From the IMG/VR virus record IMGVR_UViG_3300028029_000109: a stretch of DNA of 64,000 bases; one strand, 5' to 3'. Positions 1 through 64,000 of this stretch are shown piece by piece. Numbering within the stretch: the stretch's first letter is position 1; every line of letters starts with the position of its first letter. The translations under genes were made by a program, and so were the position numbers. Below the pieces are notes generated by a model, which was given only the letters and a program-made list of their open reading frames with translations, ran no database searches and had not been told where the DNA came from. This DNA comes from a virus.

Positions 1-1
1 A

Positions 2-532
2 TCTCATTGTTCATTAATTAGAGATGACCTAAGAATTGGTCCATTCTCCTGGGGCGGACAGGTTATACAGGAGGACCATGCGGACGTTACTATTGCCTCA
101 TTCAGATCGAATGAAGATAGGTGGAAGACGGATAAGGTCTTCTTTTCCATGCTTATCAATAAAGAATTCCCAGGTGATGCGTGTGATCAGACAGAAAGGC
201 TTGCAAAGCTGGCATTTTTATTATCCCAAGATCGAGTTGGTAGAGAAAGGATAAAAACCTTTATGAAGGGTGACGATCAATTATCCTTAATACCCGAATA
301 CCAGTGGATGAATGAATACTTCAAGGAACTTGAAGGTATTATTCCAACCATAATTTCTCGTGGGTACTTCCACTGTCCAGATATCTATTCTATTACATCG
401 AATATTAGAGTTGCACCCAATATGGAGACAGAGATTGAAGGCCTATTTGTTGCCGGTGAATCTGGCGGTATAAGGGGTATTACAGGTGCTGGCGTGTCTG
501 GCGGGATAGCTGCTGAATGTGCTGCTAAGTGA
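2..532 (+). CDS. FAD-dependent oxidoreductase, C-terminal part (5'-truncated by window edge)
   Basis: Frame open from nt 2 to TGA at 532; C-terminal FAD-binding motif 'EGLFVAGESGGIRGITGAGVSG'. Confidence 0.65.
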   Translation, partial: SHCSLIRDDLRIGPFSWGGQVIQEDHADVTIASFRSNEDRWKTDKVFFSMLINKEFPGDACDQTERLAKLAFLLSQDRVGRERIKTFMKGDDQLSLIPEYQWMNEYFKELEGIIPTIISRGYFHCPDIYSITSNIRVAPNMETEIEGLFVAGESGGIRGITGAGVSGGIAAECAAK

Positions 533-538
533 GTTATT

Positions 539-871
539 ATGAAAGATAAATATGATACAAATGAGTACGTCATTGGTGAGGAAAAATTTCCTCGTAATGG
601 CTCCCTAAGGCAAGAGTCAGAGCTTTTTGATGAGAAATCTCATATTCCACATGGTACTATAGGAGTAAAAAGGGTCGAGTATGGGAAGGGAGAGGACTGG
701 GAAGTACTCCAAGACGGAAAAGTTGCCCTTGTTCTGAAGGGCGTTAGATTTAGCTCAAAAGAAAAGAGTTTCCTCAGAACTATTGACGGAATCAAGTTTA
801 TTATGTATGGTTATAAATCTGGATGGAAATCAGTATCAGAATTTAAAAGAAATATAAAGGAATCAATGTGA
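539..871 (+). CDS. hypothetical protein
   Basis: 110-aa ORF tightly packed in the operon; overlaps the next ORF (ATGTGA). Confidence 0.6.
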   Translation: MKDKYDTNEYVIGEEKFPRNGSLRQESELFDEKSHIPHGTIGVKRVEYGKGEDWEVLQDGKVALVLKGVRFSSKEKSFLRTIDGIKFIMYGYKSGWKSVSEFKRNIKESM

Positions 872-1050
872 TTTACTACGATGGAACAGAAAAGGTAGGA
901 AAAGTTTCCTTTTTGAAATTTAAAAATGACCTAGGTAAGACAGCTACAATTCCTATGGATGAAAGAGTACTGGACATGATAATGGTTTATCTGGATAAAC
1001 TTCAACCTTCAGAGCCGAAAACCGTGGAGAGAGGTAACGAAGAGGATTGA
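868..1050 (+). CDS. hypothetical protein
   Basis: 60-aa ORF translationally coupled to the previous ORF. Confidence 0.5.
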   Translation: MIYYDGTEKVGKVSFLKFKNDLGKTATIPMDERVLDMIMVYLDKLQPSEPKTVERGNEED

Positions 1051-1056
1051 GCATAA

Positions 1057-2766
1057 ATGAATTTTGAAAAAGTTAAAGGTAAATTTGAATCAAAGCATCC
1101 CAACCTAAAACTTTTAGAATATAATGGGTACTATAATGAGGCTAGATTTTTAGATACTGAATATGGAGAGTTTTCTGGAACCTTCCAAACAGTATCTTCT
1201 GGAAATAAAAACCATCCAAATAGAGTTGGTGAAAATAAGGCTAAGATTTTATTTTTAAAAGCACTTAAAAATTTAAAACAAAAACAGCCTCATCTTAAAC
1301 TTTTGAAATTTAATGGGTGGTCTAGGGATTGTTTGGTTTTAGATAATACTTTTGGAGAGTTTTCTGGTGTTTTTGATAGAATTATACTAGGTAAAAAATC
1401 TCATCCAAACAGGACCCGCACAAATAGGGATAAAAAGAAAAATCTAAAAGTGTGTGCAAAAAGCAATGAAGAAAAAGCTATTAATCTTCTTAAGGAAAGG
1501 TTTAGCTATATGACTCTGCTTAAGTATAATGGCTCTGAAATATCTAAATTTTTTGATGAGGAATATGGGGAATTTTATGGTAAATTCTCTAAAGTTGTCT
1601 CAGGAAGTAAAAGGCATCCTAAAAGATCTGCTAAAAATAAGTATGAAGCATCTCAGAGGCAAGATGTCAAAGATAAAAGAGCAGAAACTTGTTTGAGAAA
1701 ATATGGCTCAATTTCTCCCTTGAAAAATAAAGAGATAAAAGAAAAGATAAAGAAAACCAATATTGATCGGTACGGTTACGAGTCAGCATCCAAATCTCAA
1801 AAAGTCATACAAAAATCAAGAGCAACTAGAATAAAAAATGGTAACGCTTTAAATATGAATGGGATGACTGGAGCAGAAGCTTTTGAAAGCTCATCACTGA
1901 CTTGCTCAATAACAAAATTTATTAATCTAGTAAAACAAGTTGGATATGAATCAGCTCTAGAATATACAGATAAAACAACAGACATAGAGTTTATTATAAA
2001 GGTTTTTTTAGAGGAAATAGAGCAGGAGTTTATTTTTAATAAATATCTTTGTAGAACCTCTCTCAGTAAGTATAGGCCAGATTTTGTTGTTGGAAATCTA
2101 ATAATAGAGGCCGATGGTTTAAAATACCATTCTGATGAGTTCAAGGATAGAAACTATCATAAAGACAAAAAGGAAGCTTATAACTCCTCTGGATATAATT
2201 CATTATTTTTTAGGTCTGATGAAATAATAGAAAAAACAAATATAGTTAAGTCAATCATAAGGGCTAAACTAGGAATAGTTAGTGATAGGTTTTATGCAAG
2301 AAAATGTTCAATCATAAAGCTTAATAGAAAAGAGCATATTACGTTTTTTAATGATAATCACTTGATGGGATCAGGAGTTGGTAGAACATATGCGTTACAG
2401 TGTAATGAAGAAATCGTTGCTGCAATTAGTATCGTAAATAAAAAAAAATACATGGAAGTATCCAGATATTGCAATAAAACTAACTCAATAGTTTTAGGTG
2501 GTTTTAGTAGATTGTTAAAATTTTGCGTAAGGCAGCACAGCCCATTAAAAATTGTATCATTCGTTGATTGTAGATATGGTGATGGTCACTCCCTATTAAA
2601 ACAAAACTTTGTCGAGGAGTCGAATTACGTATCGTTCAAGTGGACGGATTGTAAAAAAACCTGCCATAGAATGAAGTATCCGGGTAATTCTGGATATGAA
2701 AACGGGTTCCGTAAAATATGGGATTGCGGCCAAAAAAAGTTTACAAAAACAATAGAAAGAAAATAA
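1057..2766 (+). CDS. modular homing-endonuclease-like protein (repeated N-terminal domain, PD-(D/E)xK nuclease, Hef-like C-terminus)
   Basis: Three copies of 'HPxLKLLxYNG...D.EYGEFSG.F..V..G.K.HP.R'; nuclease motif 'YRPDFVVGNLIIEADGLKYH'; C-terminal 'YARKC...NHLMG...SRYC...GGFSRLL...D.RYGDG...WDCGQ'. Confidence 0.6.
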   Translation: MNFEKVKGKFESKHPNLKLLEYNGYYNEARFLDTEYGEFSGTFQTVSSGNKNHPNRVGENKAKILFLKALKNLKQKQPHLKLLKFNGWSRDCLVLDNTFGEFSGVFDRIILGKKSHPNRTRTNRDKKKNLKVCAKSNEEKAINLLKERFSYMTLLKYNGSEISKFFDEEYGEFYGKFSKVVSGSKRHPKRSAKNKYEASQRQDVKDKRAETCLRKYGSISPLKNKEIKEKIKKTNIDRYGYESASKSQKVIQKSRATRIKNGNALNMNGMTGAEAFESSSLTCSITKFINLVKQVGYESALEYTDKTTDIEFIIKVFLEEIEQEFIFNKYLCRTSLSKYRPDFVVGNLIIEADGLKYHSDEFKDRNYHKDKKEAYNSSGYNSLFFRSDEIIEKTNIVKSIIRAKLGIVSDRFYARKCSIIKLNRKEHITFFNDNHLMGSGVGRTYALQCNEEIVAAISIVNKKKYMEVSRYCNKTNSIVLGGFSRLLKFCVRQHSPLKIVSFVDCRYGDGHSLLKQNFVEESNYVSFKWTDCKKTCHRMKYPGNSGYENGFRKIWDCGQKKFTKTIERK

Positions 2767-2768
2767 AT

Positions 2769-3407
2769 ATGTCATACTCTGTATATGTATCAGATTGCGA
2801 AACTACAGGATTAGACCCCGTAGGTAACGATGTAATTGAGGTTTGTTTTTGGAGAATTGGCGAGGAATCTTCAAAAACATGGTGTTTGAAGGCCATGAAT
2901 CCGGAAACCATTCAGGATAAAGCTCTTAAGGTCAATGGTCACAAGAGGGACGATATTCTACACCTTACAAAAGAGGGTAAGGAAAAATATCGTCTTCCAG
3001 AAGATGTTCTTCCTGAAATAGAGGCGTGGATTATGGAAGACGGGGCTGCCGCTGAAGAGCGCGTCTTCATTGGACAGAACCCAGATTTCGATTACAGATT
3101 TCTTTATCAGTTGTGGAAAAAGACTGGCGTACCCGATGATTTCCCATTTGGATTCTGGAGAAATGAAGATGAAAACATGGGATTCACTCTGGACACCATT
3201 CAATTAGCTCGATGGATTGACTTGCTGCTTGGAAAGAAGCGCAAGTTCTATAATCTTGGCGGTTTAGTGAAGGCTTTTGGGATAAAGAAGGTCCAGGCCC
3301 ATAGGGCTGACGGCGATGTACAGATGACTAAAGATCTTTACGAAAAGATGTCTGAACCGTTCAGGGAAATGGCAGAAGAGCACTTCAGTGAGTGTTATGA
3401 AAAGTAG
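2769..3407 (+). CDS. DEDDh 3'-5' exonuclease (DnaQ/RNase T-like)
   Basis: ExoI 'SDCETTG', ExoII 'GQNPDFD', ExoIII 'HRADGD'; start set at ATG 2769. Confidence 0.85.
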   Translation: MSYSVYVSDCETTGLDPVGNDVIEVCFWRIGEESSKTWCLKAMNPETIQDKALKVNGHKRDDILHLTKEGKEKYRLPEDVLPEIEAWIMEDGAAAEERVFIGQNPDFDYRFLYQLWKKTGVPDDFPFGFWRNEDENMGFTLDTIQLARWIDLLLGKKRKFYNLGGLVKAFGIKKVQAHRADGDVQMTKDLYEKMSEPFREMAEEHFSECYEK

Positions 3408-3678
3408 ACAGCTTCTAATAGAGTTCAGAAAGAGAGATTCTCATATACAAATTGATGCTCCCGATAAAGATTTCACGGAATCTGAAACTGGGTACATAGA
3501 GGCTATAGGAGAGCAGTTTCTTGGACAAAAATTAACTGAACGTCTCATTTTAAGATTTGCTCATGCAATCAAATTAAAGTTCGACGCTATAGGGGAGGAT
3601 ATATCCGTTGAGGTTATTGAATTAGAAGATGTGTATGAGTTTAAAAGTACACATAGAAAAATACTGACTATTTTATGA
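3388..3678 (+). CDS. hypothetical protein
   Basis: 96-aa ORF overlapping both neighbours. Confidence 0.55.
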   Translation: MSVMKSRQLLIEFRKRDSHIQIDAPDKDFTESETGYIEAIGEQFLGQKLTERLILRFAHAIKLKFDAIGEDISVEVIELEDVYEFKSTHRKILTIL

Positions 3679-4517
3679 AAATTCTTTACGGAGCTGGTAA
3701 TCTAAATGGTTCAAACGTTCGTTTGAGCCATTTTTTACGTTATACCAGCCACGACGTAAGAATAGCTGCGTTTTATAATAACCACGAATGTCTTGAGATA
3801 ATACATTGGACCTTGGATGCTCTTAGTACAAGCAAAGGGGGACAGTCATTTAAAATTAAGGAAATTATTGGAGTACCAATCAAATTAGACTACGAAAAAT
3901 TTGAAATGATGGTTACTGATATATCGGAATGGAACCCGGACATTGTTATCTCCGATTTTGAACCCATCTGCGCTCACATATCTGGAGCCTTAGAAATACC
4001 GCTCATATCATGCTCCCCACTACACCTTCTCGATGGGGTTTACTGGAAGAGTCCTAAAAGACATTTATTTTCCAATGAGTCCCAACACTTAAAAGCATTT
4101 GAAAGAGCCTCACAGCGCCTTGTGTACTCACCATTTGGACTTCTGGACAATGCTCCCAAGCTCAAGCCCGGATTTGATTGGATTACCCCTTACCCTGACC
4201 ACACTGTAATACACGATAGGAACTTGAATTCAATTCAATCACTCCTGAAATTAAATGACTCAGGATTTAATGTTGGAGACTCTGGAAATATCTATCACGA
4301 TATGGTACACGAGAAAAAGATGTGTGTCTTTGATTCTCCATATGAATCAGAGTGCGCAATCAATGGAGTTTTTGTCGATGCCCTTGGATTGGGTGTGTCA
4401 TTAGGACAAGCAGAGTTAAATATGTCCTACGCTAAATCTAAACTTGATAAATTTCTATTAAAAAACTTTAACTACTCTTTAAATAAAGAGCCGGAATTTT
4501 TACACAAAAGAATATAA
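3675..4517 (+). CDS. GT-B glycosyltransferase-like protein (MJ1255-like), divergent
   Basis: 'MKILYGAGNLNGS', 'PDIVISDFEPICAHISGALEIPLI'. Confidence 0.55.
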   Translation: MKILYGAGNLNGSNVRLSHFLRYTSHDVRIAAFYNNHECLEIIHWTLDALSTSKGGQSFKIKEIIGVPIKLDYEKFEMMVTDISEWNPDIVISDFEPICAHISGALEIPLISCSPLHLLDGVYWKSPKRHLFSNESQHLKAFERASQRLVYSPFGLLDNAPKLKPGFDWITPYPDHTVIHDRNLNSIQSLLKLNDSGFNVGDSGNIYHDMVHEKKMCVFDSPYESECAINGVFVDALGLGVSLGQAELNMSYAKSKLDKFLLKNFNYSLNKEPEFLHKRI

Positions 4518-5140
4518 TGAACGTTAAAAATAAAATAATAGCTTTAGATATTGGCCATGTACTTGCTCGTGTAGATATGAGTCTATTTCATCGCAAGCTC
4601 GTAGAACTTGGATATTCTATGGATGAGGAAGAAGCAGACTTGTTCTCATCTGCCGTTCAAGCATCTTTCGATACAGGCATGCTTGATATGAGACAGGCGC
4701 TACACGTTCATTTTCCCAAGATGAAACGGGACCATGTTAAACAGGTAATAAAATCCTGGGAAGCCGTAGTCACTCCATGTGGCCCTACTATGGAAGCGCT
4801 AGATGAGATACTTTCAGCAGGGGCTACTGTAGCTCTCCTTTCTAATATCGGACTAGATCACGCTGCCTATCTATCAAGAATATGTTTCAGACAGTTTGAT
4901 CGTTGTAAGAAGCATTTTTCTTGTGATGTAGGTGCTAGAAAGCCAACAAAGCTTTATTATCAGTCATTACTACTTGAGCTTGGTTCCCTTCATCTTCCAA
5001 TTATATTTCTGGATGATAGAATTGAAAATGTAGAAGCCGCTAAAACTCAGAATTTTTCATCTCAACTTTTTGATATTGAAAAGTACGATTCTGACGAAGA
5101 TGCAGCTGCAGACTTGATAAAAATCGTTTCTGATTTTTGA
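4517..5140 (+). CDS. HAD-superfamily hydrolase
   Basis: Motif I 'ALDIGHV', II 'LLSN', III 'RKP', IV 'FLDDRIENVEAA'. Confidence 0.8.
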   Translation: MNVKNKIIALDIGHVLARVDMSLFHRKLVELGYSMDEEEADLFSSAVQASFDTGMLDMRQALHVHFPKMKRDHVKQVIKSWEAVVTPCGPTMEALDEILSAGATVALLSNIGLDHAAYLSRICFRQFDRCKKHFSCDVGARKPTKLYYQSLLLELGSLHLPIIFLDDRIENVEAAKTQNFSSQLFDIEKYDSDEDAAADLIKIVSDF

Positions 5141-5163
5141 GATATATAATCATAGGGTAACCT

Positions 5164-5337
5164 ATGAAAAAGATATTATCTCCGAAAGAAGTCTTAGTGG
5201 CAGTTATAACTCATTACGCCAATATTGAAAATTATGATCCAGCTGCTTTTGCTTCAGCAAGGTTTATTGCCGATGACGGAACTATAGAGCTAACCGTAAA
5301 AGTTCCTGCTTCTACTAAAAAGAAGTCACTAAACTAA
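5164..5337 (+). CDS. small hypothetical protein (57 aa)
   Basis: ATG 5164 to TAA 5337, MKKILSPKEVLVAVITHY..., preceded by 'agggt'. Confidence 0.45.
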   Translation: MKKILSPKEVLVAVITHYANIENYDPAAFASARFIADDGTIELTVKVPASTKKKSLN

Positions 5338-5339
5338 TC

Positions 5340-5368
5340 TTGACAAAGTGTGCTATCTCATATACTGT
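5340..5368 (+). promoter_or_regulatory. sigma70-like promoter upstream of repeat-protein array 1
   Basis: TTGACA 5340-5345; -10 candidates TATACT (15-nt spacer) or TACTGT (17-nt spacer). Confidence 0.4.
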
Positions 5369-5579
5369 CGTTTTATAATAGCAGAAAAAACTCGGAAGAA
5401 AATTGTTAAGAAAGACGCTAAGGAACAAGCTAAGGAACAAGCAATCAAGAATATTTAAAAGTCATTTAGAAAATGTTATAATTTATGATTAGAGATGCGA
5501 AGATAGCATTAACAAGCCCTAAATGGGCTTGTAATTTTGCAAGAGATATTCTAAGCAATATTTGAAGGATATTTAGAGA

Positions 5580-6179
5580 ATGTTAGAAGCGCTGATTAGA
5601 GATGAAAAAACTGCTCCGAAATCTTTGGAGTATAAGTTAATAAACAACCTTGCAACTTTAGAGGACCAGGAAGAAGCATTAACGAGGCCTATTTTGGCTT
5701 ATTACTTTGCAAAAGATATTCCAGGAGCTAACATTGAAGTTTGTCAGGAAGTAGCAGCAAAGGATCCTGAATGGGCTTATGAATTTGCAAGAGATGTTAA
5801 AGGAGCAAATATTGAAGTTTGTCAGGGAGGGGCAATCAAGGAGCCTGTATGGGCTTATTACTTTGCAAAAGATGTTACAGGAGCAGATGTTGAAGTCTGT
5901 CAGGAAGCAGTAATCAAGGATCCTGGATTTGCTTATTTATTTGCAAGAGATGTTAAAGGAGCAGACATTGAGGTTTGTCAGGAGCAAGCAATCAAAGATC
6001 CTGAATGGGCTTATAGATTTGCAAAAGATATTCAGGGAGCAGACATTGAAGCTTGCCAGGAGCAAGCAATCAAAGATCCTGTATGGGCTTATTACTTTGC
6101 AAGAGATATTCCAGGAGCAGATATTGAGGTCTGTCAGGAGCAAGCAGTCAAGGATCCTATATGGGCTTATAAATTTTAA
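5580..6179 (+). CDS. 26-aa repeat protein (array 1)
   Basis: Conserved head plus ~6 repeats; ends abruptly at YKF-TAA. Confidence 0.85.
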   Translation: MLEALIRDEKTAPKSLEYKLINNLATLEDQEEALTRPILAYYFAKDIPGANIEVCQEVAAKDPEWAYEFARDVKGANIEVCQGGAIKEPVWAYYFAKDVTGADVEVCQEAVIKDPGFAYLFARDVKGADIEVCQEQAIKDPEWAYRFAKDIQGADIEACQEQAIKDPVWAYYFARDIPGADIEVCQEQAVKDPIWAYKF

Positions 6180-6225
6180 ATATATAGAGGCATCAGGGGT
6201 AAGTCATTATAAGGATATTTAGAGA

Positions 6226-7002
6226 ATGTTAGAAGCACTGATTAGAGATGAAAAAACTGCTCCGAAATCTTTTGGGTATAGACTTATTAATGATTTAGTA
6301 AACTTAGAGGATCAGGAAGAGGCATTAACGAATCCTGAATGGGCTTATGAATTTGCAAAGGACATTATAGGGGCAGATATTGAAGTCTGTCAGTGTGGAG
6401 CAATCAAGGAGCCTGAATGGGCTTATAGATTTGCAAAAGATATTCAGGGAGCAGACATTGAAGCTTGTCAGGAAGGAGCAATTAAAGAGCCTTATTGGGC
6501 TTATGAATTTGCAAGAGACATTAAAGGAGCTAACATTGAAGTCTGTCAAGGTGGAGCAATCAAGGAGCTTTATTGGGCTTATGAATTTGCAAGAGATATT
6601 AAGGGAGCAGATATTGAAGTTTGTCTGGAAGCAGTAATCAAGAAGCCTGTATATGCTTATAAATTTGCAAGATATGTTACAGGAGCGAATATTGAAGTCT
6701 GTCAGGAAGCAGCAGTCAAGGAGCCCGGATGGGCTTATCATTTTGCAAAAGATATTCCAGGAGCAGATATTGAAGCTTGTCAGGAAGGAGTAATCAAGGA
6801 TCCTGAATGGGCTTATTATTTTGCAAGAGATATTACAGGAGCAAACATAGTAATCTGTCAGGGTGGAGCAGTAAAGGATCCTAAATGGGCTTATATATTT
6901 GCAAGAGATGTTAAAGGATCGGATATTGAAGTTTGTCAGGAAGCAGTCAAGAATTCTATATGGGCTTATAGATTTGCAAAAGATATTCTAAGCAATATTT
7001 GA
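6226..7002 (+). CDS. 26-aa repeat protein (array 1)
   Basis: Head plus ~8 repeats; C-cap DILSNI. Confidence 0.9.
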   Translation: MLEALIRDEKTAPKSFGYRLINDLVNLEDQEEALTNPEWAYEFAKDIIGADIEVCQCGAIKEPEWAYRFAKDIQGADIEACQEGAIKEPYWAYEFARDIKGANIEVCQGGAIKELYWAYEFARDIKGADIEVCLEAVIKKPVYAYKFARYVTGANIEVCQEAAVKEPGWAYHFAKDIPGADIEACQEGVIKDPEWAYYFARDITGANIVICQGGAVKDPKWAYIFARDVKGSDIEVCQEAVKNSIWAYRFAKDILSNI

Positions 7003-7016
7003 AGGATATTTAGAGA

Positions 7017-7268
7017 ATGTTAGAAGCACTGATTAGAGATGAGAAAACTGCTCCGAAATCTTTTGGTTATAAGTTAAGAAATAATCTTCTAACATTAGAG
7101 GATCAGGAAGAAGCATTAACAAGTCCTAAATGGGCTTATTATTTTGCAAGAAATGTTAAAGGGGCAGATATTAAAGTATGTCAGGAGCAAGCAGTCAAGA
7201 GTCCTAGATTGGCTTATAGATTTGCAAAAGATATTCCAGGAGCAGATGTTAAAAGGGAAACATGTTAG
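7017..7268 (+). CDS. 26-aa repeat protein, short (array 1)
   Basis: Head plus ~2 repeats; stop overlaps the next ATG. Confidence 0.85.
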   Translation: MLEALIRDEKTAPKSFGYKLRNNLLTLEDQEEALTSPKWAYYFARNVKGADIKVCQEQAVKSPRLAYRFAKDIPGADVKRETC

Positions 7269-8353
7269 AAGCACTGATTAGAGATGCGAAAACAGCTCCG
7301 AAATCTTTTGGGTATAAGTTAAGAAATAATCTTCTAACATTAGAGGATCAGGAAGAAGCATTAACAAATCCTAAATGGGCTTATTACTTTGCAAAAGATG
7401 TTCCAGGAGCAGACATTGAAGCCTGTCAGGAAGAAGCAATCAAGGATCCTAAATGGGCTTATTGTTTTGCAAGAGATATTTCGGGAGCTAATATTAAAGT
7501 TTGTCAGGAAGCAGCAATTAAGGATCCTGTATGGGCTTATGAATTTGCAAAAGATGTTAAAGGAGCGAGTATTGAAGTCTGTCAGGAAGGAGCAGTAAAG
7601 AGTCCTGAATGGGCTTATAATTTTGCAAAAGATGTTATAGGTGCAGATATTGAATTCTGTCAGGAAGTAGCAATCAAGGATCCTATATGGGTTTATCAAT
7701 TTGCAAAAGATGTTACAGGGGCGAATATTGAAGTCTGTCAGGAAGGAGTAATCAAGGATCCTGTATGGGCTTATAAATTTGCAAGATATATTCCAGGAGC
7801 AGACATTGAAGCCTGTCAGGAAGCAGTAATCAAGGATCCTGTATGGGCTTATAAATTTGCAAAAGATGTTACAGGAGCGAACATTGAAGTCTGTCAGGAA
7901 CAAGCAGTAAAGGAGCCTATATGGGCCTATAAATTTGCAAAAGATATTACAGAAGCGAACATTGAAGCCTGTCAGTGTGGAGCAATCAAGGAGCCTTATT
8001 TAGCTTATTATTTTGCAAAAGATATTAAGGGAGCAGATATTGAAGTTTGTCAGGAAGCAGCAATTAAGGATCCTGAATGGGCTTATAGATTTGCAAAGGA
8101 CGTTAAAGGAGCAGATATTGAAGTTTGTCAGGAGCAAGCAATTAAAGAGCCTGAATGGGCTTATAATTTTGCAAGAAATGTTAAAGGAGCAAGTATTGAA
8201 ATCTGTCAGGATGGAGTAATCAAGGATCCTGGATGGGCTTATTATTTTGCAAAATATGTTAAGGGAGCAGATATTGAAGTCTGTCAGGGTGGAGCAATCA
8301 AGGATTCTTATTGGGCTTATAAATTTGCAAGAGATGTTATACATAATACTTGA
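7262..8353 (+). CDS. 26-aa repeat protein (array 1)
   Basis: Head plus ~12 repeats. Confidence 0.9.
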   Translation: MLEALIRDAKTAPKSFGYKLRNNLLTLEDQEEALTNPKWAYYFAKDVPGADIEACQEEAIKDPKWAYCFARDISGANIKVCQEAAIKDPVWAYEFAKDVKGASIEVCQEGAVKSPEWAYNFAKDVIGADIEFCQEVAIKDPIWVYQFAKDVTGANIEVCQEGVIKDPVWAYKFARYIPGADIEACQEAVIKDPVWAYKFAKDVTGANIEVCQEQAVKEPIWAYKFAKDITEANIEACQCGAIKEPYLAYYFAKDIKGADIEVCQEAAIKDPEWAYRFAKDVKGADIEVCQEQAIKEPEWAYNFARNVKGASIEICQDGVIKDPGWAYYFAKYVKGADIEVCQGGAIKDSYWAYKFARDVIHNT

Positions 8354-8367
8354 AGGATATTTAGAGA

Positions 8368-9225
8368 ATGTTAGAATTTTTGATTAGAGATGCAAAAACA
8401 GCTCCGAAATCTTTTGGGTATAAGCTAAAAAATAACCTCTTGACATTAGAGGATCAGGAGGAAGCATTAACGAAGCCTAAATGGGCTTATGAATTTGCAA
8501 GATATGTTAAAGGAGCAGATATTGAAGTCTGTCAAGGTGGAGCAGTAAAGGATTCTGTATGGGCTTATTATTTTGCAAAAGATATTGCAGGAGCAGACAT
8601 TGAACTCTGTCAGGAAGCAGCAATCAAGGATCCTGAATGGTCTTATAAATTTGCAAACTATATTCCAGGAGCAGATATTGAAGTCTGTCAGGGTGGAGCA
8701 ATAAAGGAGCCTAAATGGGCTTATTATTTTGCAAGAAATGTTAAAGGAGCAGACATTGAATTATGTCAAGAAGCAGCAATCAAGGAGCCTGAATGGGCTT
8801 ATAGATTTGCAAGAGATGTTACAGGAGCAGATATTGAAGTCTGTCAGGAAGTAGTAATCAATGAGCCCATGTGGGCTTATTATTTTGCAAAACATATTCC
8901 AGGAGCAGATATTGAAGTCTGTCAGGGTGGAGCAATCAAGGATCCTGTATGGGCTTATAGATTTGCAAAGGATATTCCGGGTGCAGACATTGAAATCTGT
9001 CAGGAAGCAACAATTAAAGAGCCTAAATGGTCTTATTGTTTTGCAAAATATGTTCCAGGCGCAGACATTGAGGTCTGTCAGGAGCAAGCAATCAAGGAGC
9101 CTGAATGGGCTCATGAATTTGCAAGAGATGTTATAGGAGCAGATGTTGAAGTCTGTCAGGAACAAGCAGTAAAGGAGCCTATATGGGCTTATAAATTTGC
9201 AAGATATGTTATACGTAATATTTGA
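8368..9225 (+). CDS. 26-aa repeat protein (array 1)
   Basis: Head plus ~9 repeats. Confidence 0.9.
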   Translation: MLEFLIRDAKTAPKSFGYKLKNNLLTLEDQEEALTKPKWAYEFARYVKGADIEVCQGGAVKDSVWAYYFAKDIAGADIELCQEAAIKDPEWSYKFANYIPGADIEVCQGGAIKEPKWAYYFARNVKGADIELCQEAAIKEPEWAYRFARDVTGADIEVCQEVVINEPMWAYYFAKHIPGADIEVCQGGAIKDPVWAYRFAKDIPGADIEICQEATIKEPKWSYCFAKYVPGADIEVCQEQAIKEPEWAHEFARDVIGADVEVCQEQAVKEPIWAYKFARYVIRNI

Positions 9226-9239
9226 AGGATATTTAGAGA

Positions 9240-9569
9240 ATGTTAGAAGCACTGATTAGAGATGAGAAAACTGCTCCGAAATCTTTTGGTTATAAGTTAA
9301 GAAATAATCTTCTAACATTAGAGGATCAGGAAGAAGCATTAACAAGTCCTAAATGGGCTTATTATTTTGCAAGATATATTACAGGAGCGAACATTGAAGT
9401 CTGTCAGAAAGCAGCAGTTAAGGATCCTTATTGGGCTTATAGATTTGCAAAATATATTCCAGGAGCAGATATTGAGGTCTGTCAGGAGCAAGCAGTCAAG
9501 AGTCCTAGATTGGCTTATAGATTTGCAAAAGATATTCCAGGAGCAGATGTTAAAAGGGAAACATGTTAG
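9240..9569 (+). CDS. 26-aa repeat protein, short (array 1)
   Basis: Head and tail identical to 7017..7268, with one extra repeat. Confidence 0.85.
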   Translation: MLEALIRDEKTAPKSFGYKLRNNLLTLEDQEEALTSPKWAYYFARYITGANIEVCQKAAVKDPYWAYRFAKYIPGADIEVCQEQAVKSPRLAYRFAKDIPGADVKRETC

Positions 9570-10516
9570 AAGAACTGATTAGAGATGCGAAAACTGCTCC
9601 GAAATCTTTTGGTTATAAGCTGAAAAATAATCTTCTAACTTTAGAGGATCAGGAAGAAGCATTAACAAGTCCTAAATGGGCTTATAAATTTGCAAGATAT
9701 GTTCCAGGAGCTAACATTGAAGTTTGTCAGGAAGTAGCAGTTAATGAGCCTTATTTGGCTTATTACTTTGCAAAGGATGTTACAGGGGCAGATATTGAAG
9801 TCTGTCAGGAAGGAGTAATCAAGGATCCTGTATGGGCTTATGAATTTGCAAAAGATGTTAAAGGAGCGAGTATTGAAGTCTGTCAGGAAGGAGCAGTAAA
9901 GAGTCCTGAATGGGCTTATAATTTTGCAAAAGATGTTACAGGAGCAGATATTGAATTCTGTCAGGAAGTAGCAATCAAGGATCCTATATGGGTTTATTAC
10001 TTTGCAAGAGACGTTATAGGTGCAGATATTGAATTCTGTCAGGAAGGAGCAATCAAGGATCCTAGATTGGCTTATAGATTTGCAAGAGATATTGTAGGGG
10101 CAGATATTGAAGTCTGTCAGGAAGGAGCAATCAAGGATCCTGAACGGGCTTATAGATTTGCAAGATATATTCCAGGGGCGAATATTGAAGTTTGTCAGTG
10201 TGGAGCAATTAAGGATCCTGAATGGGCTTATTATTTTGCAAAATATGTTAAAGGAGCAAATATTGAATTATGTCAGGAAGCAGTAGTTAAGGATCCTTAT
10301 TGGGTTTATTGTTTTGCAAGAGATATTACAGGAGCTAACATTGAAGTTTGTCAGGAAGTAGCAATCAAGGATCCTGAATGGGCTTATTATTTTGCAAAAA
10401 ATGTTCCAGGAGCGGATATTGAAGTCTGTCAGGAAGGAGCAATAAAGGATCCTAAATGGGCTTATAGATTTGCAAGAGATATTGTAGGGGCAGATATTGA
10501 AAGGGCAACATGTTAG
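9563..10516 (+). CDS. 26-aa repeat protein (array 1)
   Basis: Head plus ~10-11 repeats. Confidence 0.9.
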   Translation: MLEELIRDAKTAPKSFGYKLKNNLLTLEDQEEALTSPKWAYKFARYVPGANIEVCQEVAVNEPYLAYYFAKDVTGADIEVCQEGVIKDPVWAYEFAKDVKGASIEVCQEGAVKSPEWAYNFAKDVTGADIEFCQEVAIKDPIWVYYFARDVIGADIEFCQEGAIKDPRLAYRFARDIVGADIEVCQEGAIKDPERAYRFARYIPGANIEVCQCGAIKDPEWAYYFAKYVKGANIELCQEAVVKDPYWVYCFARDITGANIEVCQEVAIKDPEWAYYFAKNVPGADIEVCQEGAIKDPKWAYRFARDIVGADIERATC

Positions 10517-11460
10517 AATTTTTGATTAGAGATGCGAAAACTGCTCCGAAATCTTTTGGGTATAAGATAAAAAATAATCTTCTAACATTAGAGGATCAAG
10601 AAGAAGCATTAACGAATCCTGTATGGGCTTATTATTTTGCAAGATATGTTAAGGGAGCAGATATTGAAGTTTGTCAGGAAGTGGCAATCAAGGATCCTAA
10701 ATGGGCTTGTAGATTTGCAAAAGATATTACAGGAGCAGATATTGAAGTTTGTCAGGAAGCAATCAAGGATCCTGAATGGGCTTATAAATTTGCAAAAGAT
10801 GTTACAGGAGCAGATATTGAAGTCTGTCAAGGTGGAGCAGTAAAGGATCCTGAATGGGCTTATAGATTTGCAAAGGATATTCCGGGTGCAGATATTGAAG
10901 TCTGTCAGGAAGCAACAATTAAAGAGCCTGTATGGGCTTATGAGTTTGCAAGAGATGTTAAAGGAGCGAACATTGAAGTTTGTCAAGAAGCAGTAGTCAA
11001 GGAGCCTGTATGGTCTTATTATTTTGCAAACTATATTTCAGGAGCAGATATTGAAGTTTGTCAGGAAGCAGCAATCAAGGATTCTGAATCGGCTTATAAA
11101 TTTGCAAGAGACGTTATAGGAGCAGATGTTGAAGTCTGTCAGGGTGGAGCAGTAAAGGATCCTAGATGGGCTTATTATTTTGCAAAACATGTTAAAGGAG
11201 CAGACATTGAAGTCTGTCAGGAAGCAACAATTAAAGAGCCTATGTGGGCTTATGAATTTGCAAGAAATGTTACAGGAGCGAATATTAAAGTCTGTCAGGA
11301 ACAAGCAGTAAAGGATCCTAGATGGGCTTATGAATTTGCAAGATATGTTAAAGGAGCTAACATTGAAGTCTGTCAAAAAGCAGCAATCAAGGAGCCTGAA
11401 TGGGCTTATAGATTTGAAAAAGATATTCCAGGAGCAGATGTTGAAAGGGTAACATGTTAG
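10510..11460 (+). CDS. 26-aa repeat protein (array 1)
   Basis: Head plus ~10-11 repeats, one of them 25 aa. Confidence 0.9.
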   Translation: MLEFLIRDAKTAPKSFGYKIKNNLLTLEDQEEALTNPVWAYYFARYVKGADIEVCQEVAIKDPKWACRFAKDITGADIEVCQEAIKDPEWAYKFAKDVTGADIEVCQGGAVKDPEWAYRFAKDIPGADIEVCQEATIKEPVWAYEFARDVKGANIEVCQEAVVKEPVWSYYFANYISGADIEVCQEAAIKDSESAYKFARDVIGADVEVCQGGAVKDPRWAYYFAKHVKGADIEVCQEATIKEPMWAYEFARNVTGANIKVCQEQAVKDPRWAYEFARYVKGANIEVCQKAAIKEPEWAYRFEKDIPGADVERVTC

Positions 11461-12005
11461 AAGCACTGATTAGAGATGCGAAAACAGCTCCGAAATCTTT
11501 TGGGTATAAGCTGAAAAATAATCTTCTAACCTTAGAGAATCAGGAAGAGGCATTAACAAGTCCTAAATGGGCTTATAAATTTGCAAGATATGTTAAAGGA
11601 GCAGACATTGAAGCCTGTCAGGAAGTGGCAATCAAGAATCCTTATTGGGCTTATTGTTTTGCAAGATATGTTCCAGGAGCGGATATTGAAGTCTGTCAGG
11701 GTGGAGCAATCAAGGATCCTGAATGGGCTTATTATTTTGCAAAATATGTTAAAGGAGCGAGTGTTGAAGTTTGTCAGGAAGGAGCAATTAAGAATCCTGA
11801 ATGGGCTTATAAATTTGCAAGAGATGTTACAAAATCAGACATAGTAATCTGTCAGGGTGGAGCAATAAAGGAGCCTAAATGGGCTTATTATTTTGCAAGA
11901 AATGTTAAAGGAGCAGACATAATAGCCTGTCAGGGTGGAGCAATCAAGGAACCTGAATGGGCTTATAGATTTGCAAGAGATATTAGAGGAATCATAGGTA
12001 AGTAA
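11454..12005 (+). CDS. 26-aa repeat protein (array 1)
   Basis: Head plus ~5 repeats. Confidence 0.9.
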   Translation: MLEALIRDAKTAPKSFGYKLKNNLLTLENQEEALTSPKWAYKFARYVKGADIEACQEVAIKNPYWAYCFARYVPGADIEVCQGGAIKDPEWAYYFAKYVKGASVEVCQEGAIKNPEWAYKFARDVTKSDIVICQGGAIKEPKWAYYFARNVKGADIIACQGGAIKEPEWAYRFARDIRGIIGK

Positions 12006-12027
12006 TAATACTTGAAGGATATTTAGC

Positions 12028-12513
12028 ATGTTAGAATTTTTGATTAGAGATGCGAAAACAGCTCCGAAATCTTTTGGATATAAGTTAAGAAATAATCTTT
12101 TAACTTTAGAGGATCAGGAAGAAGCATTAACAAATCCTAAATGGGCTTATTGTTTTGCAAAAGATGTTAAAGGAGCTAACATTAAAGTCTGTCAGGAAGC
12201 AGCAATAAAGAATCCTGAATTGGCTTATAGATTTGCAAAAGATGTTAAAGGAGCAGATATTGAAGTTTGTCAGGAGCAAGCAATTAAAGAGCCTGAATGG
12301 GCTTATAATTTTGCAAGACATGTTAAAGGAGCTAACATTGAAGTCTGTCAGGAAGCAGCAATAAAGAATCCTGAATTGGCTTATAGATTTGCAAAATATG
12401 TTAAGGGAGCAGATATTGAAGTCTGCCAGGAAGCAGCAGTAAGGGATCCTTATTGGGCTTATGCTTTTGCAAGAGATATTACAGGAGCAGATGCTGAAAG
12501 GGCAACATGCTAG
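12028..12513 (+). CDS. 26-aa repeat protein (array 1)
   Basis: Head plus ~4-5 repeats, including near-identical internal duplicates (KNPELAYRFAK). Confidence 0.9.
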   Translation: MLEFLIRDAKTAPKSFGYKLRNNLLTLEDQEEALTNPKWAYCFAKDVKGANIKVCQEAAIKNPELAYRFAKDVKGADIEVCQEQAIKEPEWAYNFARHVKGANIEVCQEAAIKNPELAYRFAKYVKGADIEVCQEAAVRDPYWAYAFARDITGADAERATC

Positions 12514-13463
12514 AAGCACTGATTAGAGATGCGAAAACTGCTCCGAAATCTTTGGGGTATAGACTCAATAATGGTTTAGTAACCTTAGAAGATCAGGAAG
12601 AAGCATTAACAAGTCCTAAATGGGCTTATTGTTTTGCAAGATATATTCCAGGAGCTAACATTGAAGCCTGTCAGGGAGGAGCAGTCAAGGAGTCTGTATG
12701 GGCTTATAAATTTGCAAGATATATTCCAGGAGCAGATATTGAAGTTTGTCAGGAAGCAGTAATCAAGGATCCTTATTGGGCTTATTATTTTGCAAAACAT
12801 ATTCCAGGAGCGAATATTGAAGCCTGTCAGGAAGGAGCAATCAAGGATTCTGAATGGGCTTATGAATTTGCAAGAGGTGTTAAGGGAGCAGATATTGAAG
12901 TTTGTCAGGAAGTAGCAGTTAAGGATCCTATATGGGCTTATTATTTTGCAAGAAATGTTAAAGGAGCAGACATTGAATTATGTCAAGGTGAAGCAGTCAA
13001 GGAGCCTAAATGGTCTTATAAATTTGCAAGAGATATTTCGGGAGCTAATATTAAAGTTTGTCAGGAAGGAGTAATCAAGGATCCTGAATGGGCTTATTAT
13101 TTTGCAAGAGATATTTCGGGAGCTAATATTAAAGTTTGTCAGGAAGCAGCAATCAAGGATCCTGTATGGGCTTATGAATTTGCAGAATATATTATAGGAG
13201 CTAATATTGAAGTCTGTCAGGCAGGAGCAATCAAGAAGCCTGTATGGGCTTATAATTTTGCAAAACATGTTAAAGGAGCTAACATTGAATTTTGCCAAGA
13301 AGGAGCAGTAAAGAGTTCTGAATGGGCTTATTACTTTGCAAGATATATTCCAGGAGCAGATATCGAAGTTTGTCAGGAAGTGGCAATCAAGGATCCTAAA
13401 TGGGCTTGTAGATTTGCAAGAGATATTCTAGGAGATATTCCAGGAGCAATAAATGATAGATGA
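12507..13463 (+). CDS. 26-aa repeat protein (array 1, last)
   Basis: Head plus ~10-11 repeats. Confidence 0.9.
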   Translation: MLEALIRDAKTAPKSLGYRLNNGLVTLEDQEEALTSPKWAYCFARYIPGANIEACQGGAVKESVWAYKFARYIPGADIEVCQEAVIKDPYWAYYFAKHIPGANIEACQEGAIKDSEWAYEFARGVKGADIEVCQEVAVKDPIWAYYFARNVKGADIELCQGEAVKEPKWSYKFARDISGANIKVCQEGVIKDPEWAYYFARDISGANIKVCQEAAIKDPVWAYEFAEYIIGANIEVCQAGAIKKPVWAYNFAKHVKGANIEFCQEGAVKSSEWAYYFARYIPGADIEVCQEVAIKDPKWACRFARDILGDIPGAINDR

Positions 13464-13469
13464 TCATAT

Positions 13470-13760
13470 AATTTGTTTTTTTATTTTACACCACTGATTT
13501 TTAGATGATGGGTGTGCCTAAGAAAAAGAAAATACAGACAAGTTGTAATAACACTATCATCGCAGTGTTTTATAAAAGAAGACCAGGAAATGATTTATTC
13601 TAAAATGAGTAATCAGTGGAGTACTAATTTAAACTAGGTAAATAATGGTACTGGTTACAGAGTAAAATTACCACAATCATAGGTAGATATATTTTACAGG
13701 ATAATAAGTCTTACAATTATACCCTCATTATCATATAAGTGGAATAAATAAAATAAATCG
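13470..13760 (+). pseudogene. decayed LAGLIDADG-type homing endonuclease fragment
   Basis: 'FLDDG' followed by 'ITLSSQCFIKEDQEMIYSKMSNQWSTNLN*VNNGTGYRVKLPQS*VDIFYRII', with in-frame stops. Confidence 0.45.
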
Positions 13761-13818
13761 AGAATTGCTAGTGGTATTAATACTAAAAATACCACCCATT
13801 TAATTTGGAGAGATAGAT

Positions 13819-14112
13819 ATGACGTTAGAGATGTTAGGAATGAATGTTTTAGTGAAGATGGAAGATGCTGGAGAAAAGGTTTCTAAGGGTGGTATAATTA
13901 CCCCTGGAACAACGAGACAGTCTTCAATTCAAAAGGCTGAGGTTGTTGCTGTTGGCCCTGGTGAGATCCAGAACGGCAATTTTGTACCGGTTAAGGACAT
14001 TAAGGCTGGAGATACCGTTGTAATTGACAGGGACTTTACTAAAGCTATAGATAATGATGGTGAGGAACAATATATTGTTTCTTATAGAGATGTTCTGGGA
14101 AAATCTGAGTAA
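13819..14112 (+). CDS. groES: co-chaperonin GroES
   Basis: 'VLVK...E..SKGGII.P', 'AEVVAVGPG', 'IKAGDTVV', 'YRDVLG'; 97 aa. Confidence 0.9.
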   Translation: MTLEMLGMNVLVKMEDAGEKVSKGGIITPGTTRQSSIQKAEVVAVGPGEIQNGNFVPVKDIKAGDTVVIDRDFTKAIDNDGEEQYIVSYRDVLGKSE

Positions 14113-14130
14113 TTTCTTAGAATCTTAGTC

Positions 14131-14160
14131 AAGGGCCGCTTTAGCGGCCTTTTGCTTTTC
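14131..14160 (+). terminator. intrinsic terminator
   Basis: GGCCGC-TTTA-GCGGCC hairpin followed by TTTGCTTTTC. Confidence 0.7.
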
Positions 14161-14169
14161 CCACTCCAC

Positions 14170-14620
14170 TAATGTTTTGTTAAATTTTTCCTGATTGCAT
14201 GGCTGGCATGATGGTCGTAAATTGGCCAAACAATTCTTTTAACAGCTCTGTATCTATGAAATTTATTTCTAACGGATAATGGGTTTTCTTCTGCCCATTT
14301 CTTATTCGCAGCAATAACTTTATCTCTATTATTTTATAATAGTCTTGGTTAGCTTTTACAATTTTTTCACTATTGGCTTATGCCCACCTTTTCTTCCTAG
14401 CATTGTTTTTATCTGAATTTTTCATTTGGTATTTTTATTGCTTTCCTGAATTCTCTCCTTATTTTCACCATAATAGTTACTCTGGCATTTCCTGCACAAT
14501 TTACTCAAGCCATATTTCTGATAGTTGTCGACAGTGAATTCAGCCCTGCCTTGAACTATCAAACACTGATTGCATTTCTTTTCAGAAATGTTTGGTTTAG
14601 ACTTCTTCTTTGCTGTATTA
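14170..14620 (-). pseudogene. decayed HNH-type endonuclease
   Basis: Reverse frames give 'KKCNQC...LSKLCRKC...ENKERI' and 'KWAEENP...HRYRA', broken by frameshifts and stops. Confidence 0.5.
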
Positions 14621-14647
14621 TTAGTACCTCATCAGAAAGAATAGAAA

Positions 14648-15670
14648 ATGAATATTATTGATGGTTTGTGTTATGACGACGTGCTGCTTATTCCGCAGCA
14701 TTCAGAAATAGAATCTAGAGCAGACATATCTGTAGAGATTGATTTAGGTAAAGGGATTAGATTAAGTGGCCCATTTATCTCTGCTAACATGAAAACTGTT
14801 ACCGGTCCTAGACTAGCGTCTGAAATGTATCCATATGGAATGGGGGTTCTTCACAGATTCGATACCGTTCAAAATCAAATTAAAAACTATAAAGATACGA
14901 TAAATTCTAGGCTAATTATTGAAAATACAGTTGGAATCTCTGTAGGAATCAATGACGTAAAAGAAACGGAAGCCTTAATATCCGGTACTGGTACTAAGAT
15001 TGTCTGTGTGGATGTGGCACATGGTGACCACGGTAAGGCTATAGGCATGGTCAGTTGGATTCATGCAGCCTTTCCCAAGGTACTTCTAATAGCTGGAAAT
15101 GTTGCTACTGGCGCAGGAGCTAAGAGACTCGCTGCGGCGGGAGCTGACGTAATCAAAGTAGGCATTGGTCCAGGCTCCCTATGTACTACAAGGGTAGAAA
15201 CAGCGGCTGGTGTTCCTCAGCTTACAGCTCTTGAAGATGTTTATAAAACTCTATGTGCTGACCAACGAAACATCCCAGGAAGAACAAGGCCAAGGATTAT
15301 AGCTGATGGTGGCATCAAGGCTTCTGGTGACGTTGTGAAGGCCCTATGCTTCGCTGATGCTGTTATGCTGGGCTCTATACTGGCAGGTACTGATGAGGCC
15401 CCTGGAGAGGTCGTAAATCTTGAGGATAAAGAATACAAGCAGTATGCGGGTTCATCTACACATAAGACGAATCGTATTGAGGGTGTGGCCGGATTGATTC
15501 CATGCAAAGGTCCAATGTCTGAAATCCTTGAAAGATTCAAGGAGGGCTTACAGTCTGGACTATCATATCAGGGCTGTGATAATCTCGTGGACCTAAAAGA
15601 ATCACCCCAGTTTGTAAGGATTTCCTCGGCTGGCCTTATGGAATCTCACCCACACGCTAATTTGAAGTAA
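14648..15670 (+). CDS. IMP dehydrogenase / GMP reductase family protein (no CBS domains)
   Basis: '[11 protein letters not shown]', 'ISANMKTVT', 'VDVAHG', 'IAGNVAT', catalytic loop '[11 protein letters not shown]', 'IIADGG'. Confidence 0.9.
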
Positions 15671-15820
15671 TGAGTGAAAGTATTATAAGAAAATAGATGA
15701 AATAACTAATAGAATTAAAAAGAAAGAAAAGAAAATGAACCAATTAACAGAAGAAGTACAAGAAATATTCGCATCGATGCTAAGAAGTTTGATTACGTTC
15801 TAAATATCTACGGCAAGGCA

Positions 15821-16429
15821 GTGGAGAAGCTCAGGAATAGAAACAGCAGATCTATTACTAAAGGCAGGGATACCCTATCATACTCTGCCCACTCTGTAGC
15901 TGATGTGTTCGAGTCAGGCTCTTATACTATTGTCCTTGCAACATCTGTAGATCAGATACCTGAAGCCTTAGAGATGGTACCTCAGATCAAGAGGTCAAGT
16001 ATATCAGCAGAGCTTCTATCATCTCTTGGTGAGCTATACGATGGCTGGCCAATTGCTGTGTGTTGCTTCGATGGTGATAAGGTTTCTCCGGAGCCAATGA
16101 TTTGGCAGTTCGAGCCAAAGTTCAAGCACATATTGCTTGCTCCAGCACTAGATGCTCATACTGGTGGCGCTCCGAATCTTAACAAGAGAGTATCAAGGTC
16201 TCACAAGTTAGCTTTTTACTCATACAGAATGGAAACTGATAACTGTTTAAACGCTGACTTCAGGTATTCAGAGATACCTCAAGCCTTTGACTTCTTGTTT
16301 GGTAAGAAGGTTAAGGGCGCAGTAATTGATGGCAAGGGACAGAACGGTGACTTTGCTATTAAAATTGATGACCTAATTACTGGTCATGAGAATATTAAAA
16401 AGCATATCAACATAACGGTGGGTGTGTAA
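15821..16429 (+). CDS. hypothetical protein (5' end probably frameshifted; true start may be 15670)
   Basis: 202-aa ORF; frame open from 15719; the upstream frame from ATG 15670 can be joined by 1-nt indels. Confidence 0.5.
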   Translation: MEKLRNRNSRSITKGRDTLSYSAHSVADVFESGSYTIVLATSVDQIPEALEMVPQIKRSSISAELLSSLGELYDGWPIAVCCFDGDKVSPEPMIWQFEPKFKHILLAPALDAHTGGAPNLNKRVSRSHKLAFYSYRMETDNCLNADFRYSEIPQAFDFLFGKKVKGAVIDGKGQNGDFAIKIDDLITGHENIKKHINITVGV

Positions 16430-16462
16430 TGTTTTCTTAACATGATTCACTGGTAGGGATTA

Positions 16463-17106
16463 ATGGAGAAGAAATGTTTAAATTGTAATAATTTATTTGA
16501 GCTAAAGTTAAACGCTCAAAGATACTATAATAATTGCAAGTTTATATTAAAAGAAAATAAAGCAAAAGCAGATCGTTAATATAAAGTAAGGAATAAAAAT
16601 TATTAGATATAAAAATGCTCAGTATAGATTAAGAAACAGAGATAAAATCAGGAAATCTGATAAGACAGGTCTAAAACTGAAGATCATAGGGTTAAGCGCA
16701 AGGTATATAGAGATAATAATAGATCTTCAATTAATTCTATAAAAAGAGAGTAGGCGTATTGGTATAGAAAAGAAAGCCCAGCATATGCACTGAGGCAAAA
16801 TATATCAAACTCAATTAACAATGCTCTTAGAAAAAAAGCTTATCAAAAAAGGTGGGTCCATTATAGATCATCTTCCATACTCAATAGATGAATTAAAGAT
16901 TTATTTAGAATCTAATTTTGAACACTGGCATGACTTGGGATAATAATGATTCATCAACATGGACTTGGAATATTGATCATATAATACCACAGTCAAAATT
17001 CAAATACTCATCAATGAATGATGAAAATTTTAAAAAGTGTTGGTCTCTGACCAATCTTAGAACTTATTCGTCAAAGAAAAATATAATAGAACAGGATAAA
17101 AGATAA
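16463..17106 (+). pseudogene. decayed phage HNH endonuclease
   Basis: N-terminal 'MEKKCLNC' and C-terminal 'MTWDN...WNIDHIIPQSKF...FKKCWSLTNLR', separated by several frameshifts and stops. Confidence 0.65.
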
Positions 17107-17942
17107 TGAATATAGAAGAAACCCAATACTTAGACCTATTGAAAAGGTTAATTGAGGCACCTGATAAGGGAGATCGTACCGGAGTTGGTACAAAATCTAT
17201 ATTCGGTCATCAAATGAGATTTTCACTTGATAATGGAAAAATACCACTTCTAACAACAAAGAAAGTATTCTTTAGGGGTGTAGTAGAAGAACTTCTATTC
17301 TTTATAAGGGGAGAGCGTGATACTAAAAAGCTTGAAGATAAAGGCGTTAATATCTGGATAGGTAATACCTCTAGAGAGTTTTTAGACAATAAAGGTTTAA
17401 CTAATTATGAAGAAGGTGATATGGGTCCGATGTATGGATCTCTTTGGAGAGATTTTGATGGAGTAGATCAATTAAAAAACTCTTTTAATTTGATAAAAGC
17501 AGACCCTAACTCTAGGAGGAATATTATAACAGCATATCACCCGGCCAAAGCTCACCTTGGAGTTCTTTATCCTTGTCATACGATGATACAGTTCAATGTT
17601 CGAGAAGATAAATTAGATTGTCTGTGGGTACAGCGCAGCGTAGATACATTTTTAGGTTTAAGCTTTAACATAGCATCATACGCAGTACTAGCTCACTTAA
17701 TGGCTAAAGCTACCGGTCTTAAAGCTGGAGATTTGATATTCCAAGGAGGAGATACTCATCTTTACTCTAATCATCTTGAGCAGGCGCAAATTCAAATCCA
17801 ACGAGATCCGTATCCGTTCCCAACATTAAAAATCAATAAGGAAATATCTTCCATTGAAGATATGGAAAAAATTGTATTCGAAGATTTTGAACTAATTAAC
17901 TATCAACACCACCCAGCTATTAAAGCACCAATGGCAGTGTAA
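17106..17942 (+). CDS. thyA: thymidylate synthase
   Basis: 'DRTGVGT', 'PLLTTKKV', 'SRRNI', 'LYPCH', 'QRSVDTFLGLSFN', 'GDTHLYSNH', C-terminal 'IKAPMAV'. Confidence 0.97.
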   Translation: MNIEETQYLDLLKRLIEAPDKGDRTGVGTKSIFGHQMRFSLDNGKIPLLTTKKVFFRGVVEELLFFIRGERDTKKLEDKGVNIWIGNTSREFLDNKGLTNYEEGDMGPMYGSLWRDFDGVDQLKNSFNLIKADPNSRRNIITAYHPAKAHLGVLYPCHTMIQFNVREDKLDCLWVQRSVDTFLGLSFNIASYAVLAHLMAKATGLKAGDLIFQGGDTHLYSNHLEQAQIQIQRDPYPFPTLKINKEISSIEDMEKIVFEDFELINYQHHPAIKAPMAV

Positions 17943-17948
17943 TTAATT

Positions 17949-18272
17949 ATGGCTGATTGGGCAAGAGTAAGAGCCGCTGAAGAACGTGAGATGCATGATC
18001 TGGAAAGGTTTTGTTTAGAGATCTCTATTAGTTATACTGGCGACCAAGATAGCAAAGAAAATAAGAAAGCCTTCAAGAAATTCTTTAAAGATATAGAAAA
18101 GCTTTTTGAATTGGAACCTGATGGTCGTGGATATGGCGGAAAAGAAGTGTCTATTGATTTTCCAGTTGAAAAACCATCAACTGTAAGAAAGTTAATACGT
18201 AAGACTAGGAAATACAGAGAGGATAATGAATATGGGACAATTAACGAAGAAGAACTTAAGGGTTTGAAATGA
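17949..18272 (+). CDS. hypothetical protein
   Basis: 107-aa ORF directly after thyA. Confidence 0.55.
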   Translation: MADWARVRAAEEREMHDLERFCLEISISYTGDQDSKENKKAFKKFFKDIEKLFELEPDGRGYGGKEVSIDFPVEKPSTVRKLIRKTRKYREDNEYGTINEEELKGLK

Positions 18273-18620
18273 TTGATTTAGGTTTTGGGATTAAATTAAG
18301 CGAAGCGAAGAGAAGAGAGGGTAAGATAGATTCCGATTTCTCATCATTGCAGAGCCTGAAAATGGTGAATGCAAATACTGAACAATAACATTACGTAATC
18401 TTAATAAGAAGAGAAAGTAATGGGTTACTTAGTAATTTAAGATATCGTTCCATACGTTTATCACTAAGTATACGGATCTCTCGGATACAACTTTGAGGAT
18501 GGAGAAGAGGAATTTGTAGCGTACCTTCAACCGGAAGGAATCTTTGTAGGGGACCAGCGTGGCTTTATATAGATTTGTTTTTCAGACCACAGCTAATTAA
18601 ATTAATAGAGGATAAATTAA

Positions 18621-19022
18621 ATGAATAAATTAGAAGAGCTAAATGAATTGGGCAAAGAAGCCGTACAAGAACTCGCAAAAGCTGAGAAGAAGTTCCCAGG
18701 ATTCAATTCCGCACACGAGGGGTATGCTGTGCTACTTGAAGAAGTAGATGAGCTTTGGGATGAGATAAAGATTAACCCTAAGAAGATTCTCCCTAGAAAA
18801 AACTTTCCGCAAGAACTAGCCCTATCCGGTGACGCTCTTAAAAGGTGGCAGAAAAAACAGTGGTACGAAAGAATGCGTGAAGAAGCTGTCCAGGTTGCCG
18901 CCATGGGTCTTAAATTCATGAAGTTCATTGATGACGAAAGTCACACATGTCATGCTTGCGGTGAAAAATTACCACAAATAAGCAATACTAATAGGTATGA
19001 TTGCTGCTCAAATTCAAGCTGA
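18621..19022 (+). CDS. MazG-like NTP pyrophosphohydrolase
   Basis: 'HEGYAVLLEEVDELWDEIK' and 'REEAVQVAAM' (EExxE...ExxQ pattern). Confidence 0.55.
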   Translation: MNKLEELNELGKEAVQELAKAEKKFPGFNSAHEGYAVLLEEVDELWDEIKINPKKILPRKNFPQELALSGDALKRWQKKQWYERMREEAVQVAAMGLKFMKFIDDESHTCHACGEKLPQISNTNRYDCCSNSS

Positions 19023-19028
19023 GATGTA

Positions 19029-19517
19029 ATGTCAGACGTAATAATTATAGCAGCAATATCAGAGAATAACGTAATCGGAAATGAGGGCGGCCTGCCTTGG
19101 AAACTCAAAGATGACCTACGCTTGTTCTCTAATATTACCAAAGGTCACTCAGTAATTATGGGACGTAAGAATTATGAGTCTATAGGTAAACCTCTTCCTA
19201 ATCGACACAACATAGTTATTACTAGAAACCCTAAATATAAAGCTGATGGCTGTGACATAGTTGAATCTCTTGATAGGGCTCTTTTTATGGCAAATTCCGC
19301 TCCATTTATCATTGGAGGAGCTGAAATCTATAAGATGGCAATGCCATTAGCTACACATTTCTTCAGAACTACAGTTCATGCCGAAGTACAGGGAGATGTA
19401 TTTTTCCCTAAAACACCAGCTGGATTTACAGAATGGGACTCTTGTTATCGAATGCGATATAATAAGGATGATGGCAATGACCATGACTTTACCTTTGAAT
19501 TACTGAAGAGAAGATGA
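19029..19517 (+). CDS. folA: dihydrofolate reductase
   Basis: 'AISENNVIG..GGLPW.LKDD', 'IMGRKNYESIGKPLPNR.NIV', 'IIGGAEIY', 'GDVFFP'. Confidence 0.96.
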   Translation: MSDVIIIAAISENNVIGNEGGLPWKLKDDLRLFSNITKGHSVIMGRKNYESIGKPLPNRHNIVITRNPKYKADGCDIVESLDRALFMANSAPFIIGGAEIYKMAMPLATHFFRTTVHAEVQGDVFFPKTPAGFTEWDSCYRMRYNKDDGNDHDFTFELLKRR

Positions 19518-19798
19518 ATAAAAAGCAAGAGAAAGAAAGGAGGGATAGAAAGGATAATGGCCTACCTCCTAAACTATACGTATTCGTTGTTGAGGTTGAA
19601 GGGACAATTCCTTCTACGACTAAATTTAGGGTAATGGCTGAGGATGAGGAGCAGGCTTTCGAAATATTCGATAAGACACCTCATATGGCTCACCCTCTTG
19701 GGCCACCAATGCCTCACCCCGGTGGCCGAATAAAGAAGACTAAAATCTCTATACGAAGTGCAACCTCTGCATTTATTACATGGGTTAGAAAATTTTAA
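19514..19798 (+). CDS. hypothetical protein
   Basis: 94-aa ORF coupled to folA. Confidence 0.55.
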   Translation: MNKKQEKERRDRKDNGLPPKLYVFVVEVEGTIPSTTKFRVMAEDEEQAFEIFDKTPHMAHPLGPPMPHPGGRIKKTKISIRSATSAFITWVRKF

Positions 19799-19799
19799 T

Positions 19800-20040
19800 A
19801 ATATCCTTCATTTAAAGATGCACCTTAATAACATTGAATGATCTGATCAATTTCCCCGTCATAAAGAAGCAGGTTTTCGATTTTTGTAAATCAAAAAATA
19901 TCAAATCATGCACGTCAAAACTATAGTTCATTGGTGGAATAAACACGCAAATTCATTTTTAGAGCTTATCTATAAAGATAGTATGCATTATCTTTCAAGG
20001 AAATAAGAATTGTATCGAGAGTGGTCCACATGGATACCAA
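19800..20040 (+). pseudogene. decayed LAGLIDADG-type endonuclease C-terminal fragment
   Basis: 'LELIYKDSMHYLSRK*ELY' resembles the LY.d..iYL.RKy C-terminus of phage LAGLIDADG proteins. Confidence 0.35.
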
Positions 20041-20128
20041 ACAAGGGTACAGAGAATTTTCCAAGGAAGAAAAAAGATAAGTCCACTTACAATTTAAGCG
20101 GCCTTTCTTGGAATAAGAAAGATACAAA

Positions 20129-20800
20129 ATGATATTTTACTATGTGTTAGACACAGAAACGAGCGGGCTTAAAGCAGGCTTCCACGAAATGAATCAGATC
20201 TCTATTATTAGAGTAAGTGATAATTTCCAAAAATCCTGGAATATAGCTGTAGAAAATCCCAACCACGCCTCATCACAGGCATTGCAGATCCAGGGAATAA
20301 CCAAAGCTGATCTCAAAAAGGGAATTACTATTCAGCAAGCCATTAAAGAGGTCAATGAATTCATTGAAGAGGATGGATTGAATGAAACTGCAAGATGTTT
20401 CATTGGTCACAACGTCTCCTTCGATAGAAGATTTATGCAGGCTGCATGGGCTAAAGAGAAGCTTAAGCTTAATATTGACTTATGGCTCTGTACTAAAAAG
20501 TTCATGAAATCATATGTTAAGAAATATGGTGAGGATAATATCAAGGCCGAGCAAGCAAAGGTTCAGCCAGGTGAGACTAAAGTAAAGTATGGTCAAGACC
20601 TGTGCCTTGCTGGTGTTGGGTTAAAGCCAAAGTTTGGCGCTCACTCCGCAGCAATTGACTCCCAAAACTGCCTGACGCTATATCAATTCCTCATGGATAA
20701 AGGTTTAAATCATGCTAGAGTGATTGAGAATAAACCGCATGAAATCATAGGGCTAGTCAAAAAATCATCTGATAGTGGCCCTGAGATGTACGATTTTTGA
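20129..20800 (+). CDS. DEDDh 3'-5' exonuclease (second copy)
   Basis: 'VLDTETSG', 'GHNVSFDRRF', 'HSAAID'. Confidence 0.85.
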   Translation: MIFYYVLDTETSGLKAGFHEMNQISIIRVSDNFQKSWNIAVENPNHASSQALQIQGITKADLKKGITIQQAIKEVNEFIEEDGLNETARCFIGHNVSFDRRFMQAAWAKEKLKLNIDLWLCTKKFMKSYVKKYGEDNIKAEQAKVQPGETKVKYGQDLCLAGVGLKPKFGAHSAAIDSQNCLTLYQFLMDKGLNHARVIENKPHEIIGLVKKSSDSGPEMYDF

Positions 20801-20822
20801 AAAACAAAATTGAAGAAAACTC

Positions 20823-20850
20823 TTGACAGATAATGTTGAGGAATTAAAAT
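20823..20850 (+). promoter_or_regulatory. sigma70-like promoter of the TROVE gene
   Basis: TTGACA (20823-28), 16-nt spacer, TAAAAT (20845-50). Confidence 0.65.
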
Positions 20851-20966
20851 TGAATCTTGGACACGGGGTAGATGATTTCATCCGTGTTTTCCATATCTAT
20901 AAATTAGGTATCTATGCACAATTTTGTGATTTTTTGCTCGAACATAGAGCACATATAGGTAAATAA

Positions 20967-22604
20967 ATGTCATCTAATAGCTTTGTACAATCTTTAATTG
21001 GTTCACCTCAGAAGATTGAGCGTAAGGATAAGTATCTTTCTAAGTCTAGCGACTGGAGAGTGAACCTTTCTCGCGTTATGCTTACGGGCGTACTTAAGAA
21101 TCAGTTCTATCGATCCACCCAAAATGCGGCAGATGAAGCGTTGAAGATTACCCCTAGAGCTGCAAAGGAAGATCCAACCTTTCTATTGAAGGCTGTGTGC
21201 TATGCTCGTATCCTAAACATGAAGGGAATGGTTAAGGTAGGACTTGCTGCGCTTAATGGGCATGCAGACACTACCTTCTTAGCTCGTGAGAGCACTAGAT
21301 TGGCAGCTGTAGGTCTTCTATCTACATTTCACCCAGGTCAGCTATTGCAGTTCGTTGAGCTTGTAAGGTCTAAGCAGCTTGGTCGTGGCTTCGGTTCTCG
21401 TCCTCAGAAGTGGGTACGTGCAGCTATGGAAAACTGGAATGTTAAGAGGGTGGAGGATTATACCCTTAAGTACCCAAAGGCACTCAACGCACTAGTGCGT
21501 CTTGTTCATCCACGATACAACGATGAGCGTGGTGGTATTGTAAACTATGTGCTGAATAAGAAGTCCGTAAGGGTAACTGGTTCCAAACAGGTAGTTGTTG
21601 AGGCTTTGAAGCGTGATCTTAATAGCTCCGATGCTTCTGCAAAGGCAGCAGCTAAGGCTATTCTTGAGAATGATATCCCATGGGATGTTATCAAGGGAAT
21701 TGGGTATAAGCTTACTCCAGAGCTAGCAATGGCCCAGATGGTACAGATGGGTTTGACAGCTCTTTTGCTTAACGTGCGCTCACTTGAGCAGCATGGCGCA
21801 TTCTCTAATTTGGATGGCCTCAAAGCTCTTCAGCTTAAGATGGGTGAGGTGAAGAATAGCCGATCTCTTCCGTTGGACTTTGCTAAGCCATACATCTTCT
21901 CATCTAATGAATCTGTTAAAAATGTTCTTCTTGATGCAATGGTTGACACACTAGATGTTCCAATGCCGTTCCTTGAATCCAAGAGAGTTGGCTTGTCCAT
22001 CGATATCTCTCAGTCTATGTCCGGAGAATTTCTTCAGACATCGGCATTGCTTGCAGTGCCATTCTTGAAGGCTAAGAATCTTTGGCTTACTACTTTTGAT
22101 TGGTCTCTTTACGAAGAGTCAGGTATTGTAGCTAAGGCAAACTTAGAAGGGTACGGCTATTATTATCAGTCATGTGCTGATAAGGGTAAGTGTCCAAAGA
22201 TCAATGGCTTACCACGACGTGAGCAAGTTCGCAATCTTCTTGGATTAAAGTCAGCTGGCGGAACTGATATTGCGGTATCAATTCGTCAGGCAACTAAGGA
22301 CAGGCGTAAGCTTGACTTGATGGTACTCATCACCGATGAGCATCAGAACCTTGGCACTAAGCTCATGGACGCTTGGAGACAGTACAGGGGAACGGTTAAC
22401 TCCGGTGCTCAGTTATTTATCATCAATGCAACCAATTATGAATGGGGCGTTTGTGACTATTCAGATCCATCGGTAACGGTGTATCAGTCACTCACTCCAG
22501 CTATTTTTAAGAATCTTGAGTTCCTTGGGATTGATATAGTGTCAGCCATTGAGGATTTTGATCTTGCAAATATTCGTAAGCGTGCTAGAATTAATTTACG
22601 TTAA
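20967..22604 (+). CDS. TROVE + vWA domain protein (Ro60/Rsr-like RNA-binding protein)
   Basis: 545 aa; helical N-terminus with 'L.TG.L.N.FY' and 'AKEDPTFLLKAVCYAR'; vWA MIDAS 'IDISQSM', 'GGTD', 'LITDEHQN'. Confidence 0.8.
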   Translation: MSSNSFVQSLIGSPQKIERKDKYLSKSSDWRVNLSRVMLTGVLKNQFYRSTQNAADEALKITPRAAKEDPTFLLKAVCYARILNMKGMVKVGLAALNGHADTTFLARESTRLAAVGLLSTFHPGQLLQFVELVRSKQLGRGFGSRPQKWVRAAMENWNVKRVEDYTLKYPKALNALVRLVHPRYNDERGGIVNYVLNKKSVRVTGSKQVVVEALKRDLNSSDASAKAAAKAILENDIPWDVIKGIGYKLTPELAMAQMVQMGLTALLLNVRSLEQHGAFSNLDGLKALQLKMGEVKNSRSLPLDFAKPYIFSSNESVKNVLLDAMVDTLDVPMPFLESKRVGLSIDISQSMSGEFLQTSALLAVPFLKAKNLWLTTFDWSLYEESGIVAKANLEGYGYYYQSCADKGKCPKINGLPRREQVRNLLGLKSAGGTDIAVSIRQATKDRRKLDLMVLITDEHQNLGTKLMDAWRQYRGTVNSGAQLFIINATNYEWGVCDYSDPSVTVYQSLTPAIFKNLEFLGIDIVSAIEDFDLANIRKRARINLR

Positions 22605-22800
22605 ATATTGGGTGCATATTTTAACGTAAGTTAAAATAATTTATTGAAAAATTAGTTTTTTGTCGAGTACAGTCACTCCGCCTTCCTTATATAAAGGAAG
22701 GGAGGTGATAACTCACCTTAGTCAGTCACATTTTAAGAAAAGTTCTTGATCTATCAATAACGATCTATAATCTGTGCAGCTCTTGAAATAATAGAGCTTT

Positions 22801-22904
22801 TGTTGGGTAGTTTAAGTAAGAAAACAACACCGTTGAATTTGGTCTCTTAAATGAGATGATGAATACGGAGTGACTCCTGGGTGAGAGCCCTGGGTCCAAC
22901 ACCA
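22801..22904 (+). ncRNA. tRNA-like RNA A with extended anticodon arm
   Basis: Acceptor TGTTGGG/TCCAACA followed by CCA; D arm GTTT/AAAC; T arm CCTGGG-TGAGAGC-CCTGGG; anticodon stem ACACCGT/ACGGAGT closes a ~30-nt loop with internal hairpin TCTC-TTAAAT-GAGA. Confidence 0.55.
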
Positions 22905-23208
22905 AGTAACGCGCTCTATGATCCTTCATCTTTATTTTGATTAAAACCTGGGTCATTATTTCTTTCGTTACTATTAAGTGGAGTACGCTTCCGTTATGGG
23001 CTACTTAATCTGAGGGTGAGACACTCTCTGTCCGCACCGACTATAAGTCGACAAAACTCGAAGTGACGTTCCAGAGATGGAAAGGGTATCCGGAAGCGTG
23101 GAAACATGTTGGAAAGGATTGTCAACGGGCATAAGATATCGCAAGGACCTTTTGCCCACTGCGCAACGCGCTCTCTAAGACCTTTCATCTTTTTCGATTA
23201 AAAATCCG

Positions 23209-23234
23209 AGATGGTTCAAATCCGTCACCGCCCA
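23209..23234 (+). ncRNA. orphan tRNA T-arm plus acceptor-like 3' strand
   Basis: GATGG-TTCAAAT-CCGTC followed by ACCGCCCA; no matching 5' half found upstream. Confidence 0.35.
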
Positions 23235-23284
23235 AAACATGGCAAAGGGGCAAATTGGTCTTACATTTTTTTCGTTGCCATTTA

Positions 23285-23390
23285 GTCCTGGTAGTTCAAT
23301 TCTAGAGCACATCATTCATTAACGGTTTTATAGGCCGAGGATTCCCCACTTTGAATGTGAAAGATATTGGTGAAAATCCAGTCCGGGGCA
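23285..23390 (+). ncRNA. tRNA-like RNA B with extended anticodon arm
   Basis: Acceptor GTCCTGG/CCGGGGC; D arm GTTC/GAGC; T arm ATTGG-TGAAAAT-CCAGT; stem CA(T)CATTC/GAATGTG closes a 35-nt insert; no canonical 7-nt anticodon loop. Confidence 0.6.
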
Positions 23391-23391
23391 C

Positions 23392-23469
23392 GCGAGGATG
23401 CAGCAACTGGCAAGGCTAATAACCCTGTCCTATTGATACAGAGTGGTTCGATTTCTCCTCTTGCTTCCA
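23392..23469 (+). ncRNA. degenerate tRNA-like element
   Basis: GCGAGG/TCTTGC imperfect acceptor, GGTTCGATT T-loop, ends ...TTCCA; stems poorly paired. Confidence 0.3.
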
Positions 23470-23473
23470 TTAT

Positions 23474-23517
23474 ACCCACCGGGCCTCTCAACGATGCTTC
23501 CCTCGGTGGGTTTTCTT
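23474..23517 (+). terminator. intrinsic terminator closing the tRNA-like block
   Basis: ACCCACCG/CGGTGGGT stem followed by TTTCTT. Confidence 0.6.
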
Positions 23518-23784
23518 ATCTAAACGTTGACAATACCGAAAATGATGATATAGCATTATTATTAAATAGACGTAGTGTAATTATCATAGGAGAAAGCCGG
23601 GCTGGTTCTGTTGACCATCCAGGTGAAGAGTGTAGAAATATTGGTTGTAAAAAGTGGAATCCTTGCCCACAGACCTTGATGACCTCCTAGACAGCTACAC
23701 ATTCTCTTAGCGGCTTAAAATGAAATGCAGGCAGTTAATTCTACCTGTATCTTGCCAATAACCAATATTTAATCATACAGTTGT

Positions 23785-24942
23785 ATGATTAAGATTGGTG
23801 AATTACTAAAATTAGCGGCACTATATAGTCTCGCTGCTAAGCTTTCTTTAGCTGGGTTTGAACCCACTAATGAAGCACGCTCAGCTTTCTCATCTTTAGT
23901 AGGATACCTCCAGCAAGAGGATCTTATAAAAATTCAGGAGTTCTACATCCAAGCAGGTGAGCCTAATAACTATCCAGAAGATAGGTCTCAAGGGCTTTCC
24001 AATTTAGACGCTCTAACTGATAGGCTTCTTCAACAACACGGTGATGATGAGGAGTTTAATGCAATATATCATTCTCTTGATATAATTAATGTAGAAGCGG
24101 AGAAAGCATCAAGTGAATCTGGAGCTGAAGAATTTCAATATGAAAATCAATCTCAGGAAGGTGACAGTCAACCACAAGATAACTATGAGGGAACTTCAGA
24201 TAAGGAAGAGTCTTCATTTGAAAATTTTGTTGGTGATGAGGTTAGGGGGATTGCTGAAAATGTTGGATACCAATCAGGTGAAGAAGTTGCTAGAGAGGGT
24301 GGTGGTTCTTTGAAAGATACCGTAAAGAATAAGGAGAGGGTTCAGGCAAGAAGGTCTTACCAAAGACACAATCCAATTTCCAGACCAGATTTTCTTGAGA
24401 AAGAAAGGGTCCACGACTCAAATAGAAGAAGTCCGGGATCTAGACAGTATGAAAGCGCTAGAGATCAAATCATAAAAAGACTTATAAACACTGGTATAAC
24501 AAAAAAACAAGCCATAGAGGATTTTAATGAATCCATTAAATCTAAAGTTCAAAACAGAAATCCAGACCCAGAAAATGAAGCGCAAGTTCGCTTAGAAGAG
24601 ACTCTAAAATACTTAAATTCATTTAAAACAAAATCGGAAAGCCCTGCTGCTCTTAAGAAGAGGGAACAAAGGAAGCGCAACAAAATACGCAAGCTCTATC
24701 TGGAAGAATTAATACAGCAAGATCCTAGTGCTAACGTCAAAGACTTAATTGACCAAATAAAAGCAATGCCTGTGTCTGAAATTGAAGAGATAGGTGGGAG
24801 ACTTTCTCCAGAAGCATTGGGGCCACTAGTAGACTCAGTAAGCACAGCGCCTACACCAACTACTACATCTCCTGCACCTCCTGCACCCAAGCCTCAACAG
24901 GTTAGACCAGGTGTTACAAAGAGAAAAAGAAAAGCTAGTTAA
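23785..24942 (+). CDS. hypothetical protein (acidic/low-complexity, basic Pro-rich tail)
   Basis: 385-aa uninterrupted ORF. Confidence 0.75.
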   Translation: MIKIGELLKLAALYSLAAKLSLAGFEPTNEARSAFSSLVGYLQQEDLIKIQEFYIQAGEPNNYPEDRSQGLSNLDALTDRLLQQHGDDEEFNAIYHSLDIINVEAEKASSESGAEEFQYENQSQEGDSQPQDNYEGTSDKEESSFENFVGDEVRGIAENVGYQSGEEVAREGGGSLKDTVKNKERVQARRSYQRHNPISRPDFLEKERVHDSNRRSPGSRQYESARDQIIKRLINTGITKKQAIEDFNESIKSKVQNRNPDPENEAQVRLEETLKYLNSFKTKSESPAALKKREQRKRNKIRKLYLEELIQQDPSANVKDLIDQIKAMPVSEIEEIGGRLSPEALGPLVDSVSTAPTPTTTSPAPPAPKPQQVRPGVTKRKRKAS

Positions 24943-24945
24943 CCA

Positions 24946-24973
24946 TTGACCTCTCTGAATAATAGGATATAGT
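24946..24973 (+). promoter_or_regulatory. sigma70-like promoter upstream of the tRNA cluster
   Basis: TTGACC, 16-nt spacer, TATAGT. Confidence 0.55.
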
Positions 24974-25188
24974 AAAACAAGCCTGAGCCATTAAGGTTCT
25001 TTGAATATAAGAGAAAATATTTGCATAAAATCTGTCGAGTGACACAAAATGTATGTGCATAAAAGCACATAGACAAACATGGAATGGAAGTCTAATATTC
25101 CTCTCTTCCAACCACCTATTAATCTATGTGCCCTTTGGGGCAGGGATAGCTGGTAGCTATCTAAATAGAACTGTTAGTTTAGGTGCAT

Positions 25189-25261
25189 CCGGGTATAGTG
25201 TAATCTGGTAGCACGAATGCTTTGGGAGCATTTAGTTTTGGTTCAAATCCAGATTCCCGGA
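25189..25261 (+). tRNA. tRNA-Pro(UGG)
   Basis: Cloverleaf: CCGGGTA/TTCCCGG, anticodon arm AATGC-TTTGGGA-GCATT, T arm TTTGG-TTCAAAT-CCAGA. Confidence 0.88.
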
Positions 25262-25358
25262 CTAGATAGACTAGTACAGATTGTAAATATTACAACGGAA
25301 GAATTAATAAAAATTAAAATGTAGAGCTAAGTAAAAGATTTTCAGTTAGAAATAAAAT

Positions 25359-25392
25359 CAGTGTGTAGGCTAATCTGGTAAGTCGCTCACCC
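25359..25392 (+). pseudogene. isolated tRNA 5' half (Pro-like)
   Basis: CAGTGTG-TA-GGCT-AATCTGGTA-AGTC-G-CTCAC: acceptor and D arm present, but no T arm follows. Confidence 0.45.
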
Positions 25393-25512
25393 TTACCGAT
25401 ATCTATAGTAAAAAAACGCTGTGTGGCACTAATAATAAAGCACAGCACTGCCAACCTCACCGTCATGAGTGAGGTTGGCTACCTTCCCTGTCGCTTTTTC
25501 GTTTATTAATAT

Positions 25513-25587
25513 TGGCAGGTAGCTCAGTCCGGTGAGAGCAGAGTCCTTATAAGGCTCAGGTCGAGGGTTCGAATCCCTTTCTGCCAA
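25513..25587 (+). tRNA. tRNA-Ile(UAU)
   Basis: Cloverleaf: TGGCAGG/TCTGCCA, anticodon arm GAGTC-CTTATAA-GGCTC, T arm GAGGG-TTCGAAT-CCCTT. Confidence 0.92.
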
Positions 25588-26050
25588 CCTTAATGGGATA
25601 TGAATACCATCCCAAATCTTTTACTATTTTTCTTTTATGACAATTAGAACATAAAACTTGACATTTTGATATTTCATTTTTAATTCTATTTATAGAGATG
25701 CATCTTGCAACGCCATGAGATATTGCAAATTCCTTTTCTCTCAAGTGATCAAGCTCTAGAACTATAGGGTCATCTTCACCACATTGAACGCATGGATTAG
25801 CCATAAGGTAATCATAAACGTATTTCCTTAATTTTTGTTGCCTTTCCTTTTTGGCCTTCAATATGTTTTTCAACTGAGATTCCCTGTTCTCAGAATATTG
25901 CTTTTTGGCACGCTCTTTCGAACAAGATCTGCATATTCCCTGTAACCCGTCCACAGTTGATTTCTTTTTATTGAAGTCAGATGCGTCTTTTTCAACTTTA
26001 CATTTGCAACATTTTTTACTCACAGTTCTTATAAGCGATATTATTGACAT
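25556..26050 (-). CDS. HNH endonuclease
   Basis: 'KKCCKCKVEK...F...GLQGICRSC' and 'CVQCGEDDPIVLELDH...CQVLCSNCHKRK'; start set at ATG 26050; 3' end overlaps tRNA-Ile antisense. Confidence 0.8.
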   Translation of the reverse strand: MSIISLIRTVSKKCCKCKVEKDASDFNKKKSTVDGLQGICRSCSKERAKKQYSENRESQLKNILKAKKERQQKLRKYVYDYLMANPCVQCGEDDPIVLELDHLREKEFAISHGVARCISINRIKNEISKCQVLCSNCHKRKIVKDLGWYSYPIKVGRKGFEPST

Positions 26051-26100
26051 ATAAGATAGGGATTTCTTTACATGAATAGAAAGGTGTGATAGAAGATCGT

Positions 26101-27831
26101 ATGAATCAATCTCTCCCCCTAATGCTACAGTCAATTTTTGACAACGACCTATATAAGTTTACGATGCAACAGGCTGTGCTTGAATTGTATCCTGATGCAA
26201 TTGTACAGTACAGGTTTAAAAATAGAGGTTCTCATAAGTTCGGTGAGAGATTTCTTGAGTTGTTCAAATCAGGCCTTGAGAATGTGAAAAATCTTAAAGG
26301 TACTGAGGAAGAGTATAAAAAATTCGAAACTCTCTCTTTTATCAAACCCTGGTATGCGGCTTACGTTAAAAGCTTTAGGTTCGACCCATCTCAAATAACG
26401 TTCGACATGAAAGATGGCGGTCTATCTCTACAGATTGATGGCCCTTGGCACTCTACTATTTTATGGGAAGTTCCACTGATGGCTCTCATTTCCGAATGCT
26501 ACTTCCAAATTGAAAAAAAAGATGGTCTTTGGGATATGAAAAATCAAGCATCCAAGCTTGAGCTTAAAGGTAATAGGCTAAGTACTGGTCATTGCAGGTA
26601 CGCTGATTTTGGTACTCGTAGACGTAGGTGTTATGAGGTACAAGACTTCATTGTTAATAAGATGAAGGATCATTACTGGTTCTCTGGAACATCCAATGTT
26701 CATCTAGCATTCAAACATGGTGTACGTCCTATTGGAACTATGGCTCATGAATGGGTTCAAGCTACAGCTGCCCTTGAGAGCATGAATCACCCCAATCGTT
26801 TTATGCTTGAAAACTGGGTGAAAGTATACGGCTCTGATCTTGGCATTGCCCTGCCAGACACGTATGGTGCCGAATCCTTCTTCAAGGATTTCAACAAGAC
26901 GCTGGCATCAATTTATGATGGAGTACGTCATGACTCTGGTGATCCATTCATATTCGCAGACAAGGTTGTACAACATTACAAAGAGATTGGAATTGACCAT
27001 ACCTCCAAAACTATTGTTTTCTCGGACGGCCTTAATGCAGACCTGGCAGCAGAGATTCAGACATATTGTGATAATATTGAAATAAAGTGCTCGTTCGGAA
27101 TTGGAACATCTTTTACGAATGATTTTGACACGCCAGCTCTAAACATGGTAATCAAGTTATGGTCTGTCAATGGAATGTGCGTGGTAAAGCTTTCGGATAA
27201 CCCTGGGAAGGCTAATGGCGACGAAGCAATGGTTAAAATCATGAGACACATTCACATGCCGGAGGCATGTATAATGGAAGAAGTAGATGCGAAAACAGCT
27301 CCAAAATCTTTTGGTTATAAGCTGAGAAATAATCTTCTAACATTAGAGGATCAGAAAGAAGCATTAACGGATCCTTATTGGGCTTATATATTTGCAAAAC
27401 ATATTCCAGGAGCAGACATTGAAGCCTGTCAAAAAGCAGTAATCAAGGATCCTGAATGGGCTTATGAGTTTGCAAAAGATATTCCAGGAGCTAATATTGA
27501 AGCCTGTCAAGGTGGAGCAGTAAAAAATCCTTATTGGGCTTATATATTTGCAAAAGATGTTCCAGGAGCTAATATTGAATTTTGCCAGGAAGCAGCGGTT
27601 AATGAGTCAGAATGGGCTTATCATTTTGCAAGAGATGTTAAGGGAGCAGATATTGAAGTTTGTCAGGAAGGAGCAGTAAAGGATCCTGAATGGGCTTATA
27701 AATTTGCAAGAGATGTTAAGAGAGCAGATATTGAAGTCTGTCAGGGTGGAGTAATCAAGGATCCTGAATGGGCTTATCAATTTGCAAAAGATATTCCAGA
27801 GCAGACATTGAAGCTTGTCAGGAAGCAATAA
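26101..27831 (+). CDS. pncB: nicotinate phosphoribosyltransferase fused in frame to a 26-aa repeat protein
   Basis: 'DNDLYKFTMQQA', 'DFGTRRR', 'GTSNV', 'GTMAHEW', 'GVRHDSGDP', 'IVFSDGL', 'FGIGT', 'KLSDNPGK'; then without a stop 'DAKTAPKSFGYKL...' plus ~5 repeats. Confidence 0.92.
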   Translation: MNQSLPLMLQSIFDNDLYKFTMQQAVLELYPDAIVQYRFKNRGSHKFGERFLELFKSGLENVKNLKGTEEEYKKFETLSFIKPWYAAYVKSFRFDPSQITFDMKDGGLSLQIDGPWHSTILWEVPLMALISECYFQIEKKDGLWDMKNQASKLELKGNRLSTGHCRYADFGTRRRRCYEVQDFIVNKMKDHYWFSGTSNVHLAFKHGVRPIGTMAHEWVQATAALESMNHPNRFMLENWVKVYGSDLGIALPDTYGAESFFKDFNKTLASIYDGVRHDSGDPFIFADKVVQHYKEIGIDHTSKTIVFSDGLNADLAAEIQTYCDNIEIKCSFGIGTSFTNDFDTPALNMVIKLWSVNGMCVVKLSDNPGKANGDEAMVKIMRHIHMPEACIMEEVDAKTAPKSFGYKLRNNLLTLEDQKEALTDPYWAYIFAKHIPGADIEACQKAVIKDPEWAYEFAKDIPGANIEACQGGAVKNPYWAYIFAKDVPGANIEFCQEAAVNESEWAYHFARDVKGADIEVCQEGAVKDPEWAYKFARDVKRADIEVCQGGVIKDPEWAYQFAKDIPEQTLKLVRKQ

Positions 27832-27937
27832 TTAAAGAGCCTGTATGGGTTTATAATTTTGCAAGAGGTGTTAAGGGAGCGAATATTGAAGCTTGTAAGA
27901 AAGCATATCAAGGAACAGAATTCGAAAGATTTGATGA

Positions 27938-28171
27938 ATGTTAGAATTTATGATACAGCACGCTAAAACAACTCCGAAATCTTTTGGGTATAGACTCAAT
28001 AATGGTTTAGTAACCTTAGAGAATCAGGAAGAAGCATTAACAAGTCCTAAATGGGCTTATGAATTTGCAAGAAATGTTACAGGAGCAGATATTGAAGTCT
28101 GTCAGGGTGGAGCAATCAAGGATCCTGGATGGGCTTATAATTTTGCAAGATATGTTAAAGGAGCGAATTAA
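27938..28171 (+). CDS. 26-aa repeat protein, short (array 2)
   Basis: Head variant MLEFMIQHAKTTPKS; truncated by a 13-nt tandem duplication. Confidence 0.7.
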   Translation: MLEFMIQHAKTTPKSFGYRLNNGLVTLENQEEALTSPKWAYEFARNVTGADIEVCQGGAIKDPGWAYNFARYVKGAN

Positions 28172-28234
28172 AGGAGCGAATATTTAAGCTTGTAAGAAAG
28201 CATATCAAGGAACAGAATTCGAAAGATTTGATGA

Positions 28235-28780
28235 ATGTCAGAATTTATGATACAGCACGCTAAAACATCTCCGAAATCTTTTTGGTATAAGCTGAAAAAT
28301 GGTTTAGTAACCTTAGAGGATCAGGAAGAAGCATTAACGGATCCTTATTGGGCTTATTATTTTGCAAAACATATTCCAGGATCAAGTATTGAAGTCTGTC
28401 AGGAAGGAGCAATAAAGAGTCCTGAATGGGCTTATTATTTTGCAAGATATATTCCAGGAGCTAACATTGAAGTCTGTCAGGAAGCAGTAGTAAAGAGTTA
28501 TTATTGGTCTTATGAATTTGCAAAGGATGTTACAGGAGCTAACATTGAAGCCTGTCAGGGTGGAGCAATTAAGGAGCCTAAATGGGCTTATTATTTTGCA
28601 AGAAATGTTACAGGAGCAGACATTGAAGCCTGTCAGGGTGGAGCAGTAAAGGAGCCTGGATGGGCTTATAATTTTGCAAGATATGTTAAAGGGGCGAACA
28701 TTGAAGTCTGTCAGGAAGCAATTAAGGATCCTGAATGGGCTTATCAATTTGCAAAAGATATTCCAGAGGCTAACACTTAA
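28235..28780 (+). CDS. 26-aa repeat protein (array 2)
   Basis: Head plus ~5 repeats. Confidence 0.88.
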   Translation: MSEFMIQHAKTSPKSFWYKLKNGLVTLEDQEEALTDPYWAYYFAKHIPGSSIEVCQEGAIKSPEWAYYFARYIPGANIEVCQEAVVKSYYWSYEFAKDVTGANIEACQGGAIKEPKWAYYFARNVTGADIEACQGGAVKEPGWAYNFARYVKGANIEVCQEAIKDPEWAYQFAKDIPEANT

Positions 28781-28827
28781 ACTTGTAATAATTATATAAT
28801 GGGAACAGGATTCGAAAGATTTAGTGA

Positions 28828-29376
28828 ATGTTAGAATTTTTAATTAGAGATGCGAAAACAGCTCCGAAATCTTTTGGGTATAGACTCAATAATGGTTTAG
28901 TAACCTTAGAGGATCAGGAAGAAGCATTAACAAATCCTAAATGGGCTTATGAATTTGCAAAAGATATTACAGGAGCAGATATTGAAGCCTGTCAGAAAGT
29001 AGCAGTAAAGAGTCCCAAATGGGCTTATTACTTTGCAAAGGACATTATAGGGGCAGATATTGAAGCCTGTCAGAAAGTAGCAGTAAAGAGTCCTGGATGG
29101 GCTTATTATTTTGCAAAAGATGTTACAGGAGCAGATATTGAGGTCTGTCAGGAGCAAGCAGTCAAGGATCCTGTATGGGCTTATAATTTTGCAAGATATG
29201 TTAAAGGAGCAGATATTGAATTCTGTCAGAAAGCAGCAGTTAAGGATCCTGAATGGGCTTATTTATTTGCAAAATATGTTAAAGGAGCAAGTATTGAAAT
29301 CTGTCAGGGTGGAGTAATCAAGGATCCTGAATTGGCTTATCAATTTGCAAAAGATATTCCAGAGGCTAACATTTAA
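28828..29376 (+). CDS. 26-aa repeat protein (array 2)
   Basis: Head plus ~5 repeats. Confidence 0.9.
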   Translation: MLEFLIRDAKTAPKSFGYRLNNGLVTLEDQEEALTNPKWAYEFAKDITGADIEACQKVAVKSPKWAYYFAKDIIGADIEACQKVAVKSPGWAYYFAKDVTGADIEVCQEQAVKDPVWAYNFARYVKGADIEFCQKAAVKDPEWAYLFAKYVKGASIEICQGGVIKDPELAYQFAKDIPEANI

Positions 29377-29423
29377 ACTTGTAATAAGTATATAATGGGA
29401 ACAGGATTCGAAAGATTTAGTGA

Positions 29424-29831
29424 ATGTTAGAATTTTTAATTAGAGATGCGAAAACTGCTCCGAAATCTTTTGGTTATAGACTCAATAATAGTTTAGTAAC
29501 CTTAGAGGATCAGGAAGAAGCATTAACAAATCCTAAATGGGCTTATTACTTTGCAAAAGATGTTCCAGGAGCAGATATTGAAGCCTGTCAGGGTGGAGCA
29601 GTTAAGGAGTCTTATTGGGCTTATTGTTTTGCAAGATATATTCCAGGAGCGAATATTGAAGCCTGTCAGGAAGGAGCAATCAAGGATCCTTATTGGGCTT
29701 ATATATTTGCAAGATATGTTAAAAGAGCAGATATTAAAGTTTGTCAGGGAGGGGCAATCAAGAATTCTTATTGGGCTTATCATTTTGCAAAAAATGTTAC
29801 AGGAGCAGGTATTGAAGTCTGTAAAGGTTAA
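29424..29831 (+). CDS. 26-aa repeat protein (array 2), premature stop
   Basis: Head plus ~3-4 repeats; repeat homology continues past the TAA. Confidence 0.8.
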   Translation: MLEFLIRDAKTAPKSFGYRLNNSLVTLEDQEEALTNPKWAYYFAKDVPGADIEACQGGAVKESYWAYCFARYIPGANIEACQEGAIKDPYWAYIFARYVKRADIKVCQGGAIKNSYWAYHFAKNVTGAGIEVCKG

Positions 29832-29941
29832 TCAATCAATAAGCCTGAATGGGCTTATAAATTTGCAAAAGATATTCCGGGATCTAACATTTAAACTTGT
29901 AATAAGTATATAATAGTAATAGAGTACGAAAGATTTAGTGA

Positions 29942-30231
29942 ATGTTAGAATTTTTTATTAGAGATGCAGAAAATGCTCCGAAATCTTTTGGGTATAAGAT
30001 AAAAATAATCTTGTAACTTTAGAGGATCAGGAAGAAGCATTAACGAATCCTGAATGGGCTTATAGATTTGCAAGATATGTTACAGGAGCAGATATTGAAG
30101 TCTGTCAGGGTGGAGCAGTCAAGGATCCTTATTGGGCTTATGCTTTTGCAATATATATTCCAGGAGCGAATATTGAAGCTTGTAAGAAAGCATATCATGG
30201 AACAGAATACGAAAGGTTTAGTGAGTGTTAG
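29942..30231 (+). pseudogene. frameshifted 26-aa repeat gene (array 2)
   Basis: Head has 'ataaaaataat' versus 'ataaaaaataat' in the intact copy at 10510: a 1-nt deletion in an A run near 30000. Confidence 0.75.
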
Positions 30232-31037
30232 AATTTTTGATTAGAGATGCGAAAACAGCTCCGAAATCTTTTGGGTATAGACTCAATAATGGTTTAGTAA
30301 CCTTAGAGAATCAGGAAGAAGCATTAACAAGCTCTAAATGGGCTTATGAATTTGCAAAAGACATTATAGGGGCAGATATTGAAGCCTGTCAGAAAGTAGC
30401 AGTAAAGAGTCCTGGATGGGCTTATAGATTTGCAAGAAATGTTAAAGGAGCAAATATTGAAGTCTGTCAGAAAGTAGCAGTAAAGAGTCCTGGATGGGCT
30501 TGTAGATTTGCAGGAGATATTCCAGGAGCAGACATTGAAGCTTGTCAGGAAGGAGCAATCAAGGAGCCTGTATGGGCTTATAGATTTGCAAGAGGTGTTA
30601 AGGGAGCAAACATTGAAGTCTGTCAGGAGCAAGCAATTAAAGAGCCTTATTGGGCTTATTATTTTGCAAGATATGTTAAGGGAGCAGATGTTGAAGTTTG
30701 TCAGGAAGCAGTAATCAAGGATCCTTATTGGGCTTATGAATTTGCAAAAGATGTTAAGGGAGCAAACATAGTAATCTGTCAGGGTGGAGCAGTTAATGAG
30801 CCTGTATGGGCTTATTATTTTGCAAGAGATATTACAGGAGCAGACATTGAAGTTTGTCAGGAAGTAGTAAAGGGTTCTGAATGGTCCCATATATTTGCAA
30901 GAGACGTTAAAGGGGCGAGCATTGAAGTCTGTCAGGGTGGAGCAGTAAAGGATCCTAATTGGGCTTATCATTTTGCAAAAGATATTGCAGGAGCAGATGT
31001 TGAAGTTTGTCAGGAAGTAGCGGATAGCGAATGTTAG
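30225..31037 (+). CDS. 26-aa repeat protein (array 2)
   Basis: GTG start; head plus ~9 repeats. Confidence 0.9.
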   Translation: MLEFLIRDAKTAPKSFGYRLNNGLVTLENQEEALTSSKWAYEFAKDIIGADIEACQKVAVKSPGWAYRFARNVKGANIEVCQKVAVKSPGWACRFAGDIPGADIEACQEGAIKEPVWAYRFARGVKGANIEVCQEQAIKEPYWAYYFARYVKGADVEVCQEAVIKDPYWAYEFAKDVKGANIVICQGGAVNEPVWAYYFARDITGADIEVCQEVVKGSEWSHIFARDVKGASIEVCQGGAVKDPNWAYHFAKDIAGADVEVCQEVADSEC

Positions 31038-31645
31038 AATTTTTGATTAGAGATGCAGAAACTGCTCCGAAATCTTTTGGTTATAAGCTAAAAAATAATC
31101 TTGTAACTTTAGAGAATCAGGAAGAAGCATTAACAAGTCCTAAATGGGCTTATAATTTTGCAAAAGATGTTAAAGGAGCAGACATTGAAGCTTGCCAGGA
31201 AGGAGCAATCAAGGAGCCTGTATGGGCTTATTACTTTGCAAGAGATATTCCAGGAGCGAATATTGAAGTTTGTCAGGAAGCAGCAATCAAGGATCCTATA
31301 TGGGCTTATCATTTTGCAAAACATGTTAAAGGAGCAGACATTGAGGTTTGTCAGGAAGGAGCAATCAAGGAGCCTTATTGGGCTTATATATTTGCAAGAG
31401 ACGTTACAGGAGCTAACATTGAGGTTTGTCAGGAGGTAGCAATAAAGAGTTCTGTATGGGCTTATCATTTTGCAAAGGATGTTACAGGAGCTAACATTGA
31501 AGCCTGTCAGGAAGCAGCAATCAAGAATCCTAAATGGGCTTATAAATTTGCAAGAGATGTTACAGGAGCAGACATTGAAGCCTGTCAGGAAGCAGCAATC
31601 AAGGAGCCTAGATGGGCTTATAAATTTGCAGAAGATATTGCATGA
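31031..31645 (+). CDS. 26-aa repeat protein (array 2)
   Basis: Head plus ~6 repeats. Confidence 0.9.
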   Translation: MLEFLIRDAETAPKSFGYKLKNNLVTLENQEEALTSPKWAYNFAKDVKGADIEACQEGAIKEPVWAYYFARDIPGANIEVCQEAAIKDPIWAYHFAKHVKGADIEVCQEGAIKEPYWAYIFARDVTGANIEVCQEVAIKSSVWAYHFAKDVTGANIEACQEAAIKNPKWAYKFARDVTGADIEACQEAAIKEPRWAYKFAEDIA

Positions 31646-31697
31646 GCAAATATTAGAGGCATCATGGTTAAATCACTATACTTGAAGGGTATTTAGC

Positions 31698-32324
31698 ATG
31701 TTAGAATTTTTAATTAGAGATGCGAAAACAGCTCCGAAATCTTTTGGTTATAAGCTAAAAAATAATCTTGTAACTTTAGAGGATCAGGAAGAAGCATTAA
31801 CAAGTCCTAAATGGGCTTATAAATTTGCAAGATATGTTCCAGGAGCAGATATTGAAGTCTGTCAGGGTGGAGCAATCAAGGATCCTGGATGGGCTTATAA
31901 TTTTGCAAGATATATTACAGGTGCAGACATTGAGGTTTGTCAGGAAGGAGCAATCAAGGATTCTTATTGGGCTTATAGATTTGCAAGAGATGTTAAAGGA
32001 GCAAATATTGAAGTTTGTCAGGAAGCAGCGGTTAATAAGCCTGTATGGGCTTATAATTTTGCAAAACATATTCCAGGAGCAAGTATTGAAGTCTGTCAGG
32101 GTGGAGCAATCAAAGATCCTGAGTTGGCTTATAATTTTGCAAAAGATATTAAGGGAGCAGACATTGAAGTTTGTCAGGAACAAGCAATCAAAGATCCTGG
32201 ATGGGCTTATAATTTTGCAAGATATGTTAAAGGGGCGAATATTGAAGTTTGTCAGGGTGGAACAGTCAAGAGTTCTTATTGGGCTTATCAATTTGCAAAA
32301 GATATTCCGGGATCTAACATTTAA
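31698..32324 (+). CDS. 26-aa repeat protein (array 2)
   Basis: Head plus ~6 repeats. Confidence 0.9.
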   Translation: MLEFLIRDAKTAPKSFGYKLKNNLVTLEDQEEALTSPKWAYKFARYVPGADIEVCQGGAIKDPGWAYNFARYITGADIEVCQEGAIKDSYWAYRFARDVKGANIEVCQEAAVNKPVWAYNFAKHIPGASIEVCQGGAIKDPELAYNFAKDIKGADIEVCQEQAIKDPGWAYNFARYVKGANIEVCQGGTVKSSYWAYQFAKDIPGSNI

Positions 32325-32371
32325 ACTTGTAATAAGTATATAATAGTAATAGAATACGAAAGATTTAGTGA

Positions 32372-32692
32372 GTGTTAGAATTTCTGATACAGCACGCTAA
32401 AACATATCCGAAACCTTTTAGGTATAGACTTATTAATGATCTAGTAAATTTAGAGGATCAGGAAGAGGCATTAACGAATCCTGAATGGGCTTATAGATTT
32501 GCAAGAGATGTTAAAGGAGCAAATATTGAAGTTTGTCAGGAAGTAGTAATTAATAGTTCTAGATTGGCACGCTGCGCTGCTAGCTGCGCTGCTAAATGTG
32601 AGCGCAAATTTGATGAACAAAAGTACCAAGTCCTTACGCGAAAGGCTGAGCTTAGTAGTTCAGGGCGACCAGTGGATAGATGGTATCCTTGA
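32372..32692 (+). CDS. chimeric repeat protein: head plus 1 repeat fused to unrelated sequence
   Basis: Repeat homology stops at 'SSRLA' (~32568), then 'RCAASCAAKCERKFDEQ...'. Confidence 0.6.
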   Translation: MLEFLIQHAKTYPKPFRYRLINDLVNLEDQEEALTNPEWAYRFARDVKGANIEVCQEVVINSSRLARCAASCAAKCERKFDEQKYQVLTRKAELSSSGRPVDRWYP

Positions 32693-32972
32693 TGATAAAT
32701 TAAGTAGTATTATCGATTACTGATAACTGAAACTACTGACCTTGATATGGAGGGGTTAGGGTAAGGTTGAATAATCGTTGGTTCAAAAATAGATGCCGAC
32801 AAGGCTAAAGAAACAAACTCTCTTACGCAAATTATTGTGGATAGAATTCATCCTAAGAAAAATAATGGCTTAAGAATTGTTTAGTTGTCGAGCTACATAA
32901 ATTAAATTCTTATCTTAAATAAGATTAATTGCAGGGGTCAGTATAATTACCGATCCCTATTTGTTACTATAA

Positions 32973-34625
<1,653 letters not shown>

Positions 34626-34646
34626 ATATAAAGTGTCGAGAGCATG

Positions 34647-34677
34647 AAGGCCTGCTATCATTAGATAGTGGGCCTTT
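34647..34677 (+). terminator. intrinsic terminator after groEL
   Basis: 13-bp stem AAGGCCTGCTATC-ATTA-GATAGTGGGCCTT. Confidence 0.65.
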
Positions 34678-35286
34678 ATGATTTTGAACAAAGAAAAAAC
34701 TATCCAAATAATCGCTGACTTTCTTTCAGATTACATAAACTCTACGTCATTAAAAAGCTTCTACATACAGGATGGCACCAATCTAAATCTAAACATAAAA
34801 ATATGTGAAAGAGCTAGAAGGAAGTGTGGTGCTCAAATATATCTCATATGGAAGGATAGTGAAGAGGATAACTATGAGTTTGCAAAGCATATTGGCGACG
34901 CAGATAAACATAATTGTTTAATTGTATCAGGGCTATGTAAAACAGATTCTATAAATAGGTCTTTTTACAAATACGATAGTGATAAGCTCGCAGACATATA
35001 TCCCCTTTTAGATTTATACAAATCCGAAATCATTCAGATTGGAGGTACTAAAGATCTCCATTCAGAACATAAAGACATAGAGTATGCGGATAGACAGAAT
35101 GAGCAGAACGGGATAATAATCTCTAAAGAATCTCCATTAAAACATGAAGATTGGTTTAAGTATACGAAGCACCAAAAAGAGGTGATTGCAAAAATGCATG
35201 CTCGTGAAAAATCCACACGCCATAAAGATTTAGTGTCGAGAGGTGCTATATATCCCCGTCTTCGTAATCTGGATATACTAAAATGA
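34678..35286 (+). CDS. degenerate NAD synthetase (NadE)-like protein
   Basis: 'VSGLCKTD...FYKY...ADIYPLLDLYKSEI' and 'KSTRHK' resemble the NadE C-terminal half; the SGGxDS ATP motif is absent. Confidence 0.5.
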   Translation: MILNKEKTIQIIADFLSDYINSTSLKSFYIQDGTNLNLNIKICERARRKCGAQIYLIWKDSEEDNYEFAKHIGDADKHNCLIVSGLCKTDSINRSFYKYDSDKLADIYPLLDLYKSEIIQIGGTKDLHSEHKDIEYADRQNEQNGIIISKESPLKHEDWFKYTKHQKEVIAKMHAREKSTRHKDLVSRGAIYPRLRNLDILK

Positions 35287-35915
35287 AACTCACTAAGTCA
35301 GATTACGACAGAATACATACATATGGATTTTCCGAAGATAATCCAGGATATAAACCAGAGGTAATTGAATCTCCTAATGGAGATGAAAAATGGGATGAGA
35401 AAAAGAAATACGCGCATATCGCTCCTAAATACCTTACTCCACATAGCGTAACTGCTGATGCAGATGAAGTTTGGAAGGTATATAATGAGGCAAGAAAAGA
35501 ATCTGATAGGATTTGTGAGGCCCTTGATATTCCTAAGGAATTCTGGGGAGGTGATGATTCTACTCTAAGGATTTTAGATTACCCACCAGGAGCCACCACA
35601 GCCCCTCACACGGACTTTGACCTCTTCACCATCTGCTTGTACAGAGATGATATGAAGGCTTTCAAGTACCTCTCTGGTTCCGGTGATTCATTGCTGTATA
35701 AAGCAAGGAAGATATCTCCCGGCCTTCACTTTGGAGAACTGATGACTGAGGTTAATGGGGCTACTGCTACTAAGCACGAAGTACTTGGAACTACGAATAG
35801 GCAATGCTCCGCTGTCTTCTTCGTAGTTCCAGATCATAAGGCTAAGCTCCCATCAGGCATTACAGTAGGTGAGTGGATGGAGGAGCGTAAGAGTAGATCG
35901 AGGAAGACTAAGTGA
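35283..35915 (+). CDS. 2OG-Fe(II) oxygenase
   Basis: 'LRILDYPP...PHTDFDLFT' (HxD), distal 'HEV', 'RQCSAVFF'. Confidence 0.75.
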   Translation: MKLTKSDYDRIHTYGFSEDNPGYKPEVIESPNGDEKWDEKKKYAHIAPKYLTPHSVTADADEVWKVYNEARKESDRICEALDIPKEFWGGDDSTLRILDYPPGATTAPHTDFDLFTICLYRDDMKAFKYLSGSGDSLLYKARKISPGLHFGELMTEVNGATATKHEVLGTTNRQCSAVFFVVPDHKAKLPSGITVGEWMEERKSRSRKTK

Positions 35916-36036
35916 ATGAAACTCCTAATGCTCTCTAAAAAGGTAGAGGAATAAGTAGGAACGTTGAGAACTTTTATAACTAGGGGCTTTGCATAGTCTG
36001 GAAGCTTAAAATAGTGAAGATATTAGGAATAGACAA

Positions 36037-36498
36037 ATGAAAATAATACTAACAATAGGTGAACTACACTTGGCAGCACAAAACGGATCTCTTCGTCAGA
36101 TTGAATCCATGTCCAGGAACCTTCCCGATAAGCATGGTTTCGATGGCCCAGGCTGGAACATCCATATTGAAGGAGCAGCAGGGGAGATAGCAGCAGCTAA
36201 AGCTCTTGGTATGTTCTGGGGTGGATCAGTTAATACCTTCAAGTCAGAAGGCGATATTGGCAGACTTGAAATCAGAACCACATCAACCAAGAACAATAGA
36301 CTCATTGTTCGTAATGGTGATAATGATGACGCTGCATTTGTTCTTGTTGTTGGGCGCGCTCCAACGTACCAAGTTGTTGGTTGGATGAGGGGTTCCGAAG
36401 CCAAGCAAGAGAAGTACGTTTCCGCTCCAGGTGGCCGCCCTCCAGCATACTTCGTTCCCAGAGAGGACTTGCACTCTATAGAGAGTCTTAAAGAGTGA
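36037..36498 (+). CDS. hypothetical protein, possible PD-(D/E)xK fold (paralog 1)
   Basis: 'EGAAGEIAAAKALG...GDIGRLEIRT'. Confidence 0.6.
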   Translation: MKIILTIGELHLAAQNGSLRQIESMSRNLPDKHGFDGPGWNIHIEGAAGEIAAAKALGMFWGGSVNTFKSEGDIGRLEIRTTSTKNNRLIVRNGDNDDAAFVLVVGRAPTYQVVGWMRGSEAKQEKYVSAPGGRPPAYFVPREDLHSIESLKE

Positions 36499-36720
36499 AA
36501 TTCCTCTAAACTTTTTAAAAGAAAATCTCAGCAGGAAAAGCTAGCTGCTGAACTTCTAAAAAGAATCATTGTGCTTGTTACTGGGAAATGTAAAACTGTT
36601 CTGTCCAATAGGTCAGAGTACATAGATTCTGAAGGTGTCACCTACAACCTTTGAAATAGATTCTAGGAATGGCAGGTTTGGTCACAAGGTTAAGTGGGGC
36701 GGAGAAAATTGGGTAAAAGT

Positions 36721-37182
36721 ATGAAGATTACATTAACGAAAGGTGAAATGTTTCTAGCAGCTCAGAATGGCACTCTTAGAGTTATAGAGTCCATCATCAA
36801 GGGCTTGCAAGATAGGCACGGCTTTGATGGTCCAGGCTGGGACATCAACGTTGAGGGGGCGGCTGGCGAAATAGCTGCCGCTAAAGCGTTGGGTACTTAC
36901 TGGGGTGGTACCGTCAACACATTCAAAAGTATGGGCGATGTTGGCGACTTAGAAGTAAGGACACGCTCCAAGGATTACTACGAGCTTATAGTCAGAGAGG
37001 GCGATAATTCAAATGCCATCTTTATACTTGTAACTGGACAATCACCAAACTACAATGTTGTTGGGTGGATTAAAGCTTCTGATGCTAAACAGAAGAGATG
37101 GCGTAAGACACATGGTGGGAGGCCGCCCGCATATTTTGTTCCACATGAAAACCTACGACCCCTCGAAGAATTAAAGCTATGA
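36721..37182 (+). CDS. hypothetical protein, possible PD-(D/E)xK fold (paralog 2)
   Basis: Clearly homologous to 36037..36498 along its whole length. Confidence 0.6.
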   Translation: MKITLTKGEMFLAAQNGTLRVIESIIKGLQDRHGFDGPGWDINVEGAAGEIAAAKALGTYWGGTVNTFKSMGDVGDLEVRTRSKDYYELIVREGDNSNAIFILVTGQSPNYNVVGWIKASDAKQKRWRKTHGGRPPAYFVPHENLRPLEELKL

Positions 37183-37541
37183 TTTATAAGGTGATAATGA
37201 AATACATCTATGAACATGATGATTATGATTATGCTCAGATGATTAATATGCTTTCCCACAAATTCGTTTGGGATAAGAATGAAAGATCCACGGGATGGTT
37301 AACAGGGTCCTCTTCATACAAAAGGCATTACAAATGCTTGGAGTGTGAGGTTTCATTTTGCGTCTCTCCGCACCTTTCAGTACGTGGTATGAGAGATGGA
37401 AAAAGCATAAGCCTATTCGAAGGTGATGCTATAAACTCATGTGACATGGAGAAAAAGATAGCTAACCTCGGCGGCTATGCCGATGTTCCACAGTCCTTCA
37501 CTTATGTAACATGTACCAATCCCATTAAAGGGCTTAAATGA
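37179..37541 (+). CDS. small H...CxxC...C protein
   Basis: 'SHKF...YKCLEC...INSC'. Confidence 0.6.
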   Translation: MIYKVIMKYIYEHDDYDYAQMINMLSHKFVWDKNERSTGWLTGSSSYKRHYKCLECEVSFCVSPHLSVRGMRDGKSISLFEGDAINSCDMEKKIANLGGYADVPQSFTYVTCTNPIKGLK

Positions 37542-37837
37542 TTAAAATCATACTTAAATATTTATATGATAGTGGTAAGTACGACCACGAATCGCTCATT
37601 AACACTGTAAGTCATAGGTTTAAATTCGTCTATACTGAAAGACAAAGTGGCTGGGTAACTGGGGGTTATTCTAAAAGGCTTAGATATTATAAGTGTATGG
37701 ATTGCGGAATGCCAGCCGTGTTTGATTTGAACTGGATTTTAGAATGTATGAAGAAAGGCGAGCCTCTTGAGTATCACTCATTCATACATTCGTGTGATGA
37801 GTTTCAAAAGATTAAAGAACTTGATAATGATAATTAG
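37538..37837 (+). CDS. small H...CxxC...C protein (paralog of the previous ORF)
   Basis: 'SHRF...YKCMDC...IHSC'. Confidence 0.6.
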   Translation: MIKIILKYLYDSGKYDHESLINTVSHRFKFVYTERQSGWVTGGYSKRLRYYKCMDCGMPAVFDLNWILECMKKGEPLEYHSFIHSCDEFQKIKELDNDN

Positions 37838-38874
37838 GATGCGCAGACCATGAACTCTTCATTCAAATATAGGCCATCACCTCCTACTCTTACCTCATAG
37901 AACCTCTCTACTGTACTTATCCTTGTAAGAACAAAACCAAATCTATTAGGGCTTTTCTTTTGCAGCCTTGGGCTACATTTTTTTCTTTGTATTCTAACCG
38001 GAACGATATCCGTATTTCCAGATATCGTAACGCGATGATAAATACTTTTCGTTCCATTTTGTGATGATTTTACACATTCCCTAATTGTGGCTCTAAGCCC
38101 TAATGACCTAGATAGGAAGCAAACGTCTTCTGCAAGCTGTTTTGATTTTGAAATATAATCAAAGACTGAATTTGATCTTGATCCATCAGTGTCAATTAGA
38201 CCGGCTAAAACTTGCAACCTATCCTCTTTCGAATTACTTTTATAAAGTTCCGGAATGAATTTATTACCACACATAATATGCCTTATACCAATAGAATCGG
38301 CAGCTATAATAAGGGAGTTTTTTACAATTTGCTGTGTGCCACTTGAGAGATAATAAGAATTAAATCCATTACCCCCACCGTTGCTAATTCTTATTTTTAA
38401 ATTGAAAATTTCAGCTTGTCGATATACCTCATCAATAATCTCTTTATCAATAGTGGTAACTCCTATACTTGAACCAATATGCCCATCTCCGAGCAGTACT
38501 CCTAAAAAGTAAGAATCCATTACTACTGGCTCTTTTCCAAAATTAAAATAATTAGACTTTAATTTATACAGATGTTTAAATGTTTTACTTTTACTTATGT
38601 ATTCTGAAACCGGAATTATGAAATCTGGCTTATACGATTTTTCCGATTTTTTAGTAGTAGTGCTTACGATGTAAATGTAGCCATCTTTCTTGGAGTATAT
38701 TGATTGATTATTTTTAGTTTTCAACTCAAAAATTTCATCATAACATTCCGACACTGAAATGATTTTTTTATATTTTTGGTCTGGTGACGGGACAAGATCT
38801 CCAACTTTCAATTCATTTATATTTTTTAACCCGTCGAGAGTTACCATTCTATCTACACCCTTATGTAATGACAT
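37834..38874 (-). CDS. free-standing intein-derived (Hint + double LAGLIDADG) endonuclease
   Basis: Block A-like 'SLHKGVDRMVTLDGLKNINELKVGD'; 'YFLGVLLGDG' and 'LAGLIDTDG'; block F/G-like 'FYEVRVGGDGLYLNEEFMVCAS*'; own RBS (aagga) and no exteins. Confidence 0.8.
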   Translation of the reverse strand: MSLHKGVDRMVTLDGLKNINELKVGDLVPSPDQKYKKIISVSECYDEIFELKTKNNQSIYSKKDGYIYIVSTTTKKSEKSYKPDFIIPVSEYISKSKTFKHLYKLKSNYFNFGKEPVVMDSYFLGVLLGDGHIGSSIGVTTIDKEIIDEVYRQAEIFNLKIRISNGGGNGFNSYYLSSGTQQIVKNSLIIAADSIGIRHIMCGNKFIPELYKSNSKEDRLQVLAGLIDTDGSRSNSVFDYISKSKQLAEDVCFLSRSLGLRATIRECVKSSQNGTKSIYHRVTISGNTDIVPVRIQRKKCSPRLQKKSPNRFGFVLTRISTVERFYEVRVGGDGLYLNEEFMVCAS

Positions 38875-38917
38875 ATCTATCCTTTAATAATTCCAACCAG
38901 TATTGGTATATATAGCA

Positions 38918-41902
38918 ATGCCCAGATTCAAATTAAGAAGATATCAAGAAAGATGCCTAGAGGCATTTAATAGCTGGTACAACAGTAAATCAAAATCCAA
39001 AGAACTTAAGGATAGATTAGCTACAGTTATATTGCCAACGGGTACTGGTAAGAGTCTAACTGCGGTTTCTTGTGTAGAACAGCAAATAAATAAGGGTAAG
39101 CCTATTAAGGTTTTGTGGTGCGCTCATAGGGAAGAATTAATATCTCAAGCAGAGAGGGAGTTTATATTAAACATACCTGATGCTAATATTCAAGTAGAGA
39201 TGGCTAAAAATAAGGCCAATTCTAGTGCTGACATTATTGTTGGCTCAGTCCAAACAATGCGTGGTGACCGTGAAAACATGCGGGATTTTAAGCCTGACCT
39301 AATCGTAATTGATGAGTGGCATCACTACCACAAAGAGAATGTCCAATACAACGGTCTCATTGAGAGGTATCCGGATGCCAAGGTACTAGGCCTCACAGCT
39401 ACTCCATTTAGATTCATTGGTGGAGACTTGCCCCTTGGCATTAAGCTAATAGAAGTGGACATTGGTACGGCTATAGCCCATGACTACCTGTCCATCCCAA
39501 ATGCTGAGGTTCTTAAATCCAACGTATCACTTGCTAAGGTTAAATCTAGAGCTGGTGATTTCGCTGTTGGAGAGCTGTCCACTGCGGTGAATACCAAAGA
39601 GCGTAACTGGATGATTACTAAACGTCTAGTATCAGCTATTCAGGATGATGGTCGTCAAGGCATACTGTTTGGTGTTGATGTTCAGCACTCCAAAGACATG
39701 GCTCAGATGCTACGTGAAGTTGGAGTAAGGGTTGCTGAGGTGTACGGTGAGACGGACAAAGAGGAACGTAGGGTCCTTATGGATAAGATCCGTAACAGAG
39801 AGATTGATGTTCTCTGCAACTGTCTCGTAGCTACAGAGGGCTTCGACATTCCCCACTTGGATTTCGTATGTATTGCACGCCCAACTAAGTCACTGGGCTT
39901 GTATTGTTTAAGTCTTGATACAGATGTTTTAACAAAAAACGGATGGAAGAACCACTCTAATGTTACCAGTGATGATATTTTATATTCGCTTGATTTAAGT
40001 GATAATAAAATTAAAGAATCAAAAACTGTAGATATCATTAATAGGCCACTTAGCAGTTCTGAGTATTTTGTAGAAATTGACTCTCCAACTCTAAAACTTA
40101 GAGTAACCAATAAACACAATATGGTTTACACGGATAAGAGATCAAGCAAATATTCAATGATAACTGCTGAAGAATTATTAGGGAGAAAGTCCGAGTATAT
40201 TGTTCCAATTTCTGGTGAACAAGATGCTCCCGGTATTGACTTGGTAGATGATGAGATTAGGTTTATTGGCTGGTTTTTATCTGATGGAACTATTGTAGAA
40301 ACTAACAATCAGATAACTATAACTCAAGATGTCAATCAGTCATGTAATGATGATATTGAAAAATGCTTAAATGGCTGTGGTTTTAAGTATACAAAATCAG
40401 AGAAGACAAGGGATACTAAATTTAAATATAGTTCTAAAATAAATATATACACCATATCTAGAGGGGAGCCACGAAGTACTGATAAGCATCTTTCTGGATG
40501 GAGTCGATTATCTCAATACATAGATAAAAAATTATCCAAAAAACTAGAAAATATATCTAGACAGCAGTTATCCGTTTTACTGGAGGCTATCCATCTTGGT
40601 GATGGAGCCAAAATGAAAGGTCAAAGTTGGACAGGAAGATCTTATCACATAAGCACTGGAAACTTTGAATTTGCAGAGAATCTTCAAAGCCTATGTGTAA
40701 GAAGGGGTTTTAAATGCAATTTATCTAAGCGCTCTTTTAACAAAAATCCCCTATACTATCTTCATATAAAAGATACTACAAACGGGATGGTAGGAGGTTC
40801 TTCCTATACAGATAGAGAAGTGTTGAAAAAATCAGCTCAAACGATCAATCAAGAGCGCTGTTGGTGTGTTGAGTCAGAATACGGAACCCTAATTACCAGG
40901 TATAATGGCTTTGTAAGCATTGTTGGAAATTGTCAAATGATGGGCAGAGGCCTACGTCTAAGTGAGGGTAAAAAGGACTGCTTAATATTAGATATTTTTG
41001 ATACAGTTAAGGTAACTCAGGGTGTTGCATCCTATAAGAAAGTTGCGGCCGATGGCGACATTGATGGCTCAAGGCGCAGGACCGATGCTATCATGAAGGA
41101 AGTACTGCCCAGTAAGCTTGATAACTTTCCTGTAGTAATGAGGCTCGGCAAGGGTGATGCCTGGCAGATTGATAACTCAACATGGTTTGCTCCATCTTGG
41201 ATACTTGACACTAACCAGTGGGTAGTCACTTGGTCTAAAAGGACTGAGCGTAAGAAAATTGAAGGATTCAAGTGGTCTCCAATGAAATACACCCCAAAAA
41301 AGACTGTACTTCAGTCTAAGCCAATTGAGGTTCGTCACCCCAAGTATGGAGAAGGTATTGCTCATGACATCAATTATGGTACTGATGACCACTACCTCGT
41401 AGTTGATCTTGGTATCAATGGTACGAAGAATCTTGCTATGTCAGCCCTGGAAACAAAGGAAGACCAGTATGAGGTAATCAATATAGACAATCCAATCAAG
41501 AGAGCCTTCTACATTGTAACTAATGACTCTAGGTCTTACTGTAGGGTTATTGCAATGATTAAAGAAGACGATGTCTTCTCTATTGAAACTGATATCAAGG
41601 GCGATGAGACAACGGTGAACGAAGTTATCAGATCTTTTGCAAGTAACGATAACATGACGCCTATCGTCAAGAAGGATGCGACTTGGAGAAAGCGTGCTGC
41701 ATCTGATAAGCAGAAAAACCTTATCAAGAACATGGTTACATGGGGTAAACTAGATAGCGGCATTGATATCACTACACTGTCTGGTGGTGATGCATCCAAT
41801 CTAATGGATCAGGTAGATTGGAAACCGACCATTAACAAGCTCTTCGGTGCCAAAACTCGTCAGGAACTGGTTGGGTACATGAAAGAATTTGACGATGTTT
41901 AA
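38918..41902 (+). CDS. superfamily 2 (DEAH-like, Irc3/RadD-type) helicase containing an intein
   Basis: 'LPTGTGKS', 'VIDEWHH', 'GLTATPFR', 'TEGFDIP', 'QMMGRGLR'. Confidence 0.92.
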   Translation: MPRFKLRRYQERCLEAFNSWYNSKSKSKELKDRLATVILPTGTGKSLTAVSCVEQQINKGKPIKVLWCAHREELISQAEREFILNIPDANIQVEMAKNKANSSADIIVGSVQTMRGDRENMRDFKPDLIVIDEWHHYHKENVQYNGLIERYPDAKVLGLTATPFRFIGGDLPLGIKLIEVDIGTAIAHDYLSIPNAEVLKSNVSLAKVKSRAGDFAVGELSTAVNTKERNWMITKRLVSAIQDDGRQGILFGVDVQHSKDMAQMLREVGVRVAEVYGETDKEERRVLMDKIRNREIDVLCNCLVATEGFDIPHLDFVCIARPTKSLGLYCLSLDTDVLTKNGWKNHSNVTSDDILYSLDLSDNKIKESKTVDIINRPLSSSEYFVEIDSPTLKLRVTNKHNMVYTDKRSSKYSMITAEELLGRKSEYIVPISGEQDAPGIDLVDDEIRFIGWFLSDGTIVETNNQITITQDVNQSCNDDIEKCLNGCGFKYTKSEKTRDTKFKYSSKINIYTISRGEPRSTDKHLSGWSRLSQYIDKKLSKKLENISRQQLSVLLEAIHLGDGAKMKGQSWTGRSYHISTGNFEFAENLQSLCVRRGFKCNLSKRSFNKNPLYYLHIKDTTNGMVGGSSYTDREVLKKSAQTINQERCWCVESEYGTLITRYNGFVSIVGNCQMMGRGLRLSEGKKDCLILDIFDTVKVTQGVASYKKVAADGDIDGSRRRTDAIMKEVLPSKLDNFPVVMRLGKGDAWQIDNSTWFAPSWILDTNQWVVTWSKRTERKKIEGFKWSPMKYTPKKTVLQSKPIEVRHPKYGEGIAHDINYGTDDHYLVVDLGINGTKNLAMSALETKEDQYEVINIDNPIKRAFYIVTNDSRSYCRVIAMIKEDDVFSIETDIKGDETTVNEVIRSFASNDNMTPIVKKDATWRKRAASDKQKNLIKNMVTWGKLDSGIDITTLSGGDASNLMDQVDWKPTINKLFGAKTRQELVGYMKEFDDV
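39905..40930 (+). mobile_element. intein (342 aa) with LAGLIDADG homing endonuclease
   Basis: Starts 'CLSLDTDVLTKNGWK'; block B 'VTNKHNM'; 'FIGWFLSDG' and 'LLEAIHLGDG'; ends 'SIVGN' with +1 Cys; removing it restores helicase 'SLGLY|CQMMGRGLR'. Confidence 0.93.
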
Positions 41903-42113
41903 AAAGATACAGGTTACAAAGGATCTGCTTATTTAAGCCATCAAAATTTGGAATAAGTACCTGTCCCGTAGGGTATAGATGCAAAAACTGTGCGATTAAA
42001 ATAATGTATACAAAAAGAAAATGAATAAGGACATCTAGATAAAGGGTATCCTGACCTACATATAAAGATGTTCCGAATATAAAGAAAAAACATGTTAAAG
42101 GCATTGGATTAAA

Positions 42114-42593
42114 ATGAATAAAAAAATACCAGAATACAAATTCCTATTAAACGAAGGACTTGGAGATGAATTTCTCCCAACAAAAGGAGAGCCGGATGCC
42201 ACAGGATGGGATGTAAGATCTACTATAGATATTAATCTAACTACGGGTGATTATTTCAAAATCCCACTCGGATTTAGAGCATTCTCACCAAAGGGTTGGT
42301 GGTTTCAATTACACCCCAGAAGCTCATCTTTCGTTAAAAAATATATGCATAATTTAATAGGTATAATAGACGAGGCCTATTCTAATGAGGTAATTTTTGC
42401 TGGCCAATATGTTCCAGATTCTAAAAGTGGTATATTACCTAGTTTAAAAATATCAAAGGGTGATAGAATTGGTCAAATAATACCAATTGAAAGGCAGGAA
42501 ATGAAGGTTACGAGGGTAACTAAAGAGGAATTTAATAATTTATGTAAGCAGCGAAATGCTGAGCGTTCAGGAGGGTTTGGATCGACTGGGTGA
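42114..42593 (+). CDS. dut: dUTPase (trimeric)
   Basis: 'ATGWDV', 'PRSS', 'GIIDEAY', 'RIGQI', 'RSGGFGSTG'. Confidence 0.93.
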   Translation: MNKKIPEYKFLLNEGLGDEFLPTKGEPDATGWDVRSTIDINLTTGDYFKIPLGFRAFSPKGWWFQLHPRSSSFVKKYMHNLIGIIDEAYSNEVIFAGQYVPDSKSGILPSLKISKGDRIGQIIPIERQEMKVTRVTKEEFNNLCKQRNAERSGGFGSTG

Positions 42594-42787
42594 TCTGTAA
42601 GGACAGTATGAAGAGTTTATTAGCTCTAGTGCTGTCTTTATCTTTTCCTACTTCTTGTGCTAACAACCCTGAGCCTGAGCTGCTGCAAGAACTACAGGAA
42701 CGCGCAGAGGTTTTTAACTTGGACGACCCCGTTGAGTTACAGGTGAGCTACAGGGATAGCGTGAAATTGAGAAGGAGAGCCCTATAA

Positions 42788-43099
42788 GTGTTCTCTGGCT
42801 TTATAGAAATATGGCTGGGTGTGGCAAGATTCATAAATACAAACTTTGCATCTACTAGGAGCGGGCTCAGTGAATTCAAGGGAGCACTCGCCCCATCATC
42901 AATGCTTATCATTAACGCAGATGGAGATGTAGTACTAACCACAGTTGGCCTTATTCCTCCTGATCAAATCATATCTGTACTTGCCAAGGCAATGCAGATG
43001 AATGAGCGCATCATGGAAATGAAGCATGGCCCCAAAGTACATCCAGGATCAGAAGCAATTGCACCGCATATACCGACTTTCCAAACCAATAACTTCTAG
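42788..43099 (+). CDS. hypothetical protein
   Basis: 103-aa ORF, GTG start. Confidence 0.35.
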   Translation: MFSGFIEIWLGVARFINTNFASTRSGLSEFKGALAPSSMLIINADGDVVLTTVGLIPPDQIISVLAKAMQMNERIMEMKHGPKVHPGSEAIAPHIPTFQTNNF

Positions 43100-43628
43100 A
43101 GCCCAATCAATAGCCTCCGCAAGAGCTCAACTTGGTAAACACTTTGAACACACTATATCTATGTGTGGACTTACCCATACCTCTTCATGGAGAAATTGGG
43201 CTGATTCTTATGGTAATAAGTTAAAAATATATAAAAATGGTTCTATTAAAATAATACCTGGAAATAATACTGGTAAAATTACGGACATTTACTCTAAATC
43301 ATCATTTGAATTTATATCAAACAATTCTTATTGGGCGATGTTTGTGTACTCCCAGGACAGTATAGCCTTCTGGTTCATTGGTAATGACGGGGTATTGAGG
43401 GTTATATCCCGCATAGGAGATAAGTGGGTAAATACACCACCACTTTTATCAGGGTCTCATATATTAAAAATGATTTCAGTCTCCTATACTTTAGATGAAG
43501 TTAAACGCATAAATATCGAGAGTGCCGGAATTGATGAACAATTTAATTGTTCTGAAGGATATATGACTTCATGGCCCCCTGAGAATTCAGAGATTAAACA
43601 AATACTAGAGGAAAAGAGAATTGCCTAA
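43026..43628 (+). CDS. hypothetical protein
   Basis: 200-aa ORF overlapping infA. Confidence 0.55.
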   Translation: MAPKYIQDQKQLHRIYRLSKPITSRAQSIASARAQLGKHFEHTISMCGLTHTSSWRNWADSYGNKLKIYKNGSIKIIPGNNTGKITDIYSKSSFEFISNNSYWAMFVYSQDSIAFWFIGNDGVLRVISRIGDKWVNTPPLLSGSHILKMISVSYTLDEVKRINIESAGIDEQFNCSEGYMTSWPPENSEIKQILEEKRIA

Positions 43629-43848
43629 AGATGATGTTATAGAAATGAACGCAATCGTTACTGCCGCTAAGGGTTATGGAATGTTTGAAGTTGAACTTGA
43701 GAATGAAATGGAGGGTACAAAAATGATTTGTACCCTTGGCGGTAAGATTCGCAAATTCAACATCAAGATCATTGAGGGCTCTCAAGTAAAGATAGAGATT
43801 TCAGTTTATGATATGTCCAGTGGACGAATCGTTTATCGAATTAAGTAA
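43621..43848 (+). CDS. infA: translation initiation factor IF-1
   Basis: 'KDDVIEM..IV', 'MFEVELEN', 'GKIRKFNIKI..G..V.IEIS.YD...GRIVYR'; TTG start. Confidence 0.9.
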   Translation: MPKDDVIEMNAIVTAAKGYGMFEVELENEMEGTKMICTLGGKIRKFNIKIIEGSQVKIEISVYDMSSGRIVYRIK

Positions 43849-43864
43849 TAAAATAAGGAAGAAA

Positions 43865-44329
43865 TGTATGCTAGACCAACCAAGTAATTTTGTACCGCCC
43901 GGAAGATTGAAAGAACTACGGGGAGATTTATCAATCCCAGAGTCAGCTGGAAATAGATTTATTCTTATTCCCGTATCAGATGATAAGAAGGAGACTGATG
44001 GAGGAAAGGTTTTCTCTAGATGGTCTATCGCTGATAGAGAATACAAGGTTTGGTTCAATAACTCATACGGTAAGATGACTGATTGGCTTGGTCAAATCAA
44101 AACAGCTCAGGTTCAGTCCGACACAGTAGTTGCATGTCTCCTATGCAAGAAGGGCGATGAGATCGACTACGATGCACTTGAAAAAGCTATTGATGTAGCT
44201 GGTAAGGAAGCAGCTAACAACTCAGGATCTATCCATATGGAGAAGATTGGAGACTGGGAAAGGGTTGAGAAGATTATTACAGCTAAGCTTTTGAAGCGTG
44301 GGCTGAATGTAAATGTCTATACTCGATGA
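43865..44329 (+). CDS. divergent Macro domain (Poa1p-like) protein
   Basis: 'ELRGDLSIP', 'GQIKTAQV', 'IDYDALEKAI', 'SIHMEKIG-DWERVEKII...LNVNVY'. Confidence 0.55.
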   Translation, partial: CMLDQPSNFVPPGRLKELRGDLSIPESAGNRFILIPVSDDKKETDGGKVFSRWSIADREYKVWFNNSYGKMTDWLGQIKTAQVQSDTVVACLLCKKGDEIDYDALEKAIDVAGKEAANNSGSIHMEKIGDWERVEKIITAKLLKRGLNVNVYTR

Positions 44330-44398
44330 TGTAGACAGCTGGCCTCTAAGGCCTTCCAAGTACTACGTGAATGAAGATGAGTACATCGATATAGTAAG

Positions 44399-44761
44399 GT
44401 GGCTAAGGAAGGTCTGAAGAGTGTAGGTGCTGAAGTAAGTTATGCATCTGCACTCTGTGATCCAGATGATCCGGGTAAAATTACGGTATCATGTACTTAT
44501 ACACCAATTCAGCCCCTATCGTTCATAACTATGGAGTTCGATCTGTCTAAGGATGAAGAGGTTGAGGACTGTCAAAAAAGCGAATGTTTGACAGGTACGG
44601 TCAAGGACCCGTTCCAGATCATCAATCCAGAAACCCTTATGAACACTCAGATTACTCTCATGAATCAAAGATCTACGATTGTTCAGGTTGTGATACTTCA
44701 GACATCTACGTCTGTAACTTTCCCCATGACGGAGAAGAACCCTGATAAACTGTACTCATAA
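44399..44761 (+). CDS. hypothetical protein
   Basis: 120-aa ORF, GTG start. Confidence 0.35.
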   Translation: MAKEGLKSVGAEVSYASALCDPDDPGKITVSCTYTPIQPLSFITMEFDLSKDEEVEDCQKSECLTGTVKDPFQIINPETLMNTQITLMNQRSTIVQVVILQTSTSVTFPMTEKNPDKLYS

Positions 44762-44911
44762 AATGAAATCTTAGAAGGTATTATATTTTCTGCAGAATAT
44801 AGTCGTAAACCATCTAATACCCAGCACCTTTTCCCTCATTGAAACCTAGCCTTTCCTGGGTTTTCCTGGGTTTTCTTTTTGCCATTTTACACTTTATACA
44901 TGTTTTATCAT

Positions 44912-45673
44912 TCACTCCCAAGGAACTCTATCCATTTTATAATTTACAAACCCCTCTATTGATGCAAAGTCCAATCCGCAGCAGTCTATTTTACCCCTTC
45001 TCAACTGGTAATGCGTAACTAATCCCGAATACTCAGTTGGATTTTCCATTACAGTAGTGAGAGATTCATTATTACCATCTCTTGGAAATGTAGACGGTAC
45101 ATCTGGAAACAACTCACAAAAACCCCATATAAGATGGTTAAGAGACTTCATTTGTGCATCAGTAAATGTATGAACTTTTAGAGTGGTACCGTGAATTGGA
45201 GCTACAGTGTTGCCATGCTCTGGCACGTCCCATTTTTTCCTATCCCCTGCATCATACATATCTGCATCATATAATTGAGGCATCATTGCCATCTCAACCC
45301 CTGGACCCATTGAATTAAATGAGGTGCCGTCAGTGTGACGTCCTTGAGACCACCCGAGTTTGTTAATCGGAAGATGTTGATAAATTGTTGCGAACCCATC
45401 CTCATCGCAGTCGTCGTCTATGGAGAAATTAGCTGATAAACCTCTAGCTTTCAGTCCATTAAAGCAGTGTTTTGCTCGATAAGTAACTGACCAATGGACA
45501 GTGAACTGTGAGATCTTCTTCCGAAGAGACTCAAGGTCTTTACACTTGGTTGGAGTGTACTTCCACGTATTAATCAGGTTGAACCCTTGAGGTTCATCCC
45601 ATTTAACAACTCGGCATCCAATATCGAATGCGTCCTCTTCCCTATCTGTTGCCCAAATCTTAGTATTACTCAT
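44912..45673 (-). CDS. N-acetylmuramoyl-L-alanine amidase (Amidase_2-like, putative endolysin)
   Basis: 'QFTVHWS', 'GLSANFSID', 'TIYQHL', 'GVEM', 'FTDAQMKSL', 'VTHYQL...KIDC'. Confidence 0.75.
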   Translation of the reverse strand: MSNTKIWATDREEDAFDIGCRVVKWDEPQGFNLINTWKYTPTKCKDLESLRKKISQFTVHWSVTYRAKHCFNGLKARGLSANFSIDDDCDEDGFATIYQHLPINKLGWSQGRHTDGTSFNSMGPGVEMAMMPQLYDADMYDAGDRKKWDVPEHGNTVAPIHGTTLKVHTFTDAQMKSLNHLIWGFCELFPDVPSTFPRDGNNESLTTVMENPTEYSGLVTHYQLRRGKIDCCGLDFASIEGFVNYKMDRVPWE

Positions 45674-45714
45674 ATATTCTCCCTACTGAGATATGGCAAA
45701 GAAGTAGTAAGGAG

Positions 45715-45996
45715 CTATCTCAAGGCTTTATTCATCAATGCTGATTTACAAGAAACAACACTAACTGACTCCCGTGCATGTGCTGTAGGCAAAAACAACC
45801 TGGATTTTAGTCCGGAATTATAGACAACAACTCCGTAGACATAAGAACAAATAGAACAGATTAAACAAAGCTCTTGTCCATTTGATTTTAATACATACCA
45901 ATTATGAGTGAGAAGATCCTCAGAATCTGCGTGTTTTATCAGATATTTAAGCTTTTCGTCCTCTGACTTAAGCATATCATCTTCTAGTATGAGCAT
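45715..45996 (-). CDS. small H...CxxC...C protein
   Basis: 'THNW...ICSIC...VVSCKSALMNKALR'. Confidence 0.6.
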   Translation of the reverse strand: MLILEDDMLKSEDEKLKYLIKHADSEDLLTHNWYVLKSNGQELCLICSICSYVYGVVVYNSGLKSRLFLPTAHARESVSVVSCKSALMNKALR

Positions 45997-46115
45997 GCCT
46001 CCTCCTAAAATTTTATAAAATACCTTATATTACCATATTATTTCAGCATTAGTCTTTCCTATAGTAATATACCGTCATATTTATAGATTTCTAATGGGAT
46101 AACTTTGGGTTTTAT

Positions 46116-47162
46116 ATGAAAAGACTAATTACACTAGCCAACTTGTTTGATAAGATGGCAAATCGTGAAAATCGTAGAGCGATTCAGCCTGCATGGCAGC
46201 AGCGACAAGAGTTTCAGGATCAGTTGGTACCTCAATCATCTCAGCCTGCTAAGTTGGAATCTGACCAGTGGGATATGGATAATTTTGACTTCGGAGCAAG
46301 TCCTGAACCAGCTATTGCGGCTGAGCCCCTATACGAAAATATAAACACTCAAGGCGGACCACCATCTGCACCACCATTTTCTGGGGCAATACAATCAGGG
46401 CAGCCATTTGAAGGACTTGACATTACCCCTGTTAGAGAAGAGCGGACAGAACGTCCAAAAAAGAAGAAGAGGGAAAAGGAGAAAACTCCCGCTCAACTTG
46501 CCGATGAATATTGGGCAGATAAGGCTGAGAAAAATCCAATCAACATTAAAGAATGGCATGAGCAAATTGCAAATCTCGACCAGAAAAAGAAGGATGAGAA
46601 AGAACCAGCTATGCCTGAGGATGAGGCTTTCGAGCAGGCTGACGAGCGACTTCAAGAAATTGAAAGTGAAATTAAAAGATTAATTGAATCCATTGATGGA
46701 AAAAGATTATCTATGCTTATGGATGAGAGGGAAGCTTCTTCGTATTCTAAGAAAATGCGAACGCAAGGTATGGGTGGCGAAATTAAAGAGGTTCGCTTTG
46801 AAAGGAATGAATATACCCCTGACGGCAAGCCATTTTCTAAGTGGGTTCTTATTAAACCTGGTACTGGTGGTGAAGTAGTATCAGTACTACAGGACGTTTA
46901 TAAACTAAAAGCTAACTATAACAATATTAGGGGTTCAAAAAGGAGTAGGAAGGGTAGGGAATCAGTAGCGAAGAGTGATAGGTTAGATAAAATGCTAGAA
47001 CAACTGGAAAACGCTCAAAGAGGGCAGTCTAGGGTTAGCCCAAATCCTGAGCTAAAAGAAGAAATTAAACCAAACGAAAGAAGAGAGATGTACAAAAGGA
47101 AATTCGAAGAAGGGGGTGCGAAGAAATCCCACACTAATAGATTTGAAGTTTTCTATAAGTAA
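46116..47162 (+). CDS. hypothetical protein (acidic, charged)
   Basis: 348-aa uninterrupted ORF followed by a terminator. Confidence 0.75.
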   Translation: MKRLITLANLFDKMANRENRRAIQPAWQQRQEFQDQLVPQSSQPAKLESDQWDMDNFDFGASPEPAIAAEPLYENINTQGGPPSAPPFSGAIQSGQPFEGLDITPVREERTERPKKKKREKEKTPAQLADEYWADKAEKNPINIKEWHEQIANLDQKKKDEKEPAMPEDEAFEQADERLQEIESEIKRLIESIDGKRLSMLMDEREASSYSKKMRTQGMGGEIKEVRFERNEYTPDGKPFSKWVLIKPGTGGEVVSVLQDVYKLKANYNNIRGSKRSRKGRESVAKSDRLDKMLEQLENAQRGQSRVSPNPELKEEIKPNERREMYKRKFEEGGAKKSHTNRFEVFYK

Positions 47163-47192
47163 AAAAAAAGCACCTTCTAGGTGTTTTTTTTA
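47161..47192. terminator. bidirectional intrinsic terminator
   Basis: A9-GCACC-TTCTA-GGTGT-T-tract between convergent genes. Confidence 0.75.
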
Positions 47193-47298
47193 TTTTAGAA
47201 GTATCTTTCTCATAATCAACTGCCTTATTATACTCGACTTCATAAAGCACCGTGAGGTATCCTATAACATTTCTAGACTGTCCGGGATCACCTGTAAC

Positions 47299-47616
47299 CT
47301 AACAGATGTGTTTTGATTCTGATTCAGCCCTTTTCCAAATCTCATGAACAACATCAATCTCAGAAACTATAGGAATGGGGTAGTTAAAGTACACAACTAG
47401 TCTGCCAAATTTTTGTTTTACCTGGACTAGCGTAAAGCTTTCCAACTGCTCCGGCGTAAGATTTTCAGTAATGTACTTCTCAGTCTCAAGACCGTACTTA
47501 ACCATCAAGTCGTACCAACCATCTTTGATTACGAATTCAATATTACTCTTCCCAAACTTGAAGGTATTGGGACACATTTCGTAAAGCTTAATTATTTTAT
47601 CCTCTGATACAGACAT
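47299..47616 (-). CDS. phage hypothetical protein
   Basis: 'DGWYDL...QVKQKFGRL..YF'. Confidence 0.6.
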   Translation of the reverse strand: MSVSEDKIIKLYEMCPNTFKFGKSNIEFVIKDGWYDLMVKYGLETEKYITENLTPEQLESFTLVQVKQKFGRLVVYFNYPIPIVSEIDVVHEIWKRAESESKHIC

Positions 47617-47654
47617 AAATTAAATATTACCTAGTTACTCCATAGTCCATAAGC

Positions 47655-47688
47655 AAAAAAACGCCCGCATCTTAACGACACGGGCGCT
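47655..47688 (-). terminator. intrinsic terminator
   Basis: Reverse strand GCGCCCGT...GCGGGCGT followed by a T-tract. Confidence 0.7.
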
Positions 47689-47777
47689 CCTATATAGGTT
47701 GGCTATATAGGTTGGTTTTATCCCCAGTTACCCAAAGATACGGTAACTATACCAAAAATGCACACAATGTCAATGTC

Positions 47778-48767
47778 TCATGGCATTTCTTGGACAGATT
47801 CTTTTTGGACCTTAAGTCTCCTGGTAAAAAGCTTCTCCGAAATATCCAGTAGCTGATCGGTATTTACCAGAGCGTCAAGCCACCTATCAGGGATAGCCTT
47901 GTAACCATAGAATGCTCCCATCAGAGCACCCGCTATAGCGCCTACCGTATCAGCGTCGTTGCCCTTATTGACCACTGCCACAAGGCCGTCTTCGAAGTTC
48001 TCAGACAGGTAGAAACCGGATAGTGCAGACTCGATAGAGTCTACTGTGTACCCACCATTGTTGGTATCGCCCCACTTTTTATTCTCAATACCCTTAATGG
48101 AATCAATAATCTCATCATTTTTAATAAAATCCTTTACTAATTTATGCATGAAAAACATTGCTTCTTTCTTATCCATAGAGCGCTCAATCATTTCATGAAG
48201 CATCTCCACTTCAAGGATACACGTTTCGATACATCTAACATCAGGATGAGAGTCCATACAGATACGTGTTGTTTGCTCAATCCTATCTGTAAGCATAGGC
48301 TCCCATAAAGCCGTAGGCATACAGCGCATCAATCCACCATTGCCAGCATCACGCTTTCCCGCATCAATCCATAGTTTAATAGCTGGGTGTTCGATACCCA
48401 TCACATCAATTTTAACATCTTCAGTAGCTCTTAAATATCCATTCCATTTTGACAGGACAGCATTCGTCCAGTTCCCAATATCTTTTGGTCCAGATTTTTG
48501 CCAATGAACCCACTTCTCAACAAGAGTTCGCTGATTGTATCCCCCAGCCTCCAAGTACATTTCGGAAACCGCTAGTGACATGATGGTATCATCAGTGATA
48601 TCACCGGGCTGCCACTTAAGGACTCCGCCACCACACATCTCCGTTTCCCAGTCTTCCTTATCAATCCTAGGAGTAAGAAATTCTAAAGGAGCACCAAGAG
48701 CATCACCAACAGCGGCTCCTATCAGTGCTCCCATTGCAGAATCAAGCTTATCTTCAAGTGATTTCAA
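47778..48767 (-). CDS. ADP-ribosylglycohydrolase (DraG/ARH family)
   Basis: 'GAAVGDALGAPLEF', 'TDDT.M', 'GNGGLMRC.P', 'NDADTVGAIAGALMGA.YG'. Confidence 0.92.
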   Translation of the reverse strand: MKSLEDKLDSAMGALIGAAVGDALGAPLEFLTPRIDKEDWETEMCGGGVLKWQPGDITDDTIMSLAVSEMYLEAGGYNQRTLVEKWVHWQKSGPKDIGNWTNAVLSKWNGYLRATEDVKIDVMGIEHPAIKLWIDAGKRDAGNGGLMRCMPTALWEPMLTDRIEQTTRICMDSHPDVRCIETCILEVEMLHEMIERSMDKKEAMFFMHKLVKDFIKNDEIIDSIKGIENKKWGDTNNGGYTVDSIESALSGFYLSENFEDGLVAVVNKGNDADTVGAIAGALMGAFYGYKAIPDRWLDALVNTDQLLDISEKLFTRRLKVQKESVQEMP

Positions 48768-49040
48768 TTATTTATCCTCAATGCATGTCTTTGTGTACTT
48801 GCCAAGGGCAGGGTCTTTAACGCAGACAAATCCCTCACAGCAATCATCATCGAACGTACACTCAAGAGGCTTTCCGTCCTCTTCACATACAAGCTCAGTT
48901 TCAGGCACAGAAGACTCATTCATAGCCTTAGAATAAGAATCCAGCTGTTTCTGTGTGGGTGCATTTGTATCAGTCCTGGGATGTAAATCACATCCAATTA
49001 AAAATAATGCTGCTATAATTAAGTAATTTAAACGTTTCAT
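48768..49040 (-). CDS. lipoprotein with C-terminal Cys-rich module
   Basis: Signal peptide with lipobox 'LFLIGC'; 'CTFDDDCCEGFVC...C'. Confidence 0.65.
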   Translation of the reverse strand: MKRLNYLIIAALFLIGCDLHPRTDTNAPTQKQLDSYSKAMNESSVPETELVCEEDGKPLECTFDDDCCEGFVCVKDPALGKYTKTCIEDK

Positions 49041-49195
49041 ACAATTAGTACATTGCACTAATTACTTTATAGGTACTCGACGGATTTTATTCTAAGACTT
49101 CTTTAACTTTTGATTATCTACACTTCGCCTAGCTTTTCCAGTGCTCTTGACCGCATTTTTCTACTTTGTAGCTTTTGATTTATGAAAGGATCTAC

Positions 49196-49438
49196 TCATG
49201 GCCAAAAAGAATAATTCCCATCATTATCCGCTTCTTCATCAGGCTCTGGTCTATCACTAGGAAGAAGCCAAACCTTTTTCCAATCAGGCCATGTGGCAAA
49301 CTCTGCTGCTGCTTCATCGAAACCAGCCCAGAACCTTCTATTTTCCGGTGTGGACATATTTCTATAAATCTTTAGCCGTGCCTTTGAACTCTGCTTTGAT
49401 TTTTTCCATATATTACTTTCGTCCGTATAGACTATCAC
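49196..49438 (-). CDS. hypothetical protein
   Basis: 80-aa ORF coupled to the upstream gene. Confidence 0.5.
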   Translation of the reverse strand: MIVYTDESNIWKKSKQSSKARLKIYRNMSTPENRRFWAGFDEAAAEFATWPDWKKVWLLPSDRPEPDEEADNDGNYSFWP

Positions 49439-49882
49439 TCCAATGCATCTATAACTTTCTGCACATGTAGCCTTAGAAGGCCAATATCTGTCTCGGTTTG
49501 AATGAGATACTCTTTTAGGTGCGCCATATCATCATTGTCATCCAGGATAACGAAAACTCCATCGTAACCTGTATCCTCAATCCATCTTTGAATCTGGTTA
49601 CTACGAACATGGTTACTGGAAAATGGTGGCCACCATACCCAGGCATAAGGGTCCTGTCAACGATTGCGCCGAACACTGTACCGGAGGGATCTCCCCTCAT
49701 TAGCTCAGTATGGATGAAAGAGTCTTCACCTATTCCACCATGTTGCCAAGTGCTATAGACTACAATCTTAGCCCTGTCTTTTCAAGGATGCACTTAAGGA
49801 GCTGTACCTTTCCTGAGCACATATTGGGAAAGGTACCTTTATCGTTAAGAACTCCATCTACGTCTAGGAATATTACTTTCAT
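49435..49882 (-). pseudogene. frameshifted HAD protein (Swiss-Army-Knife RNA-repair-like HAD_SAK type)
   Basis: 'MKVIFLDVDGVLN', then after a shift 'AKIVVYSTW', then after a second shift 'VFVILDDNDDM..L...LIQT...GL'. Confidence 0.65.
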
Positions 49883-50031
49883 CTTAAAGTCCGAATGGCC
49901 AATGCTCTATATCACCTAGTGCTTTTAGTATAACTAATTCTGAGCACGAATATTTTTCTACATTCCGTATCGATACCCGGACTTTAACCGGATAAGACAT
50001 CGATATGCTTCTTAAATATGTACCAGGAAAT

Positions 50032-50290
50032 TCACAAAGATTCAATACTAAAAATCAATTCTTTTATAAATTGTGTCCTAGGTTTGATTAGTGTGGAGCG
50101 CTGGGCTCCTCGAAGAACTCTTATTCTAGAATCGTTAGGTCCAAACCCACCAGCAGATAATGGGTCATCCTCAAATTCATAACCATAATCATCACCATCA
50201 TTAGATTGGGTATTTTTAGTTTGAGCATTTGCGTCAGGGCATAAAGATAACATAAATAGTATAATTATCGAGAGAGAGTAATTTTATCAT
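50032..50290 (-). CDS. CglF/GltF-like small secreted protein; signal peptide frameshifted at a (CT)n repeat
   Basis: 'YEFEDDPLSAGGFGPND..IRV......LIKPRTQF..EL..S.E.L' resembles myxobacterial CglF (from memory); adding one CT unit gives MIKLLSLSIIILFMLSLCPDANAQ. Confidence 0.55.
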
Positions 50291-50529
50291 GTAAATATGG
50301 CCAAATATTACCCTGGTAGCAATTTATTTCTGACACTTATCTGAAGCTGGAGATTCCTGGAAAGCCCAAACAAATAAATCTCCATACGGAATCGCCATTA
50401 TCGGACACCCACAATCTATACACTCGGCTGTTCCACCATCGTTTTAAATACTTACAGAACCCCAGTTGTGGCCAGTAAGAAAAATCCTAATTGCTTCGTT
50501 TATCTGCGATGACTCTAGCGCTATGTCTT

Positions 50530-50844
50530 TTATTTTACCCTTTTTCTGGTCATGTATTTAGAGATGGCCTTTTCCCAGTTAGTATTGTGACAGTTTTCAC
50601 CACTTTCCCTATCGTCTTTTAATAGAGCGAAATACTCACCCTTCAATAAACACTTGGGACATTTGACATAACAAGAAGCGCCACAATTATTATAACGATC
50701 AATTGCATTTTTTAAATCTATGTATAAATCAAGAAGCTTACGATTATTTTTTAATTTAAGATGGAAAATACTATTATAGATGAATGTGTGATAAGATATA
50801 CAGCATAATGGTATTCCAGATTGAAGGCCTGCCTTGAAGTTCAT
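50530..50844 (-). CDS. hypothetical protein
   Basis: 104-aa ORF. Confidence 0.45.
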   Translation of the reverse strand: MNFKAGLQSGIPLCCISYHTFIYNSIFHLKLKNNRKLLDLYIDLKNAIDRYNNCGASCYVKCPKCLLKGEYFALLKDDRESGENCHNTNWEKAISKYMTRKRVK

Positions 50845-50975
50845 TGAAAAGAACTCAATGAATTTTTCATCCTTACGTCCTAAAAATACATTTATTTAAT
50901 ATCATCGATTTTATTTCAATCTAGGTATAGTATAGTATACACTCATACACACCTACATGTAGGTAAGGAGGGGGT

Positions 50976-51272
50976 ATGACGAAATCAAGTGCTGGGGTAT
51001 CTGATAATGGTGGAAGATGTGAAATTTGTAATTCTGAGGAATCCATTCATGCTAGGCAGTCAACTGTAGATGCTTATTGTGGAGGCGGACTAGGATGGTC
51101 TCAGATGTGGGCCTGTGCCAAATGCAAACCAAAACATGAACGCTTAACTAAAGCTCGGGCAGATTTGAAAATCGCTGAGAAAGAAGTGCAAAACGCTATA
51201 AACGATTACATGGGAGCGGATAAAACTAGGCTTAAAGCTCATTCAAGGGATCATTCTGAGGATTGTTCTTAA
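50976..51272 (+). CDS. hypothetical protein with two CxxC motifs
   Basis: RBS 'aaggagggg'; CEIC...CAKC. Confidence 0.6.
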   Translation: MTKSSAGVSDNGGRCEICNSEESIHARQSTVDAYCGGGLGWSQMWACAKCKPKHERLTKARADLKIAEKEVQNAINDYMGADKTRLKAHSRDHSEDCS

Positions 51273-51279
51273 AGTAAAA

Positions 51280-51626
51280 TTCAATAACTTCCTGTTCGAT
51301 TACCCTAGCCTCCTCTTCTGCCTGGTATCTCCTAGATTTATATAAGGCTGTGCGCGCTGGGAAGATGTGCTCATATTTAAAACCTATACGATGACATCAA
51401 CATCCTTGAACTTTATACGTTCAAGCCTGCAAGCCTGGACTGCTTTGCGAATAAGTAATACTGGTCTCCGGGTTTAATCTCACGACATTCCCATACCCAG
51501 TTCTTAACGTACTCTGTAACAAGCTCAGCATTCTCTCCACGCTGTTTAAGCAGGGCGAACAGGTGTGCAGCTGTAGTTGATTTTCCGGTACCGGGTCCAC
51601 CGTACAGGCAGATTACTTTTTTTCAT
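51280..51626 (-). pseudogene. disrupted P-loop ATPase (AAA_28/NadR-kinase-like)
   Basis: 'VICLYGGPGTGKSTTAAHLFALLK...ELVTEYVK.WVWE...DQYYLFAKQ', out of frame with its ATG (T7 run) and with further breaks. Confidence 0.65.
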
Positions 51627-51753
51627 TTTAGCACAGTACACCTTATAGGAGCGCAAGCCAAATGTAAAATTTAACTCTCAAACCCTTTTCCACACCTTTT
51701 TCAGAAAGTTTGAGGAGCCCTTGGGCTCCCCATGTCCTTACCGGATCAAGCAT

Positions 51754-51954
51754 TTAACCTTCCTTCTCCCATAGCACCAAGTAGGAAGAGTCATATGGAC
51801 CCTGAGACGCGCATGGTTGAAAGTTCACGACAGACCATCCACCGGAAGTATCTGGAGGAGTCATTACTGGAAGGATATATTCCGGAGCTTTCTTATCTTT
51901 ATTGTTCTTGTTATTTTGGTACGTGCATTTAATTAGTGTGGTATGGTATTTCAT
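51754..51954 (-). CDS. small hypothetical protein
   Basis: RBS 'gaggaact' before the ATG; 66 aa. Confidence 0.5.
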   Translation of the reverse strand: MKYHTTLIKCTYQNNKNNKDKKAPEYILPVMTPPDTSGGWSVVNFQPCASQGPYDSSYLVLWEKEG

Positions 51955-52116
51955 AGTTCCTCTTTAGGTGAAGGTATTTATCTATATACCACCCCAGAGG
52001 ACTCGACAAAAAACCCTCCGTAATTAGCATCATTGAGAGGCTCAGAGGGTTGCGCGATTCCTAAGAACCGGCCAGGAGCGACCTGGAGCGACCTGGTACT
52101 ATATTTCGCTACTTAG

Positions 52117-52191
52117 TGCAAGTATCGGGATTCTAACCCGAACCTTATCCGTGAAAGGAATGCGTGCTATTCCGTTAGACACTATACTCAA
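52117..52191 (-). tRNA. tRNA-Glu(UUC)
   Basis: Reverse strand: anticodon loop CTTTCAC, T arm TCGGG-TTAGAAT-CCCGA, acceptor 6/7 paired. Confidence 0.78.
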
Positions 52192-52277
52192 AATCATCCA
52201 TACTAGTTTAATTCGAAGTGATTATGTCCCATCTTTTTAGTTAGCAATCTCAAGTACACTAAATTCCTAAGATTAGA

Positions 52278-52353
52278 TGGAGCGGGCAGTCAGGATCGAA
52301 CTGACGACATTTTGATTGGAAATCAAAAACTCTACCAACTGAGTTATGCCCGC
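52278..52353 (-). tRNA. tRNA-Gly(UCC) with encoded CCA
   Basis: Perfect cloverleaf GCGGGCA/TGCCCGC, TTTGA-TTTCCAA-TCAAA, GTCAG-TTCGATC-CTGAC. Confidence 0.95.
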
Positions 52354-52362
52354 ATAATTATG

Positions 52363-52390
52363 TATATATCACAAATTTAGTAGTTGTCAA
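52363..52390 (-). promoter_or_regulatory. sigma70-like promoter for tRNA-Gly/Glu
   Basis: TTGACA, 16-nt spacer, TATATA with an upstream TG. Confidence 0.6.
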
Positions 52391-52443
52391 GACATTTCTT
52401 TTCGAACCATGATGTCATTCTATCAATAAAACCATCTTACTAT

Positions 52444-53127
52444 ATGGGCAGAAAAAGATCAATAATATGGGAGATACCAAAAGATGAATTTGAAAGAATT
52501 GTTAAGAAATCATCCTCATATAAAGAAGTTTTAGTTACGCTTGGTTTTGCTATAAAATCCGGTGGGAACTATAAAACATTAAAGGCAAGGATAAATAAAG
52601 ATGGCACAGATGTATCTCATATTGAGGAGAATAAGAAAAGTTTTAGAGGTGTTGCTAAAGAAATACCGCTGCACGAAGTGTTTGTAAAGAATCCAGATAA
52701 TTTTGTGAATATAAAAAAGAAAATACTAAAACTTAATTTGATTGAGAATAAATGCTCAAAATGCGGGCTTGAAAATGAATGGCAGGATGAGCCAATAGTA
52801 TTACAGCTCGATCATATCAATGGTGACCACGATGATAATAGATTGGAAAACTTAAGAATACTATGCCCAAACTGTCATTCACAAACCAAAACATATGGTG
52901 GAAAAAATGTAAGGGAAAATAATCCCGATAGGATTTGTAAGTGCGGAGCACCAAAATCTAATAGGTCTAATTCTTGTTTGAAGTGTGTCGAAAAACCAAC
53001 CAAGATTGAATGGCCACCAGATGAGGAACTAATCGAAAGAGCATCCAGTCAATCAATGTTATCACTATCAAGAGAGCTTGGAGTTTCTGATAACGCTATT
53101 AGAAAAAGATTAAAGAAATTTTCTTAA
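52444..53127 (+). CDS. HNH endonuclease
   Basis: 'CSKCG...W...PIVLQLDHINGDH.DNRLENLRILCPNCHSQT'; C-terminal HTH-like 'SLSRELGVSDNAIRKR'. Confidence 0.88.
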   Translation: MGRKRSIIWEIPKDEFERIVKKSSSYKEVLVTLGFAIKSGGNYKTLKARINKDGTDVSHIEENKKSFRGVAKEIPLHEVFVKNPDNFVNIKKKILKLNLIENKCSKCGLENEWQDEPIVLQLDHINGDHDDNRLENLRILCPNCHSQTKTYGGKNVRENNPDRICKCGAPKSNRSNSCLKCVEKPTKIEWPPDEELIERASSQSMLSLSRELGVSDNAIRKRLKKFS

Positions 53128-53366
53128 TTACCCAATGATGCATCTGGTAGTCTATTCTTTGGTACTAGGCCATACATAACCATTTTCCGGGCCCAATTCA
53201 GCACATCACTTTCAACCTGAACAACAGCAAAGGGAGAGGAGGTAAATACGCAAACTATGAAGTTCTGAATATTACATTTCCAGCAACCATGCTCCTGCTC
53301 CCACTCATATCCATCAAATAAAACGGAAGGTGGATTTGGCATATACTGCCTAATTAAATTGTCCAT
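53124..53366 (-). CDS. hypothetical protein
   Basis: 80-aa ORF coupled to the upstream ORF. Confidence 0.45.
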   Translation of the reverse strand: MDNLIRQYMPNPPSVLFDGYEWEQEHGCWKCNIQNFIVCVFTSSPFAVVQVESDVLNWARKMVMYGLVPKNRLPDASLGN

Positions 53367-53668
53367 TACTTCAGAGCTTTCAACATAATAGCATCCTTAC
53401 AAGATTTTATAATAGTAGAACCTTCACCATGATTAGACCCTGTATGACCTGTAAAGTTTTGCACATCCGGATATGGATATTGTGAAAGTTCTAGAAAATA
53501 CTTACAAGTACAGCACTTATAAATGAAAATATCAGGCTCTGAAGCTGATTGTAATATAGAGTGATATTTCCAGGCATGAGTATCGTAAACATCAGTATAT
53601 ACAAGATACATATTTGATATATCTTTCTGATATTCCCTAATTATAGATCTTAGTTTTTCAAAGTCCAC
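53366..53668 (-). CDS. small H...CxxC...C protein
   Basis: 'THAW...YKCCTC...IKSCKDAIMLKALK'. Confidence 0.6.
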   Translation of the reverse strand: MDFEKLRSIIREYQKDISNMYLVYTDVYDTHAWKYHSILQSASEPDIFIYKCCTCKYFLELSQYPYPDVQNFTGHTGSNHGEGSTIIKSCKDAIMLKALK

Positions 53669-53821
53669 GATGCATGTGTAGGCTCTGTCTGTTAACTCTG
53701 CGAACAGCTCGATAGACTTTTTTCCTGTCTATTCTCTTTCTAGGGCGGCAACAGTAGCATGACATGCCACCGGGGCCAACCCTTTTATTGATTTGTCTTT
53801 TTAATCTTGAGTGTCTCAAAT

Positions 53822-54694
53822 TCACCCTCCTGCGTTTTGAGTAATGTAATCCATGTAGTATTGCACTTCCTGATTAGGCTTTAGTATTTTATCCTGTACA
53901 AGCTTTTCGAGCTGTGCCTTCAGGGTTCCAATTTCTTTGCCTGAGATACCAATGTCCATAATGGCATTGCCAATTCCTTTTGGAAGGGGCGGAACGATAG
54001 CATCTTTGGTACGAACCTCTTTGATTCTCTTAGAAAGCTCAGAAATTTTGAACTGAACCTTCCTACGATTACGTGGATTCCTAGAGGTTGTATCAGCCCT
54101 GGACAGCAACAGTAAATAGTCCACGTTGTCACCCATGTCCTTAGCGAACCTTCGAACAGCTGGTTCAGTCCAAGTAGATGAGTAAGCCTCGACATATCCG
54201 AGGTTGTAAATCAAAAATGAAATTTTATTGTACTGCTCCGGAGTAAAAATTCGAAACTTCCTAGCGAAAGCCTTAAAATACCTCACCGAAGCGTGCTCAT
54301 GATTATGAAATGCAACCTTTCCATTCTCTATAGTAAAGCAAGATGGTTTTCCAAAATCGTGGAAAAGAGCTGCCCAGCGAATCTCTAGCTTTGGCTTAGA
54401 CTGCACGACAACCAACTTGGTGTGCCACCACAGGTCCTTGAACCTATTCTTACCAGTTACATCCTTCATGGATACAATATCGCCAAGACCTGGAATGATG
54501 TACGCAAGTACGCCATCCTTCTCCATAAAATCAAGAGCAATGTCAGCATGACGCCCCATGATTATGTCATGAAGAGAATTTACATCCTCAGCTGATGATG
54601 CTTTATTGAGTTCCTGCGTTGAGATTGATTGGTTCTGGCCAGAGGTTTCACCCGTTCTGGAAAGAGTTACGTATTTATTAAATAGTTCAAACAT
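53822..54694 (-). CDS. HD-domain protein resembling the body/HD/tail of CCA-adding enzymes, without the nucleotidyltransferase head
   Basis: 'KDLWWHT', 'WAALFHDFGKP', 'FHNHEH', 'WTEPAVRRF..DMG', 'LLSRAD.T', 'EIG'. Confidence 0.75.
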   Translation of the reverse strand: MFELFNKYVTLSRTGETSGQNQSISTQELNKASSAEDVNSLHDIIMGRHADIALDFMEKDGVLAYIIPGLGDIVSMKDVTGKNRFKDLWWHTKLVVVQSKPKLEIRWAALFHDFGKPSCFTIENGKVAFHNHEHASVRYFKAFARKFRIFTPEQYNKISFLIYNLGYVEAYSSTWTEPAVRRFAKDMGDNVDYLLLLSRADTTSRNPRNRRKVQFKISELSKRIKEVRTKDAIVPPLPKGIGNAIMDIGISGKEIGTLKAQLEKLVQDKILKPNQEVQYYMDYITQNAGG

Positions 54695-54978
54695 TATTTT
54701 ATCCTATTCTAATGCCATTAGCATTGTTACATCTTCTTGTTAGGGTATTTTCTAGGTAAGATCAATACGTAGGATGTGCGCCTGAAATGATAGAGGGTCT
54801 TCCAATGCAAGAATTGCATTATTAACAAAACTCCTAGTAAGTGGGTATTTTTCGCACTCGATTTAAAAATCTGGAATCCCAGTTAGAATGAATGTTTCAA
54901 TATCCCCTTTTATCATGTATTACTCATACCACAACTGGAGATATTAGTCAACATCTATCCGAGTGCTTTTTTCATGAT

Positions 54979-55194
54979 TTATTCAGGACACGTAAGAATC
55001 CAGTTGTCAGAATCCAGGAGAGATGTTCTATATCCGCAGACAGAGCACGTTATATAAATGGCTGAGGTTAATCTCACCTGATCGTAATTAACGCCGCCTT
55101 CTTTCTCAACTGCATATGTCCAGGAGTGATTACTCATCAGCTCAACTACGGCAACTTTGGGATAGTCCAAAACTGCTCTAATGGTCACTACCAT
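54979..55194 (-). CDS. small H...CxxC...C protein (possibly truncated)
   Basis: 'NHSW...TCSVCG...ILTCPE'. Confidence 0.45.
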   Translation of the reverse strand: MVVTIRAVLDYPKVAVVELMSNHSWTYAVEKEGGVNYDQVRLTSAIYITCSVCGYRTSLLDSDNWILTCPE

Positions 55195-55755
55195 AGATTT
55201 AACAATAGCCTGACGCCCCTGTCAGCTACGAAATAAATACTAGGAAATGTTCCTATAAAGCCTCCGCTATTCATCTCTGTATATTGCTTTTGCTATAATG
55301 TTATTTATAATGCCGAGTCGTATATTAGATATGTCTTGCATATCATCAAATACGATGGCTTTACTGGTACGGCCTCGAATTCTTCCCGGATGATACTCTT
55401 TATCATATTGGGACTCTTCGAATACTTGACGCCATTTAATAAGGTCAACTGGTGTTGGGCCAATATCTACGGATGGGTATGTTCTTGTAAAACCGCCGCT
55501 ATTCATAAACTATACTATATCCTTTTATCATACATTAATTCGTCAACTGTACTAGATATTACGTAATAATTAGCGTTGTGCCGGTAAGGTTTAAAGTATA
55601 AGTCATTCTGAGCTTCTTCAAAACCCTGTTCCACATCTCCATCTCATCTTCTTCAGCATCCTGAGCAGTATCAAGAAGAGCTGCGTATTTAGTTAGAGTG
55701 TTTACTGTACTGGCCTCGGAACATCCCCAAGTCACAGATATTTCTAATATATTCA

Positions 55756-55829
55756 TCGAGCAAGCTGGAATTGAACCAGCGAACCTCATCCTTACCAAGA
55801 ATGCGCTCTGCTATTTGAGGTATTGGGGT
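55756..55829 (-). pseudogene. tRNA-Thr(GGU) pseudogene
   Basis: Intact anticodon arm CATTC-TTGGTAA-GGATG and T arm GCTGG-TTCAATT-CCAGC, but only 3 of 7 acceptor pairs. Confidence 0.6.
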
Positions 55830-55918
55830 GTATCGAACAATTGTTCTATTTATAATAAAAAGATAATAGTTTTAAATACTGTTTTCTTATAGAAACCCCT
55901 CCCTATACTTATTCAACC

Positions 55919-56683
55919 TTATTTAACTATCTTCGCTTTCCCTGGCACCTTCTTTACTATTTTCTTTGAACTTTTCTTTGTAATTTTAGCTGAAGGTGCG
56001 TATTTAACCTTAATAACCCTCTCTGGACGCTTCCTAATTCCCTTGGAATAAGAATTGAATAGCCTTTTGAATTTTGCCTGCTCTGCATTAATTATTGCAG
56101 TATCAATTGGAGACTGTAGACCTGTTGCCATGTATGCCTGAGCCTCATCAATAAAGAACTTATCAGCATATCCCCACTTCTTTAAAGTGTTGAAGATTTT
56201 ATTCTTAACCTTATCAGATAGACTGTCCACATATTTAGTCATTCTTGTCCTGTACGCCTCATCAGCATAGAACAAACCGTGGGCAAGCTCATGGTTGAAG
56301 GTTATATTCTTTTCAGGGTCATCATCAGAAGTGCCTATAATGTAGAATTTATCACACCCCTCCTTAGCCCTGATGTAAGTAGCTAACGCAATCATTAACT
56401 CATCATGTCTATTGGAGTCTGAGATCCCCTCTCGGTGTCTACGAAAAATCTCCTCACCTAGAATATTAAAACCAGCCCAATCATTCATGTATGTGAAGTT
56501 ACCCTTACCAAGATTCTTGGTGTAGTTCTCCATGAGGTCAACAAACTGAACATTCTTCTCCATCATAGTTGGCGATTCGTACCACTCTTGGAATCTAAAG
56601 AAGTGTATCGTCAAATCGTAAGAGGAGGAAAAGTTCAAATGCCAAATCTTTGGTGCAACCTGTTCTATAGTAAATTTAACCAC
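55919..56683 (-). CDS. HExxH-motif protein (possible zinc metalloprotein), Lys-rich tail
   Basis: 'NHELAHG...DEAQAY'. Confidence 0.55.
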   Translation of the reverse strand: MVKFTIEQVAPKIWHLNFSSSYDLTIHFFRFQEWYESPTMMEKNVQFVDLMENYTKNLGKGNFTYMNDWAGFNILGEEIFRRHREGISDSNRHDELMIALATYIRAKEGCDKFYIIGTSDDDPEKNITFNHELAHGLFYADEAYRTRMTKYVDSLSDKVKNKIFNTLKKWGYADKFFIDEAQAYMATGLQSPIDTAIINAEQAKFKRLFNSYSKGIRKRPERVIKVKYAPSAKITKKSSKKIVKKVPGKAKIVK

Positions 56684-57249
56684 TTAACTCCTCTGTATCA
56701 GTATTGTTGTCTACTGTATACGAAAGAATCATCCTCTCACCCTGTGAGGACCCAGCCATTACCCTTAGTGAAATCTTAAAACAAATCTTATATAAAAGGA
56801 GTACTAAACATATTATTCCAGTGTATATGGAAGAATATCTAACTCTAGCCCATAAGTAGTCGAAAAGATTAATAAACCCTTTGTAGAAAATAAAAATTCA
56901 GCAGTGTGATTGTATGCAAGAGTAATTAAAAGTACCGAAAATACGCACAGATAAATAATTACTATTACTTTGCATAATCTTTAACTTTCACAAAATAAGG
57001 CCAATAAGTGAAGACGGCTATTTGCGAAACCCACGAGCAACCTCCATCAGTGGTGAGATTCTTATTGGCTGGTGGAGTCGTAGATTTTTAAGTCTTACAA
57101 CTCCAGTAATGAGGAGAATTCAAGTATCCCTAAAAATTAAGTGTTTATACGTTTCTATCTACCTACCACGTAATATTTATCTAGACCATGTGGTAAAACT
57201 ACAAGTAATCCTCGTGCCTGTGTTGGTTATTGTCCATTAAGAATGAGAG

Positions 57250-57546
57250 TTACGCTACGCAGGTATCGGCAAATTCTTCATTATAAGAGCACATATCATT
57301 GATGGTGAGTATTCCGCAGCACCATAAACAGCCTTGGACAAACCCAAACCAATTAAGCGCTCTCTCCAGATCTTCTTCATCAATGAACTCTACAATGCGA
57401 TCCATCATCCACATAGAGTGCTCTATATCAACCCTAGTTGGGTTGTTGGATGTGTCACAAGGTCCCTCTATGGGATTGAACCCCATACCAAGGAGCTTAC
57501 CCCTGTACACCTGTATTAATATTCTAAGCTTAACCTCACTTGACAT
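57250..57546 (-). CDS. phage hypothetical protein
   Basis: 'H..WM...NWFGFVQG.LW..G'. Confidence 0.55.
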   Translation of the reverse strand: MSSEVKLRILIQVYRGKLLGMGFNPIEGPCDTSNNPTRVDIEHSMWMMDRIVEFIDEEDLERALNWFGFVQGCLWCCGILTINDMCSYNEEFADTCVA

Positions 57547-57756
57547 ATGACTATTCCAAATTATTAGTCGCTAATCGTGCTAACCTTCTATTGCTACATC
57601 ATCCAGCCCAGACAGTTTCCTTTTTTCTATCTATGTAGTATATTGGTGCACATCCTTCACCTTTACGCCTCTCATTAGCTTTCCAGTCAACATATTCCTT
57701 AGTATTTTTATTTCAGAAACACAGTCTGAACTCACTAATCAGGAAGTGGTGGTGAA

Positions 57757-58374
57757 TTAATTTGTACCAGAGTCAGTTGGAACGAGAGCACCAACAGACC
57801 ATCTTTCAAACCTTGAGATTTGAACCTTCTCGCCAAGCTGAGTGGATAATGCTTCCAGCAAGTCAGTGATAGTCTTAGACTGATTAGTTACAGATGTTTG
57901 CTCCATGAGAATAGCCTCTCTATACCAATTTCTAAGGTTACTCTTCAAGTTATCAGCTATGTATTCTTCAGACTTTCCTTCGTGATGTTCTGCAAGCCTG
58001 TCCAGGATAACCCTTTTCTGAGCTTCTTCCTGATCTTCGGATACTTCATCCTTGGAAATATACATTGGCTGCATTGCAGCGACATGCATTGCGATGTCTT
58101 CACAAAAGAGTATGAAAGATTCTGACCTTGCGGCTAAATCTGTCTCACAGTTAATCTCTACTATGCAAGCGACTTGAGATCCTGTGTGTACATATGAAGT
58201 GATTATACCTTCGGATGCAATCTTTCCCAACCTATTTATATGCCTGTCTGTTTGAACACCCTGCAAAAGAATAAGAGCGTCATCAATAGAGCCACCAGCT
58301 TTTTCCAAAGCTCTTTTACACTCTCCCAAAGAAAACTTGGTTATTTCACGTATCTTTTTTATCTTTTCAATCAT
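57757..58374 (-). CDS. tsf: elongation factor Ts (short form)
   Basis: 'IKKIRE.T..SLGECKRAL', 'ASEGII.SYVH', 'EINCETD', 'DIAMHVAAM.P.Y', 'LGEKV.ISRF.RW..G'. Confidence 0.92.
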   Translation of the reverse strand: MIEKIKKIREITKFSLGECKRALEKAGGSIDDALILLQGVQTDRHINRLGKIASEGIITSYVHTGSQVACIVEINCETDLAARSESFILFCEDIAMHVAAMQPMYISKDEVSEDQEEAQKRVILDRLAEHHEGKSEEYIADNLKSNLRNWYREAILMEQTSVTNQSKTITDLLEALSTQLGEKVQISRFERWSVGALVPTDSGTN

Positions 58375-58391
58375 TATATGTACCTAAAAGG

Positions 58392-58417
58392 AAAGTGTGC
58401 CATATAGGCACACTTTT
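58392..58417 (-). terminator. hairpin / terminator upstream of tsf
   Basis: Perfect 10-bp inverted repeat AAAGTGTGCC-ATATA-GGCACACTTT. Confidence 0.55.
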
Positions 58418-58463
58418 AGTCAAGATTAATCGGCAAATCAAGTTGATTACTCATCTTTTTCCT

Positions 58464-59189
58464 CTACAATTTCTGGCGGAGTAGTGGAGCTTTGGGCCTT
58501 GCCGGAATATGAGAAAGTTTCTTTTTGATTCTCATCATGTATTCAGCTCGTGCCTTTGGACCCCTGTATTTTCTATGCCCTTCAGACTCTGGTTCATAAG
58601 TACAGTCAATTGACCTATAGCCAGCATAAGCGCCCGGCCAAGCTCCATACTTGTTCTTACCGGCACAGCGGTAGAATGATGATGTGAGACGCTTAGATGC
58701 GCACTCAGCGGCAATGTTAAGCTCCTCCTGGGAACCCGGTACCAAACCTTCAGCATGGACTCTGGGACATGCCACGGCCCATAGCTGGAAATACGTCCTA
58801 GCCCGAGGTTTTCCATTATGATCCATGTCGCAACGCTGACCCCTTGGCATCTCATCACACTTTCCATTATTAACATTACGAGCTAGAGCCGTCTCCTTGA
58901 ACGCAATAGTCATTAATGCAGCTGACATCATTTCCTTAGACGTTCCTCTTGGACGATTTCTAGGATTAGATGTTGCAATGTCTACTGCCTGAGCAAGGAT
59001 GGCAAGACGTTTAGCTCTATCATCTTCATGCTCTTCCCTATCCTGTGCCCAGAATGGAGGTAGCCTCTTTAAAACCTCATGAATTTTGTACTCATAAGTT
59101 GTTTTGGCCGTAACCGAAGATGTGATAAATATAAAAGATAAAGATAAAGATAAAAGATTTAAAATAATTAATTTTCTAATAAAACTCAT
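58464..59189 (-). CDS. secreted/membrane protein, possible lysozyme-like (transglycosylase) fold
   Basis: N-terminal hydrophobic segment; 'IAFKET...G.CD...ARTYFQLW' with a candidate catalytic Glu (inference). Confidence 0.4.
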   Translation of the reverse strand: MSFIRKLIILNLLSLSLSFIFITSSVTAKTTYEYKIHEVLKRLPPFWAQDREEHEDDRAKRLAILAQAVDIATSNPRNRPRGTSKEMMSAALMTIAFKETALARNVNNGKCDEMPRGQRCDMDHNGKPRARTYFQLWAVACPRVHAEGLVPGSQEELNIAAECASKRLTSSFYRCAGKNKYGAWPGAYAGYRSIDCTYEPESEGHRKYRGPKARAEYMMRIKKKLSHIPARPKAPLLRQKL

Positions 59190-59589
59190 AGTTCCCTGTT
59201 ATACACAAAGAAGCATACTTCTCTGCCCATTTTGTACCAATATATCAACCCAAATCTCTTGGGGCAAGTATTAAGGTGGTACAATGTATACAATTGTATC
59301 CCCATTGATATTACTGAATAATATCAGCTACTTATGAATAGATTTAAACCAGGTACCTATCTTTTCATAGGCACTGTTTATATCTAAATACATTTTGTCC
59401 TGCAGCCTATTTTCATAAGATAGATTATATCTATTGAACATGTCTATAGCTCGACATACGGTATTGCATTTACAGCAGGCATTTTTTGTCCCCGGATATC
59501 CAATATCCAATAGCTGTCCAAGGATAATCTTTTACAAACCAGCACTAATCAATAGTGCCATATTCTTAGTCAGCAAAAATTTTCAGACT

Positions 59590-60465
59590 TCATAACCTAT
59601 CTCCCTTATAATTATCTGATTCAGGATGTTCCGGACCAAGGTTCCACACTTCATGAGCTGGCCTATAGTTGGCTAGGTGGGTAAACTCAGTCATCTCTCC
59701 ACTAATAGAAGATTCAATTTTAACCCACACATACTTTCCATTCTTACCATCCTGAATTTTCTTATTGTAAGAACCTTTGTACCAAGGAAGGGTCTGCTTT
59801 CTTACCTTAAACCTATCGCCATTTTTAGACCAAGAGGTAAGTTTAATGGTTTTATTTTTAAGGGTGGATTGTCCGAAGATAGATACGAATAAGTCACCAC
59901 CATCCACGCCAGATTTAATCATGATAGGAAATGGATGAGTGTTCGTAAATGCGTAATCAATATTGGGCCAGGCTACCGCAGCATCTAGTCCAGGTTTAAT
60001 GTACTTCATTGGGCCGGTTGAATGTACACGCCATTTATTAGGCTTTAATCCTGCGAAGATAACGGCACCATTAAGTGTTGAGGATACTTGGCAAACTCCA
60101 CCGCCAATCCCGATCTGGGTTACACCAGACATAATTACTCTTGAGTCGACAAAGCCCCGCTCTTTCGTCCTATTGCCAACTACTTTATTAAAAGAGAAAA
60201 CCGCTCCAGGTAAAAGAACAACACCATTAATTAGTTTTGAAGCTAGTTCTATATTGATTTTAGTTCCATCTTCGGAACTATCGAACTTAGACTCATATCG
60301 AGAAAGATAATAATCAGAAGGTGATGGTACCTTAATTTCTACAGCGGGCCTCTCAACCGGCTTAGAAGGCTTTTTGGCCTGAAGCTGAATTTTTTCTACG
60401 GGTTCAGGCTGTGGAGAATTGCATCCCAGTAAAAATGCAAGAGCAATAATAGATATAAACTTCAT
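59590..60465 (-). CDS. VanW-family lipoprotein
   Basis: Lipobox 'FLLGC'; 'NIELA...NG..L.PG..FSFN..VG.RT..RGF', 'GGGVCQVSSTL', 'PGLDAAV.W..ID..F.N'. Confidence 0.88.
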   Translation of the reverse strand: MKFISIIALAFLLGCNSPQPEPVEKIQLQAKKPSKPVERPAVEIKVPSPSDYYLSRYESKFDSSEDGTKINIELASKLINGVVLLPGAVFSFNKVVGNRTKERGFVDSRVIMSGVTQIGIGGGVCQVSSTLNGAVIFAGLKPNKWRVHSTGPMKYIKPGLDAAVAWPNIDYAFTNTHPFPIMIKSGVDGGDLFVSIFGQSTLKNKTIKLTSWSKNGDRFKVRKQTLPWYKGSYNKKIQDGKNGKYVWVKIESSISGEMTEFTHLANYRPAHEVWNLGPEHPESDNYKGDRL

Positions 60466-60474
60466 GTGTACTTT

Positions 60475-60786
60475 CTAATTAGCAGTCGGATTAACAGAGT
60501 CTGTAGATTTATCCGTCTTTGCAGAGTTATCTTTCGAGTTTTTTACAGCAGATTTTATTTCAGCTAACTCCTCCCTAGTTAAAGGACCACCCCAAGTGTT
60601 TTGGCAGGATACGGAGTATTTTCCAGCCTTATTAGGATCATTGTGGACATAAATCCAGTGTCCATGAGTGCTATTTCTTATAGCCTTCCTAATAGCATTG
60701 GCACCCTCAAGGGTTAGGCCAGCCCCCATAGTGTCACCGAAGCTTGATGCCTTTTTGTCTTTTATCATAATTAGATACCTTGTCAA
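60475..60786 (-). CDS. hypothetical protein
   Basis: 103-aa ORF (TTG start) co-oriented with vanW. Confidence 0.45.
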   Translation of the reverse strand: MTRYLIMIKDKKASSFGDTMGAGLTLEGANAIRKAIRNSTHGHWIYVHNDPNKAGKYSVSCQNTWGGPLTREELAEIKSAVKNSKDNSAKTDKSTDSVNPTAN

Positions 60787-61169
60787 CTGACAAGTCAGAG
60801 GTCAGCTATTGCTCGACAGGAATGTTTTGATTTTCACATGTTTTACAGGGTACGAATAATTCAAGCCATGACAATTCTGGCAGATTAGTTTATTCGAATA
60901 CCTTTTCGTCTGTACCCTACTCTCTGCTCTTTAAATATCTATCTGTAGAATATCACCGTAAATATTATGCATTAATTCAACAATATCATCTAGATCTTTT
61001 TAGTCATTTTTTCTATGTACTCACATCCAGTTTCGCAGTTATATATTTTGACTATGAATATAATTTTTCAGACACTTAAACGCAGACTTGAAGGCGTTCG
61101 TAAATCATAGATGGAAATCTACAACTAAGGGTGTACGTACAGGGCCCTGGTAGTCCAAGGCATAGGAGG

Positions 61170-61586
61170 TCATTCTTCTTCGTTAAAAGCGTCGTATAGG
61201 TTTCCTGGTCCGTACCTGGACTGTTCAATCAAGTGTATCATGGAGCGCTCGGGCCTATCATCTAAAGACTTTGGAGAGAACGCTTCCCTCATGTGGATAC
61301 GCATTCCCTCATGAGAGCCCTGAAGATACGCATTAATGATTTTCGTATCATCAGAGCGGGTAATCTCTCTCTCAGTCTTGGAAATTTTATCACCAACTTT
61401 GAAACCAATTTCTTCAAGAGCGGAAGTAATAGCATCAAACCCTAATTTACCAGCTAGAGCATCATTGATGCCAGAAGCCTCGTGCCTCTCCAATGTAGAG
61501 AGGTGACCTGCTAGTGCTATAATAGGAACTGTTCTTTGTCCGAAAGTCATATAATTATGCGCATTAATTGCCAGACATAATGGCAT
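61170..61586 (-). CDS. hypothetical protein
   Basis: 138-aa ORF with 'aggag' RBS. Confidence 0.55.
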   Translation of the reverse strand: MPLCLAINAHNYMTFGQRTVPIIALAGHLSTLERHEASGINDALAGKLGFDAITSALEEIGFKVGDKISKTEREITRSDDTKIINAYLQGSHEGMRIHMREAFSPKSLDDRPERSMIHLIEQSRYGPGNLYDAFNEEE

Positions 61587-61636
61587 GAATGAACTCCTTA
61601 GCTAGTATTATAATCTATCTCTTGTATGCTTTAATT

Positions 61637-61864
61637 TTATACTTTCAATGAGTTTCTTAGCTTTTTTTTCATTTTTTGGAAAGAAAATGTGCAAAAAGAT
61701 ATAGTATTATTTAAAACTATATCCGTACCTTGAGATATTCCAATTCTCACGCTCTTTTGAGCAACAGTTTCTAAAACTGTAATTTCTAGCATTCCATCAC
61801 CAGGACATAAGCATATTGCGCTAGTCCTCTGGGAGAGATTTGAACTCTCACGCATAAGCGGCAC
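61637..61864 (-). CDS. possible divergent CsrA/RsmA-like protein
   Basis: 'GDGMLEITVLE....SVRIGI....DI' resembles CsrA 'GDDIEITVLE...QVRIGI.AP.DV'. Confidence 0.35.
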   Translation of the reverse strand: MPLMRESSNLSQRTSAICLCPGDGMLEITVLETVAQKSVRIGISQGTDIVLNNTISFCTFSFQKMKKKLRNSLKV

Positions 61865-61989
61865 GTTCTATGCGTCCACCATCTTAGGATGATAAATTAA
61901 CATTAACCGAAGCCTGCCGGTACCAATCAGAAATTCTAACATTCACTAAATCTTTCGTATTCTATTCCCATTATATACTTATTACAAGT

Positions 61990-62703
61990 TTAAATGTTAG
62001 CTCCTGGAACATCTTTTGCAAACTTATAAGACCATTTAGGCTCTTTAATTGTTGCTTCCTGACAAGCTTCAATATCTGCGCCTGGAATATCTCTTGCAAA
62101 TCTATAAGCCCATTCTGACTCATTAACTGCTTGTCCTTGACAGACTTCAATATCTGCTCCTTTAACATCTCTTGCAAATTTATAAGCCCAATAAGGCTCT
62201 TCTGACTCATTAACTGCTTGTCCTTGACAGACTTCAATATCTGCTCCTTTAACATCTCTTGCAAATTTATAAGCCCAATAAGGCTCTTTAATTGCTCCTT
62301 CCTGACAGACTTCAATATCCGCTCCTACAATATCTTTTGCAAAGTAATAAGCCCATACAGGATCCTTAATTGCTGCTTCCTGACATACTTTAATATTCGC
62401 CCCTGTAACATCTTTTGCAAATTGATAAGCCAATCTAGAATCCTTGATTACTGCTTCCAGACAAACTTCAATATTCGCTTCTGTAATATATTTTGCAAAT
62501 CTATAAGCCCAATAAGGATCCTTGATTGCCACTTCCTGACAGACTTCAATATCTGCTCCTGGAATATGTTTTGCAAACTCATAAGCCCATTCAGGATTTG
62601 TTAATGCCTCTTCCTGATCCTCTAAGGTTAGAAGATTATTTTTTAGCTTATAACCAAAAGATTTCGGAGCAGTTTTCGCATCTCTAATCAAAAATTCTAA
62701 CAT
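61990..62703 (-). CDS. 26-aa repeat protein (array 3)
   Basis: Head plus ~7 repeats, including a 28-aa slipped duplicate (GQAVNESEEPYW). Confidence 0.9.
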   Translation of the reverse strand: MLEFLIRDAKTAPKSFGYKLKNNLLTLEDQEEALTNPEWAYEFAKHIPGADIEVCQEVAIKDPYWAYRFAKYITEANIEVCLEAVIKDSRLAYQFAKDVTGANIKVCQEAAIKDPVWAYYFAKDIVGADIEVCQEGAIKEPYWAYKFARDVKGADIEVCQGQAVNESEEPYWAYKFARDVKGADIEVCQGQAVNESEWAYRFARDIPGADIEACQEATIKEPKWSYKFAKDVPGANI

Positions 62704-62750
62704 TCACTAAATCTTTCGTACTCTATTACTATTATATACTTATTACAAGT

Positions 62751-64000
62751 TTAAATGTTAGCTCCTTTAATATCTTTTGCAAATTGATAAGCCCATTCAG
62801 GCTCTTTAATTGCTCCTTCCTGACAGGATATTATGTCTGCTCCTTTAACATTTTTTGCAAAGTAATAAGCCCATTCAGGTTCCTTGATTGCTCCACCCTG
62901 ACAGACTTCAATATCCGCTCCTACAATATCTTTTGCAAAGTAATAAGACCATATAGGATCCTTGATTACTCCTTCTTGACAGACTTTAATATCTGCTTCT
63001 GTAACATCCTTTGCAAATTTATAAGCCCATACCGGCCTCTTGATTACTCCTTCCTGACATACTTTAATATTCGCCCCTGTAACATCTTTTGCAAATTGAT
63101 AAGCCAATCTAGAATCCTTGATTACTGCTTCCAGACAAACTTCAATATTCGCTTCTGTAATATATTTTGCAAATCTATAAGCCCATTTAGGATTCTTGAT
63201 TGCTCCACCCTGACAGACTTCAATGTTAGCTCCTTTAACATCTTTTGCAAAATGATAAGCCCACATGGGCTCCTTGACTGCTGCTTTCTGGCAAACTTCA
63301 ATGTCTGCTTCTATAACATCCTCTGCAAATCTATAAGCCCATTCAGGATCCTTGATTGCTGCTTCCTGACAAACTTCAATATTCGCTCCTTTAACATATC
63401 TTGCAAAACAATAAGCCCAATCAGGACTCTTGACTATTGCTTCCTGACAAAATTCAATGTTAGCTCCTTTAACATGTTTTGCAAAATTATAAGCCCAATA
63501 AGGATCCTTAATTACTGCTGCCTGACAAACTTCAATATTTGCCCCTGCAATATGTTTTGCAAATTTATAAGCCCATTCAGGATCCTTGATTGCTGCTTCC
63601 TGACAAACTTCAATATCTGCTCCCTTAACATATCTTGCAAATAAATAAGCCAATCTAGAATCCTTGATTACTCCTTCCTGACAGATTTCAATATTCGCTC
63701 CCTGAATATCTCTTGCAAATCTATAAGCCCAATAAAGCTCCTTGATTGCTCCACCCTGACAGACTTCAATATTCGCCCCTGGAATATTTCTTGCAAAACA
63801 ATAAGCCCAATAAGGATCCTTGATTGCTACTTCCTGACAGACTTCAATATCTGCTCCTAGAATATATCTTGCAAATTCATAAGCCCATTTAGGATCCGTT
63901 AATGCTTCTTCCTGATCTTCTAAGGTTACTAAACCGTTAATGACTCTATACCCAAAAGATTTCGGAGCAGTTTTCGCATCTCTAATCAAAAATTCTAACA
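62751..64000 (-). CDS. 26-aa repeat protein (array 3), ~14 repeats; the A of its ATG would lie at 64001, outside the window
   Basis: Window ends in the reverse complement of 'tgttagaatttttgattagagatgcg'. Confidence 0.9.
   Translation of the reverse strand, partial: LEFLIRDAKTAPKSFGYRVINGLVTLEDQEEALTDPKWAYEFARYILGADIEVCQEVAIKDPYWAYCFARNIPGANIEVCQGGAIKELYWAYRFARDIQGANIEICQEGVIKDSRLAYLFARYVKGADIEVCQEAAIKDPEWAYKFAKHIAGANIEVCQAAVIKDPYWAYNFAKHVKGANIEFCQEAIVKSPDWAYCFARYVKGANIEVCQEAAIKDPEWAYRFAEDVIEADIEVCQKAAVKEPMWAYHFAKDVKGANIEVCQGGAIKNPKWAYRFAKYITEANIEVCLEAVIKDSRLAYQFAKDVTGANIKVCQEGVIKRPVWAYKFAKDVTEADIKVCQEGVIKDPIWSYYFAKDIVGADIEVCQGGAIKEPEWAYYFAKNVKGADIISCQEGAIKEPEWAYQFAKDIKGANI

What the first reader, a model, noticed from the sequence alone, without database searches (positions are those of the whole stretch)
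5473..13463. Phage-encoded library of ~23 paralogous 26-aa-repeat proteins in three tandem arrays
Seen: 11 ORFs here, 10 units at 27285-32692 and at least 2 at 61990-64000. All share a constant ~35-aa head (MLE[AF]LIRDAKTAPKSFGY.L.N.L.TLEDQEEALT) followed by 1 to ~14 copies of one 78-nt repeat. From ORF lengths I estimate ~150 repeat units, about a quarter of the window. Inference: an alpha-helical solenoid family with a fixed adaptor/targeting head and variable binding modules. The logic resembles F-box/ankyrin expansions in eukaryotic viruses, but here it is in a bacteriophage. Possible roles are anti-defence inhibitors, decoys or host-range adaptors. The repeat loosely recalls DUF4116-type repeats (from memory, unverified). 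I do not recognise the head.
Basis: partly seen in the sequence, partly recalled or inferred. Interest (0 to 1): 0.9.

Follow-up and report, generated by a model that had tools for sequence, protein, structure and literature searches.

The report
Huge phage's hypervariable helical-repeat gene family
A very large phage from a deep-sea vent epibiont community carries dozens of tandem genes for one unannotated 26-residue helical-repeat protein, each with the same short head and with surface positions that vary fast, which looks like a built-in library of protein binders not described before in phages.

Summary
The window holds 23 family genes in three arrays (11 + 10 + 2) plus one decayed remnant. 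They carry 157-158 repeats of 78 nt, and the genes cover 22.6% of the window.

AlphaFold2 gives a confident (pLDDT 92.8) solenoid of helix-hairpin repeats. The 35-residue head is a separate module and is conserved in distant relatives.

The family has no significant match in Pfam, NCBIfam, PADLOC or the PDB. It shares only its fold class with DUF4116, because both HMM and profile-profile tests fail.

The carrier is a tailed phage. A 266-kb contig with portal and terminase lies at the same depth as the window in two independent runs, and it ends in the same family.

Seven more contigs of the same metagenome raise the count to 59 heads and 410 repeats. Whether all belong to this one phage is not shown.

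Scaffold codons are under purifying selection, while positions 2, 6, 12, 22 and 26 show excess amino-acid change. Repeat units are shuffled between paralogs.

My best reading is a diversifying intracellular binder library. Its targets are unknown, and gene order in the arrays is not verified by long reads. This scan found the family on no other DNA.

The parts
5454..5482 (+). sigma-70-like promoter candidate (TTTAAA, 17 nt, TG-TATAAT) upstream of array 1
   Evidence: This is a consensus match only.
5473..5579 (+). decayed mini-copy: a head fragment plus one repeat, with in-frame stops
5580..6179 (+). family gene, 199 aa, head + 6 repeats
6226..7002 (+). family gene, 258 aa, 9 repeats
7017..7268 (+). 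family gene, 83 aa, 2 repeats; its stop overlaps the next start (ATGTTAG)
7262..8353 (+). family gene, 363 aa, 13 repeats
8368..9225 (+). family gene, 285 aa, 10 repeats
9240..9569 (+). family gene, 109 aa, 3 repeats; shares exact blocks of 135 and 90 nt with the gene at 7017
9563..10516 (+). family gene, 317 aa, 11 repeats
10510..11460 (+). family gene, 316 aa, 11 repeats
11454..12005 (+). family gene, 183 aa, 6 repeats
12028..12513 (+). family gene, 161 aa, 5 repeats
12507..13463 (+). family gene, 318 aa, 11 repeats; last gene of array 1
26086..27831 (+). Nicotinate phosphoribosyltransferase (about 396 aa) running in frame into a head that lacks its first 7 residues, followed by 6 repeats. 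An internal ATG lies at 27274. A frameshift near 27800 leaves two more repeats and the C-cap out of frame.
27938..28171 (+). family gene, 77 aa, 2 repeats, cut short by a 13-nt tandem duplication at 28155-28181
28235..28780 (+). family gene, 181 aa, 6 repeats
28828..29376 (+). family gene, 182 aa, 6 repeats; this is the protein that was folded
29424..29831 (+). family gene, 135 aa, 4 repeats, ended by a stop inside a repeat; one more repeat and a decayed C-cap follow
29942..30224 (+). frameshifted pseudogene: the head is split at about 30001, then 2 repeats and an intact C-cap follow
30225..31037 (+). family gene, 270 aa, 9 repeats, GTG start
31031..31645 (+). family gene, 204 aa, 7 repeats
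31698..32324 (+). family gene, 208 aa, 7 repeats
32372..32692 (+). family gene, 106 aa, variant head, 1 repeat, then an unrelated tail; last unit of array 2
61990..62703 (-). family gene, 237 aa, 8 repeats
62751..63998 (-). family gene, at least 415 aa, 15 repeats; its start codon lies at the edge of the window

Best explanation
The arrays are a lineage-specific expansion of a phage-borne alpha-solenoid family.

Anatomy. Each gene encodes a conserved 35-residue N-terminal module (the head) and then 1 to 17 copies of a 26-residue helix-turn-helix unit. Some genes keep the remains of a C-terminal cap.

How it evolves. The scaffold residues (W3, Y5, F7, A8, G13, A14, C19, Q20, K25) are held constant. 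Five or six solvent-facing positions per unit (2, 6, 12, 22, 26 and partly 10) change fast. Units are moved between paralogs by recombination.

Proposed function. The proteins most likely act inside the infected cell as a repertoire of protein binders with different specificities and lengths. They would be made together with the phage's host-takeover and nucleotide-metabolism genes. Each would bind, and so block or redirect, a different target protein. Host defence or toxin effectors are the likeliest targets.

What is shown: the family and its size, the predicted fold, the phage carrier, the pattern of selection, and the mosaic structure.

What is inferred: that they bind proteins, and that they act inside the cell.

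What is speculative: that the targets are defence proteins.
For: Fold. AF2 gives pLDDT 92.8 and pTM 0.82, with regular 10- and 8-residue helices.

Variable positions.
- Entropy peaks at positions 2, 6, 10, 12, 22 and 26, while F7, A8 and C19 never vary.
- On a tree of 288 unique units, position 2 has 149 nonsynonymous against 4 synonymous changes (p=5e-7). Position 22 gives p=1e-3, position 26 p=0.035 and position 6 p=0.05.
- Positions 13-15, 19, 20, 24 and 25 are under purifying selection, with p down to 1e-14.
- Positions 2, 6 and 10 follow an i, i+4, i+8 spacing on helix A.

Shuffling. For 128 of 139 units the nearest unit lies in another gene. Exact blocks of up to 136 nt are shared at different offsets.

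Scale. There are 59 heads and 410 units in one metagenome, and none is redundant with the window.

Phage carrier. Portal (phrog_16240, E 6e-52) and terminase (phrog_675, E 4e-46) lie on a 266-kb contig. That contig sits at depth 25.7-27, against 25.2 for the window flank, and both occur at low depth in a second run.

Use as an add-on module. In relatives the repeat is fused to NDK, ThyX, AAA_5, PcfJ-like, DUF1963 and DUF7666 domains, as expected for an interaction module.

Genomic setting. The neighbours are nucleotide-metabolism, chaperonin and tRNA genes, not virion genes. No signal peptide is evident in the head sequence.
Against: - No binding partner is known, and no expression data exist. 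No RNA run was listed.
- The AF2 model rests on an alignment of 12 paralogs only, and no solved structure resembles it.
- Several members are frameshifted or truncated, so part of the array may be decaying.
- The selection test uses a crude tree of 78-nt units and parsimony.
- Variable positions lie on both helices, so a single binding face is not shown. I had no access to model coordinates.
- That all 59 genes belong to one phage genome is shown only for the window and the 266-kb contig.
Confidence: 0.5

Rival explanations
1. The solenoids are scaffolds or tethers rather than inhibitors. They would hold phage metabolic enzymes (NAD and nucleotide synthesis) together or at a particular site, and the head would dock onto a common phage partner.
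For: In-frame fusions to enzymes recur in different lineages:
- NAPRTase in the window.
- ThyX in L087, next to a GMP-reductase-like gene.
- Three different NDK fusions, and AAA_5 ATPase fusions.

The arrays also sit among nucleotide-metabolism genes.
Against: A scaffold for a handful of enzymes does not need about 59 paralogs, nor diversifying selection at surface positions. Fusions may also arise simply because array genes overlap or abut their neighbours. The window fusion itself carries a frameshift.
Confidence: 0.15
2. The expansion is mostly neutral or selfish. The 78-nt unit and the self-punctuating gene cassette would amplify by unequal crossing-over and slippage, and many copies would be pseudogenes on their way out.
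For: - Frameshifts, a 13-nt duplication, premature stops and decayed C-caps occur in array 2.
- Synonymous sites in helix A are frozen (A4 is GCT in 128 of 129 units, A8 is GCA in 139 of 139). This points to recent common descent or homogenisation.
- Alternative frames of the repeat are also open.
Against: - There is strong purifying selection at scaffold codons in the annotated frame, with p down to 1e-14.
- The head is conserved at 42-63% identity in distant relatives from other environments.
- Most genes are intact, with conserved overlapping stop/start junctions.
Confidence: 0.12
3. The number and order of genes are inflated or scrambled by short-read assembly of near-identical repeats.
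For: - Exact blocks of up to 136 nt are shared between paralogs.
- Every related contig breaks inside an array.
- Logan contigs within the array are only 115-157 nt long, and one shows an alternative joint at 8027/8346.
Against: - Units average only 79% nt identity, so most 31-mers are unique.
- Exact-match unitigs have 0.9 to 2.7 times the flank depth, not 10 times or more.
- An independent vent run holds identical pieces of the array.
- The extra contigs are at most 88.5% identical to the window.
Confidence: 0.1
4. The proteins act on nucleic acids. They would be either DNA mimics that soak up DNA-binding defence enzymes, or sequence-reading solenoids with a residue code as in PPR, PUF or TALE proteins.
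For: - Two main variable positions per repeat on one helix recall repeat codes.
- Long members are acidic, with pI 4.4-5.2.
- Weak structural matches to PPR and PUF proteins, Z 4.3-6.5.
Against: - The net charge is only about -0.7 per repeat, far from known DNA mimics and of the wrong sign for nucleic-acid binding.
- Z scores under 8 for helical repeats are within the noise range that the tool states.
Confidence: 0.05

Closest known systems
DUF4116 (PF13475) repeat proteins, including the multigene families of giant viruses (Klosneuvirus, Hokovirus, Bodo saltans virus, Marseillevirus). Some fold-search rows from these viruses are named F-box, U-box or RING domain-containing proteins.
   Same: Both are solenoids of helix hairpins of about 25-26 residues. 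The best structural matches are DUF4116 models (TM 0.78, rmsd 2.5 over 178 residues; several more). A loose shared pattern exists ([YF]-A-x-D .. D-x-E-V). Both form large paralogous families in big DNA viruses. DUF4116 has no solved structure or known function either (PMC8078820).
   Different: Sequence relationship is not supported. Pfam scores are half the cut-off, 0 of 95 relatives match, and hhalign gives probability 0.4% against 99.8% for the control. The unit is 26 rather than 25 residues. The head has no Pfam match and is not an F-box. The carrier is a tailed phage, not a eukaryotic virus.
Ankyrin-repeat multigene families of poxviruses and giant viruses, built from an adaptor domain plus variable repeats (from general knowledge)
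   Same: They share a conserved short terminal module and a variable number of helical repeats. They are tandemly duplicated, lie in accessory genome regions, and are thought to bind host proteins.
   Different: The repeat is different (33-residue ankyrin). The adaptor sits at the C-terminus and has a known partner (SCF ubiquitin ligase), which bacteria lack. No homology was detected here.
Small head + repeat + C-cap proteins in unannotated metagenomic tandem arrays (for example L089, L115-L120, P0124-P0234)
   Same: These are true relatives. They have the same head motif (..D.k.vPKT.GYKL.n.L.TL.D.EEA..P), the same 26-residue unit, the same overlapping stop/start junctions, and the C-cap whose remains are seen in array 2.
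   Different: They have 2-8 repeats per gene, and only 3-5 genes are visible per short contig. They usually carry two cysteines per unit. The window's phage has longer genes (up to 17 repeats), has mostly lost the C-cap, and has about 59 copies.
T4 internal proteins (IPI-III): variable bodies behind a conserved N-terminal capsid-targeting leader, with IPI* acting as an injected anti-restriction protein (from general knowledge)
   Same: A short conserved N-terminal leader sits on otherwise variable, clustered phage genes, and a counter-defence role is known for one of them.
   Different: The T4 leader is about 10 residues and is cleaved by the prohead protease. There are only a few genes and they have no repeats. 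Nothing here shows packaging or cleavage.
Tandem arrays of helical-repeat immunity genes in bacterial polymorphic-toxin loci (from general knowledge)
   Same: These are tandem paralogous arrays of small helical-repeat binders that neutralise diverse toxins. A bacterial-context array of 9 paralogs of this same repeat exists next to tatA/tatC (L085), and one relative is fused to DUF1963.
   Different: No toxin gene was identified beside any array examined here. The link is an analogy only.

Membership tests
DUF4116 (PF13475) | Match to the Pfam HMM at or above the gathering score (24.9 bits) | tested here: not met
   Scores are 12.5 and 11.5 bits (E 0.11 and 0.22) for two window proteins and nothing for the two others. 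None of 95 diverse relatives match at E<=0.01.
DUF4116 (PF13475) | Profile-profile similarity to bona fide DUF4116 repeats | tested here: not met
   I built a DUF4116 profile from 73 repeat pairs taken from 11 of the 12 Bacillota loci that pass the Pfam cut-off. hhalign gives probability 0.1-0.4% and E 0.15-0.3. The positive control (window against relatives) gives 99.8% and E 1.5e-29.
DUF4116 (PF13475) | Solenoid of helix hairpins of about 25 residues | tested here: met
   Foldseek against AFDB clusters finds a DUF4116 protein at TM 0.78, rmsd 2.5, E 3.6e-7, plus six more DUF4116 rows. BFVD gives many DUF4116 rows.
HEAT / Armadillo / Sel1 / TPR / PPR repeats | Match to the family HMMs, and the characteristic repeat length (HEAT about 37-47, Sel1 36, TPR 34, PPR 35 residues) | tested here: not met
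   No such Pfam hits. The unit is 26 residues. Structural matches reach only Z<=6.5, within the noise range for helical repeats.
Diversity-generating retroelement targets | A nearby reverse transcriptase and template repeat | tested here: not met
   No RVT_1 match in the 266-kb contig and none among the window ORFs scanned. Variation is spread over many paralogs rather than one variable region. The rest of the genome was not searched.
Known anti-phage defence proteins (PADLOC) | Match to a PADLOC model | tested here: not met
   No match for four family members.
Tailed phage (Caudoviricetes) as the carrier | Portal and large terminase genes on the same genome | tested here: met
   phrog_16240 portal (E 6e-52) and phrog_675 / phrog_15 terminase (E 4e-46 / 1.5e-41) are adjacent at 131-136 kb of the 266-kb contig. 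That contig and the window have equal depth in runs X1 and X2, and the contig ends in a family gene.
Capsid-targeted internal proteins (T4 IP-like) | N-terminal leader cleaved by the prohead protease; protein present in virions | not testable with these tools
   This needs virion proteomics and N-terminal sequencing.

The most novel reading that the evidence does not exclude
The conserved head is a common handle and the repeat bodies are a shuffled, fast-evolving repertoire. The handle could be a packaging or ejection signal, or a docking site for a single phage or host machine such as a protease or chaperonin. The phage would then carry an innate 'antibody-like' library of about 60 binders. 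These would be delivered or coupled through one pathway to neutralise many host defence or toxin proteins. The library would renew itself by recombination between cassettes.
Probability: 0.15. Interest if true: 0.9.

Novelty: new variant of a known kind. Interest (0 to 1): 0.74.

Why it matters
Large paralogous families of repeat proteins are a hallmark of poxviruses and giant viruses, where they bind host proteins. I found no report of anything comparable in a bacteriophage.

Here a phage of roughly 0.4 Mb appears to spend about 32 kb on one family. The family has the marks of an arms-race repertoire: a frozen scaffold, fast-changing surface positions and cassette shuffling.

The repeat belongs to a broad family, with 1381 clusters at 50% identity. 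That family has no Pfam model, no solved structure and no known function, and by the Atlas look-up (a lead only) its nearest clusters are mostly viral. Defining one member's target would annotate a large piece of viral dark matter.

The fold is a compact, regular, natural 26-residue solenoid with defined variable positions. That also makes it of interest as a binder scaffold.

Tried and rejected
Database searches that found nothing useful:
- Pfam, NCBIfam, PADLOC and PHROGs scans of family members gave only sub-threshold, repeat-driven sums with no significant single stretch.
- PDB searches by sequence profile gave nothing better than E 0.08.
- PDB searches by fold gave Foldseek E>=9e-3 and VIA-align Z<=6.5, which are generic designed or natural solenoids.
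- tblastn of a 363-aa member against 50,697 phage records gave no match; the low-complexity filter may contribute.
- megablast of 9 kb of unique window DNA against phages gave no match.
- Literature searches for DUF4116, jumbo or huge phage multigene families, and vent epibiont phages found no description of this family.

Searches for relatives that were poorly chosen or failed:
- GroEL was a poor bait for relatives, since it hits about 60%-identical chaperonins everywhere.
- The alignment A3 was too divergent for the search for related loci.
- An L089 member found no IMG/VR relative.
- The genome-contig scan with a bacterial-context member found only two gut MAGs.

Hallmark genes:
- Pfam hallmark HMMs (Terminase_6N, sheath, HK97 capsid, Gp23, T4 portal, NCLDV capsid) were all negative on the 266-kb contig.
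- PHROG models then found the portal and terminase.

Ideas tested and rejected:
- The head as a degenerate repeat: hhalign shows no similarity.
- A DGR mechanism: no reverse transcriptase was found.
- DNA mimicry: the charge is too weak.

Tests that could not decide:
- Tetranucleotide composition could not assign the extra contigs to the phage, because the controls correlate equally well.
- No RNA run was listed.
- The exact-sequence look-up of the window's own fusion protein found no record.


Full report
**1.

ORF listing shows 11 co-directional genes at 5580-13463. It shows 9 open genes plus one frameshifted copy at 27274-32692, and 2 genes on the minus strand at 61990-63998.

A head HMM built from the window finds 23 heads, plus a weak remnant at 5473-5520.

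Each gene has the 35-residue head followed by 1-15 in-register units of 26 residues. I counted 158 units by pattern and 157 by HMM.

Tandem Repeats Finder reports period-78 arrays with scores up to 4194. The units amount to 12.3 kb (19% of the window) and the genes to 14.4 kb (22.6%).

**2. Anatomy of the unit**

The consensus unit is P-x-W-A-Y-x-F-A-[RK]-x-[VI]-x-G-A-[DN]-I-E-x-C-Q-x-x-A-[IV]-K-x.
- F7, A8 and C19 never vary.
- Entropy peaks at positions 2, 6, 10, 12, 22 and 26.

AlphaFold2 on the 182-aa member at 28828-29376, with 11 paralogs as the alignment, gives pLDDT 92.8 and pTM 0.82.
- The model has a strictly alternating pattern of a 10-residue helix (unit positions 1-10) and an 8-residue helix (positions 16-23).
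- The head forms three short helices. Confidence there is lower, at 55-88 over the first 30 residues.
- Positions 2, 6 and 10 fall on one face of helix A, and positions 18 and 22 on one face of helix B.
- I had no access to model coordinates, so I cannot say whether all variable positions form a single surface.

**3. Selection and shuffling**

Pairwise counts give pN/pS above 1 at positions 2, 6, 12, 22 and 26, and far below 1 at positions 13-17, 19, 20 and 25.

I then ran a SLAC-like count on a tree of 288 unique units, taken from the window and from sister contigs.
- Position 2 has 149 nonsynonymous against 4 synonymous changes (p=5e-7).
- There is also an excess at positions 22 (p=1e-3), 23, 11, 26 (p=0.035), 6 (p=0.05) and 12 (p=0.06).
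- Purifying selection is significant at positions 13, 14, 15, 19, 20, 24 and 25, with p down to 1e-14.

The annotated frame is therefore a real coding frame under constraint. The method is crude (short units, parsimony, recombination), so the site list is indicative only.

Synonymous sites are strikingly uneven.
- Ala4 is GCT in 128 of 129 units and Ala8 is GCA in 139 of 139, whereas Ala14 uses three codons.
- This is not codon bias. The helix-A segment is frozen at the nucleotide level.
- That is consistent with recent descent or homogenisation. It may also supply the homology for in-register recombination.

Units are mosaic.
- Mean pairwise identity is 79% and nearest-neighbour identity is 91%.
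- The nearest neighbour lies in another gene for 128 of 139 units.
- Exact blocks of up to 136 nt are shared between paralogs at different offsets.

**4. Decay and ancestry inside array 2**

- An ancestral C-terminal cap (G-A-N-I-E-A-C-K-K-A-Y-Q-G-T-E-F-E-R-F-D-E-C-stop) survives in frame only in the pseudogene at 29942-30224.
- The cap also survives out of frame behind the NAPRTase fusion.
- At least five genes of arrays 2 and 3 end at a stop codon directly after G-[AS]-N-[IT] (28235, 28828, 31698, 61990, 62751). A decayed cap follows this stop at the junctions translated (28760-28840, 29780-30240, 32300-32400).
- A 13-nt duplication truncates the gene at 27938.
- The same C-cap is intact in distant relatives. 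So the window's family has largely lost it.

**5. The carrier is a very large tailed phage**

Non-family genes in the window:
- GroES, GroEL, a GMP-reductase-like enzyme, ThyA and NAPRTase.
- Two RNase T-like exonucleases, a Ro60-like protein and an SNF2-type helicase.
- An ADP-ribosylglycohydrolase, an amidase, HNH and LAGLIDADG endonucleases, and three tRNAs.

A search of IMG/VR with a family member finds the end of a 266,228-bp viral contig. CheckV rates it 62% complete. Its last gene has the same head.

The probable source run is an epibiont metagenome.
- It holds that contig without differences at depth 25.7-27, against 25.2 for the window's flank.
- An independent hydrothermal-vent run holds both at low depth.
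- The two pieces share no DNA.
- I conclude they are parts of one genome of at least 339 kb.

PHROG scans of large ORFs of the 266-kb contig find an adjacent portal (E 6e-52) and large terminase (E 4e-46). They also find a DnaB-like helicase and other replication genes.

No cultured relative was found.

**6. The family is larger than the window shows**

The same JGI metagenome holds seven further contigs with the same head. Three of them (the 266-kb, 44.6-kb and 20.3-kb contigs) carry family genes at a contig end, and the four short ones consist almost wholly of array.
- The HMM total is 59 heads and 410 units, about 32 kb.
- None is a duplicate of the window. The best identity is 88.5% over 150 nt or more.
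- The longest gene has 17 repeats.

The contigs sum to about 416 kb, close to the 429 kb implied by the CheckV figure.

Co-membership of the smaller contigs is not proven, because composition could not discriminate.

Within the 266-kb core contig the family occurs only at the very end. So the arrays are concentrated in the remaining accessory part of the genome.

**7. Relatives elsewhere**

A profile search of 1.84 billion cluster representatives finds 1381 at E<=1e-3 and 416 at E<=1e-10.

About 16 clusters are small proteins of 65-150 aa with a recognisable head, 2-4 repeats and the C-cap.
- On L089 at least four such genes lie in tandem with overlapping stops and starts.
- Three other metagenomes show the same arrangement.
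- L087 pairs a GMP-reductase-like gene with a ThyX-repeat fusion and a head gene. This echoes the window's neighbourhood.

More distant members lack the head.
- They occur as a 9-gene tandem array beside tatA/tatC and an outer-membrane efflux gene (L085).
- They occur in gut Bacillota MAGs.
- They occur fused to NDK, AAA_5, PcfJ-like, DUF1963 and DUF7666 domains.

By language-model features the nearest ESM Atlas clusters are mostly viral (Uroviricota). This is a lead only.

**8. Comparison with what is known**

Nothing significant was found in Pfam, NCBIfam, PADLOC or the PDB. PHROG matches are weak and go to families of unknown function.

By structure, the best matches are uncharacterised gut-MAG proteins and DUF4116 proteins (TM 0.75-0.81). 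In the viral library the best matches are an uncultured phage protein and giant-virus DUF4116 proteins.

The DUF4116 lead fails as a membership claim.
- HMM scores are half the cut-off.
- 0 of 95 relatives match.
- hhalign against a DUF4116 profile built here gives probability 0.4%, against 99.8% for the control.

DUF4116 itself has no solved structure and is modelled as an alpha-solenoid (PMC8078820).

The head shows no profile similarity to the repeat and no database match. It is a separate conserved module of unknown role.

**9. Mechanism**

I commit to a diversifying library of intracellular protein binders (confidence about 0.5).

Grounds:
- the solenoid fold;
- a frozen scaffold with positively selected exposed positions;
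- variable length and cassette shuffling;
- location among early-type accessory genes;
- use of the same repeat as an add-on module on enzymes elsewhere.

That the targets are host defence or toxin proteins is a guess by analogy.

Rivals:
- enzyme scaffolding, suggested by the fusions;
- neutral amplification with decay;
- assembly inflation;
- action on nucleic acids, which the modest acidity (about -0.7 charge per unit) does not favour.

**10. Limits**

- There are no long reads, no RNA and no identified host.
- Gene order inside the arrays is unverified.
- The AF2 alignment consisted of paralogs only.

**11. Verdict**

This is a real feature, larger than reported, unannotated and unusual for a phage. 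Its function is unproven.

Noticed in passing
window 13819-14112 and 32982-34625: Arrays 1 and 2 each end directly upstream of a chaperonin gene on the same strand: GroES after array 1 and GroEL after array 2. A strong terminator follows GroES at 14131-14152. The phage may supply its own chaperonin to fold its many solenoids, or the arrays may simply have inserted at these sites.
   Followed up: partly
window 26086-27831: A full-length NAPRTase runs in frame into a head that lacks its first 7 residues. An internal ATG at 27274 could also start the repeat protein on its own. A frameshift near 27800 puts the last two repeats and the C-cap out of frame.
   Followed up: partly
window, every repeat unit (for example 7367-8353): Synonymous sites of the helix-A codons are frozen (Ala4 GCT, Tyr5 TAT, Phe7 TTT, Ala8 GCA in nearly all units). 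Helix-B codons vary freely at synonymous sites. This may reflect nucleotide-level homology that guides in-register recombination.
   Followed up: partly
window 28155-28181: A perfect 13-nt tandem duplication frameshifts and truncates the family gene at 27938-28171.
   Followed up: yes
L085 4304-14157: Nine tandem paralogs of the same 26-residue repeat, with their own head and tail, lie next to tatA, tatC, an outer-membrane efflux protein and a MacB-type ABC transporter. This is a bacterial-looking context, so large tandem expansions of this repeat are not confined to phages.
   Followed up: partly
window 9190 and 12078 in run X2; window 7544, 9587 and 8027/8346 in run X1: Some contigs match array sequence and then run on into unrelated DNA, and one contig shows an alternative joint. 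These are further paralogs at other array borders or structural variants between populations.
   Followed up: partly
L121 8966-10711 and L127 13351-15813 (266-kb contig): Two ORFs match large-terminase PHROGs. The first also matches a DnaC-like loader family and sits among replication genes, so it may be a different ATPase.
   Followed up: no
tRNA-Pro and tRNA-Ile lie 2 kb further on.
   Followed up: no
window 37834-38874 (-), 47778-48767 (-), 53822-54694 (-): Three further genes: a free-standing LAGLIDADG / Hom_end endonuclease on the opposite strand beside the SNF2-type helicase, an ADP-ribosylglycohydrolase, and a weak match to tRNA nucleotidyltransferase.
   Followed up: no
P0118, P0120, P0029 (relatives): Giant proteins of up to 2253 aa are built from a variant of the unit (P-x-Y-A-Y-x-Y-A-K-D-V-L-K-G-P-F-P-L-G-E-P-A-I-A-K-D). 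PcfJ-like domains were detected in 3 of 95 relatives scanned; P0029 carries the motif I took for PcfJ, but no PcfJ hit was listed for it.
   Followed up: no

Follow-up and report, generated by a model that had tools for sequence, protein, structure and literature searches.

A large phage, as yet uncultured, that comes from a sample of hydrothermal-vent epibionts encodes about 23 proteins built from one 26-residue alpha-solenoid unit, in which a strongly conserved scaffold carries a few extremely variable positions. We propose that each paralog probably presents a different binding surface, so that the gene set would be an inherited repertoire of predicted binders. The sequence that we analysed (the window) is a stretch of 64,000 nucleotides from IMG/VR record IMGVR_UViG_3300028029_000109.

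Tandem Repeats Finder reports a 78-nt (26-amino-acid) unit across 5667-13434, again at 27369-32312, and, on the minus strand, at 61993-63915. The first of these arrays is not one open reading frame but many: it comprises 11 genes and a 29-amino-acid remnant (cluster 1, Table 1). In cluster 1, a conserved cassette precedes every gene; the gene starts with an ATG and encodes a 36-amino-acid N-terminal cap (N-cap) followed by 2-13 repeats. With a repeat HMM, we counted 165 units in about 23 family genes across the whole window; these genes form three tandem clusters and occupy about 15 kb (about 24% of the 64 kb). In the fusion protein that opens cluster 2, the N-cap is present without its first residues. 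The genome is tailed-phage-like (GroEL/GroES, tRNAs, and homing endonucleases). The N-terminal peptide is conserved in all of the paralogs and in distant relatives; by eye, we saw no (L/I)-x-E prohead-protease site, as in T4-type internal proteins, within it.

Table 1. Members of the repeat family in the window, with the GroES and GroEL genes.
Position	Strand	Feature	Remarks
5476..5565	+	29-aa remnant	Cluster 1; shortened head, one helix A, usual C-terminal tail
5580..6179	+	Family gene, 199 aa	Cluster 1; N-cap + 6 repeats
6226..7002	+	Family gene, 258 aa	Cluster 1; N-cap + 9 repeats
7017..7268	+	Family gene, 83 aa	Cluster 1; N-cap + 2 repeats; stop TAG within next gene's ATGTTAG
7262..8353	+	Family gene, 363 aa	Cluster 1; N-cap + 13 repeats; protein used for model
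8368..9225	+	Family gene, 285 aa	Cluster 1; N-cap + 10 repeats
9240..9569	+	Family gene, 109 aa	Cluster 1; N-cap + 3 repeats; overlaps next start
9563..10516	+	Family gene, 317 aa	Cluster 1; N-cap + 11 repeats
10510..11460	+	Family gene, 316 aa	Cluster 1; N-cap + 11 repeats
11454..12005	+	Family gene, 183 aa	Cluster 1; N-cap + 6 repeats; query of large searches
12028..12513	+	Family gene, 161 aa	Cluster 1; N-cap + 5 repeats
12507..13463	+	Family gene, 318 aa	N-cap + 11 repeats; last of cluster 1
13819-14112		GroES	After last cluster 1 gene
26086..27831	+	Nicotinate phosphoribosyltransferase fused in frame to N-cap + about 6 repeats	Opens cluster 2
27938..32692	+	Remainder of cluster 2	Eight more family genes and two fragments
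27938-28171	+	Family gene	Cluster 2
28235-28780	+	Family gene	Cluster 2
28828-29376	+	Family gene	Cluster 2
29424-29831	+	Family gene	Cluster 2
29832-29894		Fragment	Cluster 2
29998-30231		Fragment	Cluster 2
30225-31037	+	Family gene	Cluster 2
31031-31645	+	Family gene	Cluster 2
31698-32324	+	Family gene	Cluster 2
32372-32692	+	Family gene	Cluster 2
32982-34625		GroEL	After cluster 2
61990..64000	-	Cluster 3	Two family genes
61990-62703	-	Family gene, 237 aa	Cluster 3
62751 to window end	-	Family gene, >412 aa	Cluster 3; 15 repeats; cut by window end

To describe the unit, we used the 138 ungapped 26-residue units among the 165 HMM units; 136 of the 138 are distinct. We number the unit as P1 x2 W3 A4 Y5 x6 F7 A8 [KR]9 x10 [VI]11 x12 G13 A14 [DN]15 I16 E17 V18 C19 Q20 E21 x22 A23 [IV]24 K25 x26. 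The scaffold is as close to invariant as an initial annotation of this DNA had described: F7, A8, and C19 are present in 138 of 138 units, and ten further positions are conserved in 87-98% of them (Y5, A14, and Q20, 98%; I16, 96%; G13, 94%; A4, 93%; K25, 91%; W3, 90%; E17, 89%; and P1, 87%). The annotation had also named three widely variable positions, spaced i, i+4, i+8, and both the spacing and its residue lists match our counts. Two of the three, positions 6 and 2, are indeed the most variable in the unit. Position 6 (after WAY) is Y in 37 units, R in 22, E in 21, K in 19, N in 12, C in 9, I in 6, H in 6, L in 3, and Q in 3 (2.94 bits), and position 2 (after Pro) is E in 40, K in 25, Y in 24, V in 23, G in 8, I in 7, R in 6, M in 3, N in 1, and D in 1 (2.71 bits). 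But position 10 (after FA[KR]; D in 75, Y in 37, H in 12, N in 12, and G in 2) ranks only sixth in entropy, at 1.69 bits, and its variation runs through NAT codons. Position 12, in the loop (K, P, T, I, and others), is the third most variable (2.32 bits), and positions 22 (1.89 bits) and 26 (1.82 bits) also exceed position 10. When the three clusters are analysed separately, position 6 comes out first and position 2 second in each, and position 6 is again the most variable in 547 repeats of metagenomic relatives (3.5 bits). Tyr and charged residues account for about 74% of positions 2, 6, and 10, in line with the aromatic and charged richness that had been noted. The residue sets are restricted (E, K, Y, or V predominate at position 2, where the codon is without any C, and codon 10 is NAT), and chemically unlike residues have similar frequencies.

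The AlphaFold2 model of a 363-amino-acid paralog is a regular two-helix solenoid (pLDDT 93.7, pTM 0.82). Helix A comprises unit positions 1-10 and helix B positions 16-23, so positions 2, 6, and 10 share one helix. Plotted on a helical wheel at 100 degrees per residue, these three positions fall at 100, 140, and 180 degrees, in keeping with the earlier claim of a single helix face; together with position 9, they fill the only arc of helix A that lacks conserved apolar residues. This arc is bordered by Y5 at 40 degrees and W3 at 200 degrees, in keeping with the fixed W/Y flanks that had been proposed. For helix A, the entropy moment is 0.62 and points in the direction of 125 degrees, between positions 2 and 6. 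This helix geometry suggests that positions 2, 6, and 10 would be solvent-exposed on the stacked surface.

Among solved structures, the closest are those of designed helical repeats, CTPR, and Sel1 proteins; alphaRep comes further down the list. The analogy to engineered binders that the annotation drew is reasonable because of this company. The family is not of the DARPin (ankyrin) type: an ankyrin repeat has 33 residues, two helices, and a beta-hairpin loop, whereas the unit here is all-helical, has 26 residues, and gives no Ank hit in Pfam.

Each gene encodes a predicted cytoplasmic alpha-solenoid, consisting of the conserved cap (whose second half is a degenerate repeat) followed by 2-15 helix-loop-helix units. 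W3, A4, F7, A8, V/I11, I16, C19, A23, and I/V24, along with the near-invariant polar Q20, would form the core. The hypervariable positions 2 and 6 would make an outward stripe along helix A, with position 12 in the next loop and with the fixed Y5, K/R9, and the semi-variable position 10 beside the stripe. On stacking, the stripe would extend into a long surface of varied chemistry in which Tyr, Glu, Lys, Arg, and Val are plentiful. The repertoire may be aimed at host or competitor macromolecules, in parallel with the host-range families of ankyrin-repeat proteins in poxviruses and giant viruses; gene context in the window points to no binding partner. Two processes appear to produce and keep the diversity: point changes at a few codons, and recombination among repeats on a very fine scale along with the gain and loss of both units and genes.

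The variable sites do assort nearly at random. Linkage between polymorphic sites drops to background within about 6-12 nt, and positions 2, 6, 10, and 12 assort almost independently (113 distinct combinations in 138 repeats). A tentative reading is that the genome holds a germline combinatorial library, in which short-patch shuffling would maintain an innate-like recognition repertoire against a diverse set of host defence or surface-remodelling proteins. With about 31 polymorphic nucleotide sites per 78-nt unit, near linkage equilibrium over about 165 repeats, one genome would supply at least 136 different repeat modules in about 23 binders, and the self-punctuating cassette structure of the array could allow for renewal. 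That variants are almost completely mixed over less than 12 nt also poses a separate question about recombination in tandem arrays.

A second possibility is that the variable positions are unconstrained surface sites, where neutral drift is mixed by recombination while the scaffold does the work. Possible roles of the proteins would then be those of a structural rod or spacer, a scaffold, or an abundant decoy. This seems rather doubtful. Relative to pooled pS, pN is 2.06-fold at codon 2 (1.9-2.2), 2.26-fold at codon 6 (2.13-2.43), 1.76-fold at codon 12, 1.6-fold at codon 22, and 1.41-fold at codon 26, and at all five codons the interval (from a gene-level bootstrap) excludes 1. The excess persists when partner repeats are picked by their flanking repeats. 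Drift would, however, account for the results of a tree-based codon model with the rate left free: omega is 1.0 for codons 2 and 6 and 1.29 for codons 2, 6, and 12, which is not significantly above 1 (the gain in log-likelihood over omega = 1 is only 0.4, and the profile range is about 0.6-2.7), on data that are saturated (tree length of about 140-170 substitutions per codon). Also, natural repeat families normally vary at outward-facing positions. Synonymous diversity averages 0.175 (median 0.09) but is very uneven (0 at codons 5, 7, 8, and 11; about 0.5 at codons 14 and 18), so the neutral reference is uncertain. In codons 2, 6, and 12, nucleotide diversity at the first two positions is 0.44-0.66, about the level of the most variable synonymous sites (pi of about 0.5). 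On the other hand, all six of these positions are in the top diversity range. At position 2, N, S, T, Q, A, and L hardly occur, although a single mutation would give any of them, and restricted sets of chemically disparate residues are unlike a mutational equilibrium. Finally, the upkeep of about 15 kb of intact genes argues that many different copies matter.

Because the pN/pS of 2.1-2.3 at codons 2 and 6 stands against a saturated omega of about 1.0-1.3, we consider diversifying selection at the hypervariable codons to be likely but not proven. The initial annotation had invoked it for position 10 as well, where there is no excess (0.89, 0.76-1.02). The scaffold is under purifying selection (pN/pS of 0-0.3 at 12 of the 26 codons and an omega of 0.47 for the scaffold partition).

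Third, the repeats could read a linear polymer (a peptide, nucleic acid, or glycan), one unit each, with residues 2 and 6 as the code, on the model of TALE, PUF, PPR, or designed armadillo proteins. The scaffold is near-identical, even in the DNA of helix A, and each repeat has two residues that vary strongly; this pattern resembles the TALE repeat-variable diresidue, and PPR and PUF are among the weak structural matches (Z of 5.8-6.6). We think that this is improbable because those matches are to a generic solenoid, below the level of kinship, and because 10 residue types occur per position, giving 47 combinations of positions 2 and 6 with no dominant small set. Also, most of the paralogs are acidic (pI 4.4-5.6) and net charge differs between them, which makes for a poor fit to nucleic-acid binding.

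The least probable alternative, which we give very little weight, is that the array reflects faulty assembly, or consists of decaying or selfish repetitive DNA. In its favour, the array includes a few fragmentary members (Table 1), and short-read contigs break throughout it, but all full members keep the start codon, upstream cassette, open frame, and conserved scaffold, selection is strongly purifying at the 12 codons mentioned above, and related proteins form many clusters elsewhere. Exact matches to window repeats come from Logan contigs (120-157 nt) of the likely source run, and a 184-nt contig from a second study crosses the gene junction at 9563 without a difference. The Logan contigs end at 5573, the edge of the array, and at points within it, and the likely source run also contains alternative joints, so the order of repeats over the 8 kb is provisional. 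Mis-joining cannot explain the mixing of variants because linkage decays over less than any assembly k-mer.

Several known systems share parts of this design. Poxviruses and giant viruses have ankyrin families with many tandemly duplicated small solenoid genes and variable surfaces; these proteins are thought to bind host proteins, and the families expand and contract by recombination. This phage likewise carries many tandem genes for solenoid repeats, but the fold and the domain of the host are different, and there is no PRANC or F-box partner domain. As in DGR targets, hypervariability is position-specific in a phage-encoded putative binding surface. However, the variation lies among about 165 germline repeats instead of inside one variable region. 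On the window sequence, a DGR origin was rejected: the variable sites include G/T/C alternatives and show no adenine specificity, and adenines in the scaffold do not vary. Of the 30 non-family window ORFs that we compared with Pfam, none is a reverse transcriptase, and we saw no template repeat.

The alphaRep proteins, of the PBS-type HEAT-like repeats, are also two-helix solenoids with a fixed scaffold and an N-cap, and their variable residues are likewise spaced i, i+4, i+8 on one helix, which gives one variegated face when stacked. In alphaRep, variable positions 18, 19, 22, 23, 26, and 30 lie on one face, which is a proven binding surface (PMC3754942). However, alphaRep has a 31-residue unit that varies on the second helix, which forms the concave face, whereas the phage unit has 26 residues and varies on the first helix. 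The two are unrelated in sequence (the Pfam hits of the window proteins do not include a HEAT family), and the structural match to alphaRep is weak (Z of 4.5). Natural repeat families with hypervariable positions were the source of engineered binders such as DARPins and alphaRep. That one phage has about 23 copies of the same design suggests that phages too use inherited panels of repeat binders, which so far have been described mainly for large eukaryotic viruses. The 26-residue unit is short, very regular, and confidently predicted, and it may interest protein engineers as a scaffold.

The family is a divergent, DUF4116-like group without a Pfam assignment. DUF4116 (PF13475) has no solved structure and is a predicted alpha-solenoid (PMC8078820) of short helix hairpins, like the window family. 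With Foldseek against AFDB clusters, the best named match is a DUF4116 protein (TM 0.78 by query, rmsd 3.4, 23% identity), and several further DUF4116 entries follow; both of the compared structures are predictions. PF13475 matches 9 of 50 aligned family members from metagenomic relatives (best E of 7.7e-8), but the window proteins score only 11.5-12.5 bits (E of 0.11-0.22), below the gathering score of 24.9 bits. A PF13475 search of genomes was uninformative: it gave no hit in five Bacilli/Clostridia MAG genomes with relatives, nor in 14 control genomes. Unlike DUF4116, the window unit has 26 residues and its own signature (P-x-W-A-Y-x-F-A ... C-Q), and its genes, with their shared N-cap, make up a family of roughly 23 members carried by a phage.

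Hundreds of uncharacterised relatives occur in phages and gut Bacillota (745 related protein clusters at 50% identity, with the 183-amino-acid protein as the query). In some of these, the repeat domain is fused to unrelated enzymes or domains (NAPRTase, ThyX, NDK, AAA_5, or DUF1963), as might be expected of a portable interaction module. As the family is large and often enzyme-fused, one solved partner would annotate many proteins. The relatives also bear on the Cys that the initial annotation had noted in nearly every repeat, which is C19 of the unit. This site is mostly Leu in distant relatives, so the conserved Cys looks like a core packing residue, not a functional thiol.

The repeat HMM identified 165 units of the 26-residue repeat in the window. 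Statistics were computed for the 138 ungapped units, numbered from the proline (P1-x2-W3-A4-Y5-x6-F7-A8-[KR]9-x10-[VI]11-x12). Nearly all of these (136/138) are distinct, both as peptide and as DNA. F7, A8, and C19 are invariant, and conservation is 87–98% at Y5, A14, Q20, I16, G13, A4, K25, W3, E17, and P1. Entropy is highest at position 6 (2.94 bits), followed by positions 2 (2.71), 12 (2.32), 22 (1.89), 26 (1.82), and 10 (1.69), and the same two positions lead, in the same order, in every cluster taken alone. The initial annotation of this DNA had reported a nearly invariant scaffold with three widely varying positions (2, 6, and 10). This observation is confirmed, and its residue lists for the three positions are the same as those in the 138 ungapped units, except that position 10 varies only moderately (D, Y, H, N, or G, with essentially NAT codons). 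The third truly variable site is instead position 12, which lies in the loop that follows the helix.

We modeled a 363-amino-acid paralog with AlphaFold2, using an alignment of 50 sequences. The model is strictly periodic (pLDDT 93.7, pTM 0.82), with low confidence for the first 13 residues. Each unit consists of helix A (positions 1–10), a five-residue loop, helix B (positions 16–23), and a three-residue loop. The second half of the head aligns to a repeat with a shortened loop, so this half acts as an N-terminal capping repeat. When helix A is drawn as a helical wheel, a continuous arc of 200 degrees is filled by conserved residues (W3, F7, A4, A8, P1, and Y5), and the other arc holds K/R9 (80 degrees), x2 (100 degrees), x6 (140 degrees), and x10 (180 degrees). 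The entropy moment of helix A is 0.62, with a direction of 125 degrees. The wheel and the entropy moment thus bear out the proposal that the variable positions share one helix face and are flanked by fixed Trp and Tyr, and this pattern of variability matches that of engineered repeat binders. A weaker variable stripe, made up of small residues (positions 18, 21, and 22), runs along helix B and would face the opposite side. We infer from helix geometry both which residues are buried and what shape the stacked surface takes. The invariant Cys lies in the conserved stripe of helix B and is mostly Leu in distant relatives, which points to a role in core packing. Among solved structures, only generic solenoid matches were found (Foldseek TM <0.3, VIA Z <7). 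A DNA mimic or a nucleic-acid binder or reader was rejected, as the charge is mild and variable between paralogs.

Purifying selection clearly acts on the scaffold: the pN/pooled pS ratio is 0–0.3 at 12 of the 26 codons, and the scaffold partition has an omega of 0.47 in a codon model (IQ-TREE GY on a FastTree topology). Computed over all repeat pairs, with a pooled pS of 0.269 and gene-level bootstrap intervals, the ratio is 2.06 at codon 2 (1.9–2.2), 2.26 at codon 6 (2.13–2.43), 1.76 at codon 12 (1.6–1.94), 1.60 at codon 22 (1.39–1.81), and 1.41 at codon 26 (1.19–1.64). When partners were picked by the similarity of their flanking repeats, which avoids circularity, the same picture of nonsynonymous excess emerged. 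Also, in a post hoc comparison, diversity at each of the first two nucleotides of codons 2, 6, and 12 was 0.44–0.66, versus 0.175 (mean) or 0.09 (median) at synonymous sites. Diversifying selection at positions 2, 6, and 12 is a likely reading of the sequences, although it is not proven at any position.

The serious alternative is that these are unconstrained surface sites that vary neutrally. In the codon model with a free rate, the hypervariable codons evolve at 6–7 times the scaffold rate, with an omega of 1.0 (codons 2 and 6) or 1.29 (codons 2, 6, and 12). The likelihood profile is flat between omega values of about 0.6 and 2.7 because these codons are saturated, so the model speaks neither for nor against selection. 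Furthermore, the neutral yardstick is uncertain because synonymous diversity differs greatly from codon to codon (zero at 5, 7, 8, and 11; about 0.5 at 14 and 18). On the other hand, the residue sets are restricted and chemically disparate, which argues against a plain lack of constraint: at position 2, E, K, Y, and V each account for 17–29% of units, and their one-step neighbors Q, A, D, and N are nearly missing. Overall, the interpretation in the initial annotation is partly supported. The helix-wheel geometry agrees with it. Diversifying selection is likely at positions 2 and 6, whereas position 10 shows no nonsynonymous excess (ratio 0.89, interval 0.76–1.02).

Linkage between polymorphic sites falls to the level of independence within about 6–12 nt, and the residues at positions 2, 6, 10, and 12 vary almost independently, both among themselves and with respect to the scaffold haplotype (113 combinations in 138 repeats). 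No assembly k-mer is as short as this, and Logan contigs of 120–157 nt match the window exactly, so the mixing is biological. It could reflect very short-patch conversion between repeats, recurrent mutation, or both. A diversity-generating retroelement (DGR) or other adenine-targeted mutagenesis was rejected within the window: a reverse transcriptase was not found, and the pattern of mutations is not the one expected. Synonymous sites are almost invariant across the 138 copies in the helix-A half of the unit (codons 4–8 and 11), with TTT, GCA, and TAT never exchanged for a synonym, whereas in the helix-B half they vary freely (pi of about 0.5 at codons 14 and 18). The invariance could be due to a constraint at the nucleotide level or to a higher rate of conversion around the hypervariable codons.

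The array is a row of separate genes and not a single ORF (see table). Upstream of each gene lies a conserved cassette, of which there are a few types, and the gene itself encodes a conserved head of 36 residues and 2–15 repeats. The start codon is ATG, or GTG in two genes of cluster 2 and in the fusion to the NAPRTase, and six of the heads contain, in their ATGTTAG or ATGCTAG, the stop codon of the preceding gene. Together the three clusters occupy about 15.4 kb (24% of the window). The intact heads and the conservation of the scaffold do not fit a broken giant gene or a junk array, and a single giant gene split by frameshifts was rejected, as a head, a start codon, and an upstream cassette are present for each unit.

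Features of the repeat-gene clusters and their surroundings, and two loci of relatives
Feature	Position	Strand	Description
Cluster 1	~5476-13463	+	29-aa remnant and eleven genes of 83-363 aa
Cluster 2	~26086-32692	+	Begins as in-frame tail of the NAPRTase gene; eight more genes
Cluster 3	61990-64000	-	Two genes, one truncated by the window end
78-nt unit (Tandem Repeats Finder)	5667-13434
78-nt unit, again	27369-32312	+
78-nt unit, again	61993-63915	-
GroES gene	13819-14112	+	~350 nt downstream of the end of cluster 1
GroEL gene	32982-34625	+	~290 nt downstream of the end of cluster 2
tRNA-Ile (anticodon TAT)	25513-25589		Adjoins tRNA-Pro(TGG), just upstream of the NAPRTase-repeat fusion
tRNA-Gly(TCC)	52278-52353
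Hairpin examples	5841-5856, 8147-8162, 12289-12304		GAGCC / GGGCTT
L001, gut Bacilli-type chromosome (Hadza sample)	4213-11314		Four consecutive genes (643, 650, 497, and 437 aa) without Pfam hits, between thioredoxin and whiA
L003, Clostridia-labelled MAG contig	350-2777		IMPDH-like gene, then ThyX fused to four family repeats

A promoter scan returned fewer sites than were found in shuffled controls. A terminator scan flagged 13 terminator-like sites within the array, all of them one recurrent short hairpin that is part of the repeat itself. It occurs when codon 26 is GAG, AAG, or AGT, with the hypervariable codon 2 in the loop and a T-rich run after it, and is probably incidental to the repeat. 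The chaperonin genes lie directly downstream of two of the repeat arrays, on the same strand, which could be coincidence or co-expression.

Public contigs halt at 5573 and fragment within the array, so the order of repeats over 8 kb rests on the assembly of the window; stretches without long public contigs carry no information on absence. Between 5400 and 13600, Logan contigs from the likely source run contain alternative joints at about the phage's own depth (e.g., 7566 to 13137, 8867 to 9681, and 10477 back to 6185). These are either population variants of the repeat arrangement or ambiguities of the assembly graph.

The window's genes are those of a large tailed phage: besides GroEL and GroES, there is an IMPDH/GMP-reductase-like enzyme, a thymidylate synthase, the NAPRTase, a Ro60-like protein, EF-Ts, homing endonucleases, and three tRNAs. 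Public sequencing runs point to a hydrothermal vent as its setting, with 61% of its sampled words in an "epibiont metagenome" run and 7% in a vent metagenome from another study. Among 50,697 deposited phage genomes, we found nothing by tblastn with a family protein or by megablast with the GroEL region, and the IMG/VR viral contigs that were scanned yielded nothing. The literature searched describes neither a phage family of this kind nor this degree of expansion in a phage; a text search of a jumbo-phage overview (PMC7824862) for such a family gave no match.

We conclude that this is a divergent, DUF4116-like solenoid family that is expanded in a phage. DUF4116, for which an alpha-solenoid fold is predicted, is itself uncharacterised (PMC8078820). 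The window proteins score about 12 bits against it (E of 0.1–0.2) and are below every Pfam gathering threshold, save for a short spurious match to GerD on one paralog. (Matches to GerD, ImmE5, NanE, and Cdd1 were disregarded as short, partial, and caused by the repeats.) Of the 50 aligned relatives, nine touch DUF4116 (best E of 7.7e-8). Among AlphaFold DB clusters, an unnamed gut-metagenome protein matches best (TM 0.87), followed by a DUF4116 protein (TM 0.78) and, lower down, further entries of DUF4116, and look-alikes in the ESM Atlas are mostly viral clusters without a Pfam family. A search for PF13475 in five MAG genomes gave no match, and equally none in control genomes, and is hence uninformative.

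An exhaustive HMMER search found 745 clusters at E ≤0.001, which include small proteins (the same head, 3–4 repeats, and a C-cap) and giant multi-repeat proteins. Word-indexed and genome searches found relatives in many MAGs of gut Bacilli, "Tenericutes," and Clostridia, some in chromosomal rows of paralogs and some fused to ThyX, NDK, AAA_5, DUF7666, or DUF1963. In 547 repeats of relatives, the most variable position is again position 6. The closest relatives outside the window (P0002, P0006, P0120, P0123, P0127, and P0130) have a second conserved Cys five residues on (C-Q-E-x-A-C) and a distinct C-terminal cap (G-A-D-K-x-x-C ... G-T-x-Y-A-F); this cap is absent from the window's genes, which end within or shortly past a helix A. 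The contigs that carry P0002, P0123, and P0127 are too short to reveal gene context. At least the last of the four genes on L001 is a family relative, with a period of 28 residues, so paralog rows of the superfamily exist in cellular genomes too. Finally, the arrangement on L003 echoes both the nucleotide-metabolism neighborhood of the window and its fusion to an enzyme.

What the first reader, a model, noticed from the sequence alone, without database searches (positions are those of the whole stretch)
22770..23517. Non-coding operon of tRNA-mimic RNAs immediately downstream of a Ro60/TROVE gene
Seen: between a TATAAT (22766-71) and a terminator (23474-23517) lie five T-arm-like hairpins (22876, 23012, 23209, 23366, ~23441). 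Two elements (22801-22904 and 23285-23390) have complete acceptor, D and T arms, TGA-type T-loops, and an anticodon arm replaced by a 7-bp stem closing a 30-35-nt structured insert. I could not restore a canonical anticodon arm by removing an intron. Established: bacterial Ro60 genes lie next to Y RNAs, and YrlA mimics tRNA. Inference: a new class of phage Ro-associated tRNA mimics, or decoys for anticodon nucleases. Their topology is normal rather than permuted as in YrlA. I found no exact match to the Ro-binding consensus as I recall it (GNCGAAN0-1G).
Basis: partly seen in the sequence, partly recalled or inferred. Interest (0 to 1): 0.8.

Follow-up and report, generated by a model that had tools for sequence, protein, structure and literature searches.

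The report
Phage Ro60 Y-RNA and tRNA-like array
Next to a large phage's Ro60 gene lies a non-coding unit holding two Y RNAs (the usual RNA partners of Ro60) flanked by crippled tRNA look-alikes, which probably act as cutting marks that let the cell's tRNA-trimming enzymes release the Y RNAs.

Summary
Downstream of a genuine phage Ro60 gene (20967-22604) lies a ~750-nt non-coding unit. Its core, which the finding missed, is two Y RNAs (22905-22972 and 23162-23279). They belong to a family I modelled: closing stem NNNAACG/CGUUNNN, CGC bulge, second stem, UUCAUC, U-run. The model finds 48 units in 18 related large-phage loci, with strong covariation, and none near distant Ro60 genes. Long copies in relatives carry a permuted T-arm/acceptor-loop/D-arm domain and score as sub-threshold YrlA in Rfam.

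They fail tRNA thresholds and their anticodon region is unconstrained, but compensatory changes keep the acceptor and T stems. They occupy the slots that real tRNAs fill in relatives' arrays, abutting Y RNAs within 0-6 nt (15/48 against a 1.7% background).

My best reading is that they are tRNA-derived processing handles that release the Y RNAs. An independent mimic or decoy role is not excluded. The 'terminator' is an abiF-motif hairpin. No expression data exist. This scan has noted analogous Ro60-like/Y-like arrays in other phages.

The parts
20129..20800 (+). DEDDh/RNase T-type 3'-5' exonuclease gene (context; conserved upstream neighbour of Ro60)
   Evidence: Pfam RNase_T E = 3e-13. The same RNase_T-then-Ro60 order occurs in L001-L004 and L175-L177.
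20967..22604 (+). Ro60 (TROVE + vWA) gene, 545 aa
   Evidence: Pfam vWA_Ro60. The profile hits Rsr 2nvo at E = 3e-18 and Ro60 1yvp/9nen. PHROG 850 is an RNA-binding protein. There are 88 homologues, and those at 43-74% identity lie on large-phage contigs.
22660..22718 (+). TTGTCGAG motif followed by a strong conserved hairpin between the Ro60 stop codon and the RNA unit
   Evidence: The hairpin folds at -22.8 kcal/mol, z -3.7. The block is 83% identical in L001. GTCGAG recurs upstream of the arrays in relatives. TTGTCGAG occurs 4 times in the window against 0.94 expected.
22743..22771 (+). Promoter-like site (-10 TATAAT at 22766-22771; weak -35)
   Evidence: Read from the sequence. The block is conserved in L001, where it reads TTGACA-17-TATAAT. 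The consensus scan did not list it in the window because of the weak -35.
22778..22798 (+). 5' leader hairpin
   Evidence: AGCUCU/AGAGCU in the window against AGCCCU/AGGGCU in L001: one compensatory pair.
22801..22904 (+). tRNA-like element 1: 7-bp acceptor stem, UA, D arm GUUU/AAAC, long insert-bearing 'anticodon' arm, 6-bp T stem with loop UGAGAGC, encoded CCA that abuts Y1
   Evidence: The MFE fold is a cloverleaf in both the window and L001. Compensatory changes against L001 lie in the acceptor, anticodon-like and T stems (read by eye). ARAGORN calls it only at -ps85 with introns. There is no Rfam tRNA hit.
22905..22972 (+). Y RNA 1 (short form: closing stem, CGC bulge, second stem, UUCAUC loop, U-rich 3' side)
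   Evidence: Model R1 scores it 68.6 bits, E = 2e-15. The MFE fold equals the model structure, z -2.5. Family covariation is shown.
22978..23039 (+). Degenerate mini tRNA-like element (T arm 23012-23028, loop UGAGACA; 5/7 acceptor pairs; no anticodon arm)
   Evidence: Strict T-arm hairpin; acceptor pairing read by eye. It is not conserved in L001, so this assignment is weak.
23040..23161 (+). Window-specific spacer RNA ending in a hairpin (23127-23157) plus ACUG that abuts Y2; contains four GGAA(A/G) repeats
   Evidence: fold, z -1.0. L001, L007 and L175 also have a hairpin plus ACUG/ACUA directly before a Y unit.
23162..23279 (+). Y RNA 2 (long form: same core with a 51-nt insertion carrying a canonical T arm GAUGG-UUCAAAU-CCGUC and a small hairpin)
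   Evidence: R1 scores it 40.8 bits, E = 6e-8. It is 86% identical to L001 6029-6150. The MFE fold keeps both core stems and the T arm.
23285..23390 (+). tRNA-like element 2: 7/7 acceptor, D arm, insert-bearing anticodon arm, T arm with loop UGAAAAU, discriminator A
   Evidence: Rfam tRNA 26 bits, below the 29-bit cut-off. ARAGORN calls it only at -ps85 with introns. The strict acceptor/T scan finds it. Its slot in L001 holds a 31-nt acceptor/T minihelix, z -4.1.
23391..23469 (+). tRNA-like element 3: badly degenerate tRNA relic ending in CCA
   Evidence: ARAGORN calls it only at -ps90. The fold z-score is +0.8. The same slot in L001 holds a real tRNA(CAU) at 56 bits. Sequence similarity to that tRNA is weak.
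23475..23517 (+). abiF-motif-type hairpin followed by a U tract (intrinsic terminator of the unit)
   Evidence: Rfam abiF 32.5 bits, below the 37-bit cut-off, E = 0.001. The loop 15-mer with covarying stems occurs in more than 100 viral contigs. A second copy lies at 52013-52049 on the minus strand.

Best explanation
The stretch is one Ro60-linked non-coding transcription unit. Its order is: promoter, leader hairpin, tRNA-like 1, Y RNA 1, spacer, Y RNA 2, tRNA-like 2, tRNA relic, abiF-type terminator hairpin. The Ro60 partners are the two Y RNAs. They belong to a clade-specific, YrlA-related family whose conserved closing stem and CGC bulge is the likely Ro60-binding handle (inferred). The normal-topology tRNA-like elements are domesticated tRNAs that can no longer decode. 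They keep the acceptor/T-arm minihelix, which is the part read by RNase P, the tRNA 3'-end nucleases and the CCA-adding enzyme. They occupy the slots that real tRNAs occupy in the tRNA/Y RNA arrays of related large phages. I infer that the host (and perhaps phage) tRNA-processing enzymes cut at their borders. Each Y RNA would then be released with a 5' end just after ...CCA or ...CUA and a short U-rich 3' tail just before the next tRNA-like 5' end. Shown: the anatomy, the family and its covariation, the juxtaposition statistics, and the loss of tRNA identity. Inferred: transcription as one unit, Ro60 binding, and the cleavages.
For: The Y family is real. Model R1 finds 38 units in 17 loci and more, giving 48 distinct units in the 18 loci analysed. 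All lie on the Ro60 strand in the Ro60 loci. There are no hits in 706 kb around distant Ro60 genes. In the family alignment, 92.5% of cells are paired, 12 of 14 pairs show double changes, 0/500 shuffles reach the observed score, and slid controls give 35-48% pairing.

Long relatives carry a T arm, a 7-bp closed acceptor stem-loop, then UA and a canonical D arm. They hit Rfam YrlA at 30-45 bits, E = 4e-7 to 1e-2.

Juxtaposition is strong. 15/48 Y units have a strict 7/7-acceptor plus T-arm element ending 0-6 nt upstream (background 1.7%, p = 2e-15). 12/48 have one starting 0-12 nt downstream (background 3.6%, p = 9e-8). 18/48 units are preceded by C[CU]A(A). In the tRNA islands of relatives, real tRNAs and Y units alternate with gaps of 0-6 nt.

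Only the minihelix is kept. Between the window and L001, tRNA-like 1 shows compensatory changes in the acceptor, anticodon-like and T stems, while the insert is unrelated. L001 reduces tRNA-like 2 to a 31-nt acceptor/T hairpin. L096 lacks the anticodon arm, and L103 caps it with GAAA.

The elements cannot decode. Relatives encode a CCA-adding enzyme, an RNase T-like exonuclease and RtcB around the locus.
Against: There is no RNA data of any kind, because only DNA runs hold this sequence. Transcription, RNA ends and cleavage are therefore all untested. About two thirds of Y units are not preceded by a tRNA-like element, so such handles are not obligatory; some units start at a promoter, others follow a plain hairpin plus ACUG. 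With CCA encoded and no spacer, some bacterial RNase Z enzymes would not cut, which would leave a tRNA-like/Y1 chimera. L176 has three tandem tRNA-like elements with the same UAGUUUAAG D arm that do not abut Y units, hinting at a role of their own. The T loops (UGAGAGC, UGAAAAU) and the GG-less D loops depart from the elbow that RNase P reads. Thermodynamic z-scores of the tRNA-like elements are modest, -0.8 to -1.4.
Confidence: 0.55

Rival explanations
1. The free-standing tRNA-like elements are functional tRNA mimics in their own right. Either they stay fused to the Y core as an unpermuted equivalent of the YrlA tRNA domain, or they act in trans. Either way they give the Ro60 particle, or host tRNA-binding factors such as defence nucleases, a tRNA-shaped ligand.
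For: The D-arm signature UAGUUUAAG...AAC of tRNA-like 1 is also the D arm of the internal permuted tRNA domain in Y units of L175 (near 4706 and 4956). It also occurs in three tandem free-standing elements in L176 that do not abut Y units. The family shows every arrangement of a 'handle plus piece of tRNA': none, T arm only, permuted T/AS/D, and embedded normal-topology tRNA-like. The encoded CCA with no spacer could block RNase Z and keep tRNA-like 1 and Y1 joined.
Against: The anticodon region is unconstrained or missing, which argues against anticodon-nuclease decoys. Real decoding tRNAs fill the same slots in relatives. L001 does with a bare minihelix what the window does with tRNA-like 2. 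In a count by eye over the 38 units, internal T arm and upstream tRNA-like were not clearly complementary (about 1 of 7 against about 15 of 31); no test was run.
Confidence: 0.22
2. The tRNA-like elements are merely decaying tRNA genes in a phage tRNA/Y RNA array. They have no function, and processing of the Y RNAs does not depend on them.
For: All are sub-threshold. Element 3 (23391-23469) folds no better than shuffles, z = +0.8. The element at 22978-23039 is absent from L001. Most Y units lack an adjacent handle.
Against: Stems of tRNA-like 1 are maintained by several double substitutions against L001, while loops and insert diverge freely. The recurrent non-canonical T loops UGAAAAU/UGAGA.. 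appear in several lineages: window, L103, L107, L001. The 0-6 nt abutment is kept even for the degenerate elements.
Confidence: 0.15
3. Elements 1 and 2 are working tRNAs (Phe-GAA, Ile-UAU) interrupted by short introns in the anticodon loop that are spliced out.
For: ARAGORN at -ps85 with introns models them this way. An RtcB ligase gene lies near the locus in relative L176.
Against: They are found only far below default thresholds. The intron positions are non-canonical. The anticodon stem of element 1 keeps an A.A mismatch. The L001 counterpart has a different, unalignable insert and would give a different anticodon. The D loops lack GG and the T loops lack UUC. Bacterial tRNA introns are self-splicing group I introns of a couple of hundred nt or more (established knowledge), and no intron family matched.
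Confidence: 0.03

Closest known systems
YrlA / YrlB, bacterial and mycobacteriophage Y RNAs bound by Rsr/Ro60 (Rfam RF02553; Chen et al. 2014, PMC4201824)
   Same: They are encoded beside the Ro60 gene. The ends pair into a closing stem next to a conserved 5'-strand motif. Long family members carry a permuted tRNA-like domain (T arm, closed acceptor stem-loop, D arm) and hit RF02553 at E = 4e-7 to 1e-2. Several Y RNAs occur per locus.
   Different: The handle motif is AACGCGC, not GNCGAAN0-1G (found in 1/48 units). All scores are below the 69-bit cut-off, and the window's own Y1 and Y2 do not hit at all. Y1 has no tRNA domain and Y2 has only a T arm. Units are embedded in tRNA and tRNA-like arrays at 0-6 nt spacing, a context that Chen et al. 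explicitly filtered out (overlaps with tandem tRNAs were discarded, and only hits within 4 kb of Ro60 were kept).
Thermus phage phiLo phi-Ro60 with Yrl1/Yrl2 (NAR 2025, PMC12135203)
   Same: A phage-encoded Ro60 with two adjacent Y-like RNAs of stem-bulge-stem design. Binding was shown experimentally there.
   Different: The phiLo RNAs lie upstream of the gene, carry a CGAA motif, and no tRNA-like flanks are reported. The protein is only distantly related (9l5y/9kop, E = 2e-6 to the profile).
tRNA-like processing signals: MALAT1/MEN-beta mascRNA, MHV68 tRNA-miRNA (TMER) transcripts, plant tRNA-snoRNA dicistrons (recalled from my own knowledge; only the Rfam mascRNA family was in the searches)
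   Same: This is what it would work like: a tRNA-shaped module that does not decode and is kept so that RNase P or RNase Z define the ends of a neighbouring non-coding RNA.
   Different: Those are eukaryotic or eukaryotic-virus cases. Here the setting is a bacteriophage array with Y RNAs as cargo. Cleavage is not shown here.
abiF RNA motif (Rfam RF03085); RCd22 antitoxin RNA of the AbiF type III toxin-antitoxin system (bioRxiv 10.1101/2025.04.15.648962)
   Same: The terminal hairpin at 23475-23511 has the exact 15-nt loop core GCCUCUCAACGAUGC and a closing stem, as in more than 90 viral instances with covarying stems.
   Different: It scores 32.5 bits, below the 37-bit cut-off. It is a single copy rather than a tandem pair. 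No AbiF/Abi_2-like gene lies downstream of either window copy. Here it doubles as the terminator of a tRNA/Y RNA unit.
tRNA gene arrays with embedded large ncRNAs (GOLLD in Mycobacterium tRNA arrays; cited in PMC9569102)
   Same: Structured non-coding RNAs ride inside mobile tRNA arrays.
   Different: No GOLLD or ROOL match here. The cargo is small Y RNAs tied to a Ro60 gene.

Membership tests
YrlA-type Y RNA (RF02553; Chen 2014) | Encoded next to a Ro60/Rsr gene | tested here: met
   Y1 and Y2 start 301 and 558 nt after the Ro60 stop codon, on the same strand. All R1 hits in the Ro60 loci are downstream on the Ro60 strand. Family members also occur in distant tRNA islands of the same phages.
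YrlA-type Y RNA (RF02553; Chen 2014) | 5' and 3' ends pair into a closing stem beside an internal loop (stem-bulge-stem) | tested here: met
   14 modelled pairs, 92.5% paired, 12 with double changes, 0/500 shuffles reach the score. The MFE folds of Y1 and Y2 show the same structure.
YrlA-type Y RNA (RF02553; Chen 2014) | GNCGAAN0-1G motif near the 5' end (putative Rsr site) | tested here: not met
   Present in the first 25 nt of 1 of 48 units. ACG[CU][GA] is present instead in 45 of 48.
YrlA-type Y RNA (RF02553; Chen 2014) | Permuted tRNA-like domain: T arm, closed acceptor stem-loop, D arm | tested here: not met
   Window Y1 has none. Window Y2 has a canonical T arm plus one small hairpin only. 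The feature is met in long relatives, for example L294 6036-5902, L297 177-53 and L175 4627-4755.
YrlA-type Y RNA (RF02553; Chen 2014) | Reaches the Rfam gathering score (69 bits) | tested here: not met
   The window has no hit at E <= 10. Relatives' long units score 30-45 bits, E = 4e-7 to 1e-2.
YrlA-type Y RNA (RF02553; Chen 2014) | Bound by the Ro60 protein | not testable with these tools
   Needs EMSA or RIP.
tRNA (RF00005) | Scores as tRNA with standard detectors | tested here: not met
   ARAGORN at default and in intron mode finds none in 22600-23800. Rfam gives 26 bits (below 29) for 23285-23390 and nothing for the others.
tRNA (RF00005) | 5-bp anticodon stem with a 7-nt loop; UUC-type T loop; GG in the D loop | tested here: not met
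   The anticodon arm is replaced by a 5-7 bp stem closing a 30-35-nt insert. The T loops are UGAGAGC and UGAAAAU. The D loops are AAGUAAGA and AAUUCUA.
tRNA (RF00005) | 7-bp acceptor stem stacked on a T arm (minihelix) | tested here: met
   7/7 acceptor pairs with 5-6 bp T stems at 22801-22901 and 23285-23389. Compensatory changes against L001 support the stems.
abiF RNA motif (RF03085) | Hairpin with the conserved loop core and a closing stem | tested here: met
   Exact 15-nt core at 23483-23497 with a 9-10 bp stem. 92 of 114 viral instances of the core also have the stem.
abiF RNA motif (RF03085) | Reaches the gathering score (37 bits) | tested here: not met
   32.5 bits at 23475-23511 and 24.6 bits at 52013-52049 on the minus strand.
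abiF RNA motif (RF03085) | Lies upstream of an AbiF (Abi_2) toxin gene | tested here: not met
   The downstream 385-aa ORF has no Pfam, PHROG or PADLOC match. Only ORFs of 66 aa or fewer start within about 300 nt downstream of the second copy.

The most novel reading that the evidence does not exclude
The unit is a modular 'handle plus piece of tRNA' system. Free-standing, unpermuted tRNA-like RNAs would work together with the Y cores, in cis as chimeras or in trans, as the tRNA-shaped half of a split YrlA. This would let the phage Ro60 particle engage or sequester host tRNA-directed factors. With the abiF-type antitoxin-like hairpin at its 3' end, the whole operon would be an RNA-based counter-defence cassette.
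Probability: 0.13. Interest if true: 0.85.

Novelty: new variant of a known kind. Interest (0 to 1): 0.62.

Why it matters
The function of the tRNA-like half of bacterial Y RNAs has been open since 2014. This phage clade separates the parts. It has minimal Y cores, Y cores with a T arm, full YrlA-like permuted forms, and free-standing tRNA-like elements, all within tRNA arrays and at fixed 0-6 nt junctions. That gives a natural series for two tests: whether Y RNA biogenesis rides on the tRNA-processing machinery, and what the tRNA module contributes.

It also adds a well-supported RNA family that current Rfam thresholds miss: 48 units with strong covariation. The published YrlA survey excluded this context by design, because it discarded hits overlapping tandem tRNAs. 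If the handle model holds, these would be bacteriophage examples of tRNA-shaped modules kept only to define the ends of another non-coding RNA. So far that is known mainly from eukaryotes and their viruses.

Tried and rejected
- Rfam at gathering and at E <= 10 over the region gave no YrlA, Y_RNA, GOLLD, ROOL, tmRNA or intron family. Only sub-threshold tRNA and abiF hits appeared.
- ARAGORN tmRNA mode found none.
- blastn of the locus and of the RNA region against 50,697 phage records found no match. tblastn with Ro60 found only Gordonia phages at 24% identity.
- Folding the whole 751 nt as one RNA was uninformative, z = +0.46.
- Expression could not be tested. Only DNA runs hold the sequence, one of them the likely source sample.
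- No whole genome is held for the window.
- A first, loose acceptor/T scan had a 12.5% background. I replaced it with the strict scan.
- MAFFT of element 3 against the L001 tRNA(CAU) did not align them convincingly. Calling element 3 its 'decayed counterpart' therefore rests on position and a few short matches only.
- MAFFT offsets the T-stem strands of window and L001 by one column. I read the compensatory changes by eye rather than counting them with the pair-counting tool.
- R1 did not detect a Y-like RNA between tRNA-Pro and tRNA-Ile at 25263-25512.
- I considered intron-containing tRNAs and rejected them (see rivals).
- Complex prediction for Ro60 with the neighbouring exonuclease was not run. 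Gene neighbourhood alone is weak ground, and the known tether in Deinococcus is the RNA, not a protein contact.
Full report
**1. The observation**

TATAAT is at 22766-22771. A strong hairpin with a U tract closes the stretch at 23474-23517 (-16.7 kcal/mol, z -3.1). Four T-arm-like hairpins pass a strict definition where 0.13 are expected (P = 1e-5). The two elements at 22801-22904 and 23285-23390 have 7/7 acceptor stems, D stems and T stems.

None of them is a tRNA by standard criteria. ARAGORN finds nothing at default settings or in intron mode. Rfam tRNA gives 26 bits (cut-off 29) for the second element and nothing for the first. No ORF on the + strand between 22605 and 23366 reaches the 40-aa listing limit.

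The upstream gene is a real Ro60. A profile built from it and 20 relatives hits D. radiodurans Rsr (E = 3e-18) and vertebrate Ro60 structures.

**2. What the finding missed**

Relatives of this Ro60 at 43-74% identity occur only on large-phage contigs of up to 459 kb. Bacterial Ro60 genes are only about 25% identical.

Reading the DNA downstream of the gene in L001 and L002 showed a repeated unit. It has a closing stem NNNAACG/CGUUNNN, a 5' CGC bulge, a second variable stem, the motif UUCAUC, and a U-rich 3' side. A covariance model of 18 short units (R1) found 38 units in 17 related loci, all on the Ro60 strand, and more in further loci. It found none in 706 kb around distant Ro60 genes.

On the 40-sequence alignment, 92.5% of cells pair and 12 of 14 pairs show changes on both sides. 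No shuffle of 500 reaches the observed score, and slid controls give 35-48% pairing.

The window holds two units:
- Y1, 22905-22972 (68.6 bits).
- Y2, 23162-23279 (40.8 bits).

These two units are the 'duplicated motif' noted separately on this stretch (e1-5355043).

**3. Relation to YrlA**

In whole contigs of five relatives, R1 also hits far from Ro60, inside large tRNA islands. The long units there have, inside the same core, a T arm, a 7-bp closed acceptor stem-loop, and UA plus a canonical D arm. That is the permuted tRNA-like domain that defines YrlA (Chen 2014).

Rfam YrlA (RF02553) hits exactly these units at 30-45 bits, E = 4e-7 to 1e-2, below its 69-bit cut-off.

The published 5' motif GNCGAAN0-1G is absent, occurring in 1 of 48 units. 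ACGCG takes its place in 45 of 48.

So the family is a divergent branch that works like YrlA/YrlB but fails two membership criteria. The window's own copies are the reduced forms: Y1 has no tRNA domain and Y2 has a T arm only.

**4. The tRNA-like elements**

They sit directly against the Y units. tRNA-like 1 ends ...CCA at 22904 and Y1 starts at 22905. Y2 ends at 23279 and tRNA-like 2 starts at 23285. tRNA-like 2 ends with discriminator A at 23390 and element 3 starts at 23391.

This pattern is general across the family:
- 15 of 48 Y units have a strict acceptor/T element ending 0-6 nt upstream (background 1.7%, p = 2e-15).
- 12 of 48 have one starting 0-12 nt downstream (background 3.6%, p = 9e-8).
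- 18 of 48 are preceded by C[CU]A(A).

The slots are filled interchangeably. Some hold bona fide tRNAs (L002 tRNA-Met, L007, L103, and the islands, with gaps of 0-6 nt). Others hold tRNA-like elements that detectors miss (window, L001, L096, L104, L105). One holds a bare 31-nt acceptor/T minihelix (L001 6162-6192, z -4.1).

The anticodon region is the unconstrained part:
- It is unalignable between the window and L001, although their Ro60 proteins are 74% identical.
- It is capped by GAAA in L103 3237-3306.
- It is missing in L096 5752-5810.

The acceptor, anticodon-like and T stems of tRNA-like 1, by contrast, differ from L001 by several double, pair-preserving substitutions. I read these by eye. 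Independent MFE folds of both sequences give the same cloverleaf.

What is conserved is therefore the minihelix read by RNase P, the tRNA 3'-end nucleases and the CCA-adding enzyme. That is established knowledge of those enzymes. M. smegmatis YrlA is itself cut by RNase P and receives CCA.

**5. Mechanism**

The best-supported model is a single transcript from the conserved promoter, which is TTGACA-17-TATAAT in L001, to the terminal hairpin. tRNA-processing enzymes would cut it at the tRNA-like borders and so release the Y RNAs. The Y RNAs then bind the phage Ro60 through the conserved stem and bulge.

Relatives encode a CCA-adding enzyme, an RNase T-type exonuclease (always just upstream of Ro60) and RtcB around the locus. 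This fits an RNA end-processing and repair module like the bacterial rsr-yrlBA-rtcBA operon.

Nothing about transcription or cleavage is shown, because no RNA run holds the sequence.

Against a pure handle model:
- Two thirds of Y units have no such neighbour.
- The encoded CCA without a spacer could block some RNase Z enzymes.
- L176 has three tandem tRNA-like elements with the same UAGUUUAAG D arm away from any Y unit.
- The same D-arm signature is used inside permuted Y units in L175.

These points keep alive the rival that the tRNA-like elements are functional tRNA-shaped modules, a split or unpermuted version of the YrlA domain. Intron-bearing working tRNAs are very unlikely (and the arguments above). 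Element 3 and the element at 22978-23039 may simply be relics.

**6. The terminator**

The hairpin at 23475-23511 matches the abiF RNA motif at 32.5 bits, E = 0.001, below the 37-bit cut-off. It has an exact 15-nt loop core. A second copy ends another tRNA cluster at 52013-52049 on the minus strand.

The core occurs in more than 100 viral contigs. In 92 of 114 instances it has a covarying closing stem, so it is a genuine, widespread phage hairpin.

The motif is the antitoxin RNA of AbiF in C. difficile. No AbiF-like gene follows either copy here. Whether it is only a terminator or also an antitoxin mimic is open.

**7. Comparison and novelty**

Phage Ro60 with adjacent Y-like RNAs is already known, from mycobacteriophages (Chen 2014) and from Thermus phage phiLo, where binding was shown.

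New here:
- A clade-specific Y family with a different handle motif.
- Its embedding in tRNA and tRNA-like arrays with fixed junctions.
- The non-decoding tRNA derivatives that flank it.

Chen et al. discarded hits overlapping tandem tRNAs and kept only hits within 4 kb of Ro60, so this context would have been missed.

Earlier AI notes of this scan describe analogous Ro60-like proteins with handle-sharing small RNAs in tRNA operons of Felix O1-type and other phages. By their description the handle there differs (UACAGCAA). I did not compare the families.

**Verdict**

This is a new variant of a known kind. Interest 0.62.

Noticed in passing
window 52013-52049 (-) and 23475-23511 (+): There are two abiF-motif-type hairpins, each ending a tRNA or tRNA-like cluster and followed by a U tract. 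Neither is followed by an AbiF-like gene. The loop core with covarying stems is widespread in viral contigs. This could be a phage terminator that doubles as an antitoxin mimic.
   Followed up: partly
window 25263-25512 (between tRNA-Pro 25189-25262 and tRNA-Ile 25513-25589); L001 8419-8522 and 8607-8738: The spacer between two real tRNAs ends in CUUUUUCGUUUAU, and its 5' end can pair with that, like a degenerate Y core. L001 has clearer Y-like units (GAAGCGCG...UUUUUCGCUUC) around the same two tRNAs. Model R1 does not detect the window copy.
   Followed up: partly
window 22660-22667, 2609, 32885, 52002-52009 (-); upstream of the arrays in L006-L009, L096-L107, L176: The motif (U-rich)GTCGAG recurs just upstream of the tRNA/Y RNA arrays in many relatives and occurs 4 times in the window (0.94 expected). 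It may be a phage-specific promoter or regulatory element.
   Followed up: partly
window 23068-23122: Four GGAA(A/G) repeats at roughly 12-nt spacing lie in a window-specific spacer between Y1 and Y2, which is absent from L001. Their function is unknown. They recall GGA-repeat protein-sponge RNAs, but nothing was tested.
   Followed up: no
window 52117-52189 (-) and 55761-55825 (-): Two further borderline tRNA-like elements: Rfam tRNA 28.6 bits (just under the cut-off) and 30.4 bits (truncated acceptor). The first lies between tRNA-Gly and the second abiF-type hairpin.
   Followed up: no
L294 (G004:183000-193500), L296, L297, L298: In the large tRNA islands of related jumbo phages, Y units alternate with real tRNAs at 0-6 nt gaps. 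Some Y cores enclose a normal-topology tRNA-like (L294 9568-9637, tRNA 41 bits; L296 978-1051, called tRNA-Ile). Every arrangement of 'handle plus tRNA piece' therefore exists within one family.
   Followed up: partly
window 20129-20800 with 20967-22604; L001-L004, L175-L177: The gene order DEDDh/RNase T-like exonuclease, then one or two small ORFs, then Ro60, is conserved. Relatives add a CCA-adding enzyme (PolyA_pol with HD or tRNA_NucTran2_2) and RtcB nearby. This suggests a phage RNA end-processing and repair module.
   Followed up: partly
L002 5565-6465, L003/L004 5559-6360, L096 ~4900-5600, L177 4694-5543 (minus strand): In several relatives a conserved pair of minus-strand genes lies between Ro60 and the RNA array: one of about 210-245 aa with faint DUF1664 hits, and one of about 60-70 aa. 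The pair is absent from the window and from L001.
   Followed up: no
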